Origin: Candidatus Omnitrophota bacterium
GTDB lineage: Bacteria > Omnitrophota > Gorgyraeia > B26-G9
Assembly: GCA_043826565.1 (NCBI GenBank)
Contig: JBDRPX010000019.1
Coordinates: 5,369-69,368 of the forward strand
Direction: 5' to 3'
Length of the DNA: 64,000 nucleotides
A program made the position numbers and the translations under genes. Positions 1 through 64,000 of the stretch are shown here, in pieces; positions within the stretch are counted from its first letter, which is position 1, and each line of letters begins with the position of its first letter. A model generated the notes under the pieces. That model was not told the DNA's origin. It searched no databases and worked only from the letters and a program-made list of their open reading frames with translations.

Positions 1-1343
1 TAAAAGGGGCGGTTATCTGCGGCTTGGCCCGGTCATTGAATAAAGATATTGAAGCTGCCGGAGCGGCTTTAAAGCCGGCAAAACGCCGGCGCATTCATGT
101 ATTTTTGGCAACATCAAAAATTCACATGAAATATAAGCTTAAAAAAGCCGAAAGTGAAATTGTAAAAATCGCTCAGTCCGCGGTTAAATACGCGAGTAAA
201 TTTACCGATGATATCCAATTTTCTCCGGAAGATGCATCGCGTACGGAAAGAGATTTTCTCTTTCGGGTAATTGAGAGTGTGATCAAAGCCGGAGCAACTA
301 CGGTAAATATTCCGGATACTGTCGGCTATGCTCAGCCGGCTGAGTTTGGTGATCTGATCGCTTCAATTGGTAATAATGTGCCCAATATTAATAAAGCGAT
401 AATTGCCGTACACTGTCATAATGACTTAGGTCTGGCAGTGGCTAATTCTTTGGCGGCGATTAAAAACGGAGCCGGGCAGGTTGAATGTACGATCAACGGG
501 ATTGGTGAGCGGGCCGGAAATGCGGCTTTAGAAGAAATTGTTATGAGTTTACTTACCCGCAAGGATTTCTTTGCGGGAAAATCAACCCGGATAAAAACTA
601 AAGAGATTTATAAGATAAGCCGCCTGGTTAGTAAGTTAACCGGGTTTACGGTTGCTCCGAACAAGTCGATTGTCGGGGGAAATGCATTTCGGCATGAATC
701 AGGCATTCATCAGGATGGTGTGCTTAAAAAAAGACAGACATATGAAATCATCAGCCCGGAAACAGTTGGTTTTTACGGAGAAGGTTTAGTTTTAGGTAAA
801 CATTCCGGCCGGCACGCTTTATCCGAACGGCTGAAAGGTTTGGGTTTTACCTTGAATAAAAAGCAGCTCGAATCTGCTTTTGCCAGATTTAAAGACTTAG
901 CGGATAAGAAAAAAGAGGTATTTGAAGAGGATTTGATTTCTATTGTTGAAGAGCAGATGAAAGGTTTGCCGGAAGTCTGGAGTCTGGTGGGTTTTGAGTT
1001 CTGCGGGGGTATGCAGGTGAACCCAAAGGCGACCGTGACCCTGAAAATGAAAGATAAAACCTTTGAAGCAACCTCTTGCGGCGATGGACCGGTAGATGCC
1101 AGTTATAAAGCGATCGAAAAGATAACTAAAATAGATGCCCGGCTCAGAGATTATTCTATCCAGGCGATAACCCGGGGCAAAGATGCTTTAGGTGAGGTAA
1201 ATTTGAAACTTGAAATTAAAAAAGCGGAAGTTCCCGGACGGGGGGCAAGTACAGATATTATCGAAGCATCGGCTAAAGCTTATCTTAATGCTATTAACCG
1301 GTTTTTATTTAAGACAAAGAAAGCGCATAAAGTGAGGTTGTAA
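1..1343 (+). CDS. 2-isopropylmalate synthase / citramalate synthase family (LeuA/CimA), 5'-partial; the reading frame is open to the window edge
   Basis: HCHNDLGLAVANSL motif of the HMGL-like aldolase family. C-terminal LeuA-dimerisation-type regulatory domain. No in-frame stop upstream of position 24, so the N-terminus lies outside the window. Confidence 0.75.
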   Translation, partial: KGAVICGLARSLNKDIEAAGAALKPAKRRRIHVFLATSKIHMKYKLKKAESEIVKIAQSAVKYASKFTDDIQFSPEDASRTERDFLFRVIESVIKAGATTVNIPDTVGYAQPAEFGDLIASIGNNVPNINKAIIAVHCHNDLGLAVANSLAAIKNGAGQVECTINGIGERAGNAALEEIVMSLLTRKDFFAGKSTRIKTKEIYKISRLVSKLTGFTVAPNKSIVGGNAFRHESGIHQDGVLKKRQTYEIISPETVGFYGEGLVLGKHSGRHALSERLKGLGFTLNKKQLESAFARFKDLADKKKEVFEEDLISIVEEQMKGLPEVWSLVGFEFCGGMQVNPKATVTLKMKDKTFEATSCGDGPVDASYKAIEKITKIDARLRDYSIQAITRGKDALGEVNLKLEIKKAEVPGRGASTDIIEASAKAYLNAINRFLFKTKKAHKVRL

Positions 1344-1346
1344 TAC

Positions 1347-2204
1347 ATGGATCATGGGGGAGTTAAGCAGCGATACGGACTTATCGGATATCCGGTTAAA
1401 CACAGTTTCTCAGCGGCAATGCATAATGCCGCTTTTGCTCATTTAGGCATGAACGCGCAATATGAATTATTTGAAGTTAAGCCTTATGAATTACATGATT
1501 TTTTGATTTCTTTACGCGATCAGGGGGTTTTAGGAGTTAATATTACGATTCCTTATAAAGAAAAGGTCGTTACTTTTTTGGATGATGCGTCTATCGAGGT
1601 TAATGAAATAGGAGCAACTAATACTCTTGTGGTTGATAATAATGGAAAACTCAAAGGGTTTAATACCGATAGTGCCGGGTTTGCTTTCCATATCGCAAAG
1701 TTAGGGGTAAAGGTCAGCCATACGGCAATTATCGGTGCCGGCGGCGCGGCAAAAGCAGTGGCCATGGCTTTATTAAAAAACGGCGCCCGGGAAATCGCGA
1801 TTTATGATATAGATCAAAAAAAGAGCCTGGAATTAGTTAATAGAGTTAAGAGAATAAATTTTCAATGCAATGCTTATATGGTGGAGTCCATTCAGGAGTT
1901 ACAGATAAAAGATAAAAATTTCGTGGTAAATACAACTCCGGTGGGCATGAAGAAGGAAGATCCGTGTCTTCTGGAAAAAAATATGATTCATCCGGAGCTT
2001 TTTATCTATGATGTGATTTATAATCCTCCGGTTACTAAGATGTTAGAGCTTGCTAAAAATAATGGCGTGCAGTTTAGTAATGGGTTAAGGATGCTTTTAT
2101 ACCAGGGGATGCTGGCTTTTGAGCAATGGACCGGTAAGCCGGCTCCGGAAAAAGTAATGTTTGAAGCATTACAGAAAGAAGTCGGAAAATGCCAGAATTC
2201 TTAA
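1347..2204 (+). CDS. aroE: shikimate dehydrogenase
   Basis: N-terminal 'GYPVKHSFSAAMHNAAF' shikimate-binding motif. Rossmann 'IIGAGGAAKAV'. About 285 aa. Confidence 0.85.
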   Translation: MDHGGVKQRYGLIGYPVKHSFSAAMHNAAFAHLGMNAQYELFEVKPYELHDFLISLRDQGVLGVNITIPYKEKVVTFLDDASIEVNEIGATNTLVVDNNGKLKGFNTDSAGFAFHIAKLGVKVSHTAIIGAGGAAKAVAMALLKNGAREIAIYDIDQKKSLELVNRVKRINFQCNAYMVESIQELQIKDKNFVVNTTPVGMKKEDPCLLEKNMIHPELFIYDVIYNPPVTKMLELAKNNGVQFSNGLRMLLYQGMLAFEQWTGKPAPEKVMFEALQKEVGKCQNS

Positions 2205-2977
2205 TTAAGGTTTGTGTGTTTATCTTCGGTTCGATAATCGGAAGTTTTTTGAATGTTTGTATCTATCGGATGCCGCGGGAGCTTTCGGTAAATAAACCAA
2301 AGCGTTCTTTTTGTCCGAATTGCAATAAGCAGATCGTCTGGTATGATAATATTCCGTTTTTAAGTTATTTGCTGCTTGGCGGCAAATGCCGGTTTTGCAA
2401 AAAACATATCTCTTTTAATTATTTTTTTGTAGAATTTCTTACGGCGATCCTTTTAGTTTTTTTATATGGTTTTTTCGGAATGTCGGTCAAGTTTTTTGTT
2501 TACGGAGTTTTAAGCTGCGCATTAGTTGTCGCGACGTTTATTGATTTTGATTTTCAGATTATTCCTGATGAAATAACCCTTGGGGGTTTGGTTATCGGGA
2601 TTGTTTTAAGTATTATATTCCCGGTTTTACATGGGGCGGAATCGCGTATTGCGGCATTATTTCAGTCTGTTCTCGGAGTGCTGGCCGGAGGCGGCAGTAT
2701 TTATATGATCGGCAAAGTCGGAGAGATGACTTTTAAGAAAGAGAGTATGGGTGGCGGGGATGTTAAATTTCTGGCTATGATCGGTTCTATTCTGGGCTGG
2801 AAAATGGCTTTACTGATATTCTTTATTGCTCCGTTTTTCGGAGCTATTGTCGGAATAATTATGAAATTAAAAAAAGGCGCGGAAGTTATTCCCTATGGGC
2901 CCTATTTGTCTTTAGCAACGTTTTTAGTGATTTTATGGGGAAAAGAGATATTAAAATATCTATTCCCTATTTACTAG
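2189..2977 (+). CDS. pilD: type IV prepilin leader peptidase (A24 family)
   Basis: Zinc-binding CPNC...CRFC tetracysteine motif. Polytopic membrane protein with the conserved Asp-containing loops. Overlaps the aroE stop by 16 nt. Confidence 0.8.
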   Translation: MPEFLIKVCVFIFGSIIGSFLNVCIYRMPRELSVNKPKRSFCPNCNKQIVWYDNIPFLSYLLLGGKCRFCKKHISFNYFFVEFLTAILLVFLYGFFGMSVKFFVYGVLSCALVVATFIDFDFQIIPDEITLGGLVIGIVLSIIFPVLHGAESRIAALFQSVLGVLAGGGSIYMIGKVGEMTFKKESMGGGDVKFLAMIGSILGWKMALLIFFIAPFFGAIVGIIMKLKKGAEVIPYGPYLSLATFLVILWGKEILKYLFPIY

Positions 2978-2990
2978 CGGAGGTAGAGAA

Positions 2991-4013
2991 ATGTTAAGAT
3001 TTATAAGTGCGGGAGAGTCTCACGGAGAATGTATTATGGCTATTCTGGAAGGACTGCCTGCGGGATTGAGGGTAAAAGAAGATGTGATTAATAAAGATCT
3101 TTATCGTCGTCAGCAGGGATATGGCCGCGGCGGGAGAATGAAGATTGAGACAGACAAAGTAAAGATACTTTCCGGGATAAAAGGCGGGTTGACCCTCGGC
3201 AGTCCGGTAGCCTTAATGGTCAAAAACAAGGATTTTAAAATTAATGAATTGCCTCCGATCACGGAGCCTCGTCCCGGGCACGCGGATTTGGCCGGTGCGA
3301 TTAAGTATGGATTTTCGGATATCCGGTGTGTTTTAGAAAGAGCTTCCGCCCGCGAAACAGTTATTCGGGTGGCTGCCGGAGCCTTATGTAAAATTTTTCT
3401 AAATGAATTCAATATAAATATAAACAGTAAGGTAATTAGTGTCGGCGGGCAGACAAGCAATAAAAAAATTAAAGAATTGATTGATCAAGCTAAGAAAAAG
3501 GGAGATACCTTAGGCGGGGTATTTGAAGTCATTGCGGATAATGTGCCTGTAGGCCTGGGCACTCATGTTCATTATGACCGCCGTTTGGACGCGCGTCTTG
3601 CCGGGGCGTTGATGTCTATCCAGGGTATCAAGGGAGTTGAATTTGGTCTGGGTTTTGAAGCTGCTGACCGGCCGGGTTCAAAAGTGCATGACCAGATTTT
3701 TTATTCGCAGGAAAAAAGGTTTTTTAGAAAAACAAATAATGCCGGCGGATTAGAAGGCGGAATGAGTAACGGCGAGCCGATCATTGCGCGCTGCGCGATG
3801 AAGCCGATCGCGACACTGCAAAAACCGCTGCCGACTATTGATATGAAGACCAAAAAGGAAGTTCTTGCGTCGATACAGCGCTCGGACATATCTGCGGTAG
3901 AAGCTGCCGGAGTAGTTGGAGAGGCAATGACCGCGATTGTGCTTACGGATGTGTTTTTGGAAAGATTCGGACAGGATGATTTAAGGAAAATCAAAAAAGC
4001 GTATAAGTTATAA
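2991..4013 (+). CDS. aroC: chorismate synthase
   Basis: 'GESHG' and 'RPGHAD' chorismate synthase signatures. 340 aa. Confidence 0.9.
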   Translation: MLRFISAGESHGECIMAILEGLPAGLRVKEDVINKDLYRRQQGYGRGGRMKIETDKVKILSGIKGGLTLGSPVALMVKNKDFKINELPPITEPRPGHADLAGAIKYGFSDIRCVLERASARETVIRVAAGALCKIFLNEFNININSKVISVGGQTSNKKIKELIDQAKKKGDTLGGVFEVIADNVPVGLGTHVHYDRRLDARLAGALMSIQGIKGVEFGLGFEAADRPGSKVHDQIFYSQEKRFFRKTNNAGGLEGGMSNGEPIIARCAMKPIATLQKPLPTIDMKTKKEVLASIQRSDISAVEAAGVVGEAMTAIVLTDVFLERFGQDDLRKIKKAYKL

Positions 4014-4081
4014 TTGAAAATTTAAAAATAATTTATATTTTGTATTTTAACAAAGTAATACTGAAATAATAAAACATGATC

Positions 4082-4218
4082 TTTGATATCACAAAAACAC
4101 GTCTTTGAACTAAGTCCGCTGCGGCATCGTGCCTTGCGGCCGCGCGTTCTTACTATTTTGACATCCTTGTCAAAATTACGTTCGAAAGCGCCGTTCAAAG
4201 AGAATTTTTGTGTTATCT
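4082..4218. ncRNA. candidate structured RNA / repeat element, copy 1 (homologous to 63331-63466)
   Basis: About 85% identity to the second copy. Compensatory changes preserve three stems (GGCAtcgTGCC vs GTCATccATGAC; TTTTGACAtcctTGTCAAAA vs TTTTTGCAtcgTGCAAAAA; a closing stem gatatcAcaaaaa/tttttgTgttatc vs gatatcGcaaaaa/tttttgCgctatc). GC-rich relative to its surroundings. Confidence 0.4.
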
Positions 4219-4266
4219 ATAGGGTATTGTTTGTAATTTGTCTATTGTATATTGGAATTTACAATT

Positions 4267-4779
4267 ATGGGTATTCCGTTAAAGCATGAAAAAGTTAGAC
4301 TGATAATCGGACTTATTGGCAAAGAGTCTTTGTTTGATGATGTAAAAAAAGTTCTTATTAAAAAATTCGGTTCAATTGATTATGAAAGCGAATGTCTGAA
4401 CTTTAATTTCACGGATTACTATAATGCGGAAATTGGTACTGATCTTAAACGAAAATTCCTGAGTTTTAAAAAATATTTCCTGCCTGAAGAACTTTCCGAC
4501 ATTAAACTTTTCACGAATAAAGTTGAGGAAAAATTTCAAGAAATGCCGGGAAAACGCCGGGTAAATATTGACCCCGGATACCTTAATTTATCCAAACTGG
4601 TTTTAGCGACCACAAAAGATCATCAGCATCGTTTATATGTGGGTAAAGGTATATTTGCCGAAGTGACCCTGCGCTACCGGGGGAAGACTTTTATGGGCTG
4701 GGATTGGACCTATCCTGATTACCAAAGCGTTGAATATATAAAAATATTTAATCATATACGCAATAATTTATTAAAGTAA
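4267..4779 (+). CDS. DUF4416-family hypothetical protein
   Basis: About 170 aa with the 'IGLIG...LFD....L...FG.ID..S....F..TDYY..E.G' pattern typical of DUF4416. The ORF-track start at 4252 is a TTG; the ATG at 4267 is more likely. Confidence 0.5.
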   Translation: MGIPLKHEKVRLIIGLIGKESLFDDVKKVLIKKFGSIDYESECLNFNFTDYYNAEIGTDLKRKFLSFKKYFLPEELSDIKLFTNKVEEKFQEMPGKRRVNIDPGYLNLSKLVLATTKDHQHRLYVGKGIFAEVTLRYRGKTFMGWDWTYPDYQSVEYIKIFNHIRNNLLK

Positions 4780-4794
4780 AGAGTGATAAATGGT

Positions 4795-4950
4795 AAAAAA
4801 TAAACAATATACAATGGACAAATTACAACCAAATTCCAATATACAAATCAACAAACTGAAATAATGCTGTGAAGTGAAATAAGTAAATTTTTTGAGTATT
4901 GGGAATTGTATATTGTTTGTAATTTGGATTTTGTTTATTGTAATTTAATA
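4795..4950. repeat. ~150-bp intergenic element with internal inverted symmetry, copy 1 (paralog of 34388-34553)
   Basis: Shares the blocks 'caaattccaatatacaaat' and 'ttgggaattgtatattgYttgtaatttggattttgtttattgtaa' with the second copy. It ends 5-10 bp before the start codon of the M48 protease gene. Confidence 0.5.
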
Positions 4951-4954
4951 AAAT

Positions 4955-6151
4955 ATGGCAGGGCAAGAAAAATGGTTAACTGTTGAAAAAGAGGTAAATA
5001 AAGTGAAGGATGACACTCGAGCGTATTACTCCAAGAAAAAAAATAACTTATTGTTTGTGAAAGCTGGGCTTACTTTTCTGTTTTTACTGTTAATGGTGTT
5101 TAGTTTTGCAATTCCACTGCGTAATTTTATTACGGCATTCACGGAGAATTCAGTTATTGTTATTACGGTATACTCATTATTGGTTTGCTTGTTTTATGTT
5201 GTTTTTACCGGCGGAGTAAAATATTACGAAGAATTTTTTCTAAAAACTAAACTAGATCTTTCCGACCAATCCCTGACCGAATGGTTAAGGCAGGCTGCTA
5301 TTGACGAAACAATTTTTTTCAGCATTTTTTTTGTCAGCGCTCAAATGATATATTTTTTAATGGAAACACATTCCCGCTGGTGGTGGCTCTCGGCAGCGGT
5401 AATCTGGGTGTTTTTTAGAATTATCATGGTTAAGCTGGTGCCGGAATTTATCACGCCTTTATTTGCGCGGTTTCTTCCGATTAGTGATGAGGGATTAAAA
5501 AAAAGGCTTATTTTTTTAGCGGATTCTGTTAATATAAAAATTGATGATGTTTATATTATAAAAAGAGAAAAAAATGATCCGCAGGAACAAACGGTTTTTG
5601 TTGACCCCGGGGTTAAACGCCGGATCGTTTTAGGGGAGGGTGTATTAGGATATGCGCCGGAAGAAATTGAGGTTATGGCAGCGCATGAGTTAGCCCATCA
5701 TTATTATGGCCATGTTTGGAAGAAGTTAATGATAAAAGGGCTGGGAGTAGTTGTGATCTTTTTTCTTGTCGGAGTATTGTTCGGTCCGATAGCCAGGGCA
5801 TTAGGGTATGTACCGGTTACCAGTGTGGCAACACTACCGCTTTTGGCAGCTTTATTTTTTATTTTTAGTTTTCTGGCCATGCCTGTATTTAATATGTTTA
5901 GCCGGGATATGGATGCTGAGGCGGATAGTTTCGCGCTGCAATTAACCAAATCTCCGGATGCTTTTGTTTCGGTAATGATCAGAATAAGTCAGCAGGGATT
6001 TGTTGATCCAAATCCGAATCGCTTTATTGAGATGTTCTTATTTGCCGAGCCGTCGATAAATAAACGTATATTTATGGCTGAAGACTATGCTCAGGAATTA
6101 ACCTTTCATCAGAAGCGCAATCAAACTTTGGGTGAAGGTGGTCTATTATAG
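4955..6151 (+). CDS. M48-family integral-membrane zinc metalloprotease (HtpX/Ste24-like)
   Basis: HExxH motif 'HELAHHYYGH' plus a downstream 'EADSFAL' third ligand. Multiple TM helices. Confidence 0.75.
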   Translation: MAGQEKWLTVEKEVNKVKDDTRAYYSKKKNNLLFVKAGLTFLFLLLMVFSFAIPLRNFITAFTENSVIVITVYSLLVCLFYVVFTGGVKYYEEFFLKTKLDLSDQSLTEWLRQAAIDETIFFSIFFVSAQMIYFLMETHSRWWWLSAAVIWVFFRIIMVKLVPEFITPLFARFLPISDEGLKKRLIFLADSVNIKIDDVYIIKREKNDPQEQTVFVDPGVKRRIVLGEGVLGYAPEEIEVMAAHELAHHYYGHVWKKLMIKGLGVVVIFFLVGVLFGPIARALGYVPVTSVATLPLLAALFFIFSFLAMPVFNMFSRDMDAEADSFALQLTKSPDAFVSVMIRISQQGFVDPNPNRFIEMFLFAEPSINKRIFMAEDYAQELTFHQKRNQTLGEGGLL

Positions 6152-6271
6152 GATGTCTTTGGTGATGCAAAGACCTTGACAGAAAAATATTTAATATGAT
6201 ACACTGCATTTATAGTTAAAATCACAAAACAATGAAAATTTTAGATATAAAATATATTAATAATTTTTGGG

Positions 6272-6301
6272 ATAAAGACGCTTTATCCCTTTTTTATTAG
6301 T
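6272..6301 (+). terminator. rho-independent terminator
   Basis: Stem gggataaag/ctttatccc followed by TTTTTTATT. Confidence 0.5.
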
Positions 6302-6370
6302 AATTTTAAGCATATATTAAGTATATATTAAGAAGACAAAATTGCGTAACTGATTGTGTTGTAAAATGAT

Positions 6371-7417
6371 ATGGGGGCGGGGTTGAAAATAGCACTTATT
6401 TATAATTTAAAGCGCAAAGTTGAAGACGGGATAGCTATTGATTATTTCTCCGAATTTGACAGCAAAAATACAGTAGATTCTTTATTTAATGCTCTTTGTT
6501 CTTTAGGGCATGAAGTGTCTCTTGTGGAAGCTGATAGAAATATGTTGTCCTGGCTGGGAGCGAATAAAGTTGATATTGTTTTTAATATTGCGGAATGTTT
6601 TGGCCGGGACAGGGAAGCTCAAGTTCCGGCAATCTGTGATTTTTTAAAAATTCCTTGTGTCGGCTCCGGAGCTTTAGGTCAGGCATTATCTTTGGATAAG
6701 GCCATGACGAAAAAAATATTATCTTATGAAAACATTCCTACTCCAAAATTTCAATTGTTTAAGTCTGCTCAAGAAAGCCTTAATGCTGACTTTAAATTCC
6801 CCCTGATTGTTAAGCCTAATGCGGAAGGTTCGGCAAAAGGAATAAATGTTTGTAATCTCGTAAATAACCGGGATGATCTGTTCCGGGAAATTGCCCGGAT
6901 AATCAGCCGATACAGACAGCCTGCGCTGGTCGAGGAATTTATTAACGGCCGGGAATTGACGGTTGGGGTTATCGGAAATAATGAATTAACCGTGCTGCCT
7001 ATTTTAGAAATTGATTTTAAAGGCTGCCAAAAAAGCGGTGAGCATTTTTATTCCTGGCGGATGAAAGAGTATCAGGGAAATGTTGAATTAGGACTTAATC
7101 CGGCTTTTTATTGTCCGGCGGTATTGGATCTTGAACTTAAGGCAGAAATTGAGAATATTGCCCGGCGTGTGCATGAGGTGATTAATTGCTGCGATTTTTC
7201 GCGGGTGGATATCCGTTTGCAGGAGCACACAAATATTCCCTATGTTTTAGAAACTAATTCATTGCCGGGACTGGATCCGGTAGAAAGCAATCTGACGATG
7301 ATGGCGCAAGCGGCGGGGATAGGATATTCTTCGCTGATCAGAATGATTTTAGAAAGTGCTTTAAGCCGATATCAATCAGAAAATATATATGTGCAGGCAG
7401 GGAGGGAAAACCAGTAA
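6371..7417 (+). CDS. ATP-grasp ligase of the D-alanine--D-alanine ligase family
   Basis: Ddl-like N- and C-domains (KIALIYN...; ELTVGVIGN; LETNSLPG). The stop lies 1 nt before the likely start of the downstream kamA-like gene. Confidence 0.7.
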   Translation: MGAGLKIALIYNLKRKVEDGIAIDYFSEFDSKNTVDSLFNALCSLGHEVSLVEADRNMLSWLGANKVDIVFNIAECFGRDREAQVPAICDFLKIPCVGSGALGQALSLDKAMTKKILSYENIPTPKFQLFKSAQESLNADFKFPLIVKPNAEGSAKGINVCNLVNNRDDLFREIARIISRYRQPALVEEFINGRELTVGVIGNNELTVLPILEIDFKGCQKSGEHFYSWRMKEYQGNVELGLNPAFYCPAVLDLELKAEIENIARRVHEVINCCDFSRVDIRLQEHTNIPYVLETNSLPGLDPVESNLTMMAQAAGIGYSSLIRMILESALSRYQSENIYVQAGRENQ

Positions 7418-7418
7418 A

Positions 7419-8588
7419 ATGAGAACTGATCATAGCTGGCGAAAGATGGATCTGTGGAATAATGTAGCGGAAAAAGATTGGCAAAACTGGCGCTGGCAGA
7501 TCCAAAACAGAATTACCACTAAAGAGCAGCTTAAAAAAGTTATTTGCCTTACCCCGGAAGAGGAATCGGGAGTTGATGTTTTAAGCGGCCGGCTTTCTAT
7601 GGCGATCACGCCTTATTTTTCTCAGTTAATGGATCCGGAAAAAAATTATTGCGCGATAAGAAGGCAGGCGGTTCCTTTAATTGATGAGACTTTTGCCAGT
7701 TCGAATGAAAGTATTGATCCTTTGGCTGAAGACAGATATTCTCCCATACCCGGGCTTGTCCATCGTTATCCGGACAGAGTATTGCTTTTGGTCACGGACC
7801 AGTGCGCGGCATACTGCCGTCATTGTACGCGCCGGCGTTTAGTAGGGACAGAAGAAGCGGTAATAAAAGGGAAAAATTTAATCAGAGCTTATGATTATAT
7901 TCGTTCGCATAAAAATATCCGGGATGTTTTGATCTCCGGAGGGGATCCCTTATTACTTGATGATGAACGCTTAGAAGAAATTCTTATCGCGGTTCGTTCA
8001 ATTCCCCATGTTGAATTTTTGCGGATCGGGACCCGTGTTCCGGTTACTTTGCCGCAGCGCATTACTCCGGAACTTGTTGCGGTATTAAAAAAATATACTC
8101 CGTGGATATCCATACATTTTAATCATCCTAAAGAGATAACCAAAAGCTGTCAAAAAGCCTGCGGCATGCTTGCTGATGCCGGACTTCCTTTAGGCAGTCA
8201 GACGGTATTATTAAAAGGGATAAATGATCGTTTGTATATTGTAAAAAAACTTATGCATGAACTATTGAAAATCAGAGTAAGGCCTTACTATATTTATCAT
8301 TGTGATCTGGTTAAAGGTATTAGTCATTTTCGTACTCCGCTTGCTGTGGGAATTTCAATTATGGAAAAATTGAGAGGATATACTTCCGGGTATGCTGTTC
8401 CCACTTATGTATTGGATTCCCCGGGCGGCGGCGGTAAAATACCCATAGTGCCTAACTGTATAATTCGCCAGGAAAAAGGAATTTTTGTTTTACGCAACTA
8501 TGAGGGGAAAATATTTACTTACGATGATACTGCCAGCTGTAGTGAGCGAATTAATGTAAAGCCGGATATTATTTCAGAAATGGATTAA
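7419..8588 (+). CDS. lysine 2,3-aminomutase family radical-SAM protein (KamA/EpmB-like)
   Basis: 'CAAYCRHCTRRR' CxxxCxxC motif and overall KamA-family layout. RBS 'gggaggg' about 10 nt upstream of the ATG at 7419; the alternative track start is 7389. Confidence 0.8.
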   Translation: MRTDHSWRKMDLWNNVAEKDWQNWRWQIQNRITTKEQLKKVICLTPEEESGVDVLSGRLSMAITPYFSQLMDPEKNYCAIRRQAVPLIDETFASSNESIDPLAEDRYSPIPGLVHRYPDRVLLLVTDQCAAYCRHCTRRRLVGTEEAVIKGKNLIRAYDYIRSHKNIRDVLISGGDPLLLDDERLEEILIAVRSIPHVEFLRIGTRVPVTLPQRITPELVAVLKKYTPWISIHFNHPKEITKSCQKACGMLADAGLPLGSQTVLLKGINDRLYIVKKLMHELLKIRVRPYYIYHCDLVKGISHFRTPLAVGISIMEKLRGYTSGYAVPTYVLDSPGGGGKIPIVPNCIIRQEKGIFVLRNYEGKIFTYDDTASCSERINVKPDIISEMD

Positions 8589-8665
8589 TCCTGAGCCTGC
8601 CGCGGCTTTACTTAAAAAAGAAGGAATTCGGGTTTTAAATGTTGAGGAATTTCTCGGGATAAAAA

Positions 8666-9901
8666 ATGACTAAGATGAATATCACGGATTTCTTAATTAA
8701 AAAAGCAGAGCTTAATGATCAGGATATAAATGATCCGCAGATACGCGCGCGTTACGGAAGCTTGGAGGGCTGGGTTAGCGTGCTGGCTAATCTGGTGCTT
8801 TTTATTACTAAACTTAGCGTGGGTCTTTTTAGCGGAAGTATCAGTATTATTGCCGATGCTATACATACTCTCTCTGATGTTGCTACATCAGCAGTGGTTA
8901 TTTGGGGTTTTAAAGTAGCCCGAAAACCGGCAGACAAAGAACATCCTTTCGGGCACGGCCGCATGGAAGATATAACTACTTTGATCATTGCTGTTCTTTT
9001 ATGTGTTGTCGGAGTGGAAATATTATTACAATGTGTGGAAAGGATTTCCCAGCCTCCGGAAGTTAAAGCTAATATTTTTATATTCATTGTTCTGGCGGGG
9101 TCGGCAGTGGTAAAAGAGTGGATGGCCCGGTTTTCGTTTTCACTCGGAGGAAAAATAGATTCCTCGGCGCTTAATGCCGACGGATGGCATCACCGAAGTG
9201 ATGCTATATCAACTATTTTAGTAATTATTGCGGTTATTTGTTCGATGTTTAAGCTGTTTATTTTTGATGCGCTGCTTGGCGGTGTAGTTGCCGCTTATAT
9301 AATATATACCGGGATAAGATTGGTTAAAGAGGCAAGTACTCATCTTTTGGGTAAAGGTATTGATGAGAGTCTGCGGGATAAGATCAGGACTATTGCGGTG
9401 TCTGTAGACGGAGTTGAAGGAGTCCATGATATTGTGGCCCATGATTATGGTACGCATAAAGCGATTTCTTTGCATGTGGAAGTAGCGCGTTCTTTAAATT
9501 CTGTAGCCGCGCATCGCATCGCGGCTACTGTGGAAACCCGGCTGGCAAAAAATATAGTATCGAGTCCGATCGTGCATATTGACTTAAAGCGTAAAAAAGG
9601 AAAAAATGTTACCTCGGAAATGATGACTTTAAAGTCGGTTATTAAGAAATATCCGAAAATAATTCATTATCACGGAGTGCAGATGTCCAGCACCGAAAGC
9701 GGGGATTTTCTAAACTTACATATTGTTATTCCCCGGGATATGAATATTGAACAATCCCATGAACTGGAGCATCAGGTAAGAGAGTCTTTACAGCCGTATT
9801 TTAAAGATTTTACTATTAACATGCATGTAGAGCCTTGTAATGCAAAATGCGCTTTGTGCTCTCAGTCGTGTAAACAGTCAGTCAGAGAGCAGAGGGCATA
9901 A
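8666..9901 (+). CDS. cation diffusion facilitator (CDF) family metal efflux transporter with a Cys-rich C-terminal extension
   Basis: Six TM helices. 'HTLSDV...HPFGHGRME' CDF signature. The C-terminus carries 'CNAKCALCSQSCKQS'. Confidence 0.8.
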   Translation: MTKMNITDFLIKKAELNDQDINDPQIRARYGSLEGWVSVLANLVLFITKLSVGLFSGSISIIADAIHTLSDVATSAVVIWGFKVARKPADKEHPFGHGRMEDITTLIIAVLLCVVGVEILLQCVERISQPPEVKANIFIFIVLAGSAVVKEWMARFSFSLGGKIDSSALNADGWHHRSDAISTILVIIAVICSMFKLFIFDALLGGVVAAYIIYTGIRLVKEASTHLLGKGIDESLRDKIRTIAVSVDGVEGVHDIVAHDYGTHKAISLHVEVARSLNSVAAHRIAATVETRLAKNIVSSPIVHIDLKRKKGKNVTSEMMTLKSVIKKYPKIIHYHGVQMSSTESGDFLNLHIVIPRDMNIEQSHELEHQVRESLQPYFKDFTINMHVEPCNAKCALCSQSCKQSVREQRA

Positions 9902-9903
9902 TT

Positions 9904-10824
9904 GTGAAAAAAAAGTTTAAATCAGGGTATGTGGCTTTTCTTGGTAAGCCTAATGTCGGCAAATCAACGCTTTTGAACCATTTTTTAAAAGAAAAGCTTT
10001 GCATAATATCTCCCAAGCCTCAGACGACCCGGGACAGTATTCAGGGAATACTCTCAGAACCCGGATATCAGATCATTTTTGTCGATACTCCGGGTATACA
10101 CCAGCCTAAAACCGCGCTGGGAAAGCATATGAATGATTTGGCCCAGGACGCGGGTATTGACGCGGATGTGATGATCTTAATTGTCGATGCCTCAACCGGC
10201 ATAACCTATGAGGACCGGCAGATATTTAACTGGTTAAAGTCAAAGTATAAAGCCATTGAAAATAAAAGAGTTATGATTTTGATTAATAAGATTGACCTTA
10301 TTGAAAAGAACGAAGTTTTGCCGATAATTGCCAAATGCCAGAGAGAATTAGCCCAGATCAAGATAAGTGATTATATCCCGGTTTCCGCAATAGACGGAGA
10401 TAATCTTGACCTGATATTCGGGAAAATGCTGGAATATTTGCCTTTTGGCCCGGTTTATTACCCCGAAGACCAGCTTACCGATAAAAATGAGCGGTATGTG
10501 GTCGCGGAATTGATCCGGGAGCAGGTATTGGGCTGCTGCCGGGAAGAAGTTCCTCATTCTGTGGCTGTTCTGGTGCAGGCCATGCAGGATAATCCCGGGC
10601 GTAAGACCTTGATCCAGGCCACAGTGTATGTCGAGAAAAAAACCCAGAAAGGTATTATAATCGGAGAAAAAGGCCAAATGCTTAAAACCATCGGCAGTTT
10701 GGCCCGGGAGCAGATCGAGGGATTTTTGGGCCGAAAAGTATATCTTGAGCTTTGGGTTAGGGTGCAGGATAATTGGCGTAAGGACGAGGCTTTCTTAAAA
10801 AAGCTGGGTTACGGAGATAAATAG
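9904..10824 (+). CDS. era: GTPase Era
   Basis: G1 'GKPNVGKSTLLN', G3 'DTPG', G4 'NKID', and a C-terminal KH domain. Confidence 0.9.
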   Translation: MKKKFKSGYVAFLGKPNVGKSTLLNHFLKEKLCIISPKPQTTRDSIQGILSEPGYQIIFVDTPGIHQPKTALGKHMNDLAQDAGIDADVMILIVDASTGITYEDRQIFNWLKSKYKAIENKRVMILINKIDLIEKNEVLPIIAKCQRELAQIKISDYIPVSAIDGDNLDLIFGKMLEYLPFGPVYYPEDQLTDKNERYVVAELIREQVLGCCREEVPHSVAVLVQAMQDNPGRKTLIQATVYVEKKTQKGIIIGEKGQMLKTIGSLAREQIEGFLGRKVYLELWVRVQDNWRKDEAFLKKLGYGDK

Positions 10825-10865
10825 TCAAAGCCTCATGTCTCAAGCCGCAAGTCTCAAGTTAAGAA

Positions 10866-10912
10866 GAATACAGAAGGCAGAAAACAGAGGACAGATAGAA
10901 AACTAGAAGATA
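10866..10912 (+). repeat. purine-rich 'ACAGAAGRCAGAAAACAGAGGACAGA' dispersed repeat, copy at the era 3' end
   Basis: Near-identical to the minus-strand sequence at 58030-58072. Related to the AGAAGAC x4 array at 51817-51850. Confidence 0.5.
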
Positions 10913-11064
10913 AAAGCAAAACAGATGCTCGACAACTGATCCCATATCTGAAGGGCAAACGCGCCGCTCAAACCTCAAGGGTTCCACGAGCATAGCGAAG
11001 TGCAAGAGAATTTCTGATCTTTCTAATTTAAAGTTTATATATGGACGAAGATTTGAAATTCTTA

Positions 11065-11092
11065 TTGACATTACATTTTGGTATAGTATAAT
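11065..11092 (+). promoter_or_regulatory. consensus sigma70-type promoter (TTGACA-16-TATAAT)
   Basis: Perfect -35 at 11065-11070 and perfect -10 at 11087-11092, about 410 nt upstream of the major OMP gene. Confidence 0.4.
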
Positions 11093-11503
11093 AAGCATCA
11101 GGGAAGAAAACTGGTAAAATTGTATAATTTTGCCGGGCTAAGGGGGCGGGAAAATATGTTGATTTCAGACGATAACACCATCCAGCTAGCCTCTTAATAA
11201 AAAGATTTCCCCATAAAATATTATTGACAAGAAAAGCGGTTTATGCTAGTCTGGTCATAGTATAAAATTCACAAAGATTTTGCAATTGTGAATAGGTGAT
11301 TTGATATATTCATCATAAATAACTTCAAATCCGGCACAAAAGGAGGTGGTGGAAAAGATTGCCAGAGGTTATGACAATTATGGTGATAATTGCAGTACAT
11401 AAAAAGGTAACTTCTGGGTAACTATAGGAACACTAATTTCTATAGCCCTGGTTTAAAGAATAAAGAGAAAATAGTTTTACAATTTACTAGGAGGTAAAAG
11501 ATT

Positions 11504-12811
11504 ATGAGACGTTTGTTAACAATAGTATGTGCCTTAAGCATAGTTGCTTTAATGGCAATGCCTGCGCTTGCTGAAGTGCAGAACATTAAGATAAGTGGTG
11601 GAATTGATATTAGAGCTATTGCCCGTGATAATATGGCTCCGTCAGATTCTGGTGCGGGAAGAGCATTAGGAACTTTCGCGGAAACAACAACACAGGACCT
11701 TTATAACAGCGTAGTTACTTTAAATGTTGACGCGGACCTTACAGACAATGTAGCTGCTCACATTGGATTATTCAATGAAAGAGATTGGGGAGTAACTGGT
11801 GCTGGTATTTGGTCAAATTCTGCATACATCACTTTAAAAGAAATGATGTATTCTCCGTTGACCGTAGTTGCCGGTAGAACTTCTGTTGTTATTGCTGACG
11901 GATTAGTAGTTGGTGATGGAGTTACCAATGAAAATACTGGTGGTTTATTGGCCGCAGCAGAGCTTTCTCCGCAGAATGAATTTGACACAATTCACGCGAT
12001 TTTGGATTATGATCCATTAACATTGATCATCGGAACTTTAAAGCTTGCTGAAGGTTTAGCCGGTACATTTGGTGACGATATTGATGGATACTTAGTTGAT
12101 GGTATTTACAAATTCGAAGATTACAATGCTGTATTAGATACTTATTTAGTTGCTGCTCATTATGCTTCTCCGGGAGTTGGTTTAACCGGGCCTGATGGCA
12201 CCAGTAATAAAACTTGTGATGTTTATGCATTAGCTACCAGATTGACCATGGAACCAACAGAAGGCTTAATGCTTGATGCCGGTATTGCTATTCAGAGTGG
12301 TGACTATATGACCTCAAGAACTGTTGGTGTTGCCGACAGAGGTCTTGATGCCATGGCGTTCAATGTTGGCTTAGACTATGCTGTTGACGCGGAATATTCT
12401 CCAAAAGTTGGTGTGAAATACATCTATCGTTCTGGAGATAGTGGAGATGGCGTTGGCGATTTCGAAGGATGGTTACCGTTGGCCGAAGGCCAGGTGCTGA
12501 GTGTTATTGTTGATCCAAATACCAATACCAATTCTTTTAATTTGAATGCCAGCATTGTTCCGGCAGACAGATTGACTCTTGGCGTTGATGTATGGTTCTT
12601 CAACTTAGCAAAAGCATTAGCTACTCAGACAGCAGCAATGTCAACAAAGAAAGATGTTGGTACAGAAATTGACCTTGCTCTGAAGTATGCTTATACAGAA
12701 GATGTTAGCATGGGTTTAACTTTAGCTTATTTCATGCCTGGCGATTATTACAGAAACGGGTTTGATAAGACAGCAACAGAAATTATTGGTTCTGTAGGCG
12801 TAAAGTTCTAA
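11504..12811 (+). CDS. secreted outer-membrane protein (putative major porin / β-barrel OMP)
   Basis: Signal peptide 'MRRLLTIVCALSIVALMAMPALA'. No Cys; Gly/Asp/Thr-rich with alternating β-strand pattern. C-terminal '...GVKF' aromatic terminus. Strong RBS 'aggaggt'. Strong terminator immediately downstream. Confidence 0.6.
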   Translation: MRRLLTIVCALSIVALMAMPALAEVQNIKISGGIDIRAIARDNMAPSDSGAGRALGTFAETTTQDLYNSVVTLNVDADLTDNVAAHIGLFNERDWGVTGAGIWSNSAYITLKEMMYSPLTVVAGRTSVVIADGLVVGDGVTNENTGGLLAAAELSPQNEFDTIHAILDYDPLTLIIGTLKLAEGLAGTFGDDIDGYLVDGIYKFEDYNAVLDTYLVAAHYASPGVGLTGPDGTSNKTCDVYALATRLTMEPTEGLMLDAGIAIQSGDYMTSRTVGVADRGLDAMAFNVGLDYAVDAEYSPKVGVKYIYRSGDSGDGVGDFEGWLPLAEGQVLSVIVDPNTNTNSFNLNASIVPADRLTLGVDVWFFNLAKALATQTAAMSTKKDVGTEIDLALKYAYTEDVSMGLTLAYFMPGDYYRNGFDKTATEIIGSVGVKF

Positions 12812-12827
12812 TCAAGTCTTAAGCGTT

Positions 12828-12871
12828 AAAAAAGCCCTTACCCTTTTTGGGTAAGGGCTTTTCTTTTTTCT
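12828..12871 (+). terminator. rho-independent terminator
   Basis: gcccttaccc-ttttt-gggtaagggc stem followed by TTTTCTTTTTT. Confidence 0.7.
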
Positions 12872-13141
12872 AGGGACTTTTGCAAAACGTCCATCTGCGG
12901 CGTTTTCTCCTCATTCGCTTGTGCGACGTCCTAGGAGAAGGACGCCTCCGCACTCATTCGTCAAGGCCTTGCATCTGTAATCAGGGACTGTTGTTCCATT
13001 TTCTACTTGACAGTTTAGGGTTTTTTTTGTAGTATAGAATAAAACTGTAAATGTAGTTTTATCAGGTTGTTCAGTTAAATATCCTATGGGTTCCCGTGGG
13101 GGGGATTTAATTTATCCAATACATTATGGGGGTAATCGGAA

Positions 13142-13657
13142 ATGCCGGAAGAACACAGTGTTAAAGAAGAAGTTCAGATGGTAATATTCAGGATCCAGGA
13201 TGAGGAGTTCGGGGTAGAGATAAGCCAGGTAAAAGAAATTCTAAAACTCGTTCCCATAACGCGAATGCCTAAAGCTCCGGTATTTATTGAAGGAGTAATA
13301 AATTTAAGAGGGCAGATAATCACAGTTGTTGATCTGGCAAAAAGATTTGATCTGGATTCTCTGGGGAGAACGGAAACAACCCGGATAATGGTTGTGGAAG
13401 TCGGAGAGAATACCGTAGGGATGATTGTTGATTCGGTTTCGGAAGTTATCAGGCTTTCAGCGAATAATATTGAAAAAACTCCCGCTCTTATTCAAAGCGG
13501 AATTCATGAACGGTATTTAAGAGGGGTGGGGAAAATTGCCGACCGTTTGTTGATATTACTGGATTTAAATGAAGTTCTTAGTACCGAGGAGCTGCATAAT
13601 ATCAATAAGCATATTGAGTCGGCAAGCGAAATAACAGAAAAAGACGAGATAAGTTAA
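13142..13657 (+). CDS. cheW: chemotaxis coupling protein CheW
   Basis: CheW-like domain: 'FRIQDEEFGVEISQVKEI...INLRGQIITVVDL'. Confidence 0.85.
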   Translation: MPEEHSVKEEVQMVIFRIQDEEFGVEISQVKEILKLVPITRMPKAPVFIEGVINLRGQIITVVDLAKRFDLDSLGRTETTRIMVVEVGENTVGMIVDSVSEVIRLSANNIEKTPALIQSGIHERYLRGVGKIADRLLILLDLNEVLSTEELHNINKHIESASEITEKDEIS

Positions 13658-13680
13658 GCGGAAAGGAAGGAGCGTAGATT

Positions 13681-14055
13681 ATGGCAGTAAAAGTGCTGGT
13701 GGTTGACGATGCGGTTTTTATGCGCAAGATGATCGGAGATATTCTCAAAAAAGAGGGGTATGAGATCATCGGTGAGGCAGAAAACGGGCAGGAGGCAGTT
13801 GATAAATATGGAGAGCTTGCTCCTGATCTGGTGACCATGGATATCGTTATGCCTAAGGTAAACGACATGGATGGTATCGGAGCAGTGAAACAGATAATGG
13901 AAAAAGACGGCGAGGCCAAGATTCTTATGGTAAGTGCTATGGGTCAGCACGCGTTAGTTGTCGAAGCTATTCAGGCTGGGGCAAAAGATTTTGTTACTAA
14001 ACCTTTTCAGCCATCTCGTGTACTGGAAGCGGCAAAGAGAGTTTTAGAAAGCTGA
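13681..14055 (+). CDS. cheY: chemotaxis response regulator CheY
   Basis: Single REC domain, 124 aa, with the DD...D...T...K pattern. Confidence 0.85.
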   Translation: MAVKVLVVDDAVFMRKMIGDILKKEGYEIIGEAENGQEAVDKYGELAPDLVTMDIVMPKVNDMDGIGAVKQIMEKDGEAKILMVSAMGQHALVVEAIQAGAKDFVTKPFQPSRVLEAAKRVLES

Positions 14056-14113
14056 GTAATAGATTAAGCAGTGTTTTGTTTTAAATTGATTTTTAAAACA
14101 GAGGCTTTGAAAT

Positions 14114-14734
14114 TTGCTAAAAAAAATAATTGTTTTAACTGCCCAGCAGGAGGATGTATTAAAAGAGCTGGGGAATATATGTGCGGGTAATGCTGCCACC
14201 GCACTTTCTCAATTACTTAATAAAAAAATTATAGTCAATATTCCACATGTGCATCTGGTGCGTATTAAAGAGGTGCCCGCAATTGTGGGCGGTCCCCAAA
14301 AAATAATGGCTGGGGTTGTTTCTCAGGTGTTTGGAGATGCGCAGGGAATTATACTTTTATTATTTCCGCAACAGAGTGCTCATGTTTTATCAGAAATGTT
14401 CCATGGCCGGCAGGATGAGAGAGGGATCTTTACAGAAACTGATCAGTGGGCAATAAGAGAGACGGGCAGTTTATTATCTGCGGTGTATCTCAATACGCTT
14501 ACCAAATTTACAAGATTAAATCTTATCCCATCTACCCCGGGAATCATAATTGATATGGCCGGTGCGCTTATAGATTATCTGCTTATTGAACTTTCAGCTG
14601 TTACAGAATATGCTTTATTAATTGATTCTGAATTTAATGATGCCGGAAGGCTTCTTCAGGGGCATTTTTTATTATTACCTAATGCCGGAAGCCTGGAAGC
14701 CATCTTGGATACAATAAAGGAATATAATGGATAA
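14114..14734 (+). CDS. cheC: CheC-family CheY-P phosphatase
   Basis: 'ELGNICAGNAATALSQLL' CheC signature. The track start is TTG. Confidence 0.75.
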   Translation: MLKKIIVLTAQQEDVLKELGNICAGNAATALSQLLNKKIIVNIPHVHLVRIKEVPAIVGGPQKIMAGVVSQVFGDAQGIILLLFPQQSAHVLSEMFHGRQDERGIFTETDQWAIRETGSLLSAVYLNTLTKFTRLNLIPSTPGIIIDMAGALIDYLLIELSAVTEYALLIDSEFNDAGRLLQGHFLLLPNAGSLEAILDTIKEYNG

Positions 14735-15215
14735 GCCAGAAATTCATATTGGAATCGCGGATATGAAGGTTGCCAAAGCTCCGGCGGTATTAACTTCTTT
14801 AGGTATTGGTTCATGTGTAGGAATTATATTATTTGATAAGCATTCCAAAATCGGCGGGATGGCTCATATCATGCTTCCCGATCAGGATATTGTTAGAAAT
14901 AAAACAAATCGTGCTAAATTCGCGAATACGGCAATCCCGGATATGGTCGAGGATATGGTTAAAAAAGGAGCGGACCGGAAATTTATTAAAGCTAAAATCA
15001 TGGGCGGGGCACATATGTTTAAGTTTTCCCGGGAAACCGCGATCTCCAATATTGGCAAACGGAATGTGGAAGAAGTAAAGAAAGTTTTAGGTGAAATGAA
15101 AATAAAAATTATTGCTGAAGATACCGGCAAGGATTACGGCCGTTCATTATTTTTTGATTTAGATACCGGAGAAGTTAAAATAAGAACTACAACTCATGGA
15201 GTAATGATATTATGA
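14727..15215 (+). CDS. cheD: chemoreceptor glutamine deamidase CheD
   Basis: 'GIADMKVAKAPAVLTSLGIGSCVGIILFD' CheD motif with catalytic Cys. Confidence 0.85.
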   Translation: MDKPEIHIGIADMKVAKAPAVLTSLGIGSCVGIILFDKHSKIGGMAHIMLPDQDIVRNKTNRAKFANTAIPDMVEDMVKKGADRKFIKAKIMGGAHMFKFSRETAISNIGKRNVEEVKKVLGEMKIKIIAEDTGKDYGRSLFFDLDTGEVKIRTTTHGVMIL

Positions 15216-16264
15216 TAAGAGCGCTGGTTGTTGATGATTCCGCATTAATGCGTAAGCGTATAAGTGATATTCTTAATTCCGATAAGGATATTGAAGTTAT
15301 TGATACCGCAAAAACCGGGGCTAGTGCTATGGAAAAAGTAGCGGCTTTGCGTCCGGATGTTGTGACTATGGATCTGGTAATGCCGGATGTGGATGGATTG
15401 ACAGCACTTAATTATATTATGCATGAAGTGCCGACTCCGGTGGTAGTTATCAGTGCCAACGCCTCTCCGAATAGCCGAAATGCTATAAGAGCTTTGAAAT
15501 TAGGCGCGGTTGATGTTATTGCTAAACCGGGAGGGGAGATATCGATTAATATCAGCATAATTGATCATCAAATTATCAATAAGGTAAAGGCGGCGAGTAA
15601 GGTTGATGTAAAGCATATCCAGTCAGTATTGCGCAAAATCGGCGGCAAAGGCCCTAATTTAGCCCGCAAACCGAAAGTAGGGGTTACCCAGGTTATTGCG
15701 ATCGGGGCTTCTACCGGAGGACCTAAAGCGATCAAGGAAATTTTACCGTATTTTGCCCCGGATATCCATGCGGCGTTTTTAATTGTCCAGCATATGCCGG
15801 CGGTTTTTACTAAAGCCATGGCGGAGCGTATTAATTCTGATTCTAAAATTGCCATAAAAGAAGCTGAGGATGGAGATGTTCTCTGTGATGGATGCGGATA
15901 TGTCGCGCCCGGCGGTTATCATATGGTAGTTGTAAAACACGGCGATGATATGTTAATTAGGCTTACAAAAGATCCGCCGGTGAACAGTGTTCGTCCGTCA
16001 ATTACGGTGATGATGAATTCCGCGGCTAAGGAATTTGGTGCAAAATGTACTGGTGTTTTATTAACCGGTATGGGCCAGGATGGTGTTGAGGGTATGAGGA
16101 GTATCCATGATGCCGGAGGAAAAACATTAGCGGAAGATGAATCTACTTGTGTGGTTTTCGGTATGCCGAAAGTAGCAATTAAAGAAGGTGTAGTTGATAA
16201 AGTTGTTCCATTACACCATATGGGCATTGAATTAATGAAGATTATCCGGGATAGGGGACTGTAA
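15212..16264 (+). CDS. cheB: protein-glutamate methylesterase CheB (REC + methylesterase domains)
   Basis: N-terminal receiver domain. C-terminal 'IAIGASTGGPKAI' methylesterase motif. Confidence 0.85.
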   Translation: MIRALVVDDSALMRKRISDILNSDKDIEVIDTAKTGASAMEKVAALRPDVVTMDLVMPDVDGLTALNYIMHEVPTPVVVISANASPNSRNAIRALKLGAVDVIAKPGGEISINISIIDHQIINKVKAASKVDVKHIQSVLRKIGGKGPNLARKPKVGVTQVIAIGASTGGPKAIKEILPYFAPDIHAAFLIVQHMPAVFTKAMAERINSDSKIAIKEAEDGDVLCDGCGYVAPGGYHMVVVKHGDDMLIRLTKDPPVNSVRPSITVMMNSAAKEFGAKCTGVLLTGMGQDGVEGMRSIHDAGGKTLAEDESTCVVFGMPKVAIKEGVVDKVVPLHHMGIELMKIIRDRGL

Positions 16265-16266
16265 AT

Positions 16267-18285
16267 ATGAGTATGGAGCAGTATCGAACTTTATTTGTGG
16301 CTGAATCAGAAGAGCACTTGCAGTTTATCAGCAATGCGATACTGCGTCTGGAAAAAGATCCGGAAGATACGGAGACTTTAAATACGATCTTTCGCAGCGC
16401 GCATACATTAAAGGGTATGGCGGCAACAATGGGGTTTAAGAAGTTTACGGAATTGACCCATAAGATGGAAGATATGCTGGAAACATTCCGGACAGAAAAA
16501 ATCCCGGTTACTTCGGAAATGATCGATCGTTTGTTTAAATGTATGGATATGTTGGAGATGCTTTTAGAAGAGGTAAGATCCCGGAAAGATCTGAATCTGG
16601 ACGTAGATGTGCTTATTGCAGAACTGGAAACAATCTCTCCGGCATCAGTATCCGAAGAAAGCGCTGTAAAAAAAATAAAGAAGGCAAAACCAATAGCTCT
16701 GAGTAAGCTTGAAAAGCACAATTTATCCAATGTGATAAGTGCTCGGGGATTATCTGTCTATCAGATTGATGTTTGTCTGTCGGAAGATTGCCAATTAAAA
16801 TCAGTCCGTGTATATATGATATTTAATAAATTAGAAGAGTTTGGCGAGGTGGTTAAGTCGGTGCCGTCTCCGGAAGATTTAGAGCAGAACAGAGTTGACC
16901 GCATTGTTTCGTTATTGTTTTTAACAAAGACATCGAAAAAGAAAATTGAAGATATTTTAAGTATCATCTTAGAAATAGACAGCATTGAGTTCAAGGAAAT
17001 AACTGATATTGACAGCTTGCCGGAAGGGCAGACTATTGAATCGGCAAGGAATATTAATGAGGGAAAGACAAAAGAAGGAAAAGAACAATCCGGGGAAGCT
17101 GCCCGCCAGAGTACGGAAATACGAAAAATAAAGAATATCAGGATTAGTACTAAACGCCTTGATAAATTAATGAATCTGGTCGGAGAATTAGTTATTGCTA
17201 AAATCAGATTGATGCAGGTCGCTCAGATACAGAAAATTCAGTCTCTGCATGAAGTTTTAACGATTATTGACCGGCTTACCGGGGAATTGCAGGATGAGGT
17301 AATGCAGGCCCGATTAGTGCCGATTTCGCATGTATTTGACCGTTTTCCGCGGATGGTCAGGGACTTGGCTCGTAAAGAGAATAAACAGGTGTTTTTGGAG
17401 CTTTCCGGTGGAGAAATCGAATTAGATCGTACTATCCTCGATGAGATCGCTGATCCTTTAGTCCATCTTTTGCGTAATAGTGTGGATCATGGAATAGAAT
17501 TGCCTAAAGAAAGAAAAAACTATGGGAAAAATCCCAGCGGAACTATAAAATTGCGGGCGGAAAGGGAAAGAACCCATATTTTAATTGAGGTTTCTGATGA
17601 CGGAAAAGGAATAAATCCGGACATGTTGAGGCAGAAGGCATTAGAAAAAGGCTTTTTAACCGAGGAAGAGATAAATAAAAGCAGTGATAAAGATATATTG
17701 AAAGTAATAACTCTTCCCGGATTTAGTTCGGCAAATGTTGTTACCGATACGTCGGGACGCGGTGTCGGGATGGATGTCGTAAAAATGAAGATAGAATCAT
17801 TAGGCGGTTTTCTTTCTTTTGATTCTCAGCTTGGTGCCGGCAGTAAGTTTAGTTTAAGACTGCCGGTTTCGGTAGCGATTATCCGCGCTATGCTTGTCGA
17901 GGTCAGCGGGGAAATCTACGCGGCGCCGATCGCGAATATAGCCGAAACTGTAAAAGTAGCGCAAAGTCAGATAAAGCATATTGAAAAATTTGAAGTTATT
18001 AATTTAAGAGATGAGGTTCTTCCGCTGGTAAGGTTAAGCCAGGCTTTGGAAAGCCGCTTGGAGATAGAGCTTAAACCTAAAAAAAGTAAAGAAATTTCAA
18101 TTTTGGTTGTCGAAGGAAACGGGAAGAAAGCCGGATTGATTGTGGATAGATTTTTGGGACAGCAGGAAGTGGTTATTAAGTCTATAGGCAGTTTATTAAA
18201 AGGGATTAAAGGATTTTCCGGCGCAACGATATTAGGAGACGGACGCGTAGCGCTTATTTTAGATGTGGTAAGTATGGTCGGATGA
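16267..18285 (+). CDS. cheA: chemotaxis histidine kinase CheA
   Basis: Hpt 'HTLKGMAATMGF', dimerisation domain, HATPase_c, and C-terminal CheW-like domain. Confidence 0.9.
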   Translation: MSMEQYRTLFVAESEEHLQFISNAILRLEKDPEDTETLNTIFRSAHTLKGMAATMGFKKFTELTHKMEDMLETFRTEKIPVTSEMIDRLFKCMDMLEMLLEEVRSRKDLNLDVDVLIAELETISPASVSEESAVKKIKKAKPIALSKLEKHNLSNVISARGLSVYQIDVCLSEDCQLKSVRVYMIFNKLEEFGEVVKSVPSPEDLEQNRVDRIVSLLFLTKTSKKKIEDILSIILEIDSIEFKEITDIDSLPEGQTIESARNINEGKTKEGKEQSGEAARQSTEIRKIKNIRISTKRLDKLMNLVGELVIAKIRLMQVAQIQKIQSLHEVLTIIDRLTGELQDEVMQARLVPISHVFDRFPRMVRDLARKENKQVFLELSGGEIELDRTILDEIADPLVHLLRNSVDHGIELPKERKNYGKNPSGTIKLRAERERTHILIEVSDDGKGINPDMLRQKALEKGFLTEEEINKSSDKDILKVITLPGFSSANVVTDTSGRGVGMDVVKMKIESLGGFLSFDSQLGAGSKFSLRLPVSVAIIRAMLVEVSGEIYAAPIANIAETVKVAQSQIKHIEKFEVINLRDEVLPLVRLSQALESRLEIELKPKKSKEISILVVEGNGKKAGLIVDRFLGQQEVVIKSIGSLLKGIKGFSGATILGDGRVALILDVVSMVG

Positions 18286-18319
18286 TATCGCAAGCAATAC
18301 TGTCCTAAGGAGGAAAAAT

Positions 18320-18916
18320 ATGGCAGACTTGAGTGATGCTCAACTCGATGCACTGAAAGAAATGGGGAATATTGGTTCCGGTAACGCGGCTACCGCACTT
18401 TCCCAATTAATATCTTCACAAATAGATATTAGTGTCCCTTCTGTAAACTTTTTGCCTTTAGAAAATGTGGCAGATGTTCTGGGAGGCCCGGAAAAAATTG
18501 TTTATGTTATTTATCTTGAAGTTATGAGCCGAATGAACGGAACAATGGTTACAATTATTACTCCGGAGAGTGCGGAATTTTTGGTCAGTAAACTTATTAC
18601 AAATGAGAAGCTGGATAAGGATTCCGAGTTATATCAATCGGCATTAAAAGAAGTAGGATCGATTCTCTGTGGTTCTTATTTAAGTGCTTTAAGTCAGGTT
18701 GTCGGTGAAACTTTTATTGCTTCAGTTCCGGCAATGGCCTGCGATATGATGGGCGCGCTTCTCGACTTTGTTCTCACTGAGATCGGCCAGGTTGCCGAGG
18801 AAGCTCTCTTGATAGAGACAGAGTTATTTGTTTCGGATACTAAGGTGGAATGCTCGCAATTGTTTCTTCCTAAGCCCGGCTCTCTGGAAACATTGCTCGC
18901 TGCAGTTGGCATGTAA
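18320..18916 (+). CDS. second CheC/CheX-family phosphatase
   Basis: 'LKEMGNIGSGNAATALSQLI' CheC-type motif. 198 aa. Confidence 0.7.
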   Translation: MADLSDAQLDALKEMGNIGSGNAATALSQLISSQIDISVPSVNFLPLENVADVLGGPEKIVYVIYLEVMSRMNGTMVTIITPESAEFLVSKLITNEKLDKDSELYQSALKEVGSILCGSYLSALSQVVGETFIASVPAMACDMMGALLDFVLTEIGQVAEEALLIETELFVSDTKVECSQLFLPKPGSLETLLAAVGM

Positions 18917-18924
18917 TTTGTTAA

Positions 18925-19100
18925 AAAGTTAAAATGCAAAAATCAAAACTCAAAAATACAAGTCAAAAATCAGAATTGATAAAAAATTATTATAAAGAAA
19001 TGATTTTTAAATATTTTATAACACATAATAATAGATTAATTAATGAGTTTTAAATTTTGAATTGCAATTTTGACTTTTGAATTTTAAGTTTTGACATAAG
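18925..19100. repeat. inverted pair of A-rich 'TCAAAA/TTTTGA' heptamer arrays flanking an AT-rich core
   Basis: Left arm 'gcaaaaatcaaaactcaaaaatacaagtcaaaaatcag', right arm 'caattttgacttttgaattttaagttttgac'. Confidence 0.5.
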
Positions 19101-19153
19101 GTTGAATTTATTAAAAATATTGTTTAACATTAGATAGTTTCGGGAGATAGTTA

Positions 19154-21301
19154 ATGTTTGATAAAAAAGATCTCATATTTTCGTTAGATATCGGAACCCG
19201 CAAAGTAGTCGGTATTGTTGCGCAAAAAAATGAAAGCTCTATTCAGGTAATTGATGTGGAAGTCGTAGAGCATTCTTCCCGGACAATGCTTGACGGACAA
19301 ATACATAATATTAATGAAGTTGCCAAGATCGTCGATATTATTAAGGGAAGATTGGAAAAGAGACTGGATATCTCTTTGCACAAGGTCGGAGTTGCTGTTG
19401 CCGGCCGCGCCTTACGTACAGTGCATGCGAAAATTGCCAAAGATCTTTCCTTGGATGAAGAAATAACCGAAGACGCGGTGCGCAATCTTGAATTAGAGGC
19501 AGTAAGCAGTGTCCTTCATGAAGCGAATCATGATTTTGGCCAGGGGGATTATTATTGTGTGGGATATAGTGTGGTGTATTATGAGCTTGATTCGGCGGTT
19601 ATGGGAAATCTGGTCGGGCATTTTGGCCGGAATATGGCGGTTGAAGTTATTGCTACTTTTCTGCCCCGGGTTGTTTTAGACAGTATGTTAAGCGTATTGC
19701 GTAAGACCGGACTGGAAGTGATTAATCTTACCTTAGAGCCGATCGCGGCAATTAATATTATGATTCCGCAGGATATGCGGCGCTTGAACCTGGTGCTTGT
19801 TGATATCGGCGCCGGGACTTCTGATATAGCCTTGACCCGGGGGGGCAGTGTTGTTGCTTATGGTATGGTCCCGGAAGCCGGAGATGAAATCACCGAGCTG
19901 ATTTGTGAGAAATTCATTCTGGATTTTACTTCCGCGGAAAAAATAAAAAGATTAGTTTCCAGCCAGGCCAAAGTGGAATTCCAGGATATTTTGGGGAAAT
20001 CCTATAGGCTTGATTCTCAGGATATTATCGAGGTTATCCATGATCGTGTGCAGGCATTGGCGCGTTCTATATCAGATTGTATCCTGGAACTTAACCAGAA
20101 TGTGCCGCATGCGGTTATTTTAGTCGGAGGGGGCAGCCTTACTCCTCTATTAAATAAAGCTATTGCCTGTGCTTTGCCATTGGATGAGAATAAAGTCGGG
20201 ATTCGTATGCCGGAAATGATCCAAGGAGTGCAGGATAAAACCGGAAAGTTAAAAGGTCCGGATATGGTTACTCCGATAGGGATAAGTGTTATGACCGCCC
20301 AGTCTCGCGGTTTAAAATTTATTGATTTGTATGTAAATGAAAAGCGGATCCACGTTTTGGACATGCAGCAAAATATGGATATTATAAGTGCGCTGGTTGC
20401 TGCCGGGGTAGACAAATATAAATTATATGGAAAAATAGGAAAAGCTATTTGTGTTGAACTTAATGGCCAATTAAAGATAATTAAAGGCAAGACGGGAAGA
20501 CCCGCCCGGTTTAAGCTTAATGATAAACCGGCAGAACTAACCGATAGTGTAAAAAATCAAGACCGGATTACTTTTGAAGGAGCCCAAGACGGTGAAGATG
20601 CGATGGCGAAAGTTAAAGATATTATTGATGTTACAACTATTAGGGTTATGGTCAATGAAGAGCCTGTGGAAATCAAGCCCAGAATATTTATTAATGATGT
20701 TTTAGTAACCGAAGAAGAGGATTTAGTTGACCGGGCTTGTATTGAATTTGATCCGGAATTTGAAGTAAGAGAAGTTTTGGAAAAAGCCGGGATTAATACC
20801 CTGTCTTTAGAGGATAGAGAGATTGTTGTCCGGGTTAATAAAGAGCCGCGGATTTTAACCCAAAGCAACTATAATTTAATGATCGAGGGTAAGCGCGCTA
20901 CTTTAAACTCAAAAGTTATCGATGGAAGTGTTATTGAATTTGATAAAGAGCATGCTCAGTTCTACCGGGTAAAGGATGTCGTGGAAGTCCCGGAGAATGG
21001 CCGGAATATAAGGGTTGTATTTAATGACAAGCAATGTATGTTAGATGGAAATCACGGGAAGATTTTTATGAACGGACAGAAGGTCGATGCCGATGAATTT
21101 CTTATTGACCGGGCGGAGATTATTACCAAGCCTGGAGGAAATATGCTGCCGACTGTATCTCATTTGTTAAAATATTTCCCGGTTGATTCTGATGAATATA
21201 AGGGGAAAATCCTAAAGATTGCTGTCAACGGAGAGCCGGGAGGTTTTACAACACAGCTTTCCGAAGGAGCAGAAGTAACGATTTGTTTTGTCCACAGATA
21301 A
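19154..21301 (+). CDS. FtsA-like actin-fold (ASKHA) ATPase with a ~330-aa C-terminal extension of tandem ~60-aa repeats
   Basis: 'LDIGTRKVVGIVA', 'LVLVDIGAGTSDIALTRGGSVVAYGMVPEAGDEIT' and 'ILVGGGSLTP' align to the FtsA phosphate-1, phosphate-2 and adenosine motifs. The C-terminal half contains repeated 'V.VN.EP' units (IRVMVNEEPV / VVRVNKEPR / IRVVFNDKQ / IAVNGEPGG). Confidence 0.65.
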   Translation: MFDKKDLIFSLDIGTRKVVGIVAQKNESSIQVIDVEVVEHSSRTMLDGQIHNINEVAKIVDIIKGRLEKRLDISLHKVGVAVAGRALRTVHAKIAKDLSLDEEITEDAVRNLELEAVSSVLHEANHDFGQGDYYCVGYSVVYYELDSAVMGNLVGHFGRNMAVEVIATFLPRVVLDSMLSVLRKTGLEVINLTLEPIAAINIMIPQDMRRLNLVLVDIGAGTSDIALTRGGSVVAYGMVPEAGDEITELICEKFILDFTSAEKIKRLVSSQAKVEFQDILGKSYRLDSQDIIEVIHDRVQALARSISDCILELNQNVPHAVILVGGGSLTPLLNKAIACALPLDENKVGIRMPEMIQGVQDKTGKLKGPDMVTPIGISVMTAQSRGLKFIDLYVNEKRIHVLDMQQNMDIISALVAAGVDKYKLYGKIGKAICVELNGQLKIIKGKTGRPARFKLNDKPAELTDSVKNQDRITFEGAQDGEDAMAKVKDIIDVTTIRVMVNEEPVEIKPRIFINDVLVTEEEDLVDRACIEFDPEFEVREVLEKAGINTLSLEDREIVVRVNKEPRILTQSNYNLMIEGKRATLNSKVIDGSVIEFDKEHAQFYRVKDVVEVPENGRNIRVVFNDKQCMLDGNHGKIFMNGQKVDADEFLIDRAEIITKPGGNMLPTVSHLLKYFPVDSDEYKGKILKIAVNGEPGGFTTQLSEGAEVTICFVHR

Positions 21302-21334
21302 TCCGCCAAGTGGCCGCTGAAAGCGGACAATGGC

Positions 21335-21395
21335 GAGACCTCCCGCCTAGCCATCTTTAGAATGAGCTTCTTGGGCGGCGAGGCTGGCGCCGAGG
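21335..21395. repeat. GC-rich hairpin motif 'CCCGCCTAGC...TGAGCT...GGCGAGGCTGGC' (second copy at 28085-28125)
   Basis: Shared 10-12-nt arms in two intergenic regions with a variable loop. Embedded in a ~120-nt GC-rich island (21300-21420). Confidence 0.35.
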
Positions 21396-21546
21396 GCAAC
21401 TTCGGAGAAGTATCCCGGCGGGAAAATAATTAGAGGGGATCTAACCTGATAGATAGTGGTCTGATCCCTTGATTTTTAGTAAAAAGGTTGACGCCTGGAT
21501 TTAAATACGATATTATATCTGCAATCATTACACAGGATATGTTATT

Positions 21547-23559
21547 ATGAAAAAATTAGTTATTGTTGAATCTCCCACAAAGGCCAGAACCATTGGAAGA
21601 ATTTTGGGCAAGGATTATGTTGTTTATTCCTCCATGGGGCATGTTATTGATCTTCCGCGCCGAAAAATCGGGGTAGATATAGAACAGGATTTTAAGCCGA
21701 CCTATTCCATAATTACCGGGAAAAAGAAAATTCTCACCCAACTTAAGAAAGAGGCAAAAAACACAGATGTTGTTTATCTGGCCACAGACCCTGATCGCGA
21801 GGGAGAGGCGATAAGCTGGCATCTTAAGGATCAATTGCGTGATAAAGCTAATAATCGCAGCTTCTTGCGTGTTGTTTTTCATGAGATTACTCCGCAGGCG
21901 ATTGAAGAGGCGTTTAACCATCCTCATGAGGTAGATCAGAGTAAAGTATATGCGCAGCAGGCCCGGAGGATCTTAGACCGGATCGTCGGTTACTTTTTAA
22001 GCCCGCTGCTTTGGAAAAAGGTGGCAAAGGGGTTAAGTGCCGGTAGAGTGCAATCTGTAGCTTTAAAGATAATTGTTCAAAGAGAAAGACAAATAGAGGA
22101 GTTTAATCCGGAGGAATACTGGAAGGTTGAGGCTGAGCTAAAAAGAAGAGAAGGTAATAAAGAGATTTTTACTGCCGAACTGATAAAGTGCGGCCAGGAA
22201 AAAATAAAGGTTCAAAAGCAGGAAGAAGCGGATAAAATCATCGAAGAACTTAAAGTTCAAAGCTATGCTGTTTCCGCAGTCAATAAAAGAGAGAAAAAAA
22301 GAAACCCCTATCCGCCGTTTATTACCAGTACGCTTCAGCAGGACGCGTTTAATAAGCTTAAATTTACTGCCCGCAAGACCATGATGATCGCTCAACAGCT
22401 TTATGAAGGGATAGAACTCGGGGAAGAAGGCCCGATAGGGCTGATTACTTATATGAGAACTGATTCGGTTAAGATTGCTGATTCAGCTTTGGCAAAGGTC
22501 AGAAAGTTTATCCAGGATGAATACGGTAAACAATATTTACCAGCTAAACCTAATGTGTATCGCTCTAAAGGATCGGCGCAGGAAGCTCATGAAGCGATCC
22601 GGCCGACTGCGGTAGAACGTATTCCGGCGCAGGTAATGGGGTATCTAAGCGATGACCAATATAAGCTATATGAATTGATCTGGAAAAGAACAGTGGCCAG
22701 CCAGATGCTGCCGGCGCGTTATTTAGCCATTACTATTGAGATTGCCGCGGGCCGGTTTTTATTTTCTACCAGCGGGGCTGTGCCATTATTCGATGGTTTT
22801 TTAAAGATATATAATCGGGAAGATATTAAAGAGAAAGAAAATTCTTTGCCGGAGTTTAATCAGGGCGAGGGGCTTGATCTTCTGAACCTTTTACCTTCTC
22901 AGCATTTCACGCGTCCTCCGGCCAGGTATTCGGAAGCATCTCTGGTAAAAGCACTGGAAGAAAAAGGGATTGGCCGGCCGAGTACTTATGCGCCGATTAT
23001 CCATACCCTGGTATTGCGCAACTATGTGCGTCGTGAAAAGGGATATTTAATGTGTACAGAACTGGGAATGAAAGTCAGCGATATTTTAACCGAATATTTT
23101 CCGAAAATTATTAATGTGACGTTTACGGCGACAATGGAAACCGAACTTGACAAGGTCGAAGAAGGAGAACTTGACTGGGTAACTGTTTTAAGGGATTTTT
23201 ATACGCCGTTTGAAAAAAAGCTTAGTTTTGCCCAGGATAATATCAAGAAAGAGGTTATCGAGACTGACGAGGTATGTACTTTATGCGGCCGGCCCATGGT
23301 GATCAAGTGGTCCCGCAGAGGTAAGTTTTTAAGTTGTTCCGGGTTTCCGGAATGCCGCCATGCTAAGTCTATTTCCAGCGGAGTGAAGTGTCCGAATGAA
23401 GGCTGTGACGGTGAGTTGATTCAGCGCAGTTCAAAAAGAGGAATGCGTTTTTACGGATGCAGTAAATATCCGGAATGCCGTTATGTGTCAAGATATCTGC
23501 CGAAAGAGGGCAAAGAAGGGCCGCAAGAGGATGAAGAGCAATCAGAAACCAGTGACTAA
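21547..23559 (+). CDS. topA: DNA topoisomerase I
   Basis: TOPRIM N-terminus 'LVIVESPTKARTI'. Active-site Tyr region. C-terminal C4 zinc ribbons (CTLCGRPM..C..C; CPNEGCDG..C..C). Confidence 0.9.
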   Translation: MKKLVIVESPTKARTIGRILGKDYVVYSSMGHVIDLPRRKIGVDIEQDFKPTYSIITGKKKILTQLKKEAKNTDVVYLATDPDREGEAISWHLKDQLRDKANNRSFLRVVFHEITPQAIEEAFNHPHEVDQSKVYAQQARRILDRIVGYFLSPLLWKKVAKGLSAGRVQSVALKIIVQRERQIEEFNPEEYWKVEAELKRREGNKEIFTAELIKCGQEKIKVQKQEEADKIIEELKVQSYAVSAVNKREKKRNPYPPFITSTLQQDAFNKLKFTARKTMMIAQQLYEGIELGEEGPIGLITYMRTDSVKIADSALAKVRKFIQDEYGKQYLPAKPNVYRSKGSAQEAHEAIRPTAVERIPAQVMGYLSDDQYKLYELIWKRTVASQMLPARYLAITIEIAAGRFLFSTSGAVPLFDGFLKIYNREDIKEKENSLPEFNQGEGLDLLNLLPSQHFTRPPARYSEASLVKALEEKGIGRPSTYAPIIHTLVLRNYVRREKGYLMCTELGMKVSDILTEYFPKIINVTFTATMETELDKVEEGELDWVTVLRDFYTPFEKKLSFAQDNIKKEVIETDEVCTLCGRPMVIKWSRRGKFLSCSGFPECRHAKSISSGVKCPNEGCDGELIQRSSKRGMRFYGCSKYPECRYVSRYLPKEGKEGPQEDEEQSETSD

Positions 23560-23611
23560 CTTGTCCCTCTAAGGGGGATCTGGTTTTTGGCAACTGGTAG
23601 CTGGTGTTATA

Positions 23612-24484
23612 ATGGAACGTTATATAGATAAGTTTTTGAGTTATTTAAAAGTAGAAAAAGATTCTTCTATCCATACTGTAATAAACTATAGTGTGGATTT
23701 AAAAGATTTTGCTTCCTTTATCCAGGATAAAGATATCAATGATATCGATGTCCTGGATGTCCGAAAATTTTTAGTTTCTTTACGCCAAAAGAATTTCAAG
23801 AAAGTAAGTATCGCCCGGAAGATGGCTTGTTTGCGTTCATTTTTTAAGTTCTTATGCCGGGAAGGTCATTGTAAATCCAATCCGATGGTGGGGTTAGTCG
23901 GACCTAAACTGGATAAAAAACTGCCGATTTTCTTAGGTGAAGATGATGTCAGCAAGCTTTTGGATACTCCGGTAGAAAAGGATTTGCCGGGGTTAAGGGA
24001 TAAAGCGATATTGGAAACATTATACAGTACCGGGATCCGGGTTAGTGAGCTGGTGGGGCTGAATATTGAAAATGTGGATTTTATCGGAGGAGTTATTAAA
24101 GTATTCGGCAAGGGCCGGAAAGAACGGCTTGCTCCGATCGGAGATAAGGCTTTGCGGGCGATTAAAAATTATATTGATAAGCGCAACAAGGCTGCTCCTT
24201 CATCCGGCCGGGCTTTATTTTTGAATAAAGATAAAAAACGCCTTACAGATAGAAGTATCCGGAATATAGTCGAGAAATATATAAAAGTTGCCAGTCTGAG
24301 AAATGATATTTCGCCGCATAGCTTGAGACATTCTTTTGCTACGCATCTTCTGAACCGGGGAGCAGATTTGCGTGCGGTTCAGGAGTTGCTGGGACACGCT
24401 AATTTATCCACAACTCAGATATACACGCATCTTTCCACGGAAAAATTAAAGAATGTTTATGAAAAAACACATCCGAGGGCATAG
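23612..24484 (+). CDS. tyrosine site-specific recombinase XerC/XerD
   Basis: 'LRHSFATHLLNRGADLRAVQELLGHANLSTTQIYTHL' catalytic R-H-R-Y region. Confidence 0.85.
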   Translation: MERYIDKFLSYLKVEKDSSIHTVINYSVDLKDFASFIQDKDINDIDVLDVRKFLVSLRQKNFKKVSIARKMACLRSFFKFLCREGHCKSNPMVGLVGPKLDKKLPIFLGEDDVSKLLDTPVEKDLPGLRDKAILETLYSTGIRVSELVGLNIENVDFIGGVIKVFGKGRKERLAPIGDKALRAIKNYIDKRNKAAPSSGRALFLNKDKKRLTDRSIRNIVEKYIKVASLRNDISPHSLRHSFATHLLNRGADLRAVQELLGHANLSTTQIYTHLSTEKLKNVYEKTHPRA

Positions 24485-24494
24485 CCTAAAGTTA

Positions 24495-24550
24495 AAAATC
24501 AAAAATCAAAAGTCAAAAGTCAAAATGACAAATCAAAATTCAAAAATAAT
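24495..24550. repeat. 'AAAATCAAAAGTCAAAAGTCAAAATGACAAATCAAAATTCAAAA' heptamer array
   Basis: Tandem (A/G)TCAAAA units between xerC and the likely waaA start. Confidence 0.5.
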
Positions 24551-25859
24551 AGAGAAAAACAATCCGGTAGGTATCCCTCGTGCTGGAGCCGTTATTCTGG
24601 ATATATTATATGTAATACTTTCGGTTTTTTACTTGCCTACTTTTCTGTTTAACGGTAAGCATCGTCCGGGAATCGTTGAGCGTTGCGGAATTTATCCACA
24701 TGATGTGCTAAGGTTTTTAGCTAATAGCCGTCAGGTTATTTGGCTGCATGCAGTCAGTGTGGGTGAAATAAGAGCAGCGGTTCCTTTAATTGAAGCCCTT
24801 AGAGAAAAATATCCCGAAGCTCAGTTATTAATCTCGACAATTACTCCTACGGGGAATGCTGTTGCCCGGCAAATTGCCGTAGAGGGGGAACTTGTTATAT
24901 ATTTTCCGTTTGATTTAAGTCCGATTGTGCGAAAAGCAATTTCGATTATTAGGCCTAAAATGATTTTGATTATGGAAACAGAACTATGGCCAAATTTTAT
25001 TACCGAAGCATTCCGACAAGATATTCCCATAGCGATCATTAACGGACGCATTTCGGACAATGCTTTTTTGCGTTACAAAAAGGCCGGGTGGTTTTTTCGG
25101 CCGATCTTGAAAAACATAGATTTGTTTTGCATGCAGACACCGACTGACGCAAAAAGGATAGAGGCGATCGGTGCCCGGAAAAATAATATCCGGGTTACGG
25201 GGAACCTGAAATTTGACCAAATTATCCAGCCGGGAGAGGAAAATACCCTGGATCTTGGCCTGACCAAGAACCAACGTCTTATTGTTGCCGGAAGCACTCA
25301 TGATCAGGAGGAGCAGATTATTACGCAGGTGTTCATAAAATTAAAAGCTAAATATCCGGATATCCGTCTTTTGATTGCTCCCCGGCATCCGCATCGGGCC
25401 AAGGCCGTAGAGCAGGTCATTAAAGACTGTGGACTGACGGCTTTTTGTCTTAGTCAGATCAAACAGCAGGAAACAGCACCGGGTAATCAGGAAGTGCTTA
25501 TTCTTGATACGATGGGTATGCTTAATAATATTTACGCATTAGCGGATATTGTATTTATCGGCGGAAGCCTGGTCCCTCATGGCGGGCATAATCCTATTGA
25601 ACCGGCGGTTTGCGGTAAGCCGGTTGTTTTTGGTAAGCATATGTTTAACTTTGCGGAAATTGCCGGTATTTTTCTAAGCAACCAGGCGGCTGTTAGCGTT
25701 AAAGATGAGCAGGAACTGTATGATACTTTGCATAGTTTGCTTAAAGACGCAGATAAAAGAAGGGATCTTGCCCGGCGGGCACAGAAAGTTATTTCCGATA
25801 ATCGGGGCAGTGTGAAAAGGGTGATGGATATTATTACAGAGCAGTTTAAAATTGACTAG
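24525..25859 (+). CDS. waaA: 3-deoxy-D-manno-octulosonic acid (Kdo) transferase
   Basis: N-terminal TM helix, then 'VIWLHAVSVGEIRAAVPLIEAL' matching the WaaA/KdtA N-domain. The track start at 24453 lies inside the repeat array; the ATG at 24525 is preferred. Confidence 0.8.
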   Translation: MTNQNSKIIEKNNPVGIPRAGAVILDILYVILSVFYLPTFLFNGKHRPGIVERCGIYPHDVLRFLANSRQVIWLHAVSVGEIRAAVPLIEALREKYPEAQLLISTITPTGNAVARQIAVEGELVIYFPFDLSPIVRKAISIIRPKMILIMETELWPNFITEAFRQDIPIAIINGRISDNAFLRYKKAGWFFRPILKNIDLFCMQTPTDAKRIEAIGARKNNIRVTGNLKFDQIIQPGEENTLDLGLTKNQRLIVAGSTHDQEEQIITQVFIKLKAKYPDIRLLIAPRHPHRAKAVEQVIKDCGLTAFCLSQIKQQETAPGNQEVLILDTMGMLNNIYALADIVFIGGSLVPHGGHNPIEPAVCGKPVVFGKHMFNFAEIAGIFLSNQAAVSVKDEQELYDTLHSLLKDADKRRDLARRAQKVISDNRGSVKRVMDIITEQFKID

Positions 25860-25994
25860 AAAATTTTTTTAGTATAATGTTAACCATAAAGCAATAATAG
25901 GTTGACAATGATATAAAATAGCGTATAGCGGGCAGCGTTTAGTGTGTAGGGGCGGATCTCCGTATCCGCCCGAAATAGAAATGAAAGGATAACA

Positions 25995-27821
25995 ATGTTT
26001 AATTCTAATAATGGGTTAAGGGTAACCTGGTTAATAATTTTAAGCGTAATGATTATTGTTGTTCCGGCTCAGGCAGAGACAGAGGTTTATGACCTAGACC
26101 CGGTATTTGTGCGTCCGGCTTTGCTTGATAGCGCTTATGATGATTCGTTTCTTCGGACAGAATATATTGTAAATCCGGAGCGGGAATATGAGCAGGCGCT
26201 TACAGAAGTTATCCAAAATAATTCTTTGATAGATATGCAGCGGCGCGGCTCCTTTGGTACTCAAGCTGATGTTCAGATAAGAGGAGGAAGCTTTGAGCAA
26301 ACCGATGTTCTGATTGACGGGGTAAAGGTTAATGACCCGCAAACCGGGCATTTTAATATGGATATACCTTTATTTATCTCTGATATCGATAGAGTTGTTA
26401 TTGTGTCCGGATCAGCAGCAAGTGCTTATGGTGCCGGCAGACAGGGGGGCTCTATTCATATTGTTACCAAGAGGCCCGAAGAAAAGGCAATTAAAGCACA
26501 GGCAATCTTTGGTGCCAACTCTTTTTCCAGCCAATCGGTATCCTCCAGTTATGCGTTGGGCGAAGCTAATTTCAGAAGCTCTCTTGGCAGGGCCTCTTCC
26601 GGCGGATATCGTCATAATACCGGATTTGAGAGTCTGCAGTTTTCTCAGAGCGCTTTTTGGAAAAGCGGATATGGAGATGTGGATTTTACTTTGGGAGTAC
26701 TGGATAAAGAATTCGGGGCCAATGGATTTTATTCAGAATTTTTCCCCGAGCAGTTTGAACAGACCAAGACATTATTCAGCAGTATGGGAATTAAATCCCA
26801 AGCAGGTGATTTGCAGTTTAATCCGAAAGTATATGTAAGACGTCATAAAGACCGTTTTTTACTTGATCAGACAAGACCGAATTGGTATGAAAATCGGCAT
26901 ACTAGTTATGTGACCGGAGCAAAGATAGATTGCTTAAGGGATTTATCTAAAGGAAAGTTATTTTTCGGTACAGATACCGCCCAGGAGAGTATTAAAAGTA
27001 CTAATCTGGGGAAGCAAAAACGATTGAAAAATACAGTTTATTCAGAATATAGTCTTTCGCAAGACCGGGTTATTTTTGCTATTGGTTTAACCGGATGTTT
27101 TTATGAGGATTACAAAGATTATGTCTCCCCGGATATTAGTGCGGGATATTGGTTGAACGATGATTTTAAAGCAAGAGCATCATTTAATCGTTCATTCAGA
27201 GTCCCAACGTTTACTGAACTTTATTACGTGAGTCCGGCAAATATGGGTAATGCTAATCTTGTTCCAGAGCGTTCAAGTAACTATGAAGCCGGAATTGATT
27301 ATATTCGTCATGATTTTTCTTCCTCAGTAACCGCTTTTACACGAAGAGGGAAAAATTTAATTGATTGGGTCAGAGCTCCGGCAGCAACTGTTTATCAGAT
27401 CCAGAATGTAGCTGATGTTGATACTGAAGGTATTGAAGTAAAGTTAACTGTTTATCCGGAAAAAAAGAATAGTTGTTTGCCCGGGTGTCAGGAGTTATTT
27501 TTTGGGTATTCTTATTTGGATAAACAAAGAAAAGAGAACGGGCTTGTTTCTAAATACGTATTTGATTATTTAAAACATAAATTTGTATTGGGAACAGAGG
27601 TCAAGTTGCCGGCGGATATGACGGCGGGTTTAAATCTTAATTATTTGCAGAGAATATATCAGGCGGGTGATTTTGTATTAAACGCAAAGCTGTCCAAAAA
27701 ATTTGAAGAATATAATGTGTTTTTAAAAGCAGACAATATATTAAACCACGGATATTCCGAAAGAAGTAATATTCCGATGCCCGGCAGATGGCTGTTTTTA
27801 GGTGTAGAAACGCAGTGGTGA
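25995..27821 (+). CDS. TonB-dependent outer-membrane receptor (small, BtuB-like size)
   Basis: Signal peptide. Plug domain. C-terminal '...LGVETQW' aromatic terminus. 608 aa. Confidence 0.75.
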   Translation: MFNSNNGLRVTWLIILSVMIIVVPAQAETEVYDLDPVFVRPALLDSAYDDSFLRTEYIVNPEREYEQALTEVIQNNSLIDMQRRGSFGTQADVQIRGGSFEQTDVLIDGVKVNDPQTGHFNMDIPLFISDIDRVVIVSGSAASAYGAGRQGGSIHIVTKRPEEKAIKAQAIFGANSFSSQSVSSSYALGEANFRSSLGRASSGGYRHNTGFESLQFSQSAFWKSGYGDVDFTLGVLDKEFGANGFYSEFFPEQFEQTKTLFSSMGIKSQAGDLQFNPKVYVRRHKDRFLLDQTRPNWYENRHTSYVTGAKIDCLRDLSKGKLFFGTDTAQESIKSTNLGKQKRLKNTVYSEYSLSQDRVIFAIGLTGCFYEDYKDYVSPDISAGYWLNDDFKARASFNRSFRVPTFTELYYVSPANMGNANLVPERSSNYEAGIDYIRHDFSSSVTAFTRRGKNLIDWVRAPAATVYQIQNVADVDTEGIEVKLTVYPEKKNSCLPGCQELFFGYSYLDKQRKENGLVSKYVFDYLKHKFVLGTEVKLPADMTAGLNLNYLQRIYQAGDFVLNAKLSKKFEEYNVFLKADNILNHGYSERSNIPMPGRWLFLGVETQW

Positions 27822-27924
27822 AAAATAAAGCGTATAGCGTTTAGCGGATAGGGAAAATCGGTAAGGGGAAAGATTGAGTCTTTTTTGAAAAATGTGATTG
27901 CAGACATATTAACATATTAAATAT

Positions 27925-28165
27925 CAAGAAGTTACAGATAGCTCAAAAGTTAAAATTCAAAATTCAAAATTGCAATTAAAAAATCAAAAGTTTAAAGATA
28001 CAATTGTTGAATATTATTGCGTATAAAATTATTGAAAACAAGAATGCTAAGTGTAAAAATGACATTAAGATGAATAACTTTTTAATTTTGCCTTGCCCGC
28101 CTAGCTGAGCTGGCGAGGCTGGCATTTTTGACATTTGCCTTTTGAGTTTTGATTTGGCAACTGGT
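27925..28165. repeat. inverted 'TCAAAA' heptamer arrays plus an embedded GC-rich hairpin motif (28085-28125)
   Basis: 'ctcaaaagttaaaattcaaaattcaaaattgcaattaaaaaatcaaaag' ... 'ttttgacatttgccttttgagttttgatttggc'. The core 'cccgcctagctgagctggcgaggctggc' matches 21335-21395. Confidence 0.5.
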
Positions 28166-28441
28166 TATAAAATAAAAACAAAGAAAATATTACAAAGTCT
28201 GAGAAAGAACCGAAAGATTTATAGAAAAAGCGAACCGTAGCGGTGCGCTTTTTTGTTATAGGATTTTAACTGTAGTAATATTAATGAGTTACAAAAATAA
28301 ATTTTTTGCAGAAATTTTTGCAAAAAATAATAATATGTGGTAAACTTTAAAGATTTTTTATAACTTAGCAAAGACAATTTTAAAAGTTAATTAAAAAAAG
28401 TTTTAATTTTTGATACAACTATAGGAAAAGGGTATTTACAG

Positions 28442-31400
28442 ATGTTTAAATCAAGAAAAATTACAAAGGTAATTGCTGGCATTGTTCTGCAGGTGTTTTT
28501 CTTTTCAAATTTTGCTTTGTGCGGGGATATGAATATGTCTCCTGATAGGGTGCGGAAATCAGATACCCTTGCCCCCCATATCGCGATAGGAATATCTTCG
28601 ATGCAGCAGATGTTTGCAGATACAGTATATCCTAGATGGTCAGCCGGCCGGCAGCAGCTTTCCGTAAATACCGGTGCTAGCGAGAAAGTTTCAACAATAC
28701 ATACCATAGATAATTTAAAACAAAAAGTTAAAGCCGGTAAATCAAAAGGAGTTATTTTGGTAGCCGGAGGCGCCGGATATATCGGAGGGCATACTGACCG
28801 TGCTTTAATGCAATCCGGTTATGATATTGTAATTTTGGATAACCTGGTAAATGGCCGGCGTTTTGTAGTTGAGCGTAATCAGGCTTATGCTCAGGATAAT
28901 GATAAAATTTGTGTTTTTGAACAAGCAGATTTAAAAAATAGTGAAGATGTTCTCAAAAAATATAAAGAAGCGGGAATACCGATTGTCGGAACAATTCATT
29001 TTGCGGCATACATTGAAGTGGGAGTGTCCGTAGAGCGTCCGTGTGTTTATGCTTTAAATAATATTATTAATACTCTCCGGCTGCTTTATGCCGCAAAGAA
29101 ATATGGAGTTAAAAATATTGTATTTTCTTCGTCAGCCGCTGTATATGGGACTCAGAAGAAAATGCCTCTAGAGGAAGGCCGAAGAAAGCACCCCACCAGC
29201 CCTTATGGATTTAATAAATGGGTTATGGAATTAATGATTAAATCATTCCAGAAGCTGGGTATGTCTTGGATTGCCTTGCGTTATTTTAATGCTGCCGGGG
29301 CTGCTTCCGACGGAGCTTTAGGAGAATCTCATCCTCTTCCGGATTCACATGTAATCAGAGCGGTTTTTCGTAGATTTTTAGATGGATTGGCCGCGGCAAT
29401 ATTCGGCCGGGATTATCCCACGGCTGACGGTACTTGTGAACGTGATTATATCCATGTTGAGGATTTGGCAGACGCGCATGTCCGGGCAATTGAAGCTTTA
29501 ATTAACGGAAAAAACCAGGAAGCAATTAACCGAGCATATAATGTCGGAACCGGTGAAGGTCTTTCTGTGTTGGAGATGATTGGTCTGATTACTAAACTAA
29601 TGGGTAAGGTAGTTAAAAAATTCTTTGTCCGGGAAGAAGCCCGTCGAGCTGGTGATCCGCCGGCTTTGGTCGCCGATTCCAGTGATATTCAAAGGAACCT
29701 GGGATGGAAAGCAATGCGTGATCCGCAGGTAATTGTAAAATCAGCGATTAAATGGGATATTTCTCCCCGTCAGCCGGAAGAAATTTATGAACCAAAGCCG
29801 CTTCCGAATATCTCAGAGTATGATGCTTATCAGGAAATCAAAAAAGTTTTAGCAGAAGATAAATTGCTGCCTTTGGGAGTAAAACTTTATATTAAGTGGA
29901 AACTTTTATGGGAGATTAGAACGGCATTAAAGCAGCGTTATGCTAAGGCGGTTAAGTTACTTAAGGCCAAACAGAAAATATATGCGGATAATTCTGACCT
30001 GCAGAAGATGATCAGTGCAAATCTTTTCTTGTTAGAAAAATATAAATGGATTAGCATTGCTGACTTAAGTTTGTTTGGTAAAGGATCAGCTTTTGAAAGA
30101 ATGGATTCTCTGCTTCGTTTTATCGAAAAAGTTCAATGGCCTAAATTAGATAAACTTCCGGAAGATAAAGCTGAGCGTGAGCAATATATTCTTCAAGATC
30201 CGATAGTTGCTGATTGTAAAGCCCAAGAAGCTGTAAAAAATACTTTTTCTTATGATCAGGGGCATGTATTTGATTATTGGCTTCAGTTAAGCAGTGAGGG
30301 AAAAAAGGAATTGTTGGGTTGTCTTACGGTGATTAATTTTGAAGAAGCGTTTAGGCTTTATCAGGAAAACGTAAAAAATAAACAGGATATTAAAGTTGAT
30401 TTCGAATCATTGCATGCGCCGTCAAATATGATGACTGCCGAAGAGGCATTGGCAAGTAATCAGCATTTAATGGCAAATGCTTTACGCATGGGTAAAGTCG
30501 CGGTTTATTTACTTGCCGGAGGCAGCGGAACGCGTTTAGATTATGACCATCCTAAAGGGATGTTTGAGTCCAGCCCATTAAGCGGAGCTTCTTTATATCA
30601 GCAGTTTGCGGATGAGGTTAGGGAGTTGGGTAATCGTTACGAAGCAAAAATACCTTTACTTGTGCAGACTAGTGAAGGCACGGATGAAGAAACAAAAGTA
30701 TTCTTTGCCAATAATAATGATTTTGGGATCCAGGATTCTACCCGGTTTGAACAGCAGCGGAGTTTTCCGGTATTTGATAAAGACGGAAAATTTATTCTGA
30801 CGACAAAGAGTTCTATTCAGATCGGCGGTTTTGGTCATGGAGATGTTACGGATTTTGTTTTACGGAAAAACGACGTGCGCGGCTGGCTGCAGGATAATTT
30901 TGGGACAAAATATGTACTCATGGTTCAGGTGGATAATCCGCTTGCGGTTAAGCAATTAGAGGCAATGTTAGCGGCGCATTTAAAGGATGAACAGCAGCGC
31001 GCATATAATGCTCCGGAAAATGCCGCACATATCAGTTATGGGCTTATTGAAAAACTGGCCCCGGATGACCGGTTGGGAAATCTGGCGGAAACTGAAGAGG
31101 GTTTGTGGCAGATGGTTGAGTATTCGGAAGTCGATCAGCTAAGTGAAGCGGCAAAAAAGAAGATTGTTTCTGATGTGGGCAGTCCGAATATTTTAATGAT
31201 AAGTTTAGACGGTTTAGATAAATTGCCGGCACTTTCAGTGCATGTTGACCGCGGCAAAAAAGTTTTTTCAATGCAGGCCGAGGGAAAGGTTCCCGGAGAT
31301 AAAATGGAAACATTTGTTTTTGATACCCGGGCTTATGGCGCGGCAGTGGTCTTACCTAGATACAGCTCGTTTGCTCCGACTAAGAAAAGAGAGCGTGATG

Positions 31401-33169
31401 CTGCCGGTGTTTTAGCTGATGAAAGCAGGCTTACTGCTGTGGCGGTGCAGTCATATCATCATGCTAAGCAGTTAGAGAAAAAAGGCTGGATAATGCCTGA
31501 TATAGTGGTAGAAGAGGTAGAGGGTAAGTTTGTCCAAAGATATTCGGCACTTGTAGAAATGACTCCGGAGTTTTCCATTGGACAGATTGGCAGTAACGGA
31601 TTTTTAAATCCAGATGGAGGAACTCTTTTCTTAAGCGGAAACAGAACACATATTGGAGATAATTGTCGGATAGAGGGTGGATTATATATTGATGTAAAAA
31701 AGACCGGGGGGCCGCTGGTTGGCGGCGTAGTAAATATCGGTGATAATGTAACTTTTAAAGGTAATGTAAAAATTACTGTGCATGGACATGGAGTAATTCA
31801 TATCCCTGCCGGAGTAACTGTTGATCATGATATTACGGTTTTTGACGGAGAAGTTGTAACCTTATTTAATGAGTCTTTTGAGGGAAGACGGAATAAGGAA
31901 GCGCTGCAGTTTGCCGAGATGATGTTTAAAGACAGCGCGTCTAGTCAGGCAGCGTATGAATTCTTAAAAACCAATAAAACCATTATTAATACTTTTGCCG
32001 GAACATTAAAGGTAGAGTTAGTTCCGGATACTGATCGTATTTCCTATTCCGTGATTATTTCCGCCCGGAATAAAAACAATGACGGCTGGCAAAGAGTCGG
32101 CAATCTGCCGTTTACTTATTTTAGTTCTTTTGAAAATGGCCGGCAAATGGTTACTTTTCCTGATGCAAATGATATTGTTGATGAAAAATGGGTGGGAGTG
32201 GTCGAAGATTATTTGATGATGTTTGCGCTTACTTTTGGAGCGTTTAACGGGGTGAGGTCGCAGGATATTGTTAATGACAGTATTGATCGTAATTTTCTTA
32301 TGCGTTTAGGCTATGATCAGGCAAATAAAATATCTAAGGCCGGAGAAAAGATTGAAGTGATCAGATTTAATCTGCGCGAATTTTCCGCGCTTATGGATCG
32401 AGAACGTTTAACCGAAAGCTCTGTACTGCCTCAACAGAAAAAACTAGGCAGAGTCGATGATGGTTTTGAGGTAGTCGATGAGGTAAAAGCAGTATTTATT
32501 GATATCGGCGGTGTTTTAATCGCGCATGATTTCAGGAAACAGGCAAAAAATCTTAAACAGGCAGCGGGAGATACTAAATATTCGGTTGAGTGGATTGAAG
32601 AACAGTTAAGAGATGAGAGATTTTTAGCGCCTTATGAAAGCGGGGTTATAGACACTCAGGAGTTTTATCGTAGAGTAAAAGCTTTGTTTGGTTGGAATAA
32701 GTTGAGCTATGAAGATTTTGTTAAAGCTTATTTGGATATATATAGTCCGAATCGGGATAATATTGCTGCCTTGCGCAGATTAAAATACGCAGGTTATGAA
32801 ATTTATCTGGTGACCAATGCTGGCCCTTTGGTAAAAGAATTTTGGATGGAAACTTTTCCGGAGATGCATAACTTAGCCGACGGTGTTATTGCTTCCTGTG
32901 AGGTCGGGGTAATGAAGCCGGTTAGAGCGATTTATAAAGGAGCATTAAGAGTTGCCGGAATAGCCGATCCCCGACAGGTTATTTATATTGATGATGTCTA
33001 TGCTAATATTATCGGTGCTGAATTAGAGAAGATGAATGCACTTAAGTATAATCGAGGAAGTGACCTGGGAAATCTGATAAACACTGAGTTTACGAGAATA
33101 ATAACGCATAGTACTGTGGCCCTGCAGCGTATTAAGCTGGCGGTCCAGCTGATCAGCCAGTCAATTTAA
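28442..33169 (+). CDS. 1575-aa multidomain protein: signal/anchor peptide + NAD-dependent UDP-sugar 4-epimerase (GalE-like) + eukaryotic-type UDP-sugar pyrophosphorylase (UAP1/AGX family) + left-handed β-helix + HAD-like hydrolase domain
   Basis: GalE region: 'VAGGAGYIGGHT' Rossmann motif and the 'YGFNKW' YxxxK catalytic motif. UAP1 region: 'VAVYLLAGGSGTRLDYDHPKGMFE' matches the UAP1/UGP 'L(L/N)GG(Q/L)GTRLG..PKG' signature. β-helix region: imperfect hexapeptide repeats around 'IGDNCRIEGG...VNIGDNVTFKGNVKI'. HAD region: 'VFIDIGGVLI', 'YLVTNAG', 'IYIDDV' HAD-like motifs. Confidence 0.75.
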   Translation: MFKSRKITKVIAGIVLQVFFFSNFALCGDMNMSPDRVRKSDTLAPHIAIGISSMQQMFADTVYPRWSAGRQQLSVNTGASEKVSTIHTIDNLKQKVKAGKSKGVILVAGGAGYIGGHTDRALMQSGYDIVILDNLVNGRRFVVERNQAYAQDNDKICVFEQADLKNSEDVLKKYKEAGIPIVGTIHFAAYIEVGVSVERPCVYALNNIINTLRLLYAAKKYGVKNIVFSSSAAVYGTQKKMPLEEGRRKHPTSPYGFNKWVMELMIKSFQKLGMSWIALRYFNAAGAASDGALGESHPLPDSHVIRAVFRRFLDGLAAAIFGRDYPTADGTCERDYIHVEDLADAHVRAIEALINGKNQEAINRAYNVGTGEGLSVLEMIGLITKLMGKVVKKFFVREEARRAGDPPALVADSSDIQRNLGWKAMRDPQVIVKSAIKWDISPRQPEEIYEPKPLPNISEYDAYQEIKKVLAEDKLLPLGVKLYIKWKLLWEIRTALKQRYAKAVKLLKAKQKIYADNSDLQKMISANLFLLEKYKWISIADLSLFGKGSAFERMDSLLRFIEKVQWPKLDKLPEDKAEREQYILQDPIVADCKAQEAVKNTFSYDQGHVFDYWLQLSSEGKKELLGCLTVINFEEAFRLYQENVKNKQDIKVDFESLHAPSNMMTAEEALASNQHLMANALRMGKVAVYLLAGGSGTRLDYDHPKGMFESSPLSGASLYQQFADEVRELGNRYEAKIPLLVQTSEGTDEETKVFFANNNDFGIQDSTRFEQQRSFPVFDKDGKFILTTKSSIQIGGFGHGDVTDFVLRKNDVRGWLQDNFGTKYVLMVQVDNPLAVKQLEAMLAAHLKDEQQRAYNAPENAAHISYGLIEKLAPDDRLGNLAETEEGLWQMVEYSEVDQLSEAAKKKIVSDVGSPNILMISLDGLDKLPALSVHVDRGKKVFSMQAEGKVPGDKMETFVFDTRAYGAAVVLPRYSSFAPTKKRERDAAGVLADESRLTAVAVQSYHHAKQLEKKGWIMPDIVVEEVEGKFVQRYSALVEMTPEFSIGQIGSNGFLNPDGGTLFLSGNRTHIGDNCRIEGGLYIDVKKTGGPLVGGVVNIGDNVTFKGNVKITVHGHGVIHIPAGVTVDHDITVFDGEVVTLFNESFEGRRNKEALQFAEMMFKDSASSQAAYEFLKTNKTIINTFAGTLKVELVPDTDRISYSVIISARNKNNDGWQRVGNLPFTYFSSFENGRQMVTFPDANDIVDEKWVGVVEDYLMMFALTFGAFNGVRSQDIVNDSIDRNFLMRLGYDQANKISKAGEKIEVIRFNLREFSALMDRERLTESSVLPQQKKLGRVDDGFEVVDEVKAVFIDIGGVLIAHDFRKQAKNLKQAAGDTKYSVEWIEEQLRDERFLAPYESGVIDTQEFYRRVKALFGWNKLSYEDFVKAYLDIYSPNRDNIAALRRLKYAGYEIYLVTNAGPLVKEFWMETFPEMHNLADGVIASCEVGVMKPVRAIYKGALRVAGIADPRQVIYIDDVYANIIGAELEKMNALKYNRGSDLGNLINTEFTRIITHSTVALQRIKLAVQLISQSI

Positions 33170-33352
33170 TTAAATAGAGAGAAAAAATAAGAAAAGTTTT
33201 ACTGATTTTTGATCGCTGTCTTCTGATTTTTGGAGTTTGACATATCCGGGGGATTTTGGGATAATCAGAAGGGGGACAGCACCTTTAAATTCACCGCTCC
33301 CGTTTTGGTTGATTACTAGTCGAGGAGCGGTTTTCTTATTTCTGAGGATAAT

Positions 33353-34384
33353 ATGAAAGAAGCGATAACAGGTTTTTTATTAGATGATTTAAAACAGCGC
33401 ATTATTGGTCTGGGACAGCCGGGGTACCGGGCTAAGCAGGTCTTAGAATGGGTATATAAGAAGAATGTGATTTCTTTTTCCCAAATGAAAAATATTCCTG
33501 CTGACTTAAAGCAGTTAATGGATGAAAAGTTTTGTGTAACCGATCTGATCACACAGGAGAAACTTGTTTCTAAAGACAAGACAGCAAAGTATCTTTTTCG
33601 GACGCATGATGGAGAACTTATTGAAGCAGTACTAATCCCTACGCAAAAAAGAACAACAGTGTGTATTTCTACACAAGCCGGCTGCGGGTACGGATGTACG
33701 TTTTGTGCCAGCGGTATCGGCGGTTTAAAACGTAATCTTTTTGTATCGGAGATTGTCAGTCAGGTGCTTTTAATAGAGCAGGATAATCCTCACCGGTCAA
33801 TTACCAATATTGTGATTATGGGTATGGGAGAGCCTTTGGCAAATTATGAGAATACGCTTAAGGCAGTGAGGATTATGAATAGCCCGGACGGGATAGGGAT
33901 CGCCGCGCGTAAAATAACTATCTCCACTTGCGGATTGCCGGAACAAATACTGCATCTTGCGCAGGAAGGGATTCAGGTGGAGTTATCGGTTTCTTTACAT
34001 GCGGCAAATGATGCTTTAAGAGATGACTTAATGCCGATAAATAAAAAATACAATATCGCGAAATTAATAAAGACTGTAAAAGAATACACCAAGCTTACGC
34101 ATCGGATAGTAACCTTTGAATATATAGTAATCGGCGGGGTTAATGACAGTAAAATAGATGCCCAGGGATTAGCCTCATTATTAAAGGGGGTTAGATGTAA
34201 GGTCAATCTTATTCCGTTTAACCCGGTTGAGGGATTAGCTTTCGATCCGCCGCGTCCGCTTAACATCGCGCAAATCGACCAGATGCTTAAAGACAGTTTA
34301 ATAAATGTAACGATAAGGCGTTCCCGCGGAGTAGATATTAAAGGTGCCTGCGGGCAATTACGAGCCGAAGTAGAGAGTAGATAG
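33353..34384 (+). CDS. rlmN: 23S rRNA m2A2503 methyltransferase (radical SAM)
   Basis: 'CISTQAGCGYGCTFCASG' radical-SAM motif and RlmN/Cfr family layout. Confidence 0.85.
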   Translation: MKEAITGFLLDDLKQRIIGLGQPGYRAKQVLEWVYKKNVISFSQMKNIPADLKQLMDEKFCVTDLITQEKLVSKDKTAKYLFRTHDGELIEAVLIPTQKRTTVCISTQAGCGYGCTFCASGIGGLKRNLFVSEIVSQVLLIEQDNPHRSITNIVIMGMGEPLANYENTLKAVRIMNSPDGIGIAARKITISTCGLPEQILHLAQEGIQVELSVSLHAANDALRDDLMPINKKYNIAKLIKTVKEYTKLTHRIVTFEYIVIGGVNDSKIDAQGLASLLKGVRCKVNLIPFNPVEGLAFDPPRPLNIAQIDQMLKDSLINVTIRRSRGVDIKGACGQLRAEVESR

Positions 34385-34387
34385 AAT

Positions 34388-34553
34388 ATATGAAAATTAT
34401 AAATTACAAATTACAACTGCCAAATTACAAACAAATTCCAATATACAAATAACAATAAACAAAAATATTTTGTGTTTTGAAATTTGGGAATTGTATATTG
34501 CTTGTAATTTGGATTTTGTTTATTGTAAATTAACAATTGCACTATTTATGAGG
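34388..34553. repeat. ~150-bp intergenic element, copy 2 (paralog of 4795-4950)
   Basis: Near-identical 45-nt block 'ttgggaattgtatattgcttgtaatttggattttgtttattgtaa', ending about 25 nt before the start codon of the NYN/YacP-like gene. Confidence 0.5.
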
Positions 34554-34558
34554 TTTTT

Positions 34559-35050
34559 ATGTCCCTCCACTATATAATTGATGGATATAATGTTATCAAG
34601 CAGGTTACTTTTTTAACCGGTAAAAAACTTAGAGACGGAAGAGACGGGCTGGTAAGATTTATTGAGAAATACCGTCCTCAGGGAAGCGCGAAGAATGAAG
34701 TAACGATTGTTTTTGACGGTAAAGCGGAGATCAGCAGCCCGGCGATACAATCATCCGTACAGGTTATCTTTAGTAAGAATGAGACCGCGGATGATAAGAT
34801 AAAAAGGATGGTAGAGTCTGCCGGTAATTCCCGGCAGATGGTTATTGTCAGTGATGATAAGGAAATCATGTTTTACTGCCGTTCTTTAGGGGCGAATGTA
34901 AAATCCGTAAAGGAGTTTTTAGATAGTTCTTTTGCGGCTAAGAACAGGCTCAAACCTGCGGAAAAAATAGAGAAGGCAGAATTAAGCAGTGATATAGCGG
35001 ATAAAATTACTGAAGATCTAAAAAAACTTTGGCTGAATAAAGAAAATTGA
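34559..35050 (+). CDS. NYN/YacP-like (PIN-related) putative ribonuclease
   Basis: 'LHYIIDGYNVI' N-terminal motif typical of the YacP/NYN domain. 163 aa. Confidence 0.6.
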   Translation: MSLHYIIDGYNVIKQVTFLTGKKLRDGRDGLVRFIEKYRPQGSAKNEVTIVFDGKAEISSPAIQSSVQVIFSKNETADDKIKRMVESAGNSRQMVIVSDDKEIMFYCRSLGANVKSVKEFLDSSFAAKNRLKPAEKIEKAELSSDIADKITEDLKKLWLNKEN

Positions 35051-35180
35051 AAGTTGAATATTGAAAGTAGATAGGCGAAAAAATATTTTTTTAATTTTAC
35101 AATTTTCAATGTTTAATTTTCTATAGTCAGTTTTTATTTTTTTACAATTCTCAACTTTCAACTGTCAATATTCATATTAT
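35050..35180. repeat. inverted 'TTGAAAGTTGA' repeat pair
   Basis: 'ttgaaagttgaatattgaaagt' ... 'caattctcaactttcaactgtcaatattc'. Confidence 0.45.
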
Positions 35181-36429
35181 GAATAAAACATATGACGTTA
35201 TTGTTGTTGGCGCTGGAGCATCCGGGATGATGGCTGCGGTACAGGCCGCGGAAAACGGTAATCGGGTTTTACTGTTGGAGAGAAATAAATCTCTGGGAAA
35301 AAAAGTTTTACTTACCGGGAACGGCCGCTGTAATCTTACCAATACCGCAGAACTTGGGGGATTTATTGAGCAAATCCCGGATTCCGGGAAGTTTCTTTAT
35401 AATGTTTTCAGCCAATTTTTTTCTGATGATCTTATTGGTTTTTTAAATAAATTCGGCCTAAAAACAAAAGTAGAAAATAATGGGAGAGTATTTCCGGTTA
35501 CGGATAATGCCGGGGATGTCGTTGATGTTTTTAAAGCTTCTCTTAAAAAAAATAATGTAACAATTAAGTTTAGCCGGCATGTAAGCGGCCTGATAATCGC
35601 GGATGGTTGTGCGCAGGGAGTTAAAACGGATTCCGGAGAAATATTTTCCGCACCGAGTGTAATAATTGCTGTTGGAGGGATGAGTTACCCGGAAACCGGT
35701 TCAACAGGTGATGGCTATGTTCTGGCTAAACAGGCACAGCATAAAATTATCCCGCCGTATCCGGGTTTAGTCGGATTGGATATAAAAGAATCATTTGTTA
35801 AGGAAGTGCAGGGAATCAGTCTGGATAAGGTGCAAATAACTCTAGTGGTAAAGGGAAAAAAGAAAGTTAGTAAATTTGGAGAGATGATCTTTACCCATTT
35901 TGGTGTTTCCGGGCCAATGATTTTGGATATTAGCACGTATATTCTAAAGGATGATTGCCCGGAACTGGTAATTGATTTTATGCCGGGATTTTCCCGGGAA
36001 GAGCTGTCTGCGTATATTGATGCGGCGATAAAAATTTCGCCGATTCAATTTTGCCGGAATTGTTTTAAGGAATTATTGCCGAAAAAATTTATTTACGCTT
36101 TAACTGATTATTTGGGGATTGCTGAAAGCAGAAAATTAAATCAGCTTACTAAAAAAGAAAAAACTTGCTTGATAAGTTCTTTGAAAGCGTTACAATTAAC
36201 AGTGAGAAGAACTCGCCCCTTAAAATATGCCATGGTTACCCGGGGAGGAGTATGTGTAAAAGAGATTGATCCGAAAACCATGGAATCAAAGAAGGTAAAA
36301 GGTTTATATTTTTGCGGCGAAGTGCTGGATATTGCCGGTTTGACCGGAGGGTATAACCTTCAGGCAGCTTTTTCAACAGGATATGCCGCGGGTAATGCCC
36401 AACTTAGGAGAGAATATAATGGGAAATAA
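35179..36429 (+). CDS. HI0933/BaiN-family NAD(FAD)-utilising flavoprotein
   Basis: 'YDVIVVGAGASGMMAA' dinucleotide fold and the 'GNGRCNLTN' family motif. Confidence 0.75.
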   Translation: MNKTYDVIVVGAGASGMMAAVQAAENGNRVLLLERNKSLGKKVLLTGNGRCNLTNTAELGGFIEQIPDSGKFLYNVFSQFFSDDLIGFLNKFGLKTKVENNGRVFPVTDNAGDVVDVFKASLKKNNVTIKFSRHVSGLIIADGCAQGVKTDSGEIFSAPSVIIAVGGMSYPETGSTGDGYVLAKQAQHKIIPPYPGLVGLDIKESFVKEVQGISLDKVQITLVVKGKKKVSKFGEMIFTHFGVSGPMILDISTYILKDDCPELVIDFMPGFSREELSAYIDAAIKISPIQFCRNCFKELLPKKFIYALTDYLGIAESRKLNQLTKKEKTCLISSLKALQLTVRRTRPLKYAMVTRGGVCVKEIDPKTMESKKVKGLYFCGEVLDIAGLTGGYNLQAAFSTGYAAGNAQLRREYNGK

Positions 36430-36700
36430 TTTTAATTCATTGATGATTGTAGGTAAGTTGACCCGTTTTTTCTGGTCTTTATTTACTTTTAATTTCTTTT
36501 TTGGCTGGATACTGTTTGGTTTTGTGCGCTGGATTATGTTCGGAGGAATTTTGCTGGGATTATTGATGATCCCGATGTTACTGGGAAAAAACATTATTTT
36601 TAAATCGGCTCAGAGCCGGCCGGAACAGCCATATCAACACCGGCGTAATAAAACGACAAGTGATATTATCGATGTAGAAGCGGAAGTTGTCGACGAATAA
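36419..36700 (+). CDS. small hydrophobic membrane protein (hypothetical)
   Basis: Two predicted TM helices. Start ATG overlaps the upstream stop (ATGGGAAATAA). Confidence 0.35.
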   Translation: MGNNFNSLMIVGKLTRFFWSLFTFNFFFGWILFGFVRWIMFGGILLGLLMIPMLLGKNIIFKSAQSRPEQPYQHRRNKTTSDIIDVEAEVVDE

Positions 36701-36799
36701 ATATTATCCTGTAGGGGCCGGGCTTGCCTCGGCCCGTTAAGAGGATTGACAAATATCCAATCTGCGTATACTATAGAGAAAAAAAGGAACTTTTTATCC

Positions 36800-37483
36800 A
36801 TGGGACGGACTTTAGCACTTATTATTGCCGCGCTGTTTTTATTAAGTAATTCTGTTTTTGCTATTCCTGCTGAAGGAGAATTCCTGCCGATAGCACATAA
36901 GAGTATATGGGGTGTGCAATTTAACAATATCTTTGCGCGTGATTTTAATAAAGTTGAAGGCAAAGCCGGAACCACGCAGTATTTTGTTAAGGCAAGTTAT
37001 GGTCTGAGTGAACGCCTGTTTATCGATGGTAAAATCGGTCTGGGCAAGGTGGTATTTAAGCGTAATGACGGCCTGAAATTAAATTTTCCCACGGGGTTTG
37101 CCGGAGGTTATGGATTCCGTTACTTATGCTATGACGATGCTCAAAAGAAAATAAAAGTTATTGCCGGGTTTCAGCATATCAGCTGTCATCCGTTTAAAGA
37201 TATCATAAGCAATATTAATCACCGGGTGATTTGGGATGAATGGCAGGGAACATTGTTATTAAAAAAAGATTTTGGTAAAACCGCAGTATATGCGGGGCCG
37301 CAATTAAGCTTAGCGCAGTTAAAATATAAGGTGGATGATTTTCGCCGGAGATTAAAGTCTGAAGATTCTCTCGGAGCGCTTTTAGGAATTGATTATCAGA
37401 TCGCGGAAAATGCCAGTGTGAATTTAGAATCCCGGATGTTTGATGAATGGGCGGTCAATATGGGTATGAGTTATCGGTTCTAG
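36800..37483 (+). CDS. small outer-membrane β-barrel protein (hypothetical)
   Basis: Signal peptide 'MGRTLALIIAALFLLSNSVFA'. Alternating amphipathic strands. C-terminal '...MSYRF'. Confidence 0.5.
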   Translation: MGRTLALIIAALFLLSNSVFAIPAEGEFLPIAHKSIWGVQFNNIFARDFNKVEGKAGTTQYFVKASYGLSERLFIDGKIGLGKVVFKRNDGLKLNFPTGFAGGYGFRYLCYDDAQKKIKVIAGFQHISCHPFKDIISNINHRVIWDEWQGTLLLKKDFGKTAVYAGPQLSLAQLKYKVDDFRRRLKSEDSLGALLGIDYQIAENASVNLESRMFDEWAVNMGMSYRF

Positions 37484-37524
37484 AGGGAGAACTTATTGTG
37501 AACAGTATATTTAGGTTTAAAAAA

Positions 37525-38154
37525 ATGCGTTTATATGCGGCATATCCGTTTGCGGCAATATATCTTTTTCTGGGGTATTGGTATGGAATGAGTTTTAGTA
37601 TCGGGGTATGGTGTATTATTTTAGGATTGATTATCCGTCTTTGGGCGGCCGGGTTTATTAAGAAGAAAAGAGAGCTGGCTGTTGCCGGGCCTTATGCAAT
37701 GGTGCGTAACCCTTTATATCTGGGGAATTTTTTGATGGGATTGGGGTTTTGTTTTTTTATCAGTAATCTGCTTGTTTCGCTGATTTATATAGCGTTATTT
37801 TTTGTTTTTTATACGGGAACGATACGGGATGAAGAGCTTCTTTTGACCCAGCTTTTTGGACAGGAATATCTTGATTATAAAGATAAAGTTCCTTCTTTAT
37901 TTCCGATGTTTAAGTCATATAAATCAAATCAGCCGGCGGCATATAGTGTTGCTCAGGTCGTGCGGAATGGGGAATTTATCCGGGTGGCGGCGACAGCGGT
38001 TGTGTTTTTCGCTCTTTATTTGCTGGAGTATTGCTGGCGCGGAGCGATCGTAAAAGATAAGTTGATAATACTTTGTTTGATGTTTGCGGCTGTTTTTGGA
38101 TTGCTGGTTCTAAGTATAATCCATCGCAAGAAATTTTCGAACAACCAACAATAG
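37525..38154 (+). CDS. isoprenylcysteine carboxyl methyltransferase (ICMT/PEMT) family membrane methyltransferase
   Basis: 'PYAMVRNPLYLGNFL' matches the RHPxYxG family motif. Polytopic. Start uncertain: ATG 37525 or GTG 37498. Confidence 0.55.
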   Translation: MRLYAAYPFAAIYLFLGYWYGMSFSIGVWCIILGLIIRLWAAGFIKKKRELAVAGPYAMVRNPLYLGNFLMGLGFCFFISNLLVSLIYIALFFVFYTGTIRDEELLLTQLFGQEYLDYKDKVPSLFPMFKSYKSNQPAAYSVAQVVRNGEFIRVAATAVVFFALYLLEYCWRGAIVKDKLIILCLMFAAVFGLLVLSIIHRKKFSNNQQ

Positions 38155-38173
38155 TAATAGTCGAAATGAGATC

Positions 38174-39859
38174 ATGCAGAAAATTTGGAATTTCCGGGAA
38201 TTAGATTTACAAAAACAAAAAACCCTGGCAGCTCAGCTGGGGATATCTCCGATAATTGCTCAGATCCTGATCAATCGCGGGATAACTGACGCGGAAGCTG
38301 CGGCGGCTTTTCTTGACTGTGATATGGGAAATTGCCATGATCCTTTTCTGCTTAAAGATATGAGTAAAGCTGTCGAGAGAATAAAAAAGGCGATTGCTTA
38401 TAAAGAAAAGATTGTTGTTTACGGGGATTATGATGTTGATGGGTTGACCAGCTGCTCGCTTTTATTTTATGCGCTTTCGGCATTAGGCGCGGATGTGTCC
38501 TGTTATATCCCGCATCGAATAGAAGAGGGGTATGGAGTAAATCTCCAGGCCTGTGCCGGATTAAAAGAGCAAAAGACAGCTTTAGTGATAACTGTCGATT
38601 GCGGAATAAGTAGTTTTCAGGAAGTAGAATATCTGAATGCTTCCGGAATAGATATTATTATTACCGACCATCATCAGCCTTTAGATGATAAAGTTCCTCA
38701 GGCTCTATGTGTGATTAATCCTCAGCAGAAAGACTGCAAATATCCCTATAAAGAATTAGCCGGGGTCGGCATAGCGTATAAGTTGGCTCAGGGGATTTCC
38801 CGCGGCAGTTTGGATGTCTCGGAACATTTGGACCTGGTTGCCTTAGGAACAATTAGTGATGTTGCGCAATTAACCGGAGAAAACAGGATTTTGGTTAAAC
38901 ACGGATTAAAAGTACTTAGCCAGACAAAGAAAATCGGGCTGAGGGCTTTAATGGATGTAACCGGAATAAAAAAAGGAGCATTGTCTACTTATCATGTTGG
39001 TTTTATCCTGGGGCCGCGTTTAAATGCGATGGGACGGATGGGGTCAGCAGAAAAATCATTGCATCTTTTGCTAAGTAACAGCTATAAACAATCCTATGAA
39101 TTAGCTCTGGCTCTTGATCTTGAGAACAAGCAGCGTCAGAAGACAGAACAGAGGATTTTAAAAGAAGCTATGGCCATGGTCGATACAGAGATCAATTTTA
39201 AACATCACCGGACAGTGGTCTTACACAAGGATACCTGGCATCCCGGAGTTATCGGAATTGTTGCTTCCCGTATCGCGGAAAGATTTTACCGGCCGACTAT
39301 TTTAATTGCCACACAAGAGGGTGTAGGTAAAGGATCGGGCCGGTCTATCCGGGATTTTCACCTTTTTGACACTTTATCAAAATGTAATCATTTACTTGAA
39401 GAATTCGGCGGGCATGAAAATGCTGCCGGTATTAGTATTTTAGAAAAAAACCTGCAAAACTTTAAAGATATTTTTAATCAGGAAGCCTGCAAAGTGCTTA
39501 CTCCGGAAAAATTGCGTCCGGTGGTGGATATTGATATGGAAATTACTTTGGGTGCGCTTTCAGAAAAGCTGATCGAAGAATTAGAAAAATGCGCACCGTT
39601 CGGTATGGGGAATCCCCGTCCGGTATTTGCTTCCCGTAACTTGAAACTTAAACAAAAACCCCGTGTTCTTCGCAATAGTACATTCAAACTTTGGCTGACC
39701 GATGAAACGGTTACCTGTGAAGCTTTGGGAAGCCGTATGGGTGATATTGATGTTGCGTCTATTACCGACGGTCTTTCCATTGTCTATTCGCCCTCAATCA
39801 ATAATTGGCAGGGTATTTCCACTATCCAGCTGCAATTAAAAGACATACAGCTAATTTAA
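38174..39859 (+). CDS. recJ: single-stranded-DNA-specific exonuclease RecJ
   Basis: DHH motifs 'VYGDYDVDGLTS' and 'ITDHHQP', plus the DHHA1 domain. Confidence 0.85.
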   Translation: MQKIWNFRELDLQKQKTLAAQLGISPIIAQILINRGITDAEAAAAFLDCDMGNCHDPFLLKDMSKAVERIKKAIAYKEKIVVYGDYDVDGLTSCSLLFYALSALGADVSCYIPHRIEEGYGVNLQACAGLKEQKTALVITVDCGISSFQEVEYLNASGIDIIITDHHQPLDDKVPQALCVINPQQKDCKYPYKELAGVGIAYKLAQGISRGSLDVSEHLDLVALGTISDVAQLTGENRILVKHGLKVLSQTKKIGLRALMDVTGIKKGALSTYHVGFILGPRLNAMGRMGSAEKSLHLLLSNSYKQSYELALALDLENKQRQKTEQRILKEAMAMVDTEINFKHHRTVVLHKDTWHPGVIGIVASRIAERFYRPTILIATQEGVGKGSGRSIRDFHLFDTLSKCNHLLEEFGGHENAAGISILEKNLQNFKDIFNQEACKVLTPEKLRPVVDIDMEITLGALSEKLIEELEKCAPFGMGNPRPVFASRNLKLKQKPRVLRNSTFKLWLTDETVTCEALGSRMGDIDVASITDGLSIVYSPSINNWQGISTIQLQLKDIQLI

Positions 39860-39943
39860 AGATCTTCCCGCGACTTGCATCAGCCCATCTATTATGGTAT
39901 ACTTTATTACTTTTTGTAACTGAAAGGAAAGTAGTGAAGCCGA

Positions 39944-42030
39944 AACGATCATACTTTTTCATAATATTTATTCTGGCCCAAATATTAATTGTAAGTCCTT
40001 TGCGCGGGGAGACCGGATGTTTATCTCCCGCGCTTAGCCTCAAAGATATATCAAATTGGGTTGCCTATTCTGTTGATAATCATCTTATTCCCAAAGATAC
40101 TGCTGCCGGAGAGCAAGATAGATTTAACGCAATAGCCCGGAATCCTCAGGAACTGCTGGCTTTGGTAAAACAGGAGATGGCTTTTTCCGGCAGTGCGGAA
40201 TTGCCGAAAGTTGTCGTCATGTCTGATTTTCACGGAGCAATAAAAATATTTTTAGATTACATCAGCGATGCCTTATCCCGTAAACTGGGAGTTCCGGTGG
40301 TGCTTGACCATACGGAATTTCCGCGGAAGTCAATACAGCAGCAGCTTGCGGAACAGGGAATTGATATCCGTTCGATAAAGAATTTCCAATTTTATCTGCT
40401 GGGAGATTTCATGGATCGGGGTGAATACGGAGTCAAATGTTTTCTGGCCGCGGAAGAACTTGATTCTCTGGGGCTGGCCAAAATTGTTTTTGGTAATCAT
40501 GATGTTTTTTCTATACTTGCCTGTGTGGGATATCATCTGCCTATATATAAAGGATATAATTTTTACGGACATTATGAATCCGAACAGCTGGTGTTTTCCG
40601 AACACTGGGATGATTTGGAAATCAGCCCAGACCGTTTTGGCTGGTGGCAGGAAAAACTTGTTGAATATATTACGGAGCAAAAAAAACTGCAGGATAACTT
40701 TATTATAGTAAATAACACTCAGGTATCATTCGGGCAGATTCGCGAACAATTAAAAGACATTTGTAAACAGGTGCAGTCCCAGGGAGGGATACCCCAGGAA
40801 CAGATGGAAGTTCTGGGTGATTTAGCGGGATTTTATTTCGGCACGACAGATGTTTATACCGGGTTTAATGCGGTCGGGATGATGTCGGTCCAGTGGTGGG
40901 AAGAACGGCTTGCCAGTGTGGATAAATTTTGTTCTGAAGCGATAGATAAGGAACTTATGCATCAGTTATCCATCTGGGGGCATATTAAACAGTGTATTGA
41001 AGAGGTGATCCCGGTTGTCGGCAGACAATTGCAGGAGAAAAAAGCTCAAGGTAAGTGGTGGTGGCAGGTTTTTAATGATATTAATGATCAGGCTTATAGT
41101 TCTCCGGAATGGTACGCGCAGGACTGGATTTTTCATAACGGATGGGGAGGAAGCGTGTTTAAAGAATTAAATGAGCTTGACTCTGATTTAGAAGATCAAA
41201 AATGGAATGCTTCGAATTTCTTTCGTAATCCTTATCTTAAAAAGTTTACTCGTTTTGGGCATGATAAATTTACTCTTGCCCGGGAAGACCCCTACGGGTT
41301 TTTTTATTCTCATGGATGGTTTCCGGTTAATCGGCAAAGCGGGGTTCCGGGGTTTGTTTATCAAAACACCATATATTCCGGGGAGTATTTATTTTCCGGG
41401 CTGCAAATAGTTGAACAAGATTTTCGTTCGGTTCTGGCGATGCGGATGGATGATAGGCAGGATGATGCGGAAGTTACCCGTCAGCTTAGAGACTCGGTTA
41501 GCCTGGTTATTTCCTGGTACGCGGATAAGACCATTCGTATCAAGCCGGCGCACATTCGTGCTTATTTGGACGGGTTTGGATTAGAAGCTATTCAAAAATC
41601 AATCGGCCGGCATGTCTGGTTTACTTGTCATAATCCGTTGAATACTTTAATTCCCCTGGGAATAGGCTTTAGTATGCAGGAAGGTGATTATGTCCATATT
41701 TCTGTTGATAAAGGGATGAGCTGGGAAAAATTCCGAGATGTCGGCGGATATGTGGAAGTCGATGCCTCTTCCGGAATTGTTTTACGCGGCTATAGCGGCA
41801 ATGATTTTACTCAGATTATTGATACCCCTCCGGCAATGGTTATGTCAAAGGATCAATATGGCCAATGGTACCATGAGTCGCTTTGGGAAAATAAATCAGT
41901 TAGCCGGGAGACTCTTTTACCGATAGCTGCTGCCCAGCTTGCTGAAAAATTGTATGCTCCGGAAGTTGCCGGTTCAGTAGAGGCTAAAAACCTGCCGCCG
42001 GCTTTATCCCTTATTGAGCAGGCAATTTAG
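39944..42030 (+). CDS. fbp: fructose-1,6-bisphosphatase class 3 (metallophosphoesterase-type, Firmicutes Fbp/YydE-like) with an N-terminal signal/anchor peptide
   Basis: 'VMSDFHG', 'LLGDFMDRGEYG' and 'VFGNHDVFSILACVG' align with B. subtilis Fbp 'FVSDLHG', 'VVGDIYDRGPQP' and 'QWGNHDVLWIGAYSG'. C-terminal matches include 'NTIYSGEYLFSG' vs 'WTGEYSSLFG'. Likely GTG start at 39944 (RBS 'aggaaag'), giving 'MKPKRSYFFIIFILAQILIVSPLRGETGCLSP'. Confidence 0.7.
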
Positions 42031-42263
42031 CGTGTTTTGCCCCCAAGCTTAAATATTAGTAATTTTAAAATGAGTTGATTTTCTAATACCTTCCTACACA
42101 ATAAGTTACATCTGCGAAAAAAATCAAAGCCACCTTGCGAGATTTTATTTTATATGGTATACTTTTAGGAATTTTGTAAACTTTTTAAAGCTGATTTTTA
42201 AACATTACTAAAATAAGTTTGGCAAATTAAGCGATTTTGTAACTATGAAAGGAGTAGCGCCAT

Positions 42264-45200
42264 ATGTTTATGTCTTCAAAAACCAACCTGTTTTTCAAAG
42301 TCATTTCTTTTATTATCATGCAGTCGTTTTTAATCACTAATATTTCCTTTGCTGCGGGAGGTAATTTTTTTGTTAATTCAGAAGAAAGGGGTTGTTTGTC
42401 ACCAGAGATGCAGATACCTAACCAAATAATGATGAGAGATTTTAAAAACCAGACGATTATTAAAGGAGATTTATCCCAACTTACTTCTATTTTACCTAAA
42501 GCTATCATTGGTGAAGATGAGGCATATGAACAGTTAAAACGTTTAGCTTTAACTACTCCTGAAACTTTGATCGAATATTTTGAAGCTCAGTTACCTGAGG
42601 CTATTGAAGCGATGACAGAATCTATGTTTGGTAAGGGATTTGGTTATGATGTGCGCGGAAATGCCTGGGAAGTAGCTTCCGGTGAAGTAGATTTAACTCC
42701 TTTGAGTTGTTATTTGATCGGAAAAGCGCTGGCCACAAGATATGCCGAACAGGGAGAAGGTGTCGAATTTACCGGAGACCAGAGAATACATACGCCGATG
42801 TTAAGACTGGCATTATCTCTCGGAGCGCAGTCTGCCGGAGCAAAGCTGTTTTTTAGTGATGAGATTGTCGGTACCGGTGAACATGGGATATTATCCGGAG
42901 AGAATCCTAATAATGTTAAGGTTATGGGGCAGGTTTCCGGATCTCACGGTATTCCGGCAAAGAATGGTTTTAAACTAAAAGTAATAGATCCTAAAACCGG
43001 CCAGTTAGAACCGCTGTATGGGAAAGAATTAGCTAATCTGTATACTTTGATTAAAAGCGGGAATTTAAGAACAGTAGAAAGTTTTATTCCGCTGACAGAG
43101 CAGAATGATCTTATTGAAAAAGCAGTAGATGCTTATGATAAGACATTACCCCAGGTGTCAGTTGATCAGCCGGTAGTTTTTGATTGCCGTAATTCAGCAT
43201 TAACTACAGTATTAAAAAAGATAGTTGAAAAAAGAGGATTGAAGAATGTATTCTGGCTGAATGATACCCCGGATGGAAGAATGCCGGGTGGAATTTGGGA
43301 CCCTTCTAAACCGGAAGCTTTGGTTGCTTGCCAGAATAAAGTTCTGGAGATTAATGCTTCAGGACAGTTTAAGAAAAAAGCCATAGGATTTGTGTTTGAT
43401 GGAGATGGAGACCGGGCGGCAGCGATTTTAGAGGATGGAAGAGCAGTTCCTTCTTTTGAAATGACCCTTCCTTTTTATCAGAGATTGTTCTCTGATCCGA
43501 TTAATCAGGAAGTAATGAATACACTGATTAATGCCGGATTTGATAAGATATGGGCAATAACCGATATTCGCGCTAATTCCCGTTTAAAAAATATGTTTCG
43601 CAGGTATTCTGACTGGATAACCGGTAAATATATTACTACGGGATATCCGCCGCAAAGAGCGGTTGTACGTCATATATTTAGTGAAATAGAAAAATATGTT
43701 GCCGCCAACCCAAGCAAGTTTGATGCTGGTTTTGCGGAAAAGCTTAGACATTTTAAGACCACATATTTTACGGCAGAAGCATCCGGCCATCAGTTTTTTC
43801 ATATTTGTCCAAATTATCCGGAAAAAGTAATTGATGCGGGTATCGCCGTAGCTTTTAATTTATTGCATATTAAAGAAACAATTCAGGATGTAGAAGCTAA
43901 GGATGAAAAAGTCGGATTATCGGCAGGACAAGATTCTTATTTACTGACAGAACTTTTTGATCATTTTCCTCCGGCGATCAGTTCCGGAGAAGTCAGGATC
44001 GTTGTGCCGAATTCAATTAAGTTTGAAGTAACCGATGCGATGATTGTTAAATTAAAAGAAAAATATGCGGATGATTTTTTACCGACCCCTCTGGGAACAG
44101 TTGATATGGGGGATTACTTATTGCAGGATATGGATGAAGGAAAAGTAGAAGTTGCCGGATTTTTGGGGTTACTTAAGACCGGCGGCAGCTTTTTGTTTCG
44201 CGTATCAAATACCGGTGAGCAGTGTACATTGATATTTGAAGGCGGAGATATTCAGGAGCTTATTAGGCTGATGGAAGAAATGAAACAGTTGGTTTTAGAT
44301 ACTAAAGCTGAATTTGAAGCAGACGCATCAACTGCGGAAGCGGCAAAAAATATTAAAGTCGATGATTTGGAAAAGGAAATTCAAATGACAATTGAAGCGG
44401 CTGAAGAAATAACTCCGGCAGCTCCGATAGTTATTAATACTGCTACTCTACAGGCTGATTCTTTAGGTGCTTTAAGCCTGAGTAATGGCGAAATTGCCGA
44501 TGTTAATAGGACGATGGAAGGTATCCAAAGAACAATGCAATTTGAAGATAATGATGTGACTACCGAGCTTGGCCGTCAGAGGTTGTTAAAGAACTGGCGC
44601 GGTTGGGTGTTTGGAGAACAGGAATGGGCAAACCAGGGAATTGAAGATACTGTTACGGTAGCTCAGAAAGTTCGTGATGATAATCCTGAGGCATTTGTGG
44701 TTGTTGGTGTCGGCGGATCAGATCAGACAACAAAGGGAATTGTTAATGCCAATATCAGTACTCAGCATAATCTGCTTTCTAAAGAAGCTAGAGGCGGGGC
44801 TCCGATGTTATTCTACACCGGTGATGGTTTTGATCCGAATAGTACCTATGATACATTACAGGTTCTTGATGAAAAAGGGATTTTGTTTAAAACAAAATTC
44901 AATATAATTTCTAAATCCGGAACTACCGGGGAAACAGCGCATGCTTTCCTGGTTATTAAAAGTTATCTTGAAGTTAGATTAGAACAGCTTGCTGTGCAAT
45001 ACGCGGCACGTCAGATAAAGGACAAAGACTTAGAAGCTATGGGTTTAACTGCTAAAGATCTAGAGAAAGTAACATTGAATTATACAGTAAAATTAGATGC
45101 CGGAGAAGAAGCTGTCACAGAAGAAACTTTCCGTACCGGGCGTTTCTTTGTCTTTACCACAGGCTTAAATGATAAGAGCGCATTGTATAATTATGTTCAG

Positions 45201-46103
45201 CTTATTCGTGAACAGGCAGGTGATGATGTGTTTGGATTATTGCCGGTTCCGGATGGTACCGGAGGAAGATACTCTTTTGGTACAGCCGTGGGTATGCTGG
45301 CGATGGGAGTAATGGCAAATACAAGCAAGGGAGAAACTCCGGAAAGCAGAATAAGACAGGTATTAGAGGCGATAAAAGATGTGCGTAACGAAATTTTAAA
45401 CGGTAGTGTTGAAGGTGATAATGTTCCTTCATTTGCTATTGCCCGGGCTAATTATTTAGCAGAAAAACACGGCTTAGGAACAGTGGCGATATATCCGTTT
45501 GCAAATATGTTACAGGAATTTGCTAATCTGATGATGCAGCTTTCTACAGAATCAATTCGGGAAAAGGGTCAGGGACAGAATATTCTTCCGTTGGTTGGTC
45601 CTTCACGTAACCACTCTGTAGTGAATGGAATTATTAATGGGCCCAGAGATACCATCATATGTTTTATTGAAGTTGCTGCTTTTGACCCGGCAAAAGATGC
45701 AACTATTACTGGTGGAAAAGTACTTGGCGGAAGCTTAATGCAGCTGGAGCAATTAAAACAGTCTGATATCCAGAAGGCATCTTTGGATGGGACTCTTAAG
45801 GATGCGATTGAAAAGGGTGTGCCGGCTTACAAGATTACAATTCCGGCTTTAACTCCGTATTATGTAGCTAAGTTAATTGCTTATTTTGAGCATGAAGTAG
45901 CTATTGAAGGAATGCTTAGAGGACTTAGAGAGCCTTCGAATGCAGAAGGTGTTTATGTTGATTTAACCTATTTGCAGTCTAGTGTTGAAGGATATAAGGC
46001 TCAGACCCGTGCTATCTTAAGTGAGATAAGAGCAGCTAAGTTTGGACCTGTCCAGACATCAGCTAATCGTGACATGGTTAGTGTAGTCGGTAGTTCCATA
46101 TAA
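42264..46103 (+). CDS. 1279-aa fusion: signal peptide + α-D-phosphohexomutase (PGM/PMM/AGM family) + glucose-6-phosphate isomerase (PGI)
   Basis: Phosphohexomutase region: active-site-loop-like 'VSGSHGIPAKNGFK' and Mg-binding 'FDGDGDRAA'. PGI region: SIS 'VVVGVGGSDQT' and signature 'PDGTGGRYSFGTAVGM'. N-terminal 'MFMSSKTNLFFKVISFIIMQSFLITNISFA|AGG...ERGCLSPEM'. Confidence 0.75.
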   Translation: MFMSSKTNLFFKVISFIIMQSFLITNISFAAGGNFFVNSEERGCLSPEMQIPNQIMMRDFKNQTIIKGDLSQLTSILPKAIIGEDEAYEQLKRLALTTPETLIEYFEAQLPEAIEAMTESMFGKGFGYDVRGNAWEVASGEVDLTPLSCYLIGKALATRYAEQGEGVEFTGDQRIHTPMLRLALSLGAQSAGAKLFFSDEIVGTGEHGILSGENPNNVKVMGQVSGSHGIPAKNGFKLKVIDPKTGQLEPLYGKELANLYTLIKSGNLRTVESFIPLTEQNDLIEKAVDAYDKTLPQVSVDQPVVFDCRNSALTTVLKKIVEKRGLKNVFWLNDTPDGRMPGGIWDPSKPEALVACQNKVLEINASGQFKKKAIGFVFDGDGDRAAAILEDGRAVPSFEMTLPFYQRLFSDPINQEVMNTLINAGFDKIWAITDIRANSRLKNMFRRYSDWITGKYITTGYPPQRAVVRHIFSEIEKYVAANPSKFDAGFAEKLRHFKTTYFTAEASGHQFFHICPNYPEKVIDAGIAVAFNLLHIKETIQDVEAKDEKVGLSAGQDSYLLTELFDHFPPAISSGEVRIVVPNSIKFEVTDAMIVKLKEKYADDFLPTPLGTVDMGDYLLQDMDEGKVEVAGFLGLLKTGGSFLFRVSNTGEQCTLIFEGGDIQELIRLMEEMKQLVLDTKAEFEADASTAEAAKNIKVDDLEKEIQMTIEAAEEITPAAPIVINTATLQADSLGALSLSNGEIADVNRTMEGIQRTMQFEDNDVTTELGRQRLLKNWRGWVFGEQEWANQGIEDTVTVAQKVRDDNPEAFVVVGVGGSDQTTKGIVNANISTQHNLLSKEARGGAPMLFYTGDGFDPNSTYDTLQVLDEKGILFKTKFNIISKSGTTGETAHAFLVIKSYLEVRLEQLAVQYAARQIKDKDLEAMGLTAKDLEKVTLNYTVKLDAGEEAVTEETFRTGRFFVFTTGLNDKSALYNYVQLIREQAGDDVFGLLPVPDGTGGRYSFGTAVGMLAMGVMANTSKGETPESRIRQVLEAIKDVRNEILNGSVEGDNVPSFAIARANYLAEKHGLGTVAIYPFANMLQEFANLMMQLSTESIREKGQGQNILPLVGPSRNHSVVNGIINGPRDTIICFIEVAAFDPAKDATITGGKVLGGSLMQLEQLKQSDIQKASLDGTLKDAIEKGVPAYKITIPALTPYYVAKLIAYFEHEVAIEGMLRGLREPSNAEGVYVDLTYLQSSVEGYKAQTRAILSEIRAAKFGPVQTSANRDMVSVVGSSI

Positions 46104-46124
46104 GCACTAAATTACGAATTAAAA

Positions 46125-46165
46125 CCCCGTTAGGCTAGGTCCCTGGCGGGGTTTTTTTATTACCC
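46125..46165 (+). terminator. rho-independent terminator
   Basis: aaccccg...cggggtt stem followed by TTTTTTATT. Confidence 0.65.
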
Positions 46166-46343
46166 GGATATTTAATTCTATGATCTACTTTGAATCCAAA
46201 TTGCTACCCAACTGCTTCGTTATGCTCGGTCGGATTTCCTCGACGTGCCTCAGAGGGCACGCCTGTGGAATCCTTGGTCGCAAGCCTTGCATTTGGGCAA
46301 CACTTTGAATTCTCGCTACGATAATAGTATTAAATATCCGGGT
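46163..46343. other. GC-rich structured element bounded by 14-bp perfect inverted repeats (candidate ncRNA or MITE)
   Basis: 'cccggatatttaat' at 46163 and 'attaaatatccggg' at 46330. The interior has nested hairpins (ggatttcc.../ggaatcc; gtgcc-tcagag-ggcac) and far higher GC than the flanks. Confidence 0.35.
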
Positions 46344-46436
46344 TAAAACAATTGATTTTTCGACTTAATAAGGATATACTAACTGGAAAAGGGTTATATT
46401 CCCGGATGCGGGATTTAAAAGGTATAAGTTTAAGCT

Positions 46437-46742
46437 ATGTTTGTTATTATATATATTTTGGAAGGCTTGGCTGTAGTCGTGGGCATGGGATTAACCATTT
46501 TATATTGGTTGATCTTGATCCGGGTTTTGATCTCCTGGGTAAGCCCGGATCCGAGAAATCCGCTGGTGCAGTTTTTAAGAGCAGCAACAGATCCGATACT
46601 GGAGCCTTTTAGACAGCTGTTAATGCCGTTAACATATAAGATCCGGGTAGACTTATCACCGATACTTGCGTTTTTTCTTATTTCTTTTTTACGCCGGGAG
46701 TTAGTCAGCATATTATTACATTTAGCAGATACATTTAAATAG
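46437..46742 (+). CDS. yggT: YggT-family small membrane protein
   Basis: 'LISWVSPDPRNPLVQFL...TDPILEPFRQL' YggT/Ycf19 motif. Confidence 0.6.
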   Translation: MFVIIYILEGLAVVVGMGLTILYWLILIRVLISWVSPDPRNPLVQFLRAATDPILEPFRQLLMPLTYKIRVDLSPILAFFLISFLRRELVSILLHLADTFK

Positions 46743-46830
46743 TAAGAAGTAAATAAAGTAGCGAGTAGCAAGTAGAGAGTAGCGAGATAAAAAATAATAA
46801 GAAGCCCGAGAAAAGAGGTAGAGAAGAAAA

Positions 46831-48531
46831 ATGGCTTTTAAGAGAGAAGTGTTTGATAAGTTTTTAGATGCGATAATTAAAATTGCGGCCAGTGTATCTT
46901 TTATCCTATTGGTTTTCCAGTGGGGAGTGCATGTTAATGAGATGCCTTTGGAGCTGTTTAATAGAGTAGATACAATTGTGCTGTATACTTTTTTGACTAC
47001 AGTGGCCTTAAGATTTTTATTATCTCCGTCGAAACTGCAGCATTTTAAGAAAAACTGGCTGGATCTTATTGTGATTATCCCGGCAGTGCAGTTTTTTGCG
47101 CATGGGTTAAGAACCGCGTGTCTTTTTATTGTTATTCGTCAGAGTTTTCTGCTTTTTAAAAGGCTATTCCGCAGCGGTATGCTCCAGAAATTAATCAACT
47201 TATTAGGTTTAAAACCGGCACAGCTGCTGGTTGTGAGTTTTGGCATGACCATACTTGTGGGAGCATTTTTACTTACCTTACCCATTGCCACGCAAGACGG
47301 CAGCGGAGCTGATTTTATCGACGCGCTGTTTACCGCGACTTCCGCGACCTGTGTTACCGGTTTGATCGTTCAGGATACCGGAACTTTTTTCTCTACTTTT
47401 GGACAGATAGTAATTCTGGCCTTGATCCAGGTCGGAGCTTTGGGGATCATGACCTTTTCGGTAACTTTATTTTTAGCTGTGGGCCGTCAGGTTTCCAGCA
47501 AAGAGAGAATGGCCATGCAGGAAGTACTGGATCAGGATAGCGCGGCGGATATTTTGGGACTGGTTAAGTTTATTGTTGGAATGACCATATCGGTTGAACT
47601 TATCGGTGCGGCTTTTTTGTACTTCTCATTTACCCCGTATATTTCTGATCCGCTAAACAGATTATATGCAGCGGTATTTCATTCGATATCCGCGTTTTGT
47701 AATGCGGGATTTTCCGTATTTTCGGATAATCTGATGGCTTATGTAACTGATCCAAAAATCAATCTGTGTATTTGTTTTTTGATTATCTTCGGCGGGATCG
47801 GATTTATCGTTGTTAAAGATCTTTGGGATAAATACATAATACGTAAACGTTCCCGGGCCTTACGCTTGAAACTGCATACAAAACTGGTTTTGACCATGAG
47901 TCTGGCATTACTGATCATCGGTACGGTTTGTATTTATTTTGCCGAAAGTAATGCCGCGTTAAAAGGCATGCCGTTAAAAGACCAAATATTGGTCAGCTTT
48001 TTCCAGTCGACATCGGCAAGAACTGCCGGATTTAATACCATTGATATCGGAAAGATGACTAATTCCAGTGTGTTTATTATGATTGTGCTGATGTTTATCG
48101 GAGCGTCTGCCGGTTCTACAGGCGGCGGTATTAAAACCACGACATTTTGGATCATCCTCAAGGCATTTACCAGTCATATGAAAAATAAAGAAGATATCAG
48201 CGCGTTTAAGCGCAAAATCCCGGATGTGATCCTGGGCAAGGCAATTACGGTTGTGGTATTATCTACCGGCCTGGTGATTTTATTTACTTATCTTTTGGGA
48301 GTATTTGAGCAGTTACCTTTTCGTGATCTGGTATTTGAAGTAGTTTCGGCTTTCGGTACCGTAGGCTTATCCTGCGGTATAACCTTTGACCTTAATCTGG
48401 CCGGGAAAGTCTTGATTACGATATTGATGTTTTTAGGCAGGCTGGGGCCGTTAACTGTGGTACTGGCATTTTCACGTTATACCCGTAAGATAAATTATAC
48501 ATATGCGGAAGAAAAAATTATGGTAGGATAA
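46831..48531 (+). CDS. trkH: TrkH/KtrB-family potassium transporter with an N-terminal two-helix extension
   Basis: Repeated M-P-M units with selectivity-filter-like 'TATSATCVTGL' and 'TARTAGFNT' loops. 566 aa. Confidence 0.75.
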   Translation: MAFKREVFDKFLDAIIKIAASVSFILLVFQWGVHVNEMPLELFNRVDTIVLYTFLTTVALRFLLSPSKLQHFKKNWLDLIVIIPAVQFFAHGLRTACLFIVIRQSFLLFKRLFRSGMLQKLINLLGLKPAQLLVVSFGMTILVGAFLLTLPIATQDGSGADFIDALFTATSATCVTGLIVQDTGTFFSTFGQIVILALIQVGALGIMTFSVTLFLAVGRQVSSKERMAMQEVLDQDSAADILGLVKFIVGMTISVELIGAAFLYFSFTPYISDPLNRLYAAVFHSISAFCNAGFSVFSDNLMAYVTDPKINLCICFLIIFGGIGFIVVKDLWDKYIIRKRSRALRLKLHTKLVLTMSLALLIIGTVCIYFAESNAALKGMPLKDQILVSFFQSTSARTAGFNTIDIGKMTNSSVFIMIVLMFIGASAGSTGGGIKTTTFWIILKAFTSHMKNKEDISAFKRKIPDVILGKAITVVVLSTGLVILFTYLLGVFEQLPFRDLVFEVVSAFGTVGLSCGITFDLNLAGKVLITILMFLGRLGPLTVVLAFSRYTRKINYTYAEEKIMVG

Positions 48532-48534
48532 ATA

Positions 48535-48732
48535 AATTAAAAGTCAAAAATCAAAGGTCAAAAGGCAAAAGTGCAACTCAAAATTCAAAACTAGTTAAAC
48601 AGTAGGAAAGATAACTGAGATTAGTGAAATATTGAGGATGCTTACTGCAGGAAGATTACAATCGAAGAACAAAAAGTTTTTATTTTTAAATTATATTTTT
48701 GAGTTTTGAATTCTAAATTTTGAGTTTTAACA
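48535..48732. repeat. inverted pair of 'TCAAAA' heptamer arrays
   Basis: 'aaagtcaaaaatcaaaggtcaaaaggcaaaagtgcaactcaaaattcaaaac' ... 'tttgagttttgaattctaaattttgagttttaac'. Confidence 0.5.
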
Positions 48733-48743
48733 GGAGGTTTATA

Positions 48744-49796
48744 ATGCAATATCCCATAACAAGATTAAGGCGGCTGCGCAAAAGCCAGGTATTAAGGAAC
48801 ATGTTTCAGGAAACGGAATTAAATGTAAAATCGCTTATTTATCCGGTATTTGTCGTCGAAGGCAAAGAGGTTAAAGATCCGATTGAATCAATGCCGGGTC
48901 ATTACCGGATGTCTGTAGATGTATTATTAAAAGAACTAAAAGAAATTAGTGATTTGCGTGTTCCGGGAATAATGTTATTCGGGCTTCCGGAGAAAAAAGA
49001 CGAGCGGGCAACAACAGCATATGCTAAAAACGGGATTGTTCAGACAGCAATTCGGGCGATAAAAGAAAAATTTCCCAGTTTAATGGTTATTACGGATGTC
49101 TGTTTATGCGCGTATACTCCTTCCGGACATTGCGGTATTGTTAAAAACTGGGGTGTGGGGAATAAGGAAGAGGCGCAGTCGGAACAGGCAAATGACGAGT
49201 CCCGGGCCCAGGAAATGGTTATCTATAACGATGCCAGCTGTGAATTATTAGCTAAGACAGCGCTTTCCCATGCTGAAGCCGGAGCAGATATGGTTGCGCC
49301 CAGCAGTATGATGGACGGACAGGTAAATGCCATACGTACAGCTTTAGACGCGAATAATTTTAAGCATATTCCGATTATGTCGTACAGCGTGAAATATGCG
49401 TCGGCTTTTTACGGGCCTTTTCGGGAAGCGGCACAATCTGCGCCGGAATTTGGGGACCGGACGACATATCAGCTGAACCCGGGAAATTCCGAAGAAGCCA
49501 TGCGGGAGATTGAATTAGATATCCAGGAAGGCGCGGATATTGTTATGGTTAAACCTGGACTGGCGTATTTAGATATCGTGGTTCGGGCCAAACAGCGTTT
49601 TAACCGGCCGGTTGCCGCGTATAATGTCAGCGGTGAGTTTTCCATGGTTAAAGCAGCAGCGGCACAGGAATGGATAGATGAAAAACAGGTTGTATTGGAA
49701 ATTTTGACCAGTATGAAACGGGCGGGAGCGGATGTGATTATTACTTACCATGCTAAAGATGTCGCCCGGTGGCTGAGTGGGAAGTTTCTTTTGTAG
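48744..49796 (+). CDS. hemB: porphobilinogen synthase (ALA dehydratase)
   Basis: 'RLRRLRKSQVLRNMFQET' N-terminus, Zn-binding Cys cluster 'CLCAYTPSGHCG', and the Schiff-base Lys region. RBS 'aggagg' upstream of ATG 48744. Confidence 0.85.
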   Translation: MQYPITRLRRLRKSQVLRNMFQETELNVKSLIYPVFVVEGKEVKDPIESMPGHYRMSVDVLLKELKEISDLRVPGIMLFGLPEKKDERATTAYAKNGIVQTAIRAIKEKFPSLMVITDVCLCAYTPSGHCGIVKNWGVGNKEEAQSEQANDESRAQEMVIYNDASCELLAKTALSHAEAGADMVAPSSMMDGQVNAIRTALDANNFKHIPIMSYSVKYASAFYGPFREAAQSAPEFGDRTTYQLNPGNSEEAMREIELDIQEGADIVMVKPGLAYLDIVVRAKQRFNRPVAAYNVSGEFSMVKAAAAQEWIDEKQVVLEILTSMKRAGADVIITYHAKDVARWLSGKFLL

Positions 49797-49894
49797 CACT
49801 TCATAGGAGAGTTCCAGGTTTCATGTCCCAGGTAGCAGGAAAAACCTGAGACATGCGGCTTGTGACCTGTAACTAACTTTAAAAGGGAACATTA

Positions 49895-50911
49895 ATGCTC
49901 ATCTCTTGGAATATTACTAAAGCATGTAATTTAAAGTGTCAGCATTGTTATCGTGATGCCGGAGACTGCGCGCAAAATGAATTAACGCTTGAAGAAGGGA
50001 AGAAGCTTTTAACTGATCTTAAATCTCTTAATTTCAGATTAGTGATCTTTTCCGGGGGAGAGCCGCTACTGCGCAATGAATTATATGATTGGATACGTTT
50101 TGCCGGGAATCTCGGCCTGATCAGTGTCTTAGGCTCTAATGGTACACTTATTGATAAAGAGACTGCTCTAAAGCTGAAACAGACCGGCCTTAAACGCGCG
50201 GGCATAAGCCTTGACTCAGTTGATCCGGAAACTCACGATATATTCCGCTGTGCGGGAGGTTCCTGGGAGAAAGCTGTCGCCGGAATGAACAATTGTACGG
50301 CGGCCGGACTTGAATTTCAAATACATACTACGGTTACGAAAAAGAATATTGATGAAGTATTGAAGATCTCGGATTTTGCGGAAAGTATCGGTGCTTGTGC
50401 GCATCATATATTTTTCTTAGTCCCGACGGGCCGGGGTAAGGATATCGACGGAGTTACTCCTTCTGCGGCTGAATATGAAGAGCTTCTGGGAAAAATACTG
50501 GAAAAACAAAAGACTTTAAGTATTGAATTAAAACCGGTGTGTGCGCCTCATTTTATGAGAATTGCCCGGCAAAAGCAGATAAATATGCGCTTTGATAAAG
50601 GCTGCTTAGCGGGAGTAAGTTACTGTTGTATCCTGCCGGACGGCACCGTGCATCCGTGTCCGTATCTGCCGATTGATTTGGGGAATGTAAGAGAAGAGGG
50701 GTTTGTTAAAATCTGGCAGGAGAATAAGGTGTTTAATGATTTGCGCGCTTTAGACCTAAAAGGCAAGTGCGGGATTTGTGAATTTAAAAAGATTTGCTCC
50801 GGCTGTCGTGCAGCGGCGTTTTACACTTCAGACGGAGATTATTTAGCGGAGGATCTGAATTGCAGTTATGAACCAAAAAGAAAAACAGCTCTTAGAGATA
50901 CTTCAATCTGA
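49895..50911 (+). CDS. radical-SAM/SPASM enzyme of the alternative heme biosynthesis pathway (AhbC/AhbD, NirJ-like)
   Basis: 'KACNLKCQHCY' CxxxCxxC motif. C-terminal SPASM Cys cluster 'GKCGICEFKKICSGCRAAA'. Sits between hemB and the ahbA/ahbB-like genes. Confidence 0.7.
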   Translation: MLISWNITKACNLKCQHCYRDAGDCAQNELTLEEGKKLLTDLKSLNFRLVIFSGGEPLLRNELYDWIRFAGNLGLISVLGSNGTLIDKETALKLKQTGLKRAGISLDSVDPETHDIFRCAGGSWEKAVAGMNNCTAAGLEFQIHTTVTKKNIDEVLKISDFAESIGACAHHIFFLVPTGRGKDIDGVTPSAAEYEELLGKILEKQKTLSIELKPVCAPHFMRIARQKQINMRFDKGCLAGVSYCCILPDGTVHPCPYLPIDLGNVREEGFVKIWQENKVFNDLRALDLKGKCGICEFKKICSGCRAAAFYTSDGDYLAEDLNCSYEPKRKTALRDTSI

Positions 50912-51314
50912 TTTTCCTGAAGGTCAGCGCCCCTTTCGGGTGATTGCCGAGCGGCTTCGGATAAGTGAAGCTGCTTTATTAAAAAAGATCGGGGAGTTAA
51001 AGCGCAGCGGTGTTATCCGCCGCATCGGAGCGACGATCAATTCCCAGAGCATTGGTTATAAAAGTATTCTTATCGCGGCCTGTGTTGATTTAAAAAACCT
51101 GGAGTCAATAGTCTCATTCATTAATGCTTCCGAGAGTGTTTCACATAATTACTTACGCGACTGCGAATATAATATATGGTTTACTTTAAGTAAGCGGACA
51201 AAAAAAGAGATTACTGATTTTATCCGGAAATTTAAAAATAAAAAAGGCGTGCGGAAAGTTTTAGAATTGCCTGCGGAAAAAACAATTAAAATAAAAGCGG
51301 AATTTGTCTTATGA
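50868..51314 (+). CDS. siroheme decarboxylase subunit (AhbA/NirD-L family, AsnC-like HTH)
   Basis: N-terminal HTH 'KQLLEILQSDFPEGQRPFRVIAERLRISEAALLKKIGELKRSGVIRRIGA' typical of NirD/NirL/AhbA/B. Confidence 0.65.
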   Translation: MNQKEKQLLEILQSDFPEGQRPFRVIAERLRISEAALLKKIGELKRSGVIRRIGATINSQSIGYKSILIAACVDLKNLESIVSFINASESVSHNYLRDCEYNIWFTLSKRTKKEITDFIRKFKNKKGVRKVLELPAEKTIKIKAEFVL

Positions 51315-51820
51315 AAAAGTCTCCGGTCACAGGTCACAAGTCACAAGTAAAAAAAATAAACAAAATACAAAAAGAGATTATTTGTTTCTTGCAAGGGGAT
51401 ATTCCCCTAAAGCCTAATCCGTATACTGGCTTAGCAAAAAAACTTGATATTGCCGAGGATGAAATTATCCGGCAGATAAAAGTATTAAAAAAACAAGGAT
51501 ATATCCGGAGGTTTGGCGCGATTTTAAGTCATCACAAGGTCGGCTTAAACAGCAATTGTATGTGTGTCTGGAATGTGCCTAAGCTTAAGATAAACAAAAT
51601 ATCAAAAGGCGCATTCGGAAGACCGGAAATTAGCCATTGTTATCTAAGAAAGACTACCCCGGATTGGCCGTATAATTTTTATACCATGATACACGCTGGT
51701 TCACCGAAGCAGTGTATGCAGATAATCAATGAACTTAGTAAACAGAATGGTGTTAGTGATTATAAGATGCTGTTTACAAAAAAACAATTTAAAAAAACCA
51801 GTCCGGTGTATAAAATATAG
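51311..51820 (+). CDS. siroheme decarboxylase second subunit (AhbB/NirG-H family)
   Basis: 'ICFLQGDIPLKPNPYTGLAKKLDIAEDEIIRQIKVLKKQGYIRRFGAIL' paralogous HTH + ligand-domain layout. ATGA overlap with the upstream gene. Confidence 0.65.
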   Translation: MKKSPVTGHKSQVKKINKIQKEIICFLQGDIPLKPNPYTGLAKKLDIAEDEIIRQIKVLKKQGYIRRFGAILSHHKVGLNSNCMCVWNVPKLKINKISKGAFGRPEISHCYLRKTTPDWPYNFYTMIHAGSPKQCMQIINELSKQNGVSDYKMLFTKKQFKKTSPVYKI

Positions 51821-51905
51821 AAGACAGAAGACAGAAGACAGAAGACAGAAAGAATACTAGATACTAAAATTTTTTAAATTTCTGACCTCTGTTTTCTGAT
51901 ATCTG
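51817..51905. repeat. AGAAGAC x4 tandem heptamer array followed by an inverted copy of the 'CAGAAAACAGAGGNCAGA' motif
   Basis: 'agaagacagaagacagaagacagaagacagaaag' ... 'tctgacctctgttttctgatatctg' (reverse complement 'cagatatcagaaaacagaggtcaga'). Confidence 0.5.
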
Positions 51906-51935
51906 ATTTCTTTAGATTGAAAGGAAGAGAAAGTT

Positions 51936-53222
51936 GTGAACAAAAGATCAAATTCGGCAGAATACTATAAGCAGGCGTTAAAGCTTATGCCCGGCGGAGT
52001 AAATAGCCCGGTACGTGCTTTTGGCGCGGTGGGCGGTAACCCGGTATTTATTAAAAGAGGTAAGGGCTCCCGCATATATGATGTTGACGGGAACGCGTAT
52101 ATTGATTATGTCTTAAGCTGGGGGCCGCTGATCTTAGGACATGCTCATAAAGAGGTTGTTGCCGAGGTAAAGAAGAGTTTATTTTATGGGTTAAGTTTCG
52201 GAGCTCCGACAAAAGCTGAAGTAGATTTTGCTAAAATAATTACCCAGGCAATTCCGAGCATGCAGATGCTTCGGCTGGTTAATTCCGGAACCGAAGCGAC
52301 CATGAGCGCGATCAGATTAGCGCGCGGGTTTACTAAAAAGAATAAAATAATTAAGTTTAGCGGTTGTTATCACGGGCACAATGACGGATTATTAGTAAAA
52401 GCCGGCAGTGGAACTGCTACTTTTGGGATTCCCTCAAGCAAAGGAGTGCCGCGTGATTTTACTAAAAATACGATCGTTGTTCCGTATAATGACATTGCGG
52501 CTATAAAGAAGGTAATTACTGCGCAGCATAAAGATATTGCCGCGGTTATTTTAGAGCCTGTAGCCGGAAATATGGGTGTTGTAAAACCAAAGAATGAATT
52601 TTTGGCAGAGCTTAGAAAGCTTACGGAAAAAAATAATATATTATTGATCTTTGACGAAGTTATTACCGGATTTAGGTTTTGTTTCGGCGGAGCGCAGAAG
52701 CTGTTTAAGATCAAACCGGATATTACTTGTTTGGGCAAGATAATCGGAGGAGGACTGCCTATTGGCGCTTATGGAGCAAGTAAAGAAATAATGAGCAGTA
52801 TTTGTCCTTTAGGCGAGGTGTATCAGGCCGGGACTTTATCGGGAAATCCGATTGCGGTTAGTTCCGGGTTAAAAACATTACAGATTTTACGCAAATTGGA
52901 CTATAATAGAATTAATAAACTGGCTAAGGTCTTATGTGAACAGATTGAAGAAATATGCCGGGAGCACAAGGTAAAAGCAAAGATTAATCGGATGGGCTCG
53001 ATGTTTACGCTCTTTTTTACAGAAAAGCAAGTTGTTGATTATCGCAGTGCGTCTTTAGCTGATTCTAAGCAATACGCGAAGTTTTTTAATGCCATGCTTG
53101 ACGCCGGGATTTATATGGCGCCTTCACAATTTGAAGCTAATTTTTTATCTTTCGCGCATACGAAACAGGATATCGAAAAAACAGTAAAAGCAGTAGAAAA
53201 AGCTGTAAGCTCTAAGCTGTAA
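51936..53222 (+). CDS. hemL: glutamate-1-semialdehyde 2,1-aminomutase
   Basis: 'YKQALKLMPGGVNSPVRAF' N-terminus and a class-III aminotransferase fold with PLP-Lys region. GTG start. Confidence 0.85.
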   Translation: MNKRSNSAEYYKQALKLMPGGVNSPVRAFGAVGGNPVFIKRGKGSRIYDVDGNAYIDYVLSWGPLILGHAHKEVVAEVKKSLFYGLSFGAPTKAEVDFAKIITQAIPSMQMLRLVNSGTEATMSAIRLARGFTKKNKIIKFSGCYHGHNDGLLVKAGSGTATFGIPSSKGVPRDFTKNTIVVPYNDIAAIKKVITAQHKDIAAVILEPVAGNMGVVKPKNEFLAELRKLTEKNNILLIFDEVITGFRFCFGGAQKLFKIKPDITCLGKIIGGGLPIGAYGASKEIMSSICPLGEVYQAGTLSGNPIAVSSGLKTLQILRKLDYNRINKLAKVLCEQIEEICREHKVKAKINRMGSMFTLFFTEKQVVDYRSASLADSKQYAKFFNAMLDAGIYMAPSQFEANFLSFAHTKQDIEKTVKAVEKAVSSKL

Positions 53223-53374
53223 GCTATAAGGATTAAGAAAAAGTTACGAGTAACAGTTTAAAAGATAAAAGCAGTTTAATCTCAGGATATGCTTTTAAAA
53301 AATTGTTTTTATGTCTTGGATGTTGAGATTTGTTTGTCTGCCGGGAAGCGAGATCTCGCCAAGGGCGGATAATT

Positions 53375-53510
53375 CGGGAATTGCAAATATCAAAATGACA
53401 GAGAAAAATGAAAAAAGAAGTTAAAAAGTACTATAATCAATGTTAATGTTTTTTATTTTTGACTTTTAACTTGTCATTTTGCATTTTGACTTTTGATTTT
53501 TGAGTTAATA
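53375..53510. repeat. inverted pair of 'TCAAAA/ATGACA' A-rich arrays upstream of tatA
   Basis: 'caaatatcaaaatgacagagaaaaatgaaaaaag' ... 'tttttgacttttaacttgtcattttgcattttgacttttgatttttgag'. Confidence 0.5.
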
Positions 53511-53524
53511 ATAGGAGATATTAT

Positions 53525-53773
53525 ATGTTTAGTGTAGGAATGCCGGAGTTAATCTTAGTATTTGTCGTGGCCCTGCTTATCTTCGGTCCGCGAAAACTTC
53601 CTGAAATAGGCAGGACTATGGGCAAAGCCATGCGTGAGTTTAAACGGGCGGCGGAAGATTTTAAAGACGCGATTAATCAGGAGCCTCCGGAAGAGCTGGT
53701 TAAAGATGTAGAAGAAAAGCTTAAGAAAAATGAAGAAAATCTGACCAAAGAAGGGAAGAGTCTTAGTGGATAA
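53525..53773 (+). CDS. tatA: twin-arginine translocase subunit TatA/E
   Basis: '[35 protein letters not shown]'. Confidence 0.8.
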
Positions 53774-54515
53774 AATTTACGATGATGTAGATAAGCCTCT
53801 TTCGATCCTTAAGCATCTGGAAGAATTAAGAAACCGGCTTTTATTTTCGTTATTATTGATCGTTGCGTGTATGTCTATCGGCTATAGTTTTATTCCGCAG
53901 ATAATGGATGTCATCATCAAGCCGATCGGAAAACTATATTTTATGAGTCCGACTGAGGCGTTTTGGGTGCAGATAAAAGTCGCTTTTTTTGTCGGGATTT
54001 ATTTCTCCCTGCCGTTTATTTTTTATCAGATCTGGAAATTCGTGGAAATCGGATTAAAACGCCGGGAAAAACATTTTCTTGTTCCGCTAAGTTTGTGTTC
54101 ATTCCTGCTTTTTACCCTCGGCGGAAGTTTTTGTTATATTATTGTGATCCCGGTAGCGATTAAGTTCCTGCTTTCCTATGGATCGGCTACTTTAGTGCCG
54201 ATTATTTCTGTAAGCAAGTATATCTCGTTCTTAGGAGGTCTGATCTTTGCCTTTGGCATAACCTTTCAGCTTCCTCTGGTTATGATGTTTCTCGCGCGTA
54301 TGGGGGTGGTGAATAATCTGGCCTTGCGCAAGGCCAGGCGGTTTGCTATCCTGGGAGCGTTTATTGTTGCCGCGGCTTTAACCCCGACCCCGGATATGGT
54401 CAATCAAACGCTTTTGGCTTTGCCGATTATTGTTTTATATGAGATAAGTATTTGGTTAGTAAAGATATTTGAAAAGAAGTCCGAAGTTTATGGAGAGGAT
54501 AGTTCTGAGGGCTAA
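53766..54515 (+). CDS. tatC: twin-arginine translocase subunit TatC
   Basis: Six TM helices and TatC family motifs (HLEELRNRL...; FYQIWKFV). Confidence 0.85.
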
Positions 54516-54579
54516 ATAAAGACCTCTCACCTTTACAGGTTCGAGGTTAATTTGCTGTCGCAAATTAAGGAGGATTATT

Positions 54580-54759
54580 ATGGGTAGATTTGGGGTGCCG
54601 GAACTGGCGTTGATTTTAATTATTTTGTTATTACTTTTTGGGGCGAGTAAATTACCGCAGATGGCGCGTGCTCTTGGCGAAAGTATTAAAGAATTTAAAA
54701 AGTCGGTCAATAGTAAAGCTGAGGAACCTCAGGAAGAAAAAAAGGAAGGATCCGAGTAG
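54580..54759 (+). CDS. second TatA/TatB-family subunit (59 aa, below the ORF-track size cutoff)
   Basis: 'MGRFGVPELALILIILLLLFGASKLPQMARALGESIKEFKKS' with an RBS 'aaggagg' 7 nt upstream. Confidence 0.65.
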   Translation: MGRFGVPELALILIILLLLFGASKLPQMARALGESIKEFKKSVNSKAEEPQEEKKEGSE

Positions 54760-54762
54760 GGT

Positions 54763-55941
54763 ATGGCCACAGTTATTCTTAAACCTGATCAAGGACAACG
54801 GATTTACTCCGGATATCCCCGGGTATTTAATTATCAGATTAGCCAGATAAAAGGTGATTTTAAGCCGGGAGATATTGTTTCGGTGACAAATTCCCGCAGT
54901 GAATTTGTCGGCCGGGGATATATAAATCCCGGGTCTAATATTCCGGTACGTATTTTAACTCATGATGATGAGCCGATAAATAAAGAATTCCTGACCCGCC
55001 GGATAAAACAGGCGATTGATTTCCGCAAGAATATTATTTCTGAAGATACAAATGCTTACCGCCTGATTTTTTCCGAATCTGATTTTCTTTCCGGGCTTAT
55101 TGTGGATGTCTACGGAGACTGCTTAGTCATCCAGATGCTCACTTTGGGTATGGAGAATCAAAAGCAGGATATTATTGATATCTTAAAAGAGTTTATCAAG
55201 CCTAAAGGTATTTATTTGCGTAATGATACGCCGCTGCGTTTACAGGAGAATTTATCTTTAGAAAAAAAAGTTGTTTGCGGAAGATTTGGGACCAAGCTGG
55301 AAATAAGAGAGAACGGCGTGCCTTTTGTCGTGGATATCGAAAACGGACAAAGGACAGGATTTTATATTGACCGCCGCGATAACCGTCTTTTACTAAAAGA
55401 GATAACTAAAGGGAAAACAGTACTTGATTGTTTTTGCTATAGCGGAGCATTTTCTGTATATGCCAGCCGCTACGGCGCGTCTAAGGTTGTGGGTATTGAT
55501 ATTTCCGCGCATGCCTTGAAATTCGCTAAAACAAATATGAAGCTTAACCGAATTAACTCCCGGCGTTATGAATTTAAAGAAGATGATGTTTTTAATGCTT
55601 TAAGGGATCTTTGTGACCGCCGGGCTAAATTCGATGTGGTAATGCTTGACCCGCCCAGTTTAGTAAGCTCTAAAAATAAAATTGATAGCGGATTGCGCGG
55701 ATACCGGGAACTGAATTTAAGGGCTTTAACTCTTTTAAATAGAGGAGGCATTTTGGTAACATCAAGCTGTTCTTACCCTGTGCATGACCAGCTTTTTAAA
55801 CAGGTTTTGCAGGAAGTCGCGGATAAAGAAGGCCGGATGCTGCGGGTGATAAAATCCGGAAGCCAGTCTCCGGATCATCCCAAGTTCTTGAATATAAAGG
55901 AAAATTCTTACCTTAAATGCTTGGTCTTAGAGGTGTTGTAA
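54763..55941 (+). CDS. rlmI: 23S rRNA m5C1962 methyltransferase RlmI-like (PUA + class I SAM-MTase)
   Basis: 'RTGFYIDRRDNR', 'FDVVMLDPP' and 'RGGILVTSSCS' align with E. coli RlmI 'KTGYYLDQRDSR', 'FDVIVMDPP' and 'EGGILLTFSCS'. Confidence 0.8.
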   Translation: MATVILKPDQGQRIYSGYPRVFNYQISQIKGDFKPGDIVSVTNSRSEFVGRGYINPGSNIPVRILTHDDEPINKEFLTRRIKQAIDFRKNIISEDTNAYRLIFSESDFLSGLIVDVYGDCLVIQMLTLGMENQKQDIIDILKEFIKPKGIYLRNDTPLRLQENLSLEKKVVCGRFGTKLEIRENGVPFVVDIENGQRTGFYIDRRDNRLLLKEITKGKTVLDCFCYSGAFSVYASRYGASKVVGIDISAHALKFAKTNMKLNRINSRRYEFKEDDVFNALRDLCDRRAKFDVVMLDPPSLVSSKNKIDSGLRGYRELNLRALTLLNRGGILVTSSCSYPVHDQLFKQVLQEVADKEGRMLRVIKSGSQSPDHPKFLNIKENSYLKCLVLEVL

Positions 55942-55946
55942 TTTGC

Positions 55947-56474
55947 TTACCAGTTGAAGTTTTTCGGTTCGGAAGTCAAATCGCTTTTTTTCTTTGTTTC
56001 TTTTTGAATGATTTTTTTTGTTTTTTTTACGTTCTTATATTCCAGTTCTGTTTTGAGGTCCCGGATTTCATTCTGCAAACGCAAAATATTTTCTTTTTCT
56101 CTGGTAAGTTCCTCGCCTAAAGATTTATTTGTATTTTTGAAAATCCGTAATTCTTTTTCTATATTATTATACTTCTGTTCAAAAGCAGTGAGCTTTTTCT
56201 CAAGGGCAAGGCTTTTTCCCTGTGCCGCGGCTAAGTCCTGCTGCGCTTTTTTGGTTGTTTTTTTTAAGTCAGCACATTCATTTGTTGTTTTTTTTAAGTC
56301 GGAAGTAATCACAGTATTTGCTTTAGTTAAGGATTTTAACTTATCGTACAGATCACTGCTTTTATCCAATTCAACTTTCTTCCTGGATGTTGAGCCGATT
56401 GCCCAAAGAAGACTGATTATGCTGATGACAAAAAACACCGCAAGAATCTTTTTTAAAGAAGACTCGTTCATCAT
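55947..56474 (-). CDS. membrane-anchored coiled-coil protein (hypothetical)
   Basis: N-terminal TM helix followed by heptad-rich K/E/L sequence. Confidence 0.4.
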   Translation of the reverse strand: MMNESSLKKILAVFFVISIISLLWAIGSTSRKKVELDKSSDLYDKLKSLTKANTVITSDLKKTTNECADLKKTTKKAQQDLAAAQGKSLALEKKLTAFEQKYNNIEKELRIFKNTNKSLGEELTREKENILRLQNEIRDLKTELEYKNVKKTKKIIQKETKKKSDLTSEPKNFNW

Positions 56475-56504
56475 TGTTTTACTCTTGGTTTAGCAGCAAC
56501 TAGG

Positions 56505-57173
56505 CTATTTCATTTCACTGCTTTTGGGTGTAAGCCTGTCTGCACCTGGTTTTTGTTTAATGATCTTTTCCGGCAAGATCGTAATTTCTACACGCCTGTT
56601 TTGCTGACGGCCTTCCGCAGTATCATTGGACGCAACAGGGTGGTACTCGCCGTATCCTACAGCAGATAACCGCCGAGGATCTGTTCCTTTGTTATCAACC
56701 AGGTAATGCAGTACGCTTGTGGCCCGTGTGGTGGAAAGTTCCCAGTTGGATTTCCAATTAGAACGAGTGATCGGTTGATCATCGGTGTGCCCTTCAATAG
56801 CTATATCGCGGTCTACAACTTGATTATTTAATACCGAAGCTACGCGGTCTAAGACAGAAAAAGCTTTGTCTTTCAAAACTGCTTTCCCGGAATCAAAAAG
56901 AACTTCCGCAACAAAGGTGATCACCAGCCCCCGGTTAAGCATTTCCACGCGGATATCTTTTTCTTCAATTTCTTTTTGAAGCTGCAGCTCGAGTTCTTTC
57001 TTTGCGCGCAATAATTCTTCGCGTGCTCTTTGTTCTGCTTCTAATCTAGTGCTAAGGTCATCAATTTGGTCTAGATCTTTAGGACTTCTTTTTTGCAGAA
57101 TTATCGAACATCCGCAAAGTCCTATAATTACCGGAATAACAACTAAAAATTTTAATTTACCGAACATAGGCAC
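56505..57173 (-). CDS. OmpA/MotB-family peptidoglycan-associated (lipo)protein with a coiled-coil linker
   Basis: N-terminal 'VIIGLCGCS' signal/lipobox-like segment. Coiled coil. C-terminal OmpA-like domain 'IEGHTDDQPI...NWELSTTRA...NRRVEI'. Confidence 0.7.
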   Translation of the reverse strand: MPMFGKLKFLVVIPVIIGLCGCSIILQKRSPKDLDQIDDLSTRLEAEQRAREELLRAKKELELQLQKEIEEKDIRVEMLNRGLVITFVAEVLFDSGKAVLKDKAFSVLDRVASVLNNQVVDRDIAIEGHTDDQPITRSNWKSNWELSTTRATSVLHYLVDNKGTDPRRLSAVGYGEYHPVASNDTAEGRQQNRRVEITILPEKIIKQKPGADRLTPKSSEMK

Positions 57174-57190
57174 CTCCTTAAGTAGGCTGT

Positions 57191-57682
57191 TTACTGATTT
57201 TTACCGGTATCTTTTGATACGAGAAGATACGGCTTTAATATTTCCCAGGTCTTTGGACCAACTACACCATCTATAGTTAATTCATTTACTCTCTGGAATT
57301 CGCGAATAGCCTTTTTTGTTTTATCGCCCAGTCTCCCGTCGATAGGACCGGGGCTTAATCCGGCCGCGCTTAAAGCTTTCTGGATATCCGCGGTACGGAC
57401 CTTCTTAGCTATATCCGCAGAATCTTTTCCTATTGTCGGCAGTACTTCTCTCGGAGATACCCCAACAGAAGGCTTGCGTCTCTGCTTTTTGTCAGAGAGT
57501 AGATCTATATCTTTCTCCGGCTTACTGATGATCTCAATTTCCGGAGAAACAAATTCTTTATGTCCTGTGTTCTTTTGAGTATTTGGACGTTTTCCCATTG
57601 CCATTGCCAAGGGGAGTGACGGCGGGTTTCCTATTGCTGTGTATAACAAAATTACTGCCAGAAAAAAAATAATTCTTTTCAA
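57191..57682 (-). CDS. secreted protein with a C-terminal peptidoglycan-binding (PG_binding_1) domain
   Basis: 'KALSAAGLSPGPIDGRLGDKTKKAIREFQRVNELTIDGVVGPKTWEIL'. Likely TTG start giving the signal peptide 'MKRIIFFLAVILLYTAIG'. Confidence 0.55.
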   Translation of the reverse strand: MKRIIFFLAVILLYTAIGNPPSLPLAMAMGKRPNTQKNTGHKEFVSPEIEIISKPEKDIDLLSDKKQRRKPSVGVSPREVLPTIGKDSADIAKKVRTADIQKALSAAGLSPGPIDGRLGDKTKKAIREFQRVNELTIDGVVGPKTWEILKPYLLVSKDTGKNQ

Positions 57683-57770
57683 TTTGAGGTACCCCTTATA
57701 TAATGAGCGATGAAAATCATCCCTAATATTACCATTTTTAGTTTTTAAAGTCAAGCCTCGACCTGTACCC

Positions 57771-57854
57771 CTAATTACCTCTGGTAGGCTTACTTCCGTG
57801 GTTAGCCTTCTTTGATTTCCATTTCAACTTGCCTTTTCTTGTTCTTTTGGCCAT
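57771..57854 (-). CDS. 27-aa highly basic peptide, ribosomal protein bTHX-like (not in the ORF track)
   Basis: 'MAKRTRKGKLKWKSKKANHGSKPTRGN' resembles the Thermus/Bacteroidetes THX pattern '..RRTRRGKIWRG..'. RBS 'gaggtga' 8 nt upstream. Confidence 0.4.
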   Translation of the reverse strand: MAKRTRKGKLKWKSKKANHGSKPTRGN

Positions 57855-57999
57855 GTTACTTTTCACCTCTTTTCGTGTGTAAAAATTGAAGCTTTTGCTA
57901 ACTGCTAACACTAATCTTTGTTGGATATTATACTATTTTGCCAAAAAATACGGTTTTGTCAATCCCTTTTATAAAACATCTGTTTTCGAGAATATTTAT

Positions 58000-59049
58000 C
58001 TATATTTTATTTTTTGTTTTTTTGTTCTGTTTTCTGTCCTCTGAATTCTGTCTTCTGTGTTTAACTGTAGCCTGGGCGGTAAGTTTATAGTTGGATTTTT
58101 TACCTTTTTTATATAGATGGTAACCTAAAACACCGATCATCGCGGCATTGTCTACGCAAAACTGAGGTTCGGCGAGCAAAACTTTGATATTTTCTTTTTT
58201 TGCCTGGGCCCAGAGAGTTTCTCTTAATAAATTATTGCAGGCTACGCCGCCGCCTACAGATAAGGTATTTACTTTGAGTTTTTTGCACGCGGCAATACTT
58301 TTTGATACCAGGGAATTGATTACTTCCTGTTGAAAAGAATAGGCTAGCTGAGCTTTTTCCTTGGGACTTTTAACTTTTAATTTTTGACTTTTATAGAGGA
58401 CATCTGTTTTAATCCCGCTGAAACTGAAATCAAGCGTATCTTTAAGCTGTGCGCAGTTTAATTTAAAAGGGGAATCACTTACCTGCCGGGACAATTTATC
58501 AATTGCCGGGCCGCCGGGATAACCCAGCCCTAATATTTTTGCGGCTTTATCAAAAGCTTCTCCGGCAGCGTCATCTCTGGTTCTGCCGACAAATTTTATT
58601 TTATCAAAATCACGCACATAAGCTAAGCTGGTATGTCCTCCGGATACAACCAGCCCGATAAACGGAAAAGTGAAGTTTTTCTCTTTTAGAAAAGGGGAGA
58701 ATAAGTGCGCGTTGATATGATTTACTCCGATCAAAGGGATCTTAGATGAAAAACTTAATGCCTTGGCAAAGGAAATCCCCACTAGTAGAGATCCGACTAA
58801 GCCGGGGGTATAGGTTACCGCAATCAGGCTGATATCGGAAATTTTTACTTTGGCTTTTTTTAACGCGGTTTTTACTACCGGCATTATATATTCTAAGTGA
58901 AACCGGGAAGCTATCTCCGGAACAATGCCGCCGAATTTGCTGTGCAGATGAACGCTGGAACTTACCGAAGAGGAAAGTACGGTATTTCCGTTTTCTATGA
59001 CCGCGGCAGCTGTTTCATCACATGAAGTTTCAATGCCTAAAGTTAACAT
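58000..59049 (-). CDS. tsaD: tRNA N6-adenosine threonylcarbamoyltransferase TsaD (Kae1/Gcp family) with a basic C-terminal tail
   Basis: 'LGIETSCDETAAAV' N-terminus and His-His metal site. C-terminal '...RRQNSEDRKQNKKTKNKI' is encoded by the CAGAAGACAGAA-type repeat. Confidence 0.85.
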   Translation of the reverse strand: MLTLGIETSCDETAAAVIENGNTVLSSSVSSSVHLHSKFGGIVPEIASRFHLEYIMPVVKTALKKAKVKISDISLIAVTYTPGLVGSLLVGISFAKALSFSSKIPLIGVNHINAHLFSPFLKEKNFTFPFIGLVVSGGHTSLAYVRDFDKIKFVGRTRDDAAGEAFDKAAKILGLGYPGGPAIDKLSRQVSDSPFKLNCAQLKDTLDFSFSGIKTDVLYKSQKLKVKSPKEKAQLAYSFQQEVINSLVSKSIAACKKLKVNTLSVGGGVACNNLLRETLWAQAKKENIKVLLAEPQFCVDNAAMIGVLGYHLYKKGKKSNYKLTAQATVKHRRQNSEDRKQNKKTKNKI

Positions 59050-59235
59050 ATTAATTCCTAAGCTAAGTTTACTTGTGTTAAAATTCATATTTTTCCACTC
59101 AGGCACAATTTTGCTTATCAGCCGCAAAAAATGGCTAAAAATAGTCTCCCGGCCTAGCGGGCTCGACGATTTTATTAACGCCATTTTTTACTAAAATTGT
59201 GAGTCGTTCCAAAATATGTATTTCAACACTCATTT

Positions 59236-60336
59236 TTAGTCTATGGTTTCTGATTTTTTGTTTGTTGTCTTCTTAAGGAGATCCGATACATACACGAATT
59301 CAATACCGTTCTGTTTAAAGCGCGGAATAACTTCGGCTAATACTTCCAGCGTGCTTTTTTTCGCGTGGCCGATAGCAATAGCTGAGCCGTGTTTTTCCGC
59401 GATATTTTTTGCTTTTTCCAATTCTTTTAAAATTAATTCCTTGTCGTTTTTATCATCTAAGAAAATATCACGTTTTAAAAAAGGGATGTTTATTCCCGCC
59501 GCGACTTTTTCTCCGACGGATTCTGTGCTGACATAACTGTCTAAAAAGAAAAGGCTGTGATTTTTTAGTTCCCGGAGGACTATTTTTAAAGTGGGCTCAT
59601 CGCCGGTTACTTTTGAACCCATATGATTGTTAACACCTTTTATGCCCGGCAGGCTTTTTATGGCCGCGCGCACAGTGTCAATAATTTGTTCTTCGGTCAT
59701 TGAAGTTAAAATTGTTGTTTTTTCTAAAGCGGCGCTGCTGTCATTAGGTTCTAAAGGCAGATGCAGCATATATTCATAGCCCTGTTCTTTTAATTTTTCC
59801 GCGATATTAGAAGAATATGTAAGATGAGGAAGTATGGAGCAGGTTATCGCCGTTTTTAAGGCAATAAATTCATCGAGAACAGCCATGCTGTATCCCCAGT
59901 CATCCAGGATAATCGCCAGCTTCGCTTTGGGTAATTTTTTCTTTAGGATCATTCTGTAGAGCATCAGTTTTTTGTAACTGAATTCCATGGACAGCCGGTG
60001 TTCGGTATTGTTTTTTTGGAATTCAATTTTACTGATCGGGAATTTTTTTAAAAAGTCACTTTCTGTAATATCTTTTTTGATTTCTTCTAAATCCTGTTCG
60101 GCCGGGACCTGGAATTCTTTTTCAACGAATTTTGTTTTGGCCAGAAATTTGCTGTTTTCCCGGGGAGTTTCGCGGGCTATATTTTCGGGTTTAATCCCAT
60201 CTTTCTCTAAAACCTCGCAAACCTTCTTTTCGCATTCTCCGGAAAGGGGAGAATAGTCCTTTTTGGTTAAAAGTACTATGGCGATTAAGATAATTAGTAA
60301 AGATATCCCGGCGTATTTTATTTTTGAATTATTCAT
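59236..60336 (-). CDS. divergent polysaccharide deacetylase family protein (YibQ-like)
   Basis: 'LAIILDDWGYS' and 'GVNNHMGS' motifs of the YibQ/DUF610 family. N-terminal TM anchor. Confidence 0.65.
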   Translation of the reverse strand: MNNSKIKYAGISLLIILIAIVLLTKKDYSPLSGECEKKVCEVLEKDGIKPENIARETPRENSKFLAKTKFVEKEFQVPAEQDLEEIKKDITESDFLKKFPISKIEFQKNNTEHRLSMEFSYKKLMLYRMILKKKLPKAKLAIILDDWGYSMAVLDEFIALKTAITCSILPHLTYSSNIAEKLKEQGYEYMLHLPLEPNDSSAALEKTTILTSMTEEQIIDTVRAAIKSLPGIKGVNNHMGSKVTGDEPTLKIVLRELKNHSLFFLDSYVSTESVGEKVAAGINIPFLKRDIFLDDKNDKELILKELEKAKNIAEKHGSAIAIGHAKKSTLEVLAEVIPRFKQNGIEFVYVSDLLKKTTNKKSETID

Positions 60337-60374
60337 TGTATTTATGGGGCGAGATTTTTAATCCGGCTTTGATC

Positions 60375-60486
60375 CCTTAATCTGTTTTTATCATTGCGCT
60401 TCACTTTGTTCGCGGAATGAATTAATTAGTACACATCATTGCGCTTCACTTTGTTCGCGGAATGAATTAATCTGTTTTTATCATTT
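60375..60486. repeat. tandem direct repeat (2 x 35 bp 'cattgcgcttcactttgttcgcggaatgaattaat', separated by 10 bp, flanked by 'taatctgtttttatcatt' on both sides)
   Basis: Read directly from the sequence. The distal flank encodes the last six residues and the stop codon of ctpA. Confidence 0.6.
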
Positions 60487-61798
60487 CACCGTAAATTTTT
60501 ATGCCGTGCATTAAATGCAGTGCCGCTCTCAGCTGGCTGTCATTTTCCAGCCATTCTCTTTGTTCTTTTTCCTTTAATTCTTTTTCTATTTCCTGCTCAT
60601 TTTTTCCCTGAGGGTTTTCCATATCCTTAAAAACATCTTTCTTTTCGTCTTTTTTTTCCTCAGCAGGTTTAGTCGCGATTTCCCGTTCGACAACAACATC
60701 AGGAATAATTCCGGCTTCATTAATTGTTCTGCCGGAAGGAGTGTAATACTTGGCGGTAGTTAAACGCAGCGCGGACCCGTCACGCAAAGGGATGACTGTC
60801 TGTACTGAGCCTTTACCGAATGATTTTGTACCGACAATAATACCTCTTTTATTGTCTTGTATCGCTCCGGCGACGATTTCGGAAGCGGAAGCGGAACCGC
60901 CGTTTATCAGCACAATAAGCGGAATATTTTTAAAGCCTGTTTTTCCTGTGGAATGATATTCTAAGTCATGCTCTTTATAGCGGCCTTTTGTGTAAACAAT
61001 AAGGTCTCCGGTCGGTAAAAATTCACTGGCTGCTTCCACAGAAGAGATCAGCAGTCCTCCGGGATTATTACGCAGATCAAAGATCAGGCTGTCCATACCT
61101 TGTTTTTCCAGCGTGGATAAAGCGGAGTCCAGATCGTGTTTTGTTTTTTCAGAAAAATCAACGAGTTTAATATAGCCGATATTGTTTTCGAGTATTTCCG
61201 CTTTACGTACAGCCTTGATGTTAATGACGGCCCGGATAATCGTAAAATCCTTTAGTTCTTCTTCATTTTCGCGTATTATCGTCAGTGTAACCGGAGTTCC
61301 CGGTTTACCGCGCATCTTTTTTACGGCTTCGCCAAGAGTAATATCCCGGGTAATTTCTCCGTCTATTTTTACAATTCGATCCATTGCTTCGAGCCCGGCT
61401 TCATCTGCCGGAGTTCCGTCGAGAGGAGTGATGATTGTTAAGAGGCTGTCTTTAAGGGTAATCTCAATGCCTAAACCCCCGAATTCTCCTTCGGTTTCCA
61501 CGCGGAGTTCATTATACATTTCCGGATCCATGAATTGGCTATAGGGATCAAGAGTGGAAAGCATGCCTTTTAAAGCTCCGTAAATAACATCTTTCGGAGT
61601 TACCAAATCCACATAATCATGCTGGATCGCGGTGATTACATCGGAGAAGAGCTCTATTTGACCGTATATTTCATCTTTAGCCGGATTCGTGCGTGCAAGC
61701 ACAGTGCTTTGGAATATTAAAACTAAAGATAAACACAAACAAACTAACAAAGAAAATTTTCTTGAAAACATTTTTACCCCCTTTAATGAGTGTTTCAC
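60467..61798 (-). CDS. ctpA: carboxyl-terminal processing protease (S41, PDZ-containing)
   Basis: Signal peptide. PDZ domain. 'GGSASASEIVAGAIQD' S41 active-site region and 'TAKYYTPSGR'. Confidence 0.8.
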   Translation of the reverse strand: MKHSLKGVKMFSRKFSLLVCLCLSLVLIFQSTVLARTNPAKDEIYGQIELFSDVITAIQHDYVDLVTPKDVIYGALKGMLSTLDPYSQFMDPEMYNELRVETEGEFGGLGIEITLKDSLLTIITPLDGTPADEAGLEAMDRIVKIDGEITRDITLGEAVKKMRGKPGTPVTLTIIRENEEELKDFTIIRAVINIKAVRKAEILENNIGYIKLVDFSEKTKHDLDSALSTLEKQGMDSLIFDLRNNPGGLLISSVEAASEFLPTGDLIVYTKGRYKEHDLEYHSTGKTGFKNIPLIVLINGGSASASEIVAGAIQDNKRGIIVGTKSFGKGSVQTVIPLRDGSALRLTTAKYYTPSGRTINEAGIIPDVVVEREIATKPAEEKKDEKKDVFKDMENPQGKNEQEIEKELKEKEQREWLENDSQLRAALHLMHGIKIYGEMIKTD

Positions 61799-61867
61799 TT
61801 ATGGAGCTTTTAGCGACATAAGTGAACAACGCGAATTAAACCTCGCCATTTTTTTGGCGGGTTAACA

Positions 61868-63301
61868 TTATTTACTTTCTACTTTTTTTGCAATAAGTTC
61901 ATTTACCATTTGAGGATTAGCCTGCCCGCGCGTTTTTTTCATTACCTGTCCCACCAAAAACATTAACGCTTTATCAGTTCCGTTTTTATAATCCTCAACA
62001 ACACTTGAGTTTTCTGTTATAACTTCCGCGATTACCGATTCTAATTGGCTTGTATCGGAGATCTGCATAAGGTTCTTTTCTTTAATCAATTGCGGCGCGG
62101 TTTTCTGCGTGGAGATCATTTCCGGTAAAATCTTCTTGGCAATTTTCCCGCTGACTGTTCCCGCGTCAATAAGCTCGAGCATATTAATCAGATTCTTAAC
62201 AGGTAATAATTCACCCAATCCTGAAGCATCGATCTGATTGGTGTTCATATAATTCATTATATCGCCCATAAGCCAATTAGCAATAGTTTTCGGTGATTTA
62301 TACTTTTGTGCGGCCGCCTCAAAATAAAGAGCTAAATGCTTGCTGCTGCTGATAACACTAGCATCATATTCGGTAATTTCAAATTCGGAAACCAGGCGTG
62401 CTTTTTTTGCCTCCGGGAGTTCCGGCAGATCTTTTTTTACGGCTGTAATAGTTTCGTTTGTGATCGTAAAAGGAACCAGGTCCGGTTCCGGGAAATACCG
62501 GTAGTCGTGAGCTTCTTCTTTGGTGCGCATAGAAAATGTTTTTTGTTTATGATCATCCCAAAGCCTTGTTTCCTGAACGATTGTTTCTCCGGAATTAAGT
62601 ACTCTTTCCTGGCGGATTATTTCATATTCTAAGGCATCGCGTACGCCTTTAAATGAATTCATGTTTTTAAGTTCGGTTTTAACGCCTAATTCTGTTTGTC
62701 CGTCCGGGCGCAGAGAAATATTCGCGTCACAGCGCAAACTTCCTTTTTCCATATCGCAGTCAGATACTTCACAATATTCAATAATACTTTTTAATTTAGT
62801 AAGATATTCATAAGCTTCTGCCGGCGAACTAATGTCCGGCTCAGTAACGATTTCCAAAAGCGGCATACCGGTCCGGTTTAAATCAACAAGGCTGGCAGTT
62901 TGGGTATGAATAAGTTTACCGGCATCTTCTTCCATGTGCGCGCGTTTTATCCGGATTTTCTTTTTCCCTTTATCTGTATCGATCTCAATGTATCCGTCTG
63001 CAGCCAAGGGAATGTCATATTGAGATATCTGATAGTTTTTCGGCAGATCCGGATAATAATAATGCTTTCTGTCGAATTTCATGTAATTGGCAACTTTGCA
63101 GTTTAAGGCCAAAGATGCGCGGATAGCATATTGCAAAAAAGTTTCATTTAAAACCGGCAGTACTCCGGGTAAACCCAGGCAGACCGGACAGGTTTGCGTG
63201 TTTGCCGGCTGGCCGAACTGCGTACTACAGCCGCAAAAGGCCTTAGTATTGGTCTTCATCTGTACGTGAACTTCTAATCCGATTACTGTTTCGTAAGTCA
63301 T
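61868..63301 (-). CDS. gatB: aspartyl/glutamyl-tRNA amidotransferase subunit B
   Basis: 'YETVIGLEVHVQMKTNTKAFCGCST' N-terminus and C-terminal GatB/YqeY domain. Start taken at the internal Met (MTYETVIG). Confidence 0.9.
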   Translation of the reverse strand: MTYETVIGLEVHVQMKTNTKAFCGCSTQFGQPANTQTCPVCLGLPGVLPVLNETFLQYAIRASLALNCKVANYMKFDRKHYYYPDLPKNYQISQYDIPLAADGYIEIDTDKGKKKIRIKRAHMEEDAGKLIHTQTASLVDLNRTGMPLLEIVTEPDISSPAEAYEYLTKLKSIIEYCEVSDCDMEKGSLRCDANISLRPDGQTELGVKTELKNMNSFKGVRDALEYEIIRQERVLNSGETIVQETRLWDDHKQKTFSMRTKEEAHDYRYFPEPDLVPFTITNETITAVKKDLPELPEAKKARLVSEFEITEYDASVISSSKHLALYFEAAAQKYKSPKTIANWLMGDIMNYMNTNQIDASGLGELLPVKNLINMLELIDAGTVSGKIAKKILPEMISTQKTAPQLIKEKNLMQISDTSQLESVIAEVITENSSVVEDYKNGTDKALMFLVGQVMKKTRGQANPQMVNELIAKKVESK

Positions 63302-63330
63302 ATGTGTCCTATAATAAATATGTGTTAATT

Positions 63331-63466
63331 TTTGATATCGCAAAAACATGTCTTTTCACTAAGTCCGCTGCGTCATCCATGACTTGCGGCCGCGCGTTGA
63401 ATCTATTTTTGCATCGTGCAAAAATTACGATTCAAAGCGCCGCTCAAAGAAAATTTTTGCGCTATC
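63331..63466. ncRNA. candidate structured RNA / repeat element, copy 2 (homologous to 4082-4218)
   Basis: See copy 1. Located in the 200-bp gatA-gatB intergenic gap, 30 nt from the gatB start. Confidence 0.4.
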
Positions 63467-63508
63467 TTTTGTTTTTGATTTTTCTCTCTACTTGCTACTT
63501 GTGTCTTG

Positions 63509-64000
63509 CTACTCGCAGACCTGTGGTCTGCGTTGATGCCAATCTGTATTCTGCTGATAAGCGTACGCAACATTAAATAACATTTGTTCATCGAACGGCT
63601 TGCCTAAAAGCTGTAAACCGATCGGTAAATTTTCTTTGGTAAATCCGCAGGGGATAGATAAAGCCGGAATGCCGGCTAAGTTAGCCGAAATCGTAAAGAT
63701 ATCGGATAAATACATTGCCAGCGGATCATTTATTTTTTCTCCGATCTTAAACGCTCCGGTAGGGGAGGTCGGAGTAATAATACAATCGAATTTTTTAAAC
63801 GCGTTTTTAAAATCCTCGGATATTTTAGCGCGTACTTTTAAGGCCTTAAGATAATAAGCATCATAATAGCCGCTCGATAAAGCGTATGTTCCCAGAATAA
63901 CGCGGCGGACCGCTTCCTGTCCGAATCCTTCACCGCGTGTTTTCATATACATATCAATGAGCGCGCTATCTTCAGAAGGCTCTTTATCTTTTGTGCGGTG
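63509..64000 (-). CDS. gatA: glutamyl-tRNA(Gln) amidotransferase subunit A, C-terminal part (gene runs off the window edge)
   Basis: Amidase-signature C-terminal region '...[17 protein letters not shown]...[15 protein letters not shown]'. Reading frame is open to position 64000. Confidence 0.85.

What the first reader, a model, noticed from the sequence alone, without database searches (positions are those of the whole stretch)
39944..42420. Shared post-signal 'GCLSP' motif on two exported enzymes (related C...SP in a third)
After the hydrophobic h-region, the FBPase reads '...LRGETGCLSPALSL' and the PGM-PGI fusion reads '...SEERGCLSPEMQI'. The 1575-aa protein has 'FALCGDMNMSP'. A conserved Cys-Leu-Ser-Pro directly after a signal peptide on otherwise unrelated enzymes suggests a lineage-specific sorting or anchoring signal: for example a non-canonical lipidation site, a sortase/rhombosortase-like tag, or an intramembrane protease site. 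This is not a canonical lipobox.
Basis: seen in the sequence. Interest (0 to 1): 0.7.

Follow-up and report, generated by a model that had tools for sequence, protein, structure and literature searches.

The report
Two-ended protein tag in Omnitrophota
The shared 'GCLSP' is the visible tip of a lineage-specific address label, made of a conserved N-terminal helix, a short L-S/A-P peptide and a matching C-terminal tail ending in A/S-Ile, that a group of Omnitrophota bacteria put on many unrelated enzymes and on their giant protein; the conserved cysteine is not essential, so it is not a lipid-attachment site.

Summary
GCLSP is present in both proteins as reported, at window 40015 and 42390. A shared 5-mer alone is weak evidence: 14% of shuffles give one.

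The real feature is larger. The window comes from a Candidatus Omnitrophota MAG. Three sugar-pathway enzymes in it carry the same three elements:
- a signal-like N-terminal helix with a mid-helix Gln (35 of 40 sequences);
- a post-helix peptide, x-L-[S/A]-P-x-φ-x-φ-(7)-F, with L and P invariant and Cys in only 23 of 40;

The three enzymes are a class-III-FBPase-like phosphoesterase, a PGM-PGI fusion and a GalE-UGPase-HAD fusion.

A profile of the N-terminus alone found 28 N-terminal matches among 1.84 billion proteins. Every named one is Omnitrophota or PVC. The matches span many unrelated families, and all 15 complete new ones end in [A/S]-I/L.

The giant SecA-domain protein of the same genome carries the same N-module. 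Other lineages replace both ends together.

Lipobox, sortase-type, Tat, prepilin, T9SS-CTD, GG-leader and intein signatures all fail.

Best reading: a new bipartite targeting or assembly tag linked to the giant-protein machinery. Which side of the membrane the cargo ends up on is unresolved.

The parts
39934..42030 (+). Gene 1: 698-aa metallophosphoesterase resembling class III fructose-1,6-bisphosphatase (tagged cargo)
   Evidence: ORF and GTG start. Pfam Metallophos only. 100% identical to an NCBI 'MAG: metallophosphoesterase [Ca. Omnitrophota]'. AF2 core pTM 0.75. The top Foldseek PDB hit is 9a7j_A, an integrative model titled 'F16PC-GLPD', E 1.1e-6, aligned over the full length. Reading F16PC as class III FBPase is my own knowledge of the UniProt mnemonic.
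39934..40002 (+). Gene 1 N-module, part 1: basic n-region plus hydrophobic helix with central Gln (MKPKRSYFFIIFILAQILIVSPL)
   Evidence: Alignments A2 and A3. Hydropathy.
40018..40068 (+). Gene 1 N-module, part 2: post-helix motif CLSPALSLKDISNWVAY
   Evidence: AF2 pLDDT below 50 for residues 16-68, so it sits on a flexible linker and is not part of the enzyme fold.
42007..42027 (+). Gene 1 C-terminal tail SLIEQAI-COOH
   Evidence: AF2 pLDDT below 50 for residues 677-698.
42264..46103 (+). Gene 2: 1279-aa phosphoglucomutase plus glucose-6-phosphate isomerase fusion (tagged cargo)
   Evidence: Pfam PGM_PMM_I/II and PGI; NCBIfam PGI and PGM models below their cutoffs.
42264..42353 (+). Gene 2 N-module, part 1: MFMSSKTNLFFKVISFIIMQSFLITNISFA (Gln20 in mid-helix; S-F-A c-region)
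42393..42443 (+). Gene 2 N-module, part 2: CLSPEMQIPNQIMMRDF
   Evidence: The whole N-module scores 66 bits against profile A3.
46080..46100 (+). Gene 2 C-terminal tail SVVGSSI-COOH
28442..33169 (+). Gene 3: 1575-aa GalE plus UTP-glucose-1-P uridylyltransferase plus HAD phosphatase fusion (tagged cargo)
   Evidence: TIGR01179 galE 325 bits, PF01704 UDPGP, PF00702 HAD.
28442..28522 (+). Gene 3 N-module, part 1: MFKSRKITKVIAGIVLQVFFFSNFALC (Gln17)
28565..28615 (+). Gene 3 N-module, part 2: TLAPHIAIGISSMQQMF, the true counterpart of CLSP...
   Evidence: Alignments A2 and A3. 57.5 bits.
28520..28543 (+).
   Evidence: It falls in gapped, unconserved columns of A2 and A3.
33146..33166 (+). Gene 3 C-terminal tail QLISQSI-COOH
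60467..61798 (-). S41 C-terminal-processing protease with a PDZ domain and an ordinary signal peptide. It is only a candidate reader of the C-tails; no link has been shown.
   Evidence: Pfam Peptidase_S41, PDZ and CtpB_N. Its own N-terminus scores about 3 bits against the N-module profile built from A2.

Best explanation
The motif is one element of a clade-specific, two-ended targeting or assembly tag.

**Shown**
- A subset of proteins in this Omnitrophota lineage has three features:
  1. a basic n-region plus a sequence-conserved hydrophobic helix (…φIAFφLIQxFLL…, central Gln, small-residue c-region);
  2. after a 5-20 residue linker, the peptide x-L-[S/A]-P-x-φ-x-φ-x4-φ-x3-F;
  3. the extreme C-terminus φ-φ-x-[Q/E/S]-[A/S]-I.
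- In the AF2 model of the window phosphoesterase, the only protein modelled, both peptides sit on flexible linkers outside the catalytic fold.
- The cargo proteins are unrelated to one another.
- The genome's giant SecA-domain protein carries the same N-module.
- Other lineages replace the N-peptide and the C-end together.

**Inferred**
- The helix is a specialised signal or signal-anchor that brings these proteins to the cytoplasmic membrane.
- The two terminal peptides are handles read by a shared, co-evolving partner.
- That partner is most plausibly the SecA-like preprotein-binding motor and TM bundle of the giant protein.
- The tagged enzymes are therefore recruited to the same membrane-associated machinery as the giant protein, and possibly translocated by it. 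Here they form a complete FBP→F6P→G6P→G1P→UDP-Glc→UDP-Gal route.
- They would be the stand-alone counterparts of the enzyme domains that other Omnitrophota fuse into giant proteins.

Which side of the membrane the catalytic domains end up on is not settled.
For: **Conservation and specificity**
- 14 of 27 orthologues of the phosphoesterase keep the motif. P32 is invariant across all 15 aligned sequences.
- In the 40-sequence alignment L and P are invariant and Gln is present in 35 of 40.
- The N-only profile against 1.84e9 representatives gave 29 hits at E ≤ 1e-3, 28 of them at residues 1 to about 75.
- Every named hit is Omnitrophota or PVC.

**Cargo diversity**
- Aminotran_5, SAM methyltransferases, DAO+HAD, PGM+PGI, GalE+UDPGP+HAD, the phosphoesterase, and many coiled-coil or TM proteins with no Pfam match.

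**The C-tail is independent of the query**
- 15 of 15 complete new hits end in [A/S]-I/L.
- In 445 kb and 706 six-frame segments, 13 of 14 complete type-1 profile hits end in [AS]I, against 8 untagged segments.
- Fisher p = 1e-12 on the smaller set.

**Protein-level selection**
- Synonymous codons differ, and so do the stop codons and the downstream DNA.

**Distinct from ordinary signals in the same genome**
- OMPs, the TonB receptor, S41 and lipoproteins score 11 bits or less.

**Same genome**
- P0042, P0052, P0069 and L034_6457 are tagged.
- The giant (at least 7891 aa) has the N-module (28.6 bits).
- In the giant the module is followed by SecA PP_bind and Helicase_C, then about 11 TMs, then SLT.

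**Concerted replacement of both ends**
- L005: N-peptide 'DLRxxAxxEN' with a shared C-terminal domain ending YREIVSSE, on 3-4 unrelated neighbouring proteins.
- P0029/30: C-end D[ST]FI.
- P0015/16/18: N 'ALRIPL' with C-end [TS]x-L.
- P0025-27: C-end VLxAA.

**Flexible tags**
- AF2 pLDDT is below 50 at residues 16-68 and 677-698.

**Literature**
- Giant Omnitrophota proteins contain PGM, GPI, FBPase, ROK, HAD and methyltransferase domains.
Against: - No partner or processing gene was identified. Neighbours of the tagged genes are housekeeping genes.
- No whole genome was available, so co-occurrence of the tag with a SecA-like giant could not be tested.
- The topology evidence conflicts.
  - Charges around the helix (n-region +2 to +4, neutral or acidic after it) and AxA-like c-regions look like an ordinary cleavable Sec signal.
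  - The cofactor needs of the cargo argue for a cytoplasmic location. So does the SecA-like ATPase that directly follows the module in the giant, and so do the K/R-rich flanks of the TM hairpins in P0052 and P0042.
- TM parity between the N-motif and the C-tail is inconsistent across members.
- No internal copies of either peptide occur in the giant ORFs that contain the same enzyme domain.
- Many counts include orthologues, which are not independent.
Confidence: 0.4

Rival explanations
1. Ordinary Sec export followed by a second sorting step. The helix is a cleavable SPase I signal peptide. The mature N-terminal peptide and the C-terminal tail then act in the periplasm as sorting signals. Readers could be a PDZ domain (Ctp/Prc, or GspC of the T2SS-like system) or an outer-membrane translocon. 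The metabolic enzymes would be secreted or surface-displayed and would act on prey-derived metabolites.
For: - The n/h/c organisation, the positive n-region, the small residues at the end of the helix and the acidic or neutral early mature region all fit a Sec signal.
- The C-tails [S/T/Q]-x-I/L resemble PDZ ligands (PDZ classes from my own knowledge).
- An S41/PDZ protease lies in the window.
- Tagged P0055 follows a GspJ-like pseudopilin gene.
- West-Roberts et al. predicted extracellular glycolytic domains and conserved T2SS-like loci near giant genes.
- From my own knowledge, Chlamydia (also PVC) secretes glycogen-metabolism enzymes.
Against: - Cleaved signal peptides are not normally conserved in sequence across unrelated families (Gln in 35 of 40).
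- The cargo needs NAD, UTP, SAM, PLP or FAD, and there is no twin-arginine motif for folded export.
- In the giant the same module directly precedes a Walker-A SecA-like ATPase with no TM for about 1000 residues.
- The loop after the N-motif in P0052 has a net charge of about +8.
Confidence: 0.25
2. A cytoplasmic-face metabolon built by head-to-tail docking. The helix is an uncleaved membrane tether. The N-peptide of one protein binds the C-tail of another (or of itself). The stand-alone enzymes would be chained into a non-covalent equivalent of a giant multi-enzyme protein that channels FBP to UDP-hexoses.
For: - The N and C ends change together between lineages while the helix stays conserved.
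- Both peptides sit on flexible linkers.
- The three window cargos form one contiguous pathway.
- The same domains are covalently fused in other lineages.
- The cofactor needs fit the cytoplasm.
- The tail of the window phosphoesterase, 'PPALSLIEQAI', echoes its N-motif, 'SPALSLKD'.
Against: - No pairing was predicted or measured.
- The positive n-region argues against an N-out, C-in anchor.
- One common N motif and one common C motif would give unordered chains.
- Many cargos are not enzymes of a single pathway.
Confidence: 0.15
3. The C-tail is a degradation or processing signal. It could be an ssrA/MuA-like degron for ClpX or a substrate tail for Prc/Ctp. It would set the turnover of a regulon whose N-termini are similar for a separate reason.
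For: - The tails end in nonpolar A/S-I, and in ...LQAA...LAAA or ...LIAA in other lineages.
- From my own knowledge, these resemble the ssrA (LAA) and MuA (…KKAI) classes of ClpX signals.
- S41/PDZ is present.
Against: - It does not explain the strict coupling with the N-module or the concerted change of both ends.
- No tmRNA gene was found in the window or in the 19 loci scanned, so the comparison with the tmRNA tag could not be made.
Confidence: 0.08
4. No dedicated function. The shared ends would be relics of common ancestry or of recombination that spreads 5' and 3' gene ends among paralogues, as in variable surface-protein families.
For: Similar promoter-like TATGGTATACTT elements lie upstream of two of the genes.
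Against: - Synonymous sites, stop codons and flanking DNA differ.
- The motif is kept at protein level across orthologues of 41-50% identity and across more than 20 families.
- L and P are invariant.
- The TATGGTATACTT element looks like a generic extended -10 promoter; a similar one lies upstream of an untagged gene at 51175.
Confidence: 0.05
5. One reading: the Cys is a non-canonical lipidation or covalent anchoring site, or the motif is a sortase/rhombosortase-type tag.
For: - Cys is the commonest residue before L-S/A-P (23 of 40).
- It lies shortly after a signal-like helix.
Against: - Cys is replaced by T, Y, H, L or M in 17 of 40 sequences, including the window's own third protein.
- There is no lipobox (ETG-C, ERG-C), and the Cys lies 5-20 residues past the helix.
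- Canonical lipoboxes occur in other proteins of the same genome (window 56505: LCGC; L036_319: MAGC).
- Sortase-type tags need a C-terminal TM helix plus a basic tail, which is absent.
Confidence: 0.02

Closest known systems
Omnitrophota giant proteins ('Archaeovorins'; West-Roberts et al. 2023 bioRxiv 10.1101/2023.11.21.568195; 2026 bioRxiv 10.64898/2026.06.07.730766)
   Same: - Same phylum and the same enzyme repertoire: PGM, GPI, FBPase-like, ROK, HAD, methyltransferases.
- N-terminal signal peptide or TM features.
- The giant of this very genome carries the same N-module.
- The phosphoesterase domain sits inside giant ORFs in other lineages.
   Different: - Here the proteins are stand-alone (300-1600 aa).
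- They are defined by a conserved N-terminal helix and peptide plus a 6-7 residue C-terminal tail. Neither paper describes these.
- No SecA domain or TM bundle is present in the cargo.
Genome-wide protein-sorting tags: LPXTG/sortase, PEP-CTERM/exosortase, GlyGly-CTERM/rhombosortase, PGF-CTERM/archaeosortase
   Same: A short conserved signature on many unrelated proteins of one genome, restricted to a lineage, implying a dedicated reader.
   Different: - Those tags are C-terminal: motif, then TM helix, then a basic cluster.
- Here the hydrophobic helix is N-terminal, the C-tail has no TM, and no sortase-like enzyme was found.
T9SS cargo (Sec signal peptide plus C-terminal domain)
   Same: - Two-ended logic: an N-terminal signal plus a C-terminal sorting element on diverse enzymes.
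- One Omnitrophota lineage (L005) uses a shared 225-270 aa C-terminal domain.
   Different: - In the window's lineage only about 7 C-terminal residues are shared, with no detectable domain.
- The phylum differs, and no T9SS components were seen.
Post-signal sorting peptides: Bacteroidota lipoprotein export signal, Lol-avoidance +2 rule, CsgA N22 targeting to CsgG
   Same: A short peptide just after the signal sequence decides the final destination.
   Different: - Those act on lipoproteins or on a single substrate family.
- Here there is no lipidation, the signal helix itself is conserved, and the peptide is coupled to a C-terminal tail.
Accessory SecA2 export systems (mycobacteria, Listeria)
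   Same: A second SecA-like motor dedicated to a subset of proteins, including cytoplasm-type enzymes.
   Different: - SecA2 is a free protein with no conserved substrate tag.
- Here the SecA-like motor is embedded in a giant membrane protein, and the link to the tagged set is inferred only.
PTS1/PTS2 targeting of glycolytic enzymes to glycosomes; PKS/NRPS docking domains; Chlamydia secreted glycogen enzymes
   Same: Functional analogies only:
- terminal peptides (C-terminal tripeptide, N-terminal nonapeptide) that relocate sugar-pathway enzymes;
- matched N/C docking peptides that order megasynthase subunits;
- a PVC bacterium exporting sugar-metabolism enzymes.
   Different: No sequence or mechanistic relationship has been shown.

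Membership tests
Bacterial lipoprotein signal (Lgt/LspA) | Lipobox [LVI][ASTVI][GAS]-C at the end of the h-region | tested here: not met
   The residues before Cys are E-T-G and E-R-G. The Cys lies 5-20 residues after the helix. Canonical lipoboxes are present elsewhere in the genome.
Bacterial lipoprotein signal (Lgt/LspA) | Invariant +1 Cys | tested here: not met
   Cys in 23 of 40; T 7, Y 6, L 2, H 1, M 1.
Sortase / exosortase / rhombosortase sorting tags | C-terminal motif followed by a TM helix and a basic tail | tested here: not met
   No hydrophobic segment in the last 40 residues of most members. The tail is the very C-terminus.
Sec / SPase I signal peptide | Positive n-region, hydrophobic h-region, small residues at -3/-1 | tested here: met
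   By inspection of 40 N-termini: K/R-rich n-region, h-region of 18-24 residues, c-regions such as SFA, SQA, AWAG and SLA. No SignalP-type predictor was available.
Sec / SPase I signal peptide | Cleavage and export of the downstream domain | not testable with these tools
   This needs N-terminomics or topology reporters. The indirect evidence conflicts.
Tat signal peptide | S/T-R-R-x-F-L-K twin-arginine motif | tested here: not met
   n-regions read KPKR, KSRK, KKR and similar. Only P0039 has RRR.
Type IV prepilin / class III signal | G↓[FM]xxxE after a short basic leader | tested here: not met
   No G-F/M…E5 pattern is present. A true pseudopilin in the same genome (L036_7696, 'KGLTLIEILV') differs and scores below 0 bits.
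T9SS C-terminal domain | A 70-100 aa conserved Ig-like CTD | tested here: not met
   All-vs-all BLAST of the last 200 aa of 19 tagged proteins finds no shared domain across the tagged set. The best single pair reaches E 2.8e-4; all other pairs are above E 0.04. Only the last ~7 residues are shared.
Double-glycine leader / C39 peptidase substrates | LSxxELxxIxGG with cleavage after GG/GA/GS | tested here: not met
   The position before the conserved Phe is G/D/M/A/V/S/T/N and more; there is no GG. The peptide follows a hydrophobic helix rather than the N-terminus.
Intein (block A 'CLS…') | A Hint fold of about 130 aa or more, nucleophile at position 1, C-terminal HN plus C/S/T | tested here: not met
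   Only about 17 residues are conserved. Position 1 may be Y, H, L or M. The C-terminus is …A/S-I.
PDZ-binding C-terminal motif | [S/T]-x-φ-COOH (class I) or φ-x-φ-COOH (class II) | tested here: inconclusive
   Tails such as TSI, SSI, ESI, DSFI, DTFI, ETAL and NTGL fit class I. QAI, LAI and HAI do not fit strictly. No binding test was possible.
Class III fructose-1,6-bisphosphatase (for the 698-aa enzyme) | Full-length similarity to Fbp/YydE (PF06874) | tested here: inconclusive
   Pfam and NCBIfam give only Metallophos, or nothing. The PDB sequence search gives nothing. The Foldseek top hit is the F16PC model 9a7j_A, E 1e-6, 13% identity, TM 0.32-0.34.
Omnitrophota giant-protein class | Shares the N-terminal module with a giant SecA-domain protein of the same genome | tested here: met
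   L034:13526 (at least 7891 aa) scores 28.6 bits at residues 10-68. It carries SecA_PP_bind, Helicase_C and SLT.

The most novel reading that the evidence does not exclude
Omnitrophota may have their own protein-targeting pathway. It would consist of a distinct class of signal peptides (Gln-containing helix, L-S/A-P peptide and a C-terminal tail) read by the SecA-like motor and TM bundle embedded in the giant protein. That pathway would relocate cytoplasm-type metabolic enzymes, here a whole FBP→UDP-galactose route. The destination could be a specialised compartment, the cell surface or the prey. Alternatively, the enzymes could be chained head-to-tail into a non-covalent 'giant protein'. Either version would be a sorting or assembly system with no known counterpart in bacteria.
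Probability: 0.25. Interest if true: 0.9.

Novelty: new variant of a known kind. Interest (0 to 1): 0.72.

Why it matters
**A testable handle on open questions.** Omnitrophota are abundant, ultra-small, probably predatory or host-dependent bacteria with the largest known proteins. How these proteins, and the glycolytic-type domains they carry, are localised is an explicit open question in the two papers that describe them. A simple sequence signature offers three things:
- It marks roughly 8 of 95 genes in this genome, including the giant itself.
- It defines the 'accessory protein' set that the divergent SecA domains were speculated to handle.
- It gives a peptide pair to test in binding, topology and proteomic experiments.

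**A possible annotation gap.** Upper-glycolysis steps may look 'missing' in Omnitrophota annotations. For example, G6P isomerase was called in 67 of 176 genomes. The enzymes here are divergent, fused and tagged, and the PGI and PGM domains in this window score far below the family cutoffs.

Tried and rejected
**Searches that gave nothing useful**
- The third homologous-protein search, with the 40-sequence N-terminal alignment, returned one hit. The word index fails on short, low-complexity queries.
- The metagenome scan with the enzyme family added only about 4 new loci.
- The PDB sequence search with the family profile gave no hit.
- The L005 C-terminal domain has no Pfam or PDB match.
- No tmRNA was found in the window or in 19 loci, so the degron comparison was impossible.
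- An exact look-up of the window-end protein found it not on record.
- The look-up of P0001 only re-found part of the window.

**Tests that were negative or inconclusive**
- Giant ORFs containing the same enzyme domain have no internal copies of the N-motif or C-tail, so these are not domain-junction motifs.
- TM parity between the N-motif and the C-tail, from a crude hydropathy scan, gave mixed results.
- Conserved-neighbour analysis found only tandem CheY-like receivers and EF-G. No candidate processing enzyme emerged.

**Explanations rejected on sequence grounds**
- Lipobox, sortase-type tag, Tat, prepilin, GG-leader/C39, intein block A, DNA repeat and shared-promoter cassette.

**Literature**
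- No paper in the library links Omnitrophota with a sorting signal or a terminal motif.

Full report
**1. Observation**

The window is from a Candidatus Omnitrophota MAG. The 698-aa protein is 100% identical to an NCBI 'MAG: metallophosphoesterase [Candidatus Omnitrophota bacterium]' on a 75.6-kb contig.

- Both 'GCLSP' strings are real. One is at 40015-40029 in the 698-aa protein (gene 39934..42030, GTG start). The other is at 42390-42404 in the 1279-aa protein (42264..46103).
- They are the only in-gene occurrences in six frames.
- Four of the five codons differ at synonymous positions, so this is not a DNA repeat.
- A shared 5-mer on its own is weak evidence. 14% of shuffles of the 22 post-helix windows of this window share some 5-mer.
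- 'FALCGDMNMSP' exists in the 1575-aa protein. It lies in a variable linker. The homologous motif there is 'TLAPHIAIGISSMQQMF' at 28565-28615.

**2. What the proteins are**

- The 698-aa protein is a metallophosphoesterase (Pfam Metallophos only). Its AF2 model has a core pTM of 0.75. Its only significant PDB fold match is the full-length integrative model 9a7j_A, titled 'F16PC-GLPD' (E 1e-6). I read F16PC as class III FBPase from my own knowledge of the UniProt mnemonic. 'FBPase-like' is therefore reasonable but unproven.
- The 1279-aa protein is a PGM + PGI fusion.
- The 1575-aa protein is GalE + UDP-glucose pyrophosphorylase + HAD phosphatase.
- Together they cover FBP→F6P→G6P→G1P→UDP-Glc→UDP-Gal. 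This pathway reading is my inference.

**3. The motif in orthologues**

All 27 homologues of the phosphoesterase that carry a name are Omnitrophota.

- The 14 closest keep a basic n-region, a hydrophobic helix with a central Gln, a linker, and then x-L-[S/A]-P-x-φ-x-φ…QxGF.
- The residue before Leu is C, Y, H or T.
- The Pro is invariant across 15 aligned orthologues.
- More distant orthologues have other post-helix peptides, such as 'ALRIPL', 'ALRSMSANK' and 'DLRxxAxxEN'.

**4. Breadth**

A 58-column profile of 16 N-termini was searched against 1.84 billion representative proteins.

- It gave 29 hits at E ≤ 1e-3. 28 of them lie at residues 1 to about 75 of their protein. One, P0045, is a repeat-protein false positive.
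- Named members are all Omnitrophota, Omnitrophica or 'PVC group'. One 72-aa fragment is binned as Heimdallarchaeota.
- The carriers are unrelated. They include a class-V aminotransferase, SAM methyltransferases, a DAO+HAD protein, and many proteins with no Pfam match that look coiled-coil-rich or carry TM segments.
- In the 40-sequence alignment L and P are invariant. The mid-helix Gln is present in 35 of 40, the Phe 15 residues after the Leu in at least 70%, and Cys in 23 of 40.
- Ordinary secreted proteins of the same genome (OMPs, TonB receptor, S41 protease, lipoproteins, a pseudopilin) score 11 bits or less. The tagged proteins score 29-77 bits.

**5. The missed half: a C-terminal tail**

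- All three window proteins end in …SLIEQAI, …QLISQSI and …SVVGSSI.
- The 14 close orthologues end in …[E/Q/H/Y][Q/A][A/S/G][I/V].
- All 15 complete new proteins found by the N-terminus-only profile end in [A/S]-I (14) or S-L (1).
- In the window the three N-module proteins are exactly the three six-frame segments of at least 100 aa that match φ-x-[QESTLGH]-[AS]-I$.
- Across 445 kb of non-redundant Omnitrophota DNA, 13 of 14 complete type-1 hits end in [AS]I. Only 8 of about 690 other segments do. Fisher p = 1e-12 on the smaller set, with orthologue redundancy acknowledged.
- Codons, stop codons and downstream DNA differ.
- No extended C-terminal similarity exists in this lineage.
- AF2 gives pLDDT below 50 to residues 16-68 and 677-698 of the phosphoesterase. 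Both peptides therefore hang on flexible linkers outside the fold.

**6. Both ends change together**

- In locus L005 the N-termini seen for three of four adjacent large proteins share the same kind of helix (…LIVIQTFLFT…): a PGM-PGI fusion, an unknown 1042-aa protein and an AlaDH-phosphoesterase fusion. The fourth is 5'-truncated at the locus edge.
- Their post-helix peptide is different (DLRxxAxxEN). All four share a 225-270-aa C-terminal domain ending YRE[IV]V[SA]SE.
- PGM homologues P0029 and P0030 have 'sLRxx…' and end in D[ST]FI.
- P0015, P0016 and P0018 have 'ALRIPL' and end in [T/R]-x-L.
- The ROK fusions end in VLxAA.
- The helix is therefore phylum-wide, while the two terminal elements are lineage-specific and coupled.

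**7. Link to giant proteins**

- The same genome holds further tagged proteins on other contigs: P0042, P0052, P0069 and L034_6457 (Logan sample SRR26275510; NCBI tags ABII88_*).
- Next to P0042, which is flanked by PilZ genes, lies a gene of at least 7891 aa. Its N-terminus carries the same module (28.6 bits; …KIIAAVIIQAFLVTDIVWAAG…SYLAPTANINKGIFRTKF).
- That module is followed, with no hydrophobic segment for about 1000 residues, by a Walker-A/SecA PP-binding/Helicase_C region. Next come about 11 TM helices, then an SLT lytic transglycosylase.
- In other lineages the phosphoesterase domain sits inside ORFs of more than 7234 aa and of 2623 aa.
- Glycolytic enzymes are fused into a 3050-aa protein in L033.
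- The literature describes such giants, their sugar-metabolism and methyltransferase domains, their signal peptide or TM content, and their divergent SecA domains. It speculates that those SecA domains export 'the giant protein itself, or accessory proteins'. It does not describe this tag.

**8. Mechanism**

*Shown.* There is a two-ended, protein-level, lineage-restricted signature on unrelated proteins and on the giant.

*Inferred.* The helix is a specialised signal or signal-anchor. The two peptides are handles for a shared co-evolving reader, most plausibly the giant's SecA-like machinery.

*Unresolved: which side of the membrane.*
- Local features fit a cleavable Sec signal. The n-region is positive, the c-region is AxA-like, and the early mature region is neutral or acidic.
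- Three points argue that what follows the helix is cytoplasmic:
  - the cargo's cofactor needs;
  - the SecA-like ATPase directly after the module;
  - the K/R-rich flanks of the TM hairpins in P0052 (+6 on both flanks) and P0042.

I therefore give 0.40 to 'tag for the giant-protein-associated pathway'. The rivals get:
- 0.25 for plain Sec export with periplasmic or T2SS/PDZ sorting;
- 0.15 for a cytoplasmic head-to-tail metabolon;
- 0.08 for a C-terminal degron;
- 0.05 for a non-functional relic;
- 0.02 for Cys lipidation or a sortase-like tag.

**9. Comparison with known systems**

Lipobox, sortase/exosortase/rhombosortase, Tat, prepilin, T9SS-CTD, GG-leader and intein signatures were each checked against their defining features and failed (see the membership table). 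The n/h/c layout of a Sec signal is met by inspection. PDZ-ligand likeness is partial. The closest relatives in kind are genome-wide sorting tags and the Omnitrophota giant proteins themselves.

**10. Verdict**

The general interpretation, a lineage-specific sorting signal, is supported. The Cys-centred chemistry is not. The feature appears undescribed and gives a concrete handle on the biogenesis of Omnitrophota giant-protein machinery. I rate it a new variant of a known kind (protein-sorting or assembly tags), interest 0.72.

Noticed in passing
L034:13526-22640 (same genome as the window, Logan SRR26275510): A giant gene of at least 7891 aa. It starts with the same N-module as the tagged enzymes. 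There is then no TM for about 1000 residues. Next come SecA PP_bind (421-520) and Helicase_C (722-777), about 11 TM helices (1070-1490) and an SLT domain (2439-2532). PilZ genes flank the tagged gene just upstream.
   Followed up: partly
L005:23-12448: Four adjacent large genes share a 225-270-aa C-terminal domain at 51-55% identity, ending YRE[IV]V[SA]SE. Three of them are a PGM-PGI fusion, an unknown 1042-aa protein and an AlaDH-phosphoesterase fusion. The domain has no Pfam or PDB match. It is a domain-sized counterpart of the short tail seen in the window.
   Followed up: partly
L033:1-14704: A 3050-aa protein combines cupin-type GPI, TIM, PGK and enolase domains. Next to it lie a 1641-aa unknown protein and a 1567-aa PGM plus cofactor-independent phosphoglycerate mutase fusion. 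Glycolysis is encoded here as megaproteins.
   Followed up: no
L036:7696-9967: Tagged protein P0055 lies immediately downstream of a GspJ-like pseudopilin gene. Upstream of that are an OMP ending in …GKF and a TPR protein. This may be the T2SS-like locus reported near giant genes.
   Followed up: no
L001:7515-8700; L002:392-1550; L003:7695-8850; L015:8417-9300: Two to three tandem single-domain CheY-like receiver genes sit directly upstream of the phosphoesterase gene in several related genomes.
   Followed up: no
window 39893-39904, 42153-42164, 28337-28350, 51175-51186: An extended -10-like element, TATGGTATACTT, lies upstream of genes 1 and 2. TGTGGTAAACTT lies upstream of gene 3, and a one-mismatch copy lies upstream of an untagged gene. 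This is probably the generic promoter consensus, and each tagged gene seems to have its own promoter.
   Followed up: partly
window ~55900-56500: Gene orientation switches from + to - here, and GC skew flips from about +0.2 to about 0 or negative at the same point. This could be a replication terminus or origin region.
   Followed up: no
window 13142-18916 and 2189-2977: A complete chemotaxis cluster (CheW, CheC, CheD, CheB, CheA, CheC/CheX) and a prepilin peptidase (A24) are present. An earlier MAG study of the phylum reported no motility genes.
   Followed up: no
P0053 residues ~114-145: This tagged 769-aa protein has an HEAAH (HExxH) zinc-protease-like motif immediately after its second hydrophobic segment. 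It is a possible membrane metalloprotease among the tagged set.
   Followed up: no
P0025-P0027, L005:8678-12448, P0009/P0014: The phosphoesterase occurs fused to a ROK sugar kinase, to alanine dehydrogenase, or to a roughly 400-aa unknown N-terminal domain in different lineages.
   Followed up: no
window 42264 vs 42270: NCBI annotates the PGM-PGI protein from the third codon (1277 aa, P0028). The ORF allows 1279 aa. The start codon is uncertain by two residues.
   Followed up: no
L034:2755-4605: A 616-aa protein has an FTLTN-type signal helix, an 'AAPAALQSSIV' peptide and the C-terminus …LCEQA. It scores only 1 bit against the profile. It may be a degenerate or variant member of the tagged set.
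   Followed up: no

What the first reader, a model, noticed from the sequence alone, without database searches (positions are those of the whole stretch)
42264..46103. Phosphohexomutase-PGI fusion behind a cleavable-looking signal peptide
Two consecutive sugar-phosphate interconversion steps are fused: 'FDGDGDR' metal loop with an 'SGSHGIP' phosphoserine-loop variant, then 'GGRYSFGTAVG' with the SIS domain. Both are normally separate cytosolic proteins. The Ser-loop deviates from the canonical TASHNP, so the mutase may have altered specificity (e.g. GlcNAc-6-P/GlcNAc-1-P as in AGM1) or be regulatory.
Basis: partly seen in the sequence, partly recalled or inferred. Interest (0 to 1): 0.7.

Follow-up and report, generated by a model that had tools for sequence, protein, structure and literature searches.

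The report
Signal-tagged phosphoglucomutase–glucose-phosphate isomerase fusion, Omnitrophota
One uninterrupted gene of an uncultured Omnitrophota bacterium fuses two apparently intact sugar-phosphate enzymes (phosphohexomutase and glucose-6-phosphate isomerase) behind a secretion-type leader that two other sugar-enzyme genes in the window share, so it is a compact, testable case of this phylum's unexplained habit of putting export signals on normally cytoplasmic glycolytic enzymes.

Summary
ORF 42264..46103 (+) encodes 1279 aa without interruption, and a second assembly is base-identical. It has its own ribosome-binding site and terminator.

Both halves look like complete enzymes.
- **Mutase half:** a four-domain PMM/PGM-class phosphohexomutase with Ser227, DGDGDR, AEASGH and RVSNTG.
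- **Isomerase half:** a short bacterial-type PGI with SKSGTT, GGRYS, Glu1096, His1117 and Lys1245.

The 'SGSHGIP' loop keeps the catalytic Ser-His. The N-P to G-I change is a trait of the subfamily. Nothing points to AGM1 or to a pseudo-enzyme.

The window comes from a Candidatus Omnitrophota MAG. The N-terminus is a rule-conforming Sec-type leader followed by a 'CL[S/A]P' motif. Two other sugar enzymes in the window carry the same leader, motif and '…[Q/S][A/S]I' C-terminus: GalE–UDPGP–HAD and a Metallophos phosphoesterase.

Both modules recur shuffled in many long Omnitrophota proteins. Two distant relatives also fuse this mutase to this PGI. A syntenic relative has leader–other PGM–transaldolase–PGI at the same locus.

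Two preprints already note PGM, PGI and FBPase domains in predicted extracellular parts of giant Omnitrophota proteins.

The likely function is G1P⇌G6P⇌F6P. Localisation is unresolved: I favour export over a cytoplasmic-face tether. Novelty: new variant of a known kind.

The parts
42135..42163 (+). Promoter-like site (TTGCGA-17-TATACT, with TG) upstream of the fusion gene
   Evidence: This is a consensus match only. The number of such sites in the region is no higher than in shuffled sequence, so the evidence is weak.
42250..42254 (+). Shine-Dalgarno AGGAG, 9 nt before ATG 42264
   Evidence: Read directly from the sequence.
42264..46103 (+). Fusion gene, 1279 aa: leader, phosphohexomutase, linker, glucose-6-phosphate isomerase
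42264..42353 (+). Sec-type leader, residues 1-30: MFMSSKTNLFFK / VISFIIMQSFLI / TNISFA. Putative SPase I site after SFA. A Gln sits in the middle of the hydrophobic core and is conserved in most sister leaders.
   Evidence: Only hydrophobic segment in the protein. Alignment of leaders. Modelled as a helix at residues 5-25. Codon-position pattern of substitutions against L003.
42393..42443 (+). Post-leader linear motif C44-L-S-P-E-M-Q-I-P...F60 (consensus C-L-[S/A]-P-x-[L/I]-x-[I/L]...F), lying in a low-confidence and probably disordered segment
   Evidence: pLDDT is 22-36 over residues 21-69.
42474..42629 (+). Helical N-terminal extension (residues ~71-122) that travels with this mutase subfamily
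   Evidence: Helices 71-81, 85-97 and 99-116 with pLDDT 70-85. Conserved in P0002-P0005, P0032, P0036 and P0046.
42630..44321 (+). Phosphohexomutase module (residues ~123-686), PMM/PGM class. Ser227 (nt 42942-42944), D379/D381/D383-R384, E505-x-S507-G-H509, R646-x-S648-N-T650.
44322..44429 (+). Low-confidence linker (residues ~687-722) between the two enzymes
   Evidence: pLDDT is about 50 or lower at the junction in both models.
44430..46049 (+). Glucose-6-phosphate isomerase module (residues ~723-1262). GVGGS 815-819, SKSGTTGET 883-891, GGRYS 1000-1004, Glu1096, His1117, Lys1245. An insert of about 55 extra residues (helix plus beta-hairpin, ~905-962) lies between SKSGTT and GGRYS.
46083..46100 (+). 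C-terminal tail VVGSSI-COOH, of the type hydrophobic-hydrophobic-x-[Q/S]-[A/S]-I shared with the two other leader-tagged proteins in the window
46121..46155 (+). Intrinsic-terminator-like hairpin (14 bp, 7 GC pairs) followed by a T-run, 18 nt after the stop codon
39934..42030 (+). Upstream gene: leader-tagged Metallophos phosphoesterase (698 aa, P0006). Leader ...ETGCLSPALSLKD, tail ...LIEQAI. Only a weak resemblance to class III FBPase.
28442..33169 (+). Leader-tagged GalE-UDPGP-HAD fusion (1575 aa). Leader ...SDTLAPHIAIG...MF, tail ...LISQSI.

Best explanation
The gene encodes a catalytically competent bifunctional enzyme.

**Shown here**
- A PMM/PGM-class phosphohexomutase module would interconvert a hexose-1-phosphate and a hexose-6-phosphate through phospho-Ser227 and a Mg2+ held by Asp379/381/383.
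- A short linker joins it to a PGI module that would isomerise glucose-6-phosphate to fructose-6-phosphate through Glu1096, His1117 and Lys1245.
- Both modules have complete folds and complete catalytic motif sets.
- The protein carries a lineage-specific address label: a Sec-type leader with a Gln in its hydrophobic core, then a 'CL[S/A]P' motif in a disordered stretch, and a '...[Q/S][A/S]I' C-terminus.
- Two other proteins in the window carry the same label: GalE-UDPGP-(glucose-1-phosphatase-like HAD) and a Metallophos phosphoesterase.
- The modules are shuffled among long Omnitrophota proteins.

**Inferred**
- The substrates are glucose phosphates, so the polypeptide carries out G1P<=>G6P<=>F6P. 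The three labelled proteins together act around the UDP-hexose and glucose-1-phosphate hub.
- The leader is a real Sec signal. The three enzymes would then work outside the cytoplasm, either in the periplasm or tethered to the outer face of the inner membrane.
- There they would convert scavenged, possibly host-derived, UDP-hexoses and hexose phosphates into forms that can be imported or dephosphorylated. This would resemble the periplasmic UshA/Agp/AphA scavenging route of E. coli (my own knowledge, not tested here).
For: **Continuity of the ORF:**

**Mutase half**
- Pfam and NCBIfam hits.
- Ser and metal loops align with P. aeruginosa PMM/PGM.
- All four loops are conserved across 42 homologues.
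- The model matches full-length PMM/PGM, with TM-score 0.75 normalised to the target.

**Isomerase half**
- Motifs conserved in 30 homologues.
- Model pLDDT 91, TM-score 0.82-0.87 (normalised to the target) to the T. maritima and Bacillus PGIs.

**The mutase-PGI pairing appears to be selected**
- Distant relatives P0067 and P0076 (~31% identity) have the same module order.
- In a syntenic relative (~69% identity for RecJ, YggT, TrkH and ALAD), the gene at the same locus is leader + a different PGM type (TASHAE, DMDNDR, WEESGG, RPSGTEP) + transaldolase + an orthologous PGI at 69% identity.

**Glucose-1-phosphate hub**
- The GalE module scores above NCBIfam's equivalog cut-off.
- UDPGP is present, and the HAD module's best match is glucose-1-phosphatase.

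**Export**
- There is a single N-terminal hydrophobic segment.
- Lysines precede the core and net negative charge follows it.
- Small residues sit at -3 and -1.
- A genuine outer-membrane beta-barrel protein in the window has the same '...SNSVFA|IP' ending.
- Leaderless stand-alone members of the same PGI clade exist, so the leader is an added feature.
- The leader+motif occurs in exactly three window ORFs of 250 aa or more, all sugar enzymes, against 0.0026 expected per 45-residue stretch.
- West-Roberts et al. predict PGI, PGM/PMM, FBPase, TPI and FBA domains of giant Omnitrophota proteins to be extracellular.
- 94% of Omnitrophota proteins of 10,000 aa or more carry a signal peptide or a TM helix.
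Against: - No activity, cleavage or localisation was tested, and no dedicated signal-peptide predictor was run.
- The substrates are normally cytoplasmic.
- Sister proteins carrying a hydrophobic N-terminal leader include ATP- or UTP-dependent modules that would be useless without nucleotides: PGK and UDPGP in P0066, which has the same leader and motif, and ROK kinase in P0028-P0030, which have a hydrophobic leader but not the motif.
- A conserved Gln in the hydrophobic core is unusual for Sec signals and could instead mediate helix-helix association of an uncleaved anchor.
- The upstream Metallophos leader in this window lacks a good -3/-1 cleavage site.
- Complete-genome surveys detect canonical PGI in only 67 of 176 Omnitrophota. 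Divergent fused copies like this one could therefore be the only PGI, which would require access to the cytoplasm. I could not inventory the rest of this MAG.
- Two active-site-proximal positions differ from canonical PMM/PGM: SHNP becomes SHGI, and 'PNHxPDP' becomes 'PGGIWDP'. Hexose specificity is therefore not settled.
Confidence: 0.45

Rival explanations
1. The enzyme chemistry is the same (G1P<=>G6P<=>F6P), but the leader is not cleaved and does not export the cargo. It is a membrane anchor and clustering device. [quoted passage not shown] The result would be a tethered housekeeping metabolon linking gluconeogenesis or glycolysis to UDP-hexose supply for envelope synthesis.
For: - Sister proteins with hydrophobic N-terminal leaders carry nucleotide-dependent modules: PGK and UDPGP in P0066 (same leader and motif), and ROK kinase in P0028-P0030 (hydrophobic leader without the motif).
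- In L001 a 3050-aa cupin-GPI-TIM-PGK-enolase protein sits next to a PGM-like-iPGM protein. This looks like core glycolysis rather than scavenging.
- A polar Gln is conserved in the middle of the hydrophobic core in about 16 of 19 leaders.
- Canonical PGI is missing from 109 of 176 complete Omnitrophota genomes by KO search.
- The 2026 preprint reads the sugar-metabolism module of long proteins as compatible with a cytoplasmic-face location, and West-Roberts et al. caution that the extracellular prediction may be wrong.
Against: - The charge distribution (Lys before the helix, acidic after it) predicts N-in/C-out.
- The hydrophobic core is short (~12-18 residues, with Ser, Thr and Asn).
- It is followed by a good -3/-1 site in most homologues.
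- There is no second TM segment to bring the cargo back inside.
- Leaderless paralogues of the PGI clade exist.
Confidence: 0.35
2. One or both halves are non-catalytic: a pseudo-enzyme, sugar-phosphate sensor, scaffold or surface adhesin. The canonical Asn-Pro of the Ser loop and the domain-II His are lost.
For: - SHNP becomes SHGI and 'PNHxPDP' becomes 'PGGIWDP' in this subfamily.
- All NCBIfam equivalog scores are far below cut-off.
- Pfam does not detect PGM domains III and IV in this protein.
Against: - The nucleophile Ser-His, all three metal Asp plus Arg, the E-x-S-G-H sugar loop and the R-x-S-N-T phosphate loop are invariant or nearly so across 42 divergent homologues.
- All PGI catalytic positions are invariant across 23-30 homologues.
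- Both models superpose over the full length of active enzymes.
- This pattern indicates purifying selection on catalysis.
Confidence: 0.06
3. The fusion is an artefact: a misassembly or a missed frameshift or stop joining two separate genes, or a wrongly extended start codon creating a false leader.
For: The sequence comes from a metagenome-assembled genome. The identical NCBI protein comes from the same contig and is not independent evidence.
Against: - A second assembler gives an identical 16.3-kb contig.
- The same module order occurs in P0067 and P0076 from other samples.
- The orthologous locus in L003 also ends in a fused PGI behind the same leader.
- An RBS lies 9 nt before the ATG.
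- The leader is conserved with a third-codon-position bias in its differences.
Confidence: 0.02

Closest known systems
P. aeruginosa PMM/PGM (AlgC) and archaeal PMM/PGM: the ~450-aa class of the alpha-D-phosphohexomutase superfamily
   Same: - Four-domain fold: TM-score 0.75 normalised to the target over the whole of 2fkm and 4il8.
- Ser227-His228 align with Ser108-His109.
- DGDGDR is identical.
- E-x-S-G-H and R-x-S-N-T loops are present.
   Different: - Only ~20% identity.
- About 120 extra residues, including a helical N-terminal extension.
- SHNP becomes SHGI, and domain-II 'PNHHPDP' becomes 'PGGIWDP'.
- Fused to PGI and preceded by a leader.
- Activity and hexose specificity are untested.
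Short bacterial glucose-6-phosphate isomerases (T. maritima TM1385 2q8n; Bacillus 1b0z and 3ifs; S. aureus 3ff1)
   Same: - Fold: TM-score 0.82-0.87 normalised to the target.
- SKSGTTxET and GGRYS motifs.
- Catalytic Glu, His and Lys.
   Different: - ~20% identity.
- 'QHS' becomes 'NHS', and 'DQxGVExxK' becomes 'LQSSVEGYK'.
- About 55 extra residues (helix plus beta-hairpin) between SKSGTT and GGRYS.
- Belongs to an Omnitrophota-centred clade found both as stand-alone proteins and inside long proteins.
Giant multi-enzyme proteins of Omnitrophota ('Archaeovorins', West-Roberts et al. 2023 bioRxiv 10.1101/2023.11.21.568195; 'multi-enzyme metabolic clusters', 2026 bioRxiv 10.64898/2026.06.07.730766)
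   Same: - Same phylum.
- PGM/PMM, PGI, FBPase-like, HAD, ROK and other sugar-metabolism domains strung in one polypeptide behind a signal peptide or TM helix.
- The same localisation paradox, stated in the 2023 preprint.
- The mutase module of this protein is found inside proteins of 1.2-7.3 thousand aa.
   Different: - This protein has 1279 aa and two enzymes only, with no repeats, C39/S8 peptidase domains or extra TM helices.
- The preprints catalogue proteins of 10,000 or 30,000 aa and more.
- In the parts I read, they do not describe the shared leader, the CL[S/A]P motif, the C-terminal tail or a PGM-PGI unit.
Bifunctional transaldolase-PGI fusions (known in some bacteria; my own knowledge)
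   Same: PGI sits as the C-terminal partner of another sugar-phosphate enzyme. The syntenic orthologue P0031 contains TAL_FSA directly before the PGI module.
   Different: The partner here is a phosphohexomutase. A full-text search found no paper describing a natural PGM-PGI fusion.
E. coli periplasmic scavenging enzymes UshA (Metallophos UDP-sugar hydrolase), Agp (glucose-1-phosphatase) and AphA (HAD phosphatase) (my own knowledge)
   Same: They are a precedent for signal-peptide-bearing Metallophos and HAD enzymes acting on UDP-sugars and glucose-1-phosphate outside the cytoplasm. The window's labelled set includes a Metallophos enzyme and a glucose-1-phosphatase-like HAD module.
   Different: Those enzymes are hydrolases. 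No exported mutase, isomerase, epimerase or UDPGP is known in that system. Homology to UshA and Agp was not tested here.

Membership tests
alpha-D-phosphohexomutase superfamily (PMM/PGM class) | Four-domain architecture (three alpha/beta/alpha domains plus a C-terminal TBP-like domain) | tested here: met
   Pfam domains I and II are above cut-off. The AlphaFold model (pLDDT 69.6) aligns over the full length of 2fkm, 4il8 and 1k35 with TM-score 0.75 normalised to the target. Domain IV is detected by Pfam only in relatives.
alpha-D-phosphohexomutase superfamily (PMM/PGM class) | Phosphoserine loop [T/S]-[A/G]-S-H-N-P | tested here: inconclusive
   S-G-S227-H228 is present and aligned with Ser108-His109. 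N-P is replaced by G-I. About 20 homologues share 'GSHG' while more distant ones keep 'GSHNP'.
alpha-D-phosphohexomutase superfamily (PMM/PGM class) | Metal-binding loop D-G-D-[G/A]-D-R | tested here: met
   D379-G-D381-G-D383-R384, aligned with D242/D244/D246/R247 of P. aeruginosa PMM/PGM.
alpha-D-phosphohexomutase superfamily (PMM/PGM class) | Sugar-binding loop (G-E-x-S-G-H) and phosphate-binding loop (R-x-S-[G/N]-T-x-P) | tested here: met
   A-E505-A-S507-G-H509 and R646-V-S648-N-T650-G-E. Both are conserved in 41 of 42 homologues. The terminal Pro of the phosphate loop is replaced by Glu or Gln in this subfamily.
alpha-D-phosphohexomutase superfamily (PMM/PGM class) | Phosphohexomutase activity and hexose specificity | not testable with these tools
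   Needs an enzyme assay with Glc-1-P, Man-1-P, GlcN-1-P and GlcNAc-1-P.
   The best NCBIfam, PDB-sequence and Foldseek matches are archaeal GlmM-type, PgmG and P. aeruginosa PMM/PGM. No AGM1 entry is among the top 50 structural matches.
Glucose-6-phosphate isomerase (PF00342, SIS fold) | Two-SIS-subdomain PGI fold | tested here: met
   Model pLDDT 91.1, pTM 0.89. TM-score 0.82-0.87 (normalised to the target) to 2q8n, 3ifs, 3ff1 and 2pgi.
Glucose-6-phosphate isomerase (PF00342, SIS fold) | Phosphate-binding SKSG[T/S]TxET and signature 'GGR[F/Y]S' | tested here: met
   SKSGTTGET at 883-891 and GGRYS at 1000-1004. G1000, G1001 and R1002 are invariant in 23 homologues.
Glucose-6-phosphate isomerase (PF00342, SIS fold) | Catalytic Glu, His and Lys | tested here: met
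   Glu1096 (QLSTES, aligned with QLWAES and QLFGES), His1117 (NHS against QHS) and Lys1245 (VEGYK against VE.GK).
Glucose-6-phosphate isomerase (PF00342, SIS fold) | NCBIfam equivalog score or measured isomerase activity | tested here: not met
   The best equivalog, NF010697, scores 111.8 bits against a cut-off of 443. The protein is therefore a divergent member by sequence. Activity cannot be tested here.
Sec/SPase I signal peptide | Positively charged n-region, hydrophobic h-region of ~10-18 residues, polar c-region with small residues at -3 and -1 | tested here: met
   K6 and K12 / VISFIIMQSFLI / TNISFA|AG. This is the only hydrophobic segment. The test is rule-based only.
Sec/SPase I signal peptide | Call by a trained predictor (SignalP, DeepTMHMM) and experimental cleavage or export | not testable with these tools
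   No predictor was available. PhoA or GFP fusions, or N-terminal proteomics, are needed.
Omnitrophota giant multi-enzyme proteins (Archaeovorins / metabolic-cluster class) | Omnitrophota origin, several sugar-metabolism enzymes in one polypeptide, and an N-terminal signal peptide or TM helix | tested here: met
Omnitrophota giant multi-enzyme proteins (Archaeovorins / metabolic-cluster class) | Length of at least 10,000 aa (2026 catalogue) or 30,000 aa (2023 study) | tested here: not met
   The protein has 1279 aa. It is a compact relative, not a giant.

The most novel reading that the evidence does not exclude
The Gln-containing leader, the CL[S/A]P motif and the '...[Q/S][A/S]I-COOH' tail together form a dedicated, undescribed sorting label. 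It would send a defined set of central sugar-phosphate enzymes (PGM-PGI, GalE-UDPGP-HAD, the Metallophos enzyme and, in relatives, TAL, PGK, iPGM and enolase fusions) to an extracytoplasmic or otherwise separate compartment. These ultra-small, probably host-dependent bacteria would then run part of hexose-phosphate metabolism outside the cytoplasm on metabolites taken from a host.
Probability: 0.2. Interest if true: 0.85.

Novelty: new variant of a known kind. Interest (0 to 1): 0.55.

Why it matters
Omnitrophota are ultra-small, uncultured and probably host-dependent bacteria. Two preprints report that their very long proteins carry glycolytic and sugar-nucleotide enzyme domains behind signal peptides. 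Neither could say whether those domains really work outside the cell, and proteins of 10,000-150,000 aa cannot be handled experimentally.

This 1279-aa protein has two intact enzymes, one leader and one short conserved motif at each end. It is small enough to express, assay and fuse to topology reporters.

If the leader exports it, that would establish extracytoplasmic hexose-phosphate interconversion as a feeding strategy. If it does not, it would show that signal-peptide predictions mislead for a whole phylum. It would also suggest that divergent fused copies like this one account for the 'missing' PGI in most Omnitrophota genomes.

The repeated pairing of a mutase with PGI also looks like selection for keeping the two steps on one polypeptide. 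That pairing appears in distant relatives and, with a different mutase type, at the orthologous locus.

Tried and rejected
- **Leader-profile search.** A profile of 19 leaders (A5) searched against the 5.8-billion-protein database returned nothing at E<=10. The leader is too short to be significant at that scale, so the full cargo repertoire of the leader remains unknown.
- **SIS-like regions of P0004 and P0005.** BLASTP of the PGI half against them was not significant (E = 0.19-12). Pfam finds no PGI or SIS domain there. I dropped my by-eye impression that these are further PGM-PGI fusions.
- **Metallophos neighbour as a class III FBPase.** Only 5 of 24 family members touch PF06874, the best at E = 1.9e-4 and below the gathering score. 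A profile search of the PDB gave only a generic metallophosphoesterase. It is not filed as FBPase.
- **Lipoprotein reading of the conserved Cys.** Rejected. The Cys lies ~13 residues after the hydrophobic core, has no lipobox before it, and is replaced by Tyr, His, Thr or Leu in many homologues.
- **Tat, prepilin or class III signals.** Rejected from the sequence: no twin-Arg, and no G|F...E5 pattern.
- **Rest of the contig.** Exact look-ups of P0001 and of the window-end ORF found no record. I could not read the remaining ~11 kb of the contig or the rest of the MAG.
- **GTDB genome scan.** It returned only two close relatives, L006 and L007. The other hits were ordinary PMM/PGM or GlmM genes at ~25% identity.
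- **RNA genes.** No tRNA or Rfam hit anywhere in the window.
- **Literature.** A full-text search found no described natural PGM-PGI fusion.

Full report

Yes. ORF 42264..46103 on the + strand is uninterrupted and encodes 1279 aa. Pfam finds PGM_PMM_I (130-259), PGM_PMM_II (301-392) and PGI (986-1097), each above its gathering score. NCBIfam gives PGI, archaeal GlmM-type and PgmG models as best hits, all far below equivalog cut-offs, so both halves are divergent.

An AGGAG lies 9 nt before the ATG. A 14-bp hairpin with a T-run follows the stop codon, so the gene looks like its own transcription unit.

The protein is identical to NCBI 'hypothetical protein ABII88_05355 [Candidatus Omnitrophota bacterium]'. 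An independent Logan assembly (L048) is base-for-base identical to window 34822-51160 and calls the same 1279-aa product. A frameshift or chimera is therefore very unlikely.

**2. The mutase half**

phmmer against PDB sequences aligns residues 128-401 with P. aeruginosa PMM/PGM. 'VSGSHGIPAKNGFK' lies on 'LTGSHNPPDYNGFK', so Ser227 corresponds to the phosphoserine Ser108. 'FDGDGDR' lies on the metal loop D242/D244/D246/R247.

In a MAFFT alignment of 42 homologous modules, all four catalytic loops are kept:
- Q-[V/I]-[S/T]-G-S-H;
- D-G-D-[G/A]-D-R;
- A-E-[A/S/T]-S-G-H;
- R-x-S-N-T.

The same subfamily has 'PGGIWDP' where relatives have 'PNHPADP' in domain II.

An AlphaFold model of residues 1-775 (5-sequence alignment, pLDDT 69.6) gives these regions:
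- a leader helix at residues 5-25;
- a low-confidence stretch at 21-69;
- a helical extension at 71-122;
- a four-domain core.

Foldseek aligns the core over the whole length of PMM/PGM structures, with TM-score 0.75 normalised to the target. Archaeal PMM/PGM and phosphopentomutase follow, then GlmM, then PGM1. No AGM1 entry appears in the top 50. The module is therefore a PMM/PGM-class phosphohexomutase with an intact catalytic apparatus. Its exact hexose specificity is open.

**3. The isomerase half**

Residues ~723-1262 align with the short bacterial PGIs of Thermotoga, Bacillus and Staphylococcus. Across 30 homologues these positions are conserved:
- GxGGS;
- SKSG[T/S]TxET;
- GGR[Y/F]S;
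- the catalytic Glu (QLSTES, Glu1096);
- the catalytic His (NHS, His1117);
- the catalytic Lys (VEGYK, Lys1245).

The model is confident (pLDDT 91.1, pTM 0.89) and matches 2q8n, 3ifs, 3ff1 and 2pgi with TM-score 0.82-0.87 normalised to the target. The segment between SKSGTT and GGRYS is ~100 residues, against ~45 in ordinary PGIs. It is modelled as a helix plus a beta-hairpin.

**4. Where it comes from and what surrounds it**

An exhaustive HMMER search of 1.84 billion representative proteins found 1446 relatives. Splitting the query into modules gave these results:
- The mutase module sits inside many proteins of 1.2-7.3 thousand aa.
- The PGI module sits inside P0031, P0053, P0055 and P0064. 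It also occurs as leaderless stand-alone proteins of 470-540 aa, one of them named Omnitrophota.
- Apart from the query's own database entry (P0001), only P0067 and P0076 (~31% identity) carry this mutase type and this PGI together, in the same order (Pfam confirmation).

P0002 fuses the same mutase to a cofactor-independent phosphoglycerate mutase. It lies next to a 3050-aa cupin-GPI-TIM-PGK-enolase protein. P0066 is leader-PGM-PGK-UDPGP.

A relative with ~69% identical RecJ, YggT, TrkH and ALAD has a single 2185-aa gene, P0031, at the same position between RecJ and YggT. P0031 has:
- the same leader (47% identity over 57 aa);
- a different phosphohexomutase type (TASHAE, DMDNDR, WEESGG, RPSGTEP);
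- a transaldolase;
- an orthologous PGI (69% identity).

The pairing 'leader + a mutase + PGI' is thus kept while the partner modules are exchanged.

**5. A shared address label**

Three ORFs in the window start with the same kind of leader followed by a CL[S/A]P motif:

| Protein | N-terminal leader and motif |
|---|---|
| Fusion | KVISFIIMQSFLITNISFA...ERGCLSPEMQIP...F |
| Upstream Metallophos phosphoesterase | ...ETGCLSPALSLKD |
| 1575-aa protein at 28442..33169 | KVIAGIVLQVFFFSNFAL...SDTLAPHIAIG...MF |

The 1575-aa protein is GalE (above NCBIfam's equivalog cut-off), then UDPGP, then a HAD module whose best hit is glucose-1-phosphatase.

The motif L[S/A]P-x(1,2)-hydrophobic-x-hydrophobic occurs after 17 of 57 signal-like N-termini in my protein set, against 0.0026 expected per 45-residue stretch. 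Among window ORFs of 250 aa or more it occurs only in these three. A Gln in the middle of the hydrophobic core is present in about 16 of 19 aligned leaders.

The same three proteins end in ...LISQSI...LIEQAI and ...VVGSSI. In the wider set, a C-terminal [A/S][I/L/V] is associated with a signal-like N-terminus (odds ratio about 7, p = 3e-5 with the Metallophos family excluded). The sequences are related to each other, so this is not a clean probability.

The leader is translated. Against L003, 28 of 62 residues are identical, half of them with different codons, and differences by codon position are 23/16/36.

**6. How it most likely works**

*Shown.* The two active sites are intact, so the polypeptide should convert hexose-1-P to hexose-6-P to fructose-6-P.

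*Inferred.* The hexose is glucose. The basis is that the other two labelled proteins make or consume UDP-glucose and glucose-1-phosphate.

*Localisation is the open point.* For export:
- The leader obeys all the classical rules for Sec signal peptides.
- It is the only hydrophobic segment.
- It resembles the signal of a genuine outer-membrane barrel protein in the same window.
- It is absent from stand-alone members of the same PGI clade.

Against export:
- Sister proteins with hydrophobic N-terminal leaders carry PGK, UDPGP and ROK-kinase modules that need nucleotides.
- The mid-helix Gln is unusual for a Sec signal.
- Canonical PGI is undetected in 109 of 176 complete Omnitrophota genomes, so fused divergent copies may be the housekeeping ones.

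I favour export (0.45) over a cytoplasmic-face tether (0.35).

**7. Comparison with what is known**

West-Roberts et al. (bioRxiv 10.1101/2023.11.21.568195) already list TPI, PGI, FBPase, PGM/PMM and FBA domains in predicted extracellular regions of giant Omnitrophota proteins, and they flag the localisation as doubtful. The 2026 preprint (10.64898/2026.06.07.730766) describes a 'sugar-metabolism module' in proteins of 10,000 aa or more, 94% of which have a signal peptide or TM helix.

This gene is a compact member of that phenomenon, not a giant. In the parts of those papers I read, I found no description of the PGM-PGI unit, the shared leader and motif, or the C-terminal tail. A full-text search found no paper on a natural PGM-PGI fusion.

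**8. Verdict**

The AGM1 or regulatory reading of the Ser loop is not supported. It is a new variant of a known, still unexplained kind. Interest is moderate to high (0.55), because it offers a tractable test of whether Omnitrophota really place glycolytic enzymes outside the cytoplasm.

Noticed in passing
window 28442-33169 (+): A 1575-aa fusion of UDP-glucose 4-epimerase (GalE, above the equivalog cut-off), UTP-glucose-1-phosphate uridylyltransferase and a glucose-1-phosphatase-like HAD hydrolase. It sits behind the same leader and 'TLAP' motif and ends in ...LISQSI. The syntenic relative L003 has no gene at this position between the TonB receptor and RlmN.
   Followed up: partly
window 39934-42030 (+); P0006-P0030: The leader-tagged Metallophos phosphoesterase belongs to an Omnitrophota family of about 25 clusters with 85 invariant positions and no Pfam model of its own. 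Three members (P0028-P0030) are fused to ROK sugar kinases. Similarity to class III FBPase (PF06874) is only weak. Nearly all members end in ...[I/V]EQ[A/S]I.
   Followed up: partly
C-termini of window ORFs 28442-33169, 39934-42030 and 42264-46103; also P0031, P0033, P0066, P0067: A conserved C-terminal tail (hydrophobic-hydrophobic-x-[Q/S/R]-[A/S]-I-COOH) co-occurs with the leader. It is also present on a leaderless stand-alone PGI (P0033). A second group of long proteins ends in ...[R/K/E][S/A]L-COOH. The meaning is unknown. It could be a PDZ or tail-specific-protease ligand, or a second sorting signal.
   Followed up: partly
P0035, P0037, P0039, P0041, P0042, P0044, P0053, P0083, P0089, P0004 (N-termini): A second conserved N-terminal arrangement in long Omnitrophota proteins: a signal-like leader ('...SF.F[S/T]N..[F/Y]A') followed by '...I.IPRD.G.VK..FTGKSGKLIVHIQDAHCNY'. 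No function is assigned.
   Followed up: no
L001 1-14704: Three adjacent genes. The first is a 3050-aa protein with cupin-type GPI, TIM, PGK and enolase domains. The second is a 1641-aa protein with no Pfam hit and a signal-like N-terminus. The third is P0002 (PGM-like plus cofactor-independent phosphoglycerate mutase). The first and third, and also P0003, share a C-terminal module of about 170 aa ('...LVI.S.FF...G...LG.YG...K.K.LL..S.N...A.T...') that is absent from the window protein.
   Followed up: no
L004 2101-2802: A small (~233 aa) protein with no Pfam hit that consists of the same leader, the 'DCLSPRLQIENLSIQGF' motif, an unknown domain and the tail ...LIELAI. The label is therefore not restricted to recognisable sugar enzymes.
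   Followed up: no
window ~55900-56500: All large ORFs before ~55.9 kb are on the + strand, with GC skew of +0.12 to +0.27. After ~56 kb the genes switch to the - strand and the skew falls to about 0 or negative. This looks like a point where replication and transcription polarity switch, possibly a terminus-like convergence.
   Followed up: no
window 13142-18916 and 2189-2977: By eye, there is a chemotaxis-type cluster (CheW-, CheC-, CheD-, CheB- and CheA-like N-termini) and a prepilin-peptidase-like ORF. Neither was checked with a domain search.
   Followed up: no
L006 (JBGPLV010000120.1): The closest GTDB-genome relative of the mutase module (55% identity) is labelled 'Elusimicrobiota bacterium'. 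This may be a binning or classification issue, or a sign that the module occurs outside Omnitrophota.
   Followed up: no
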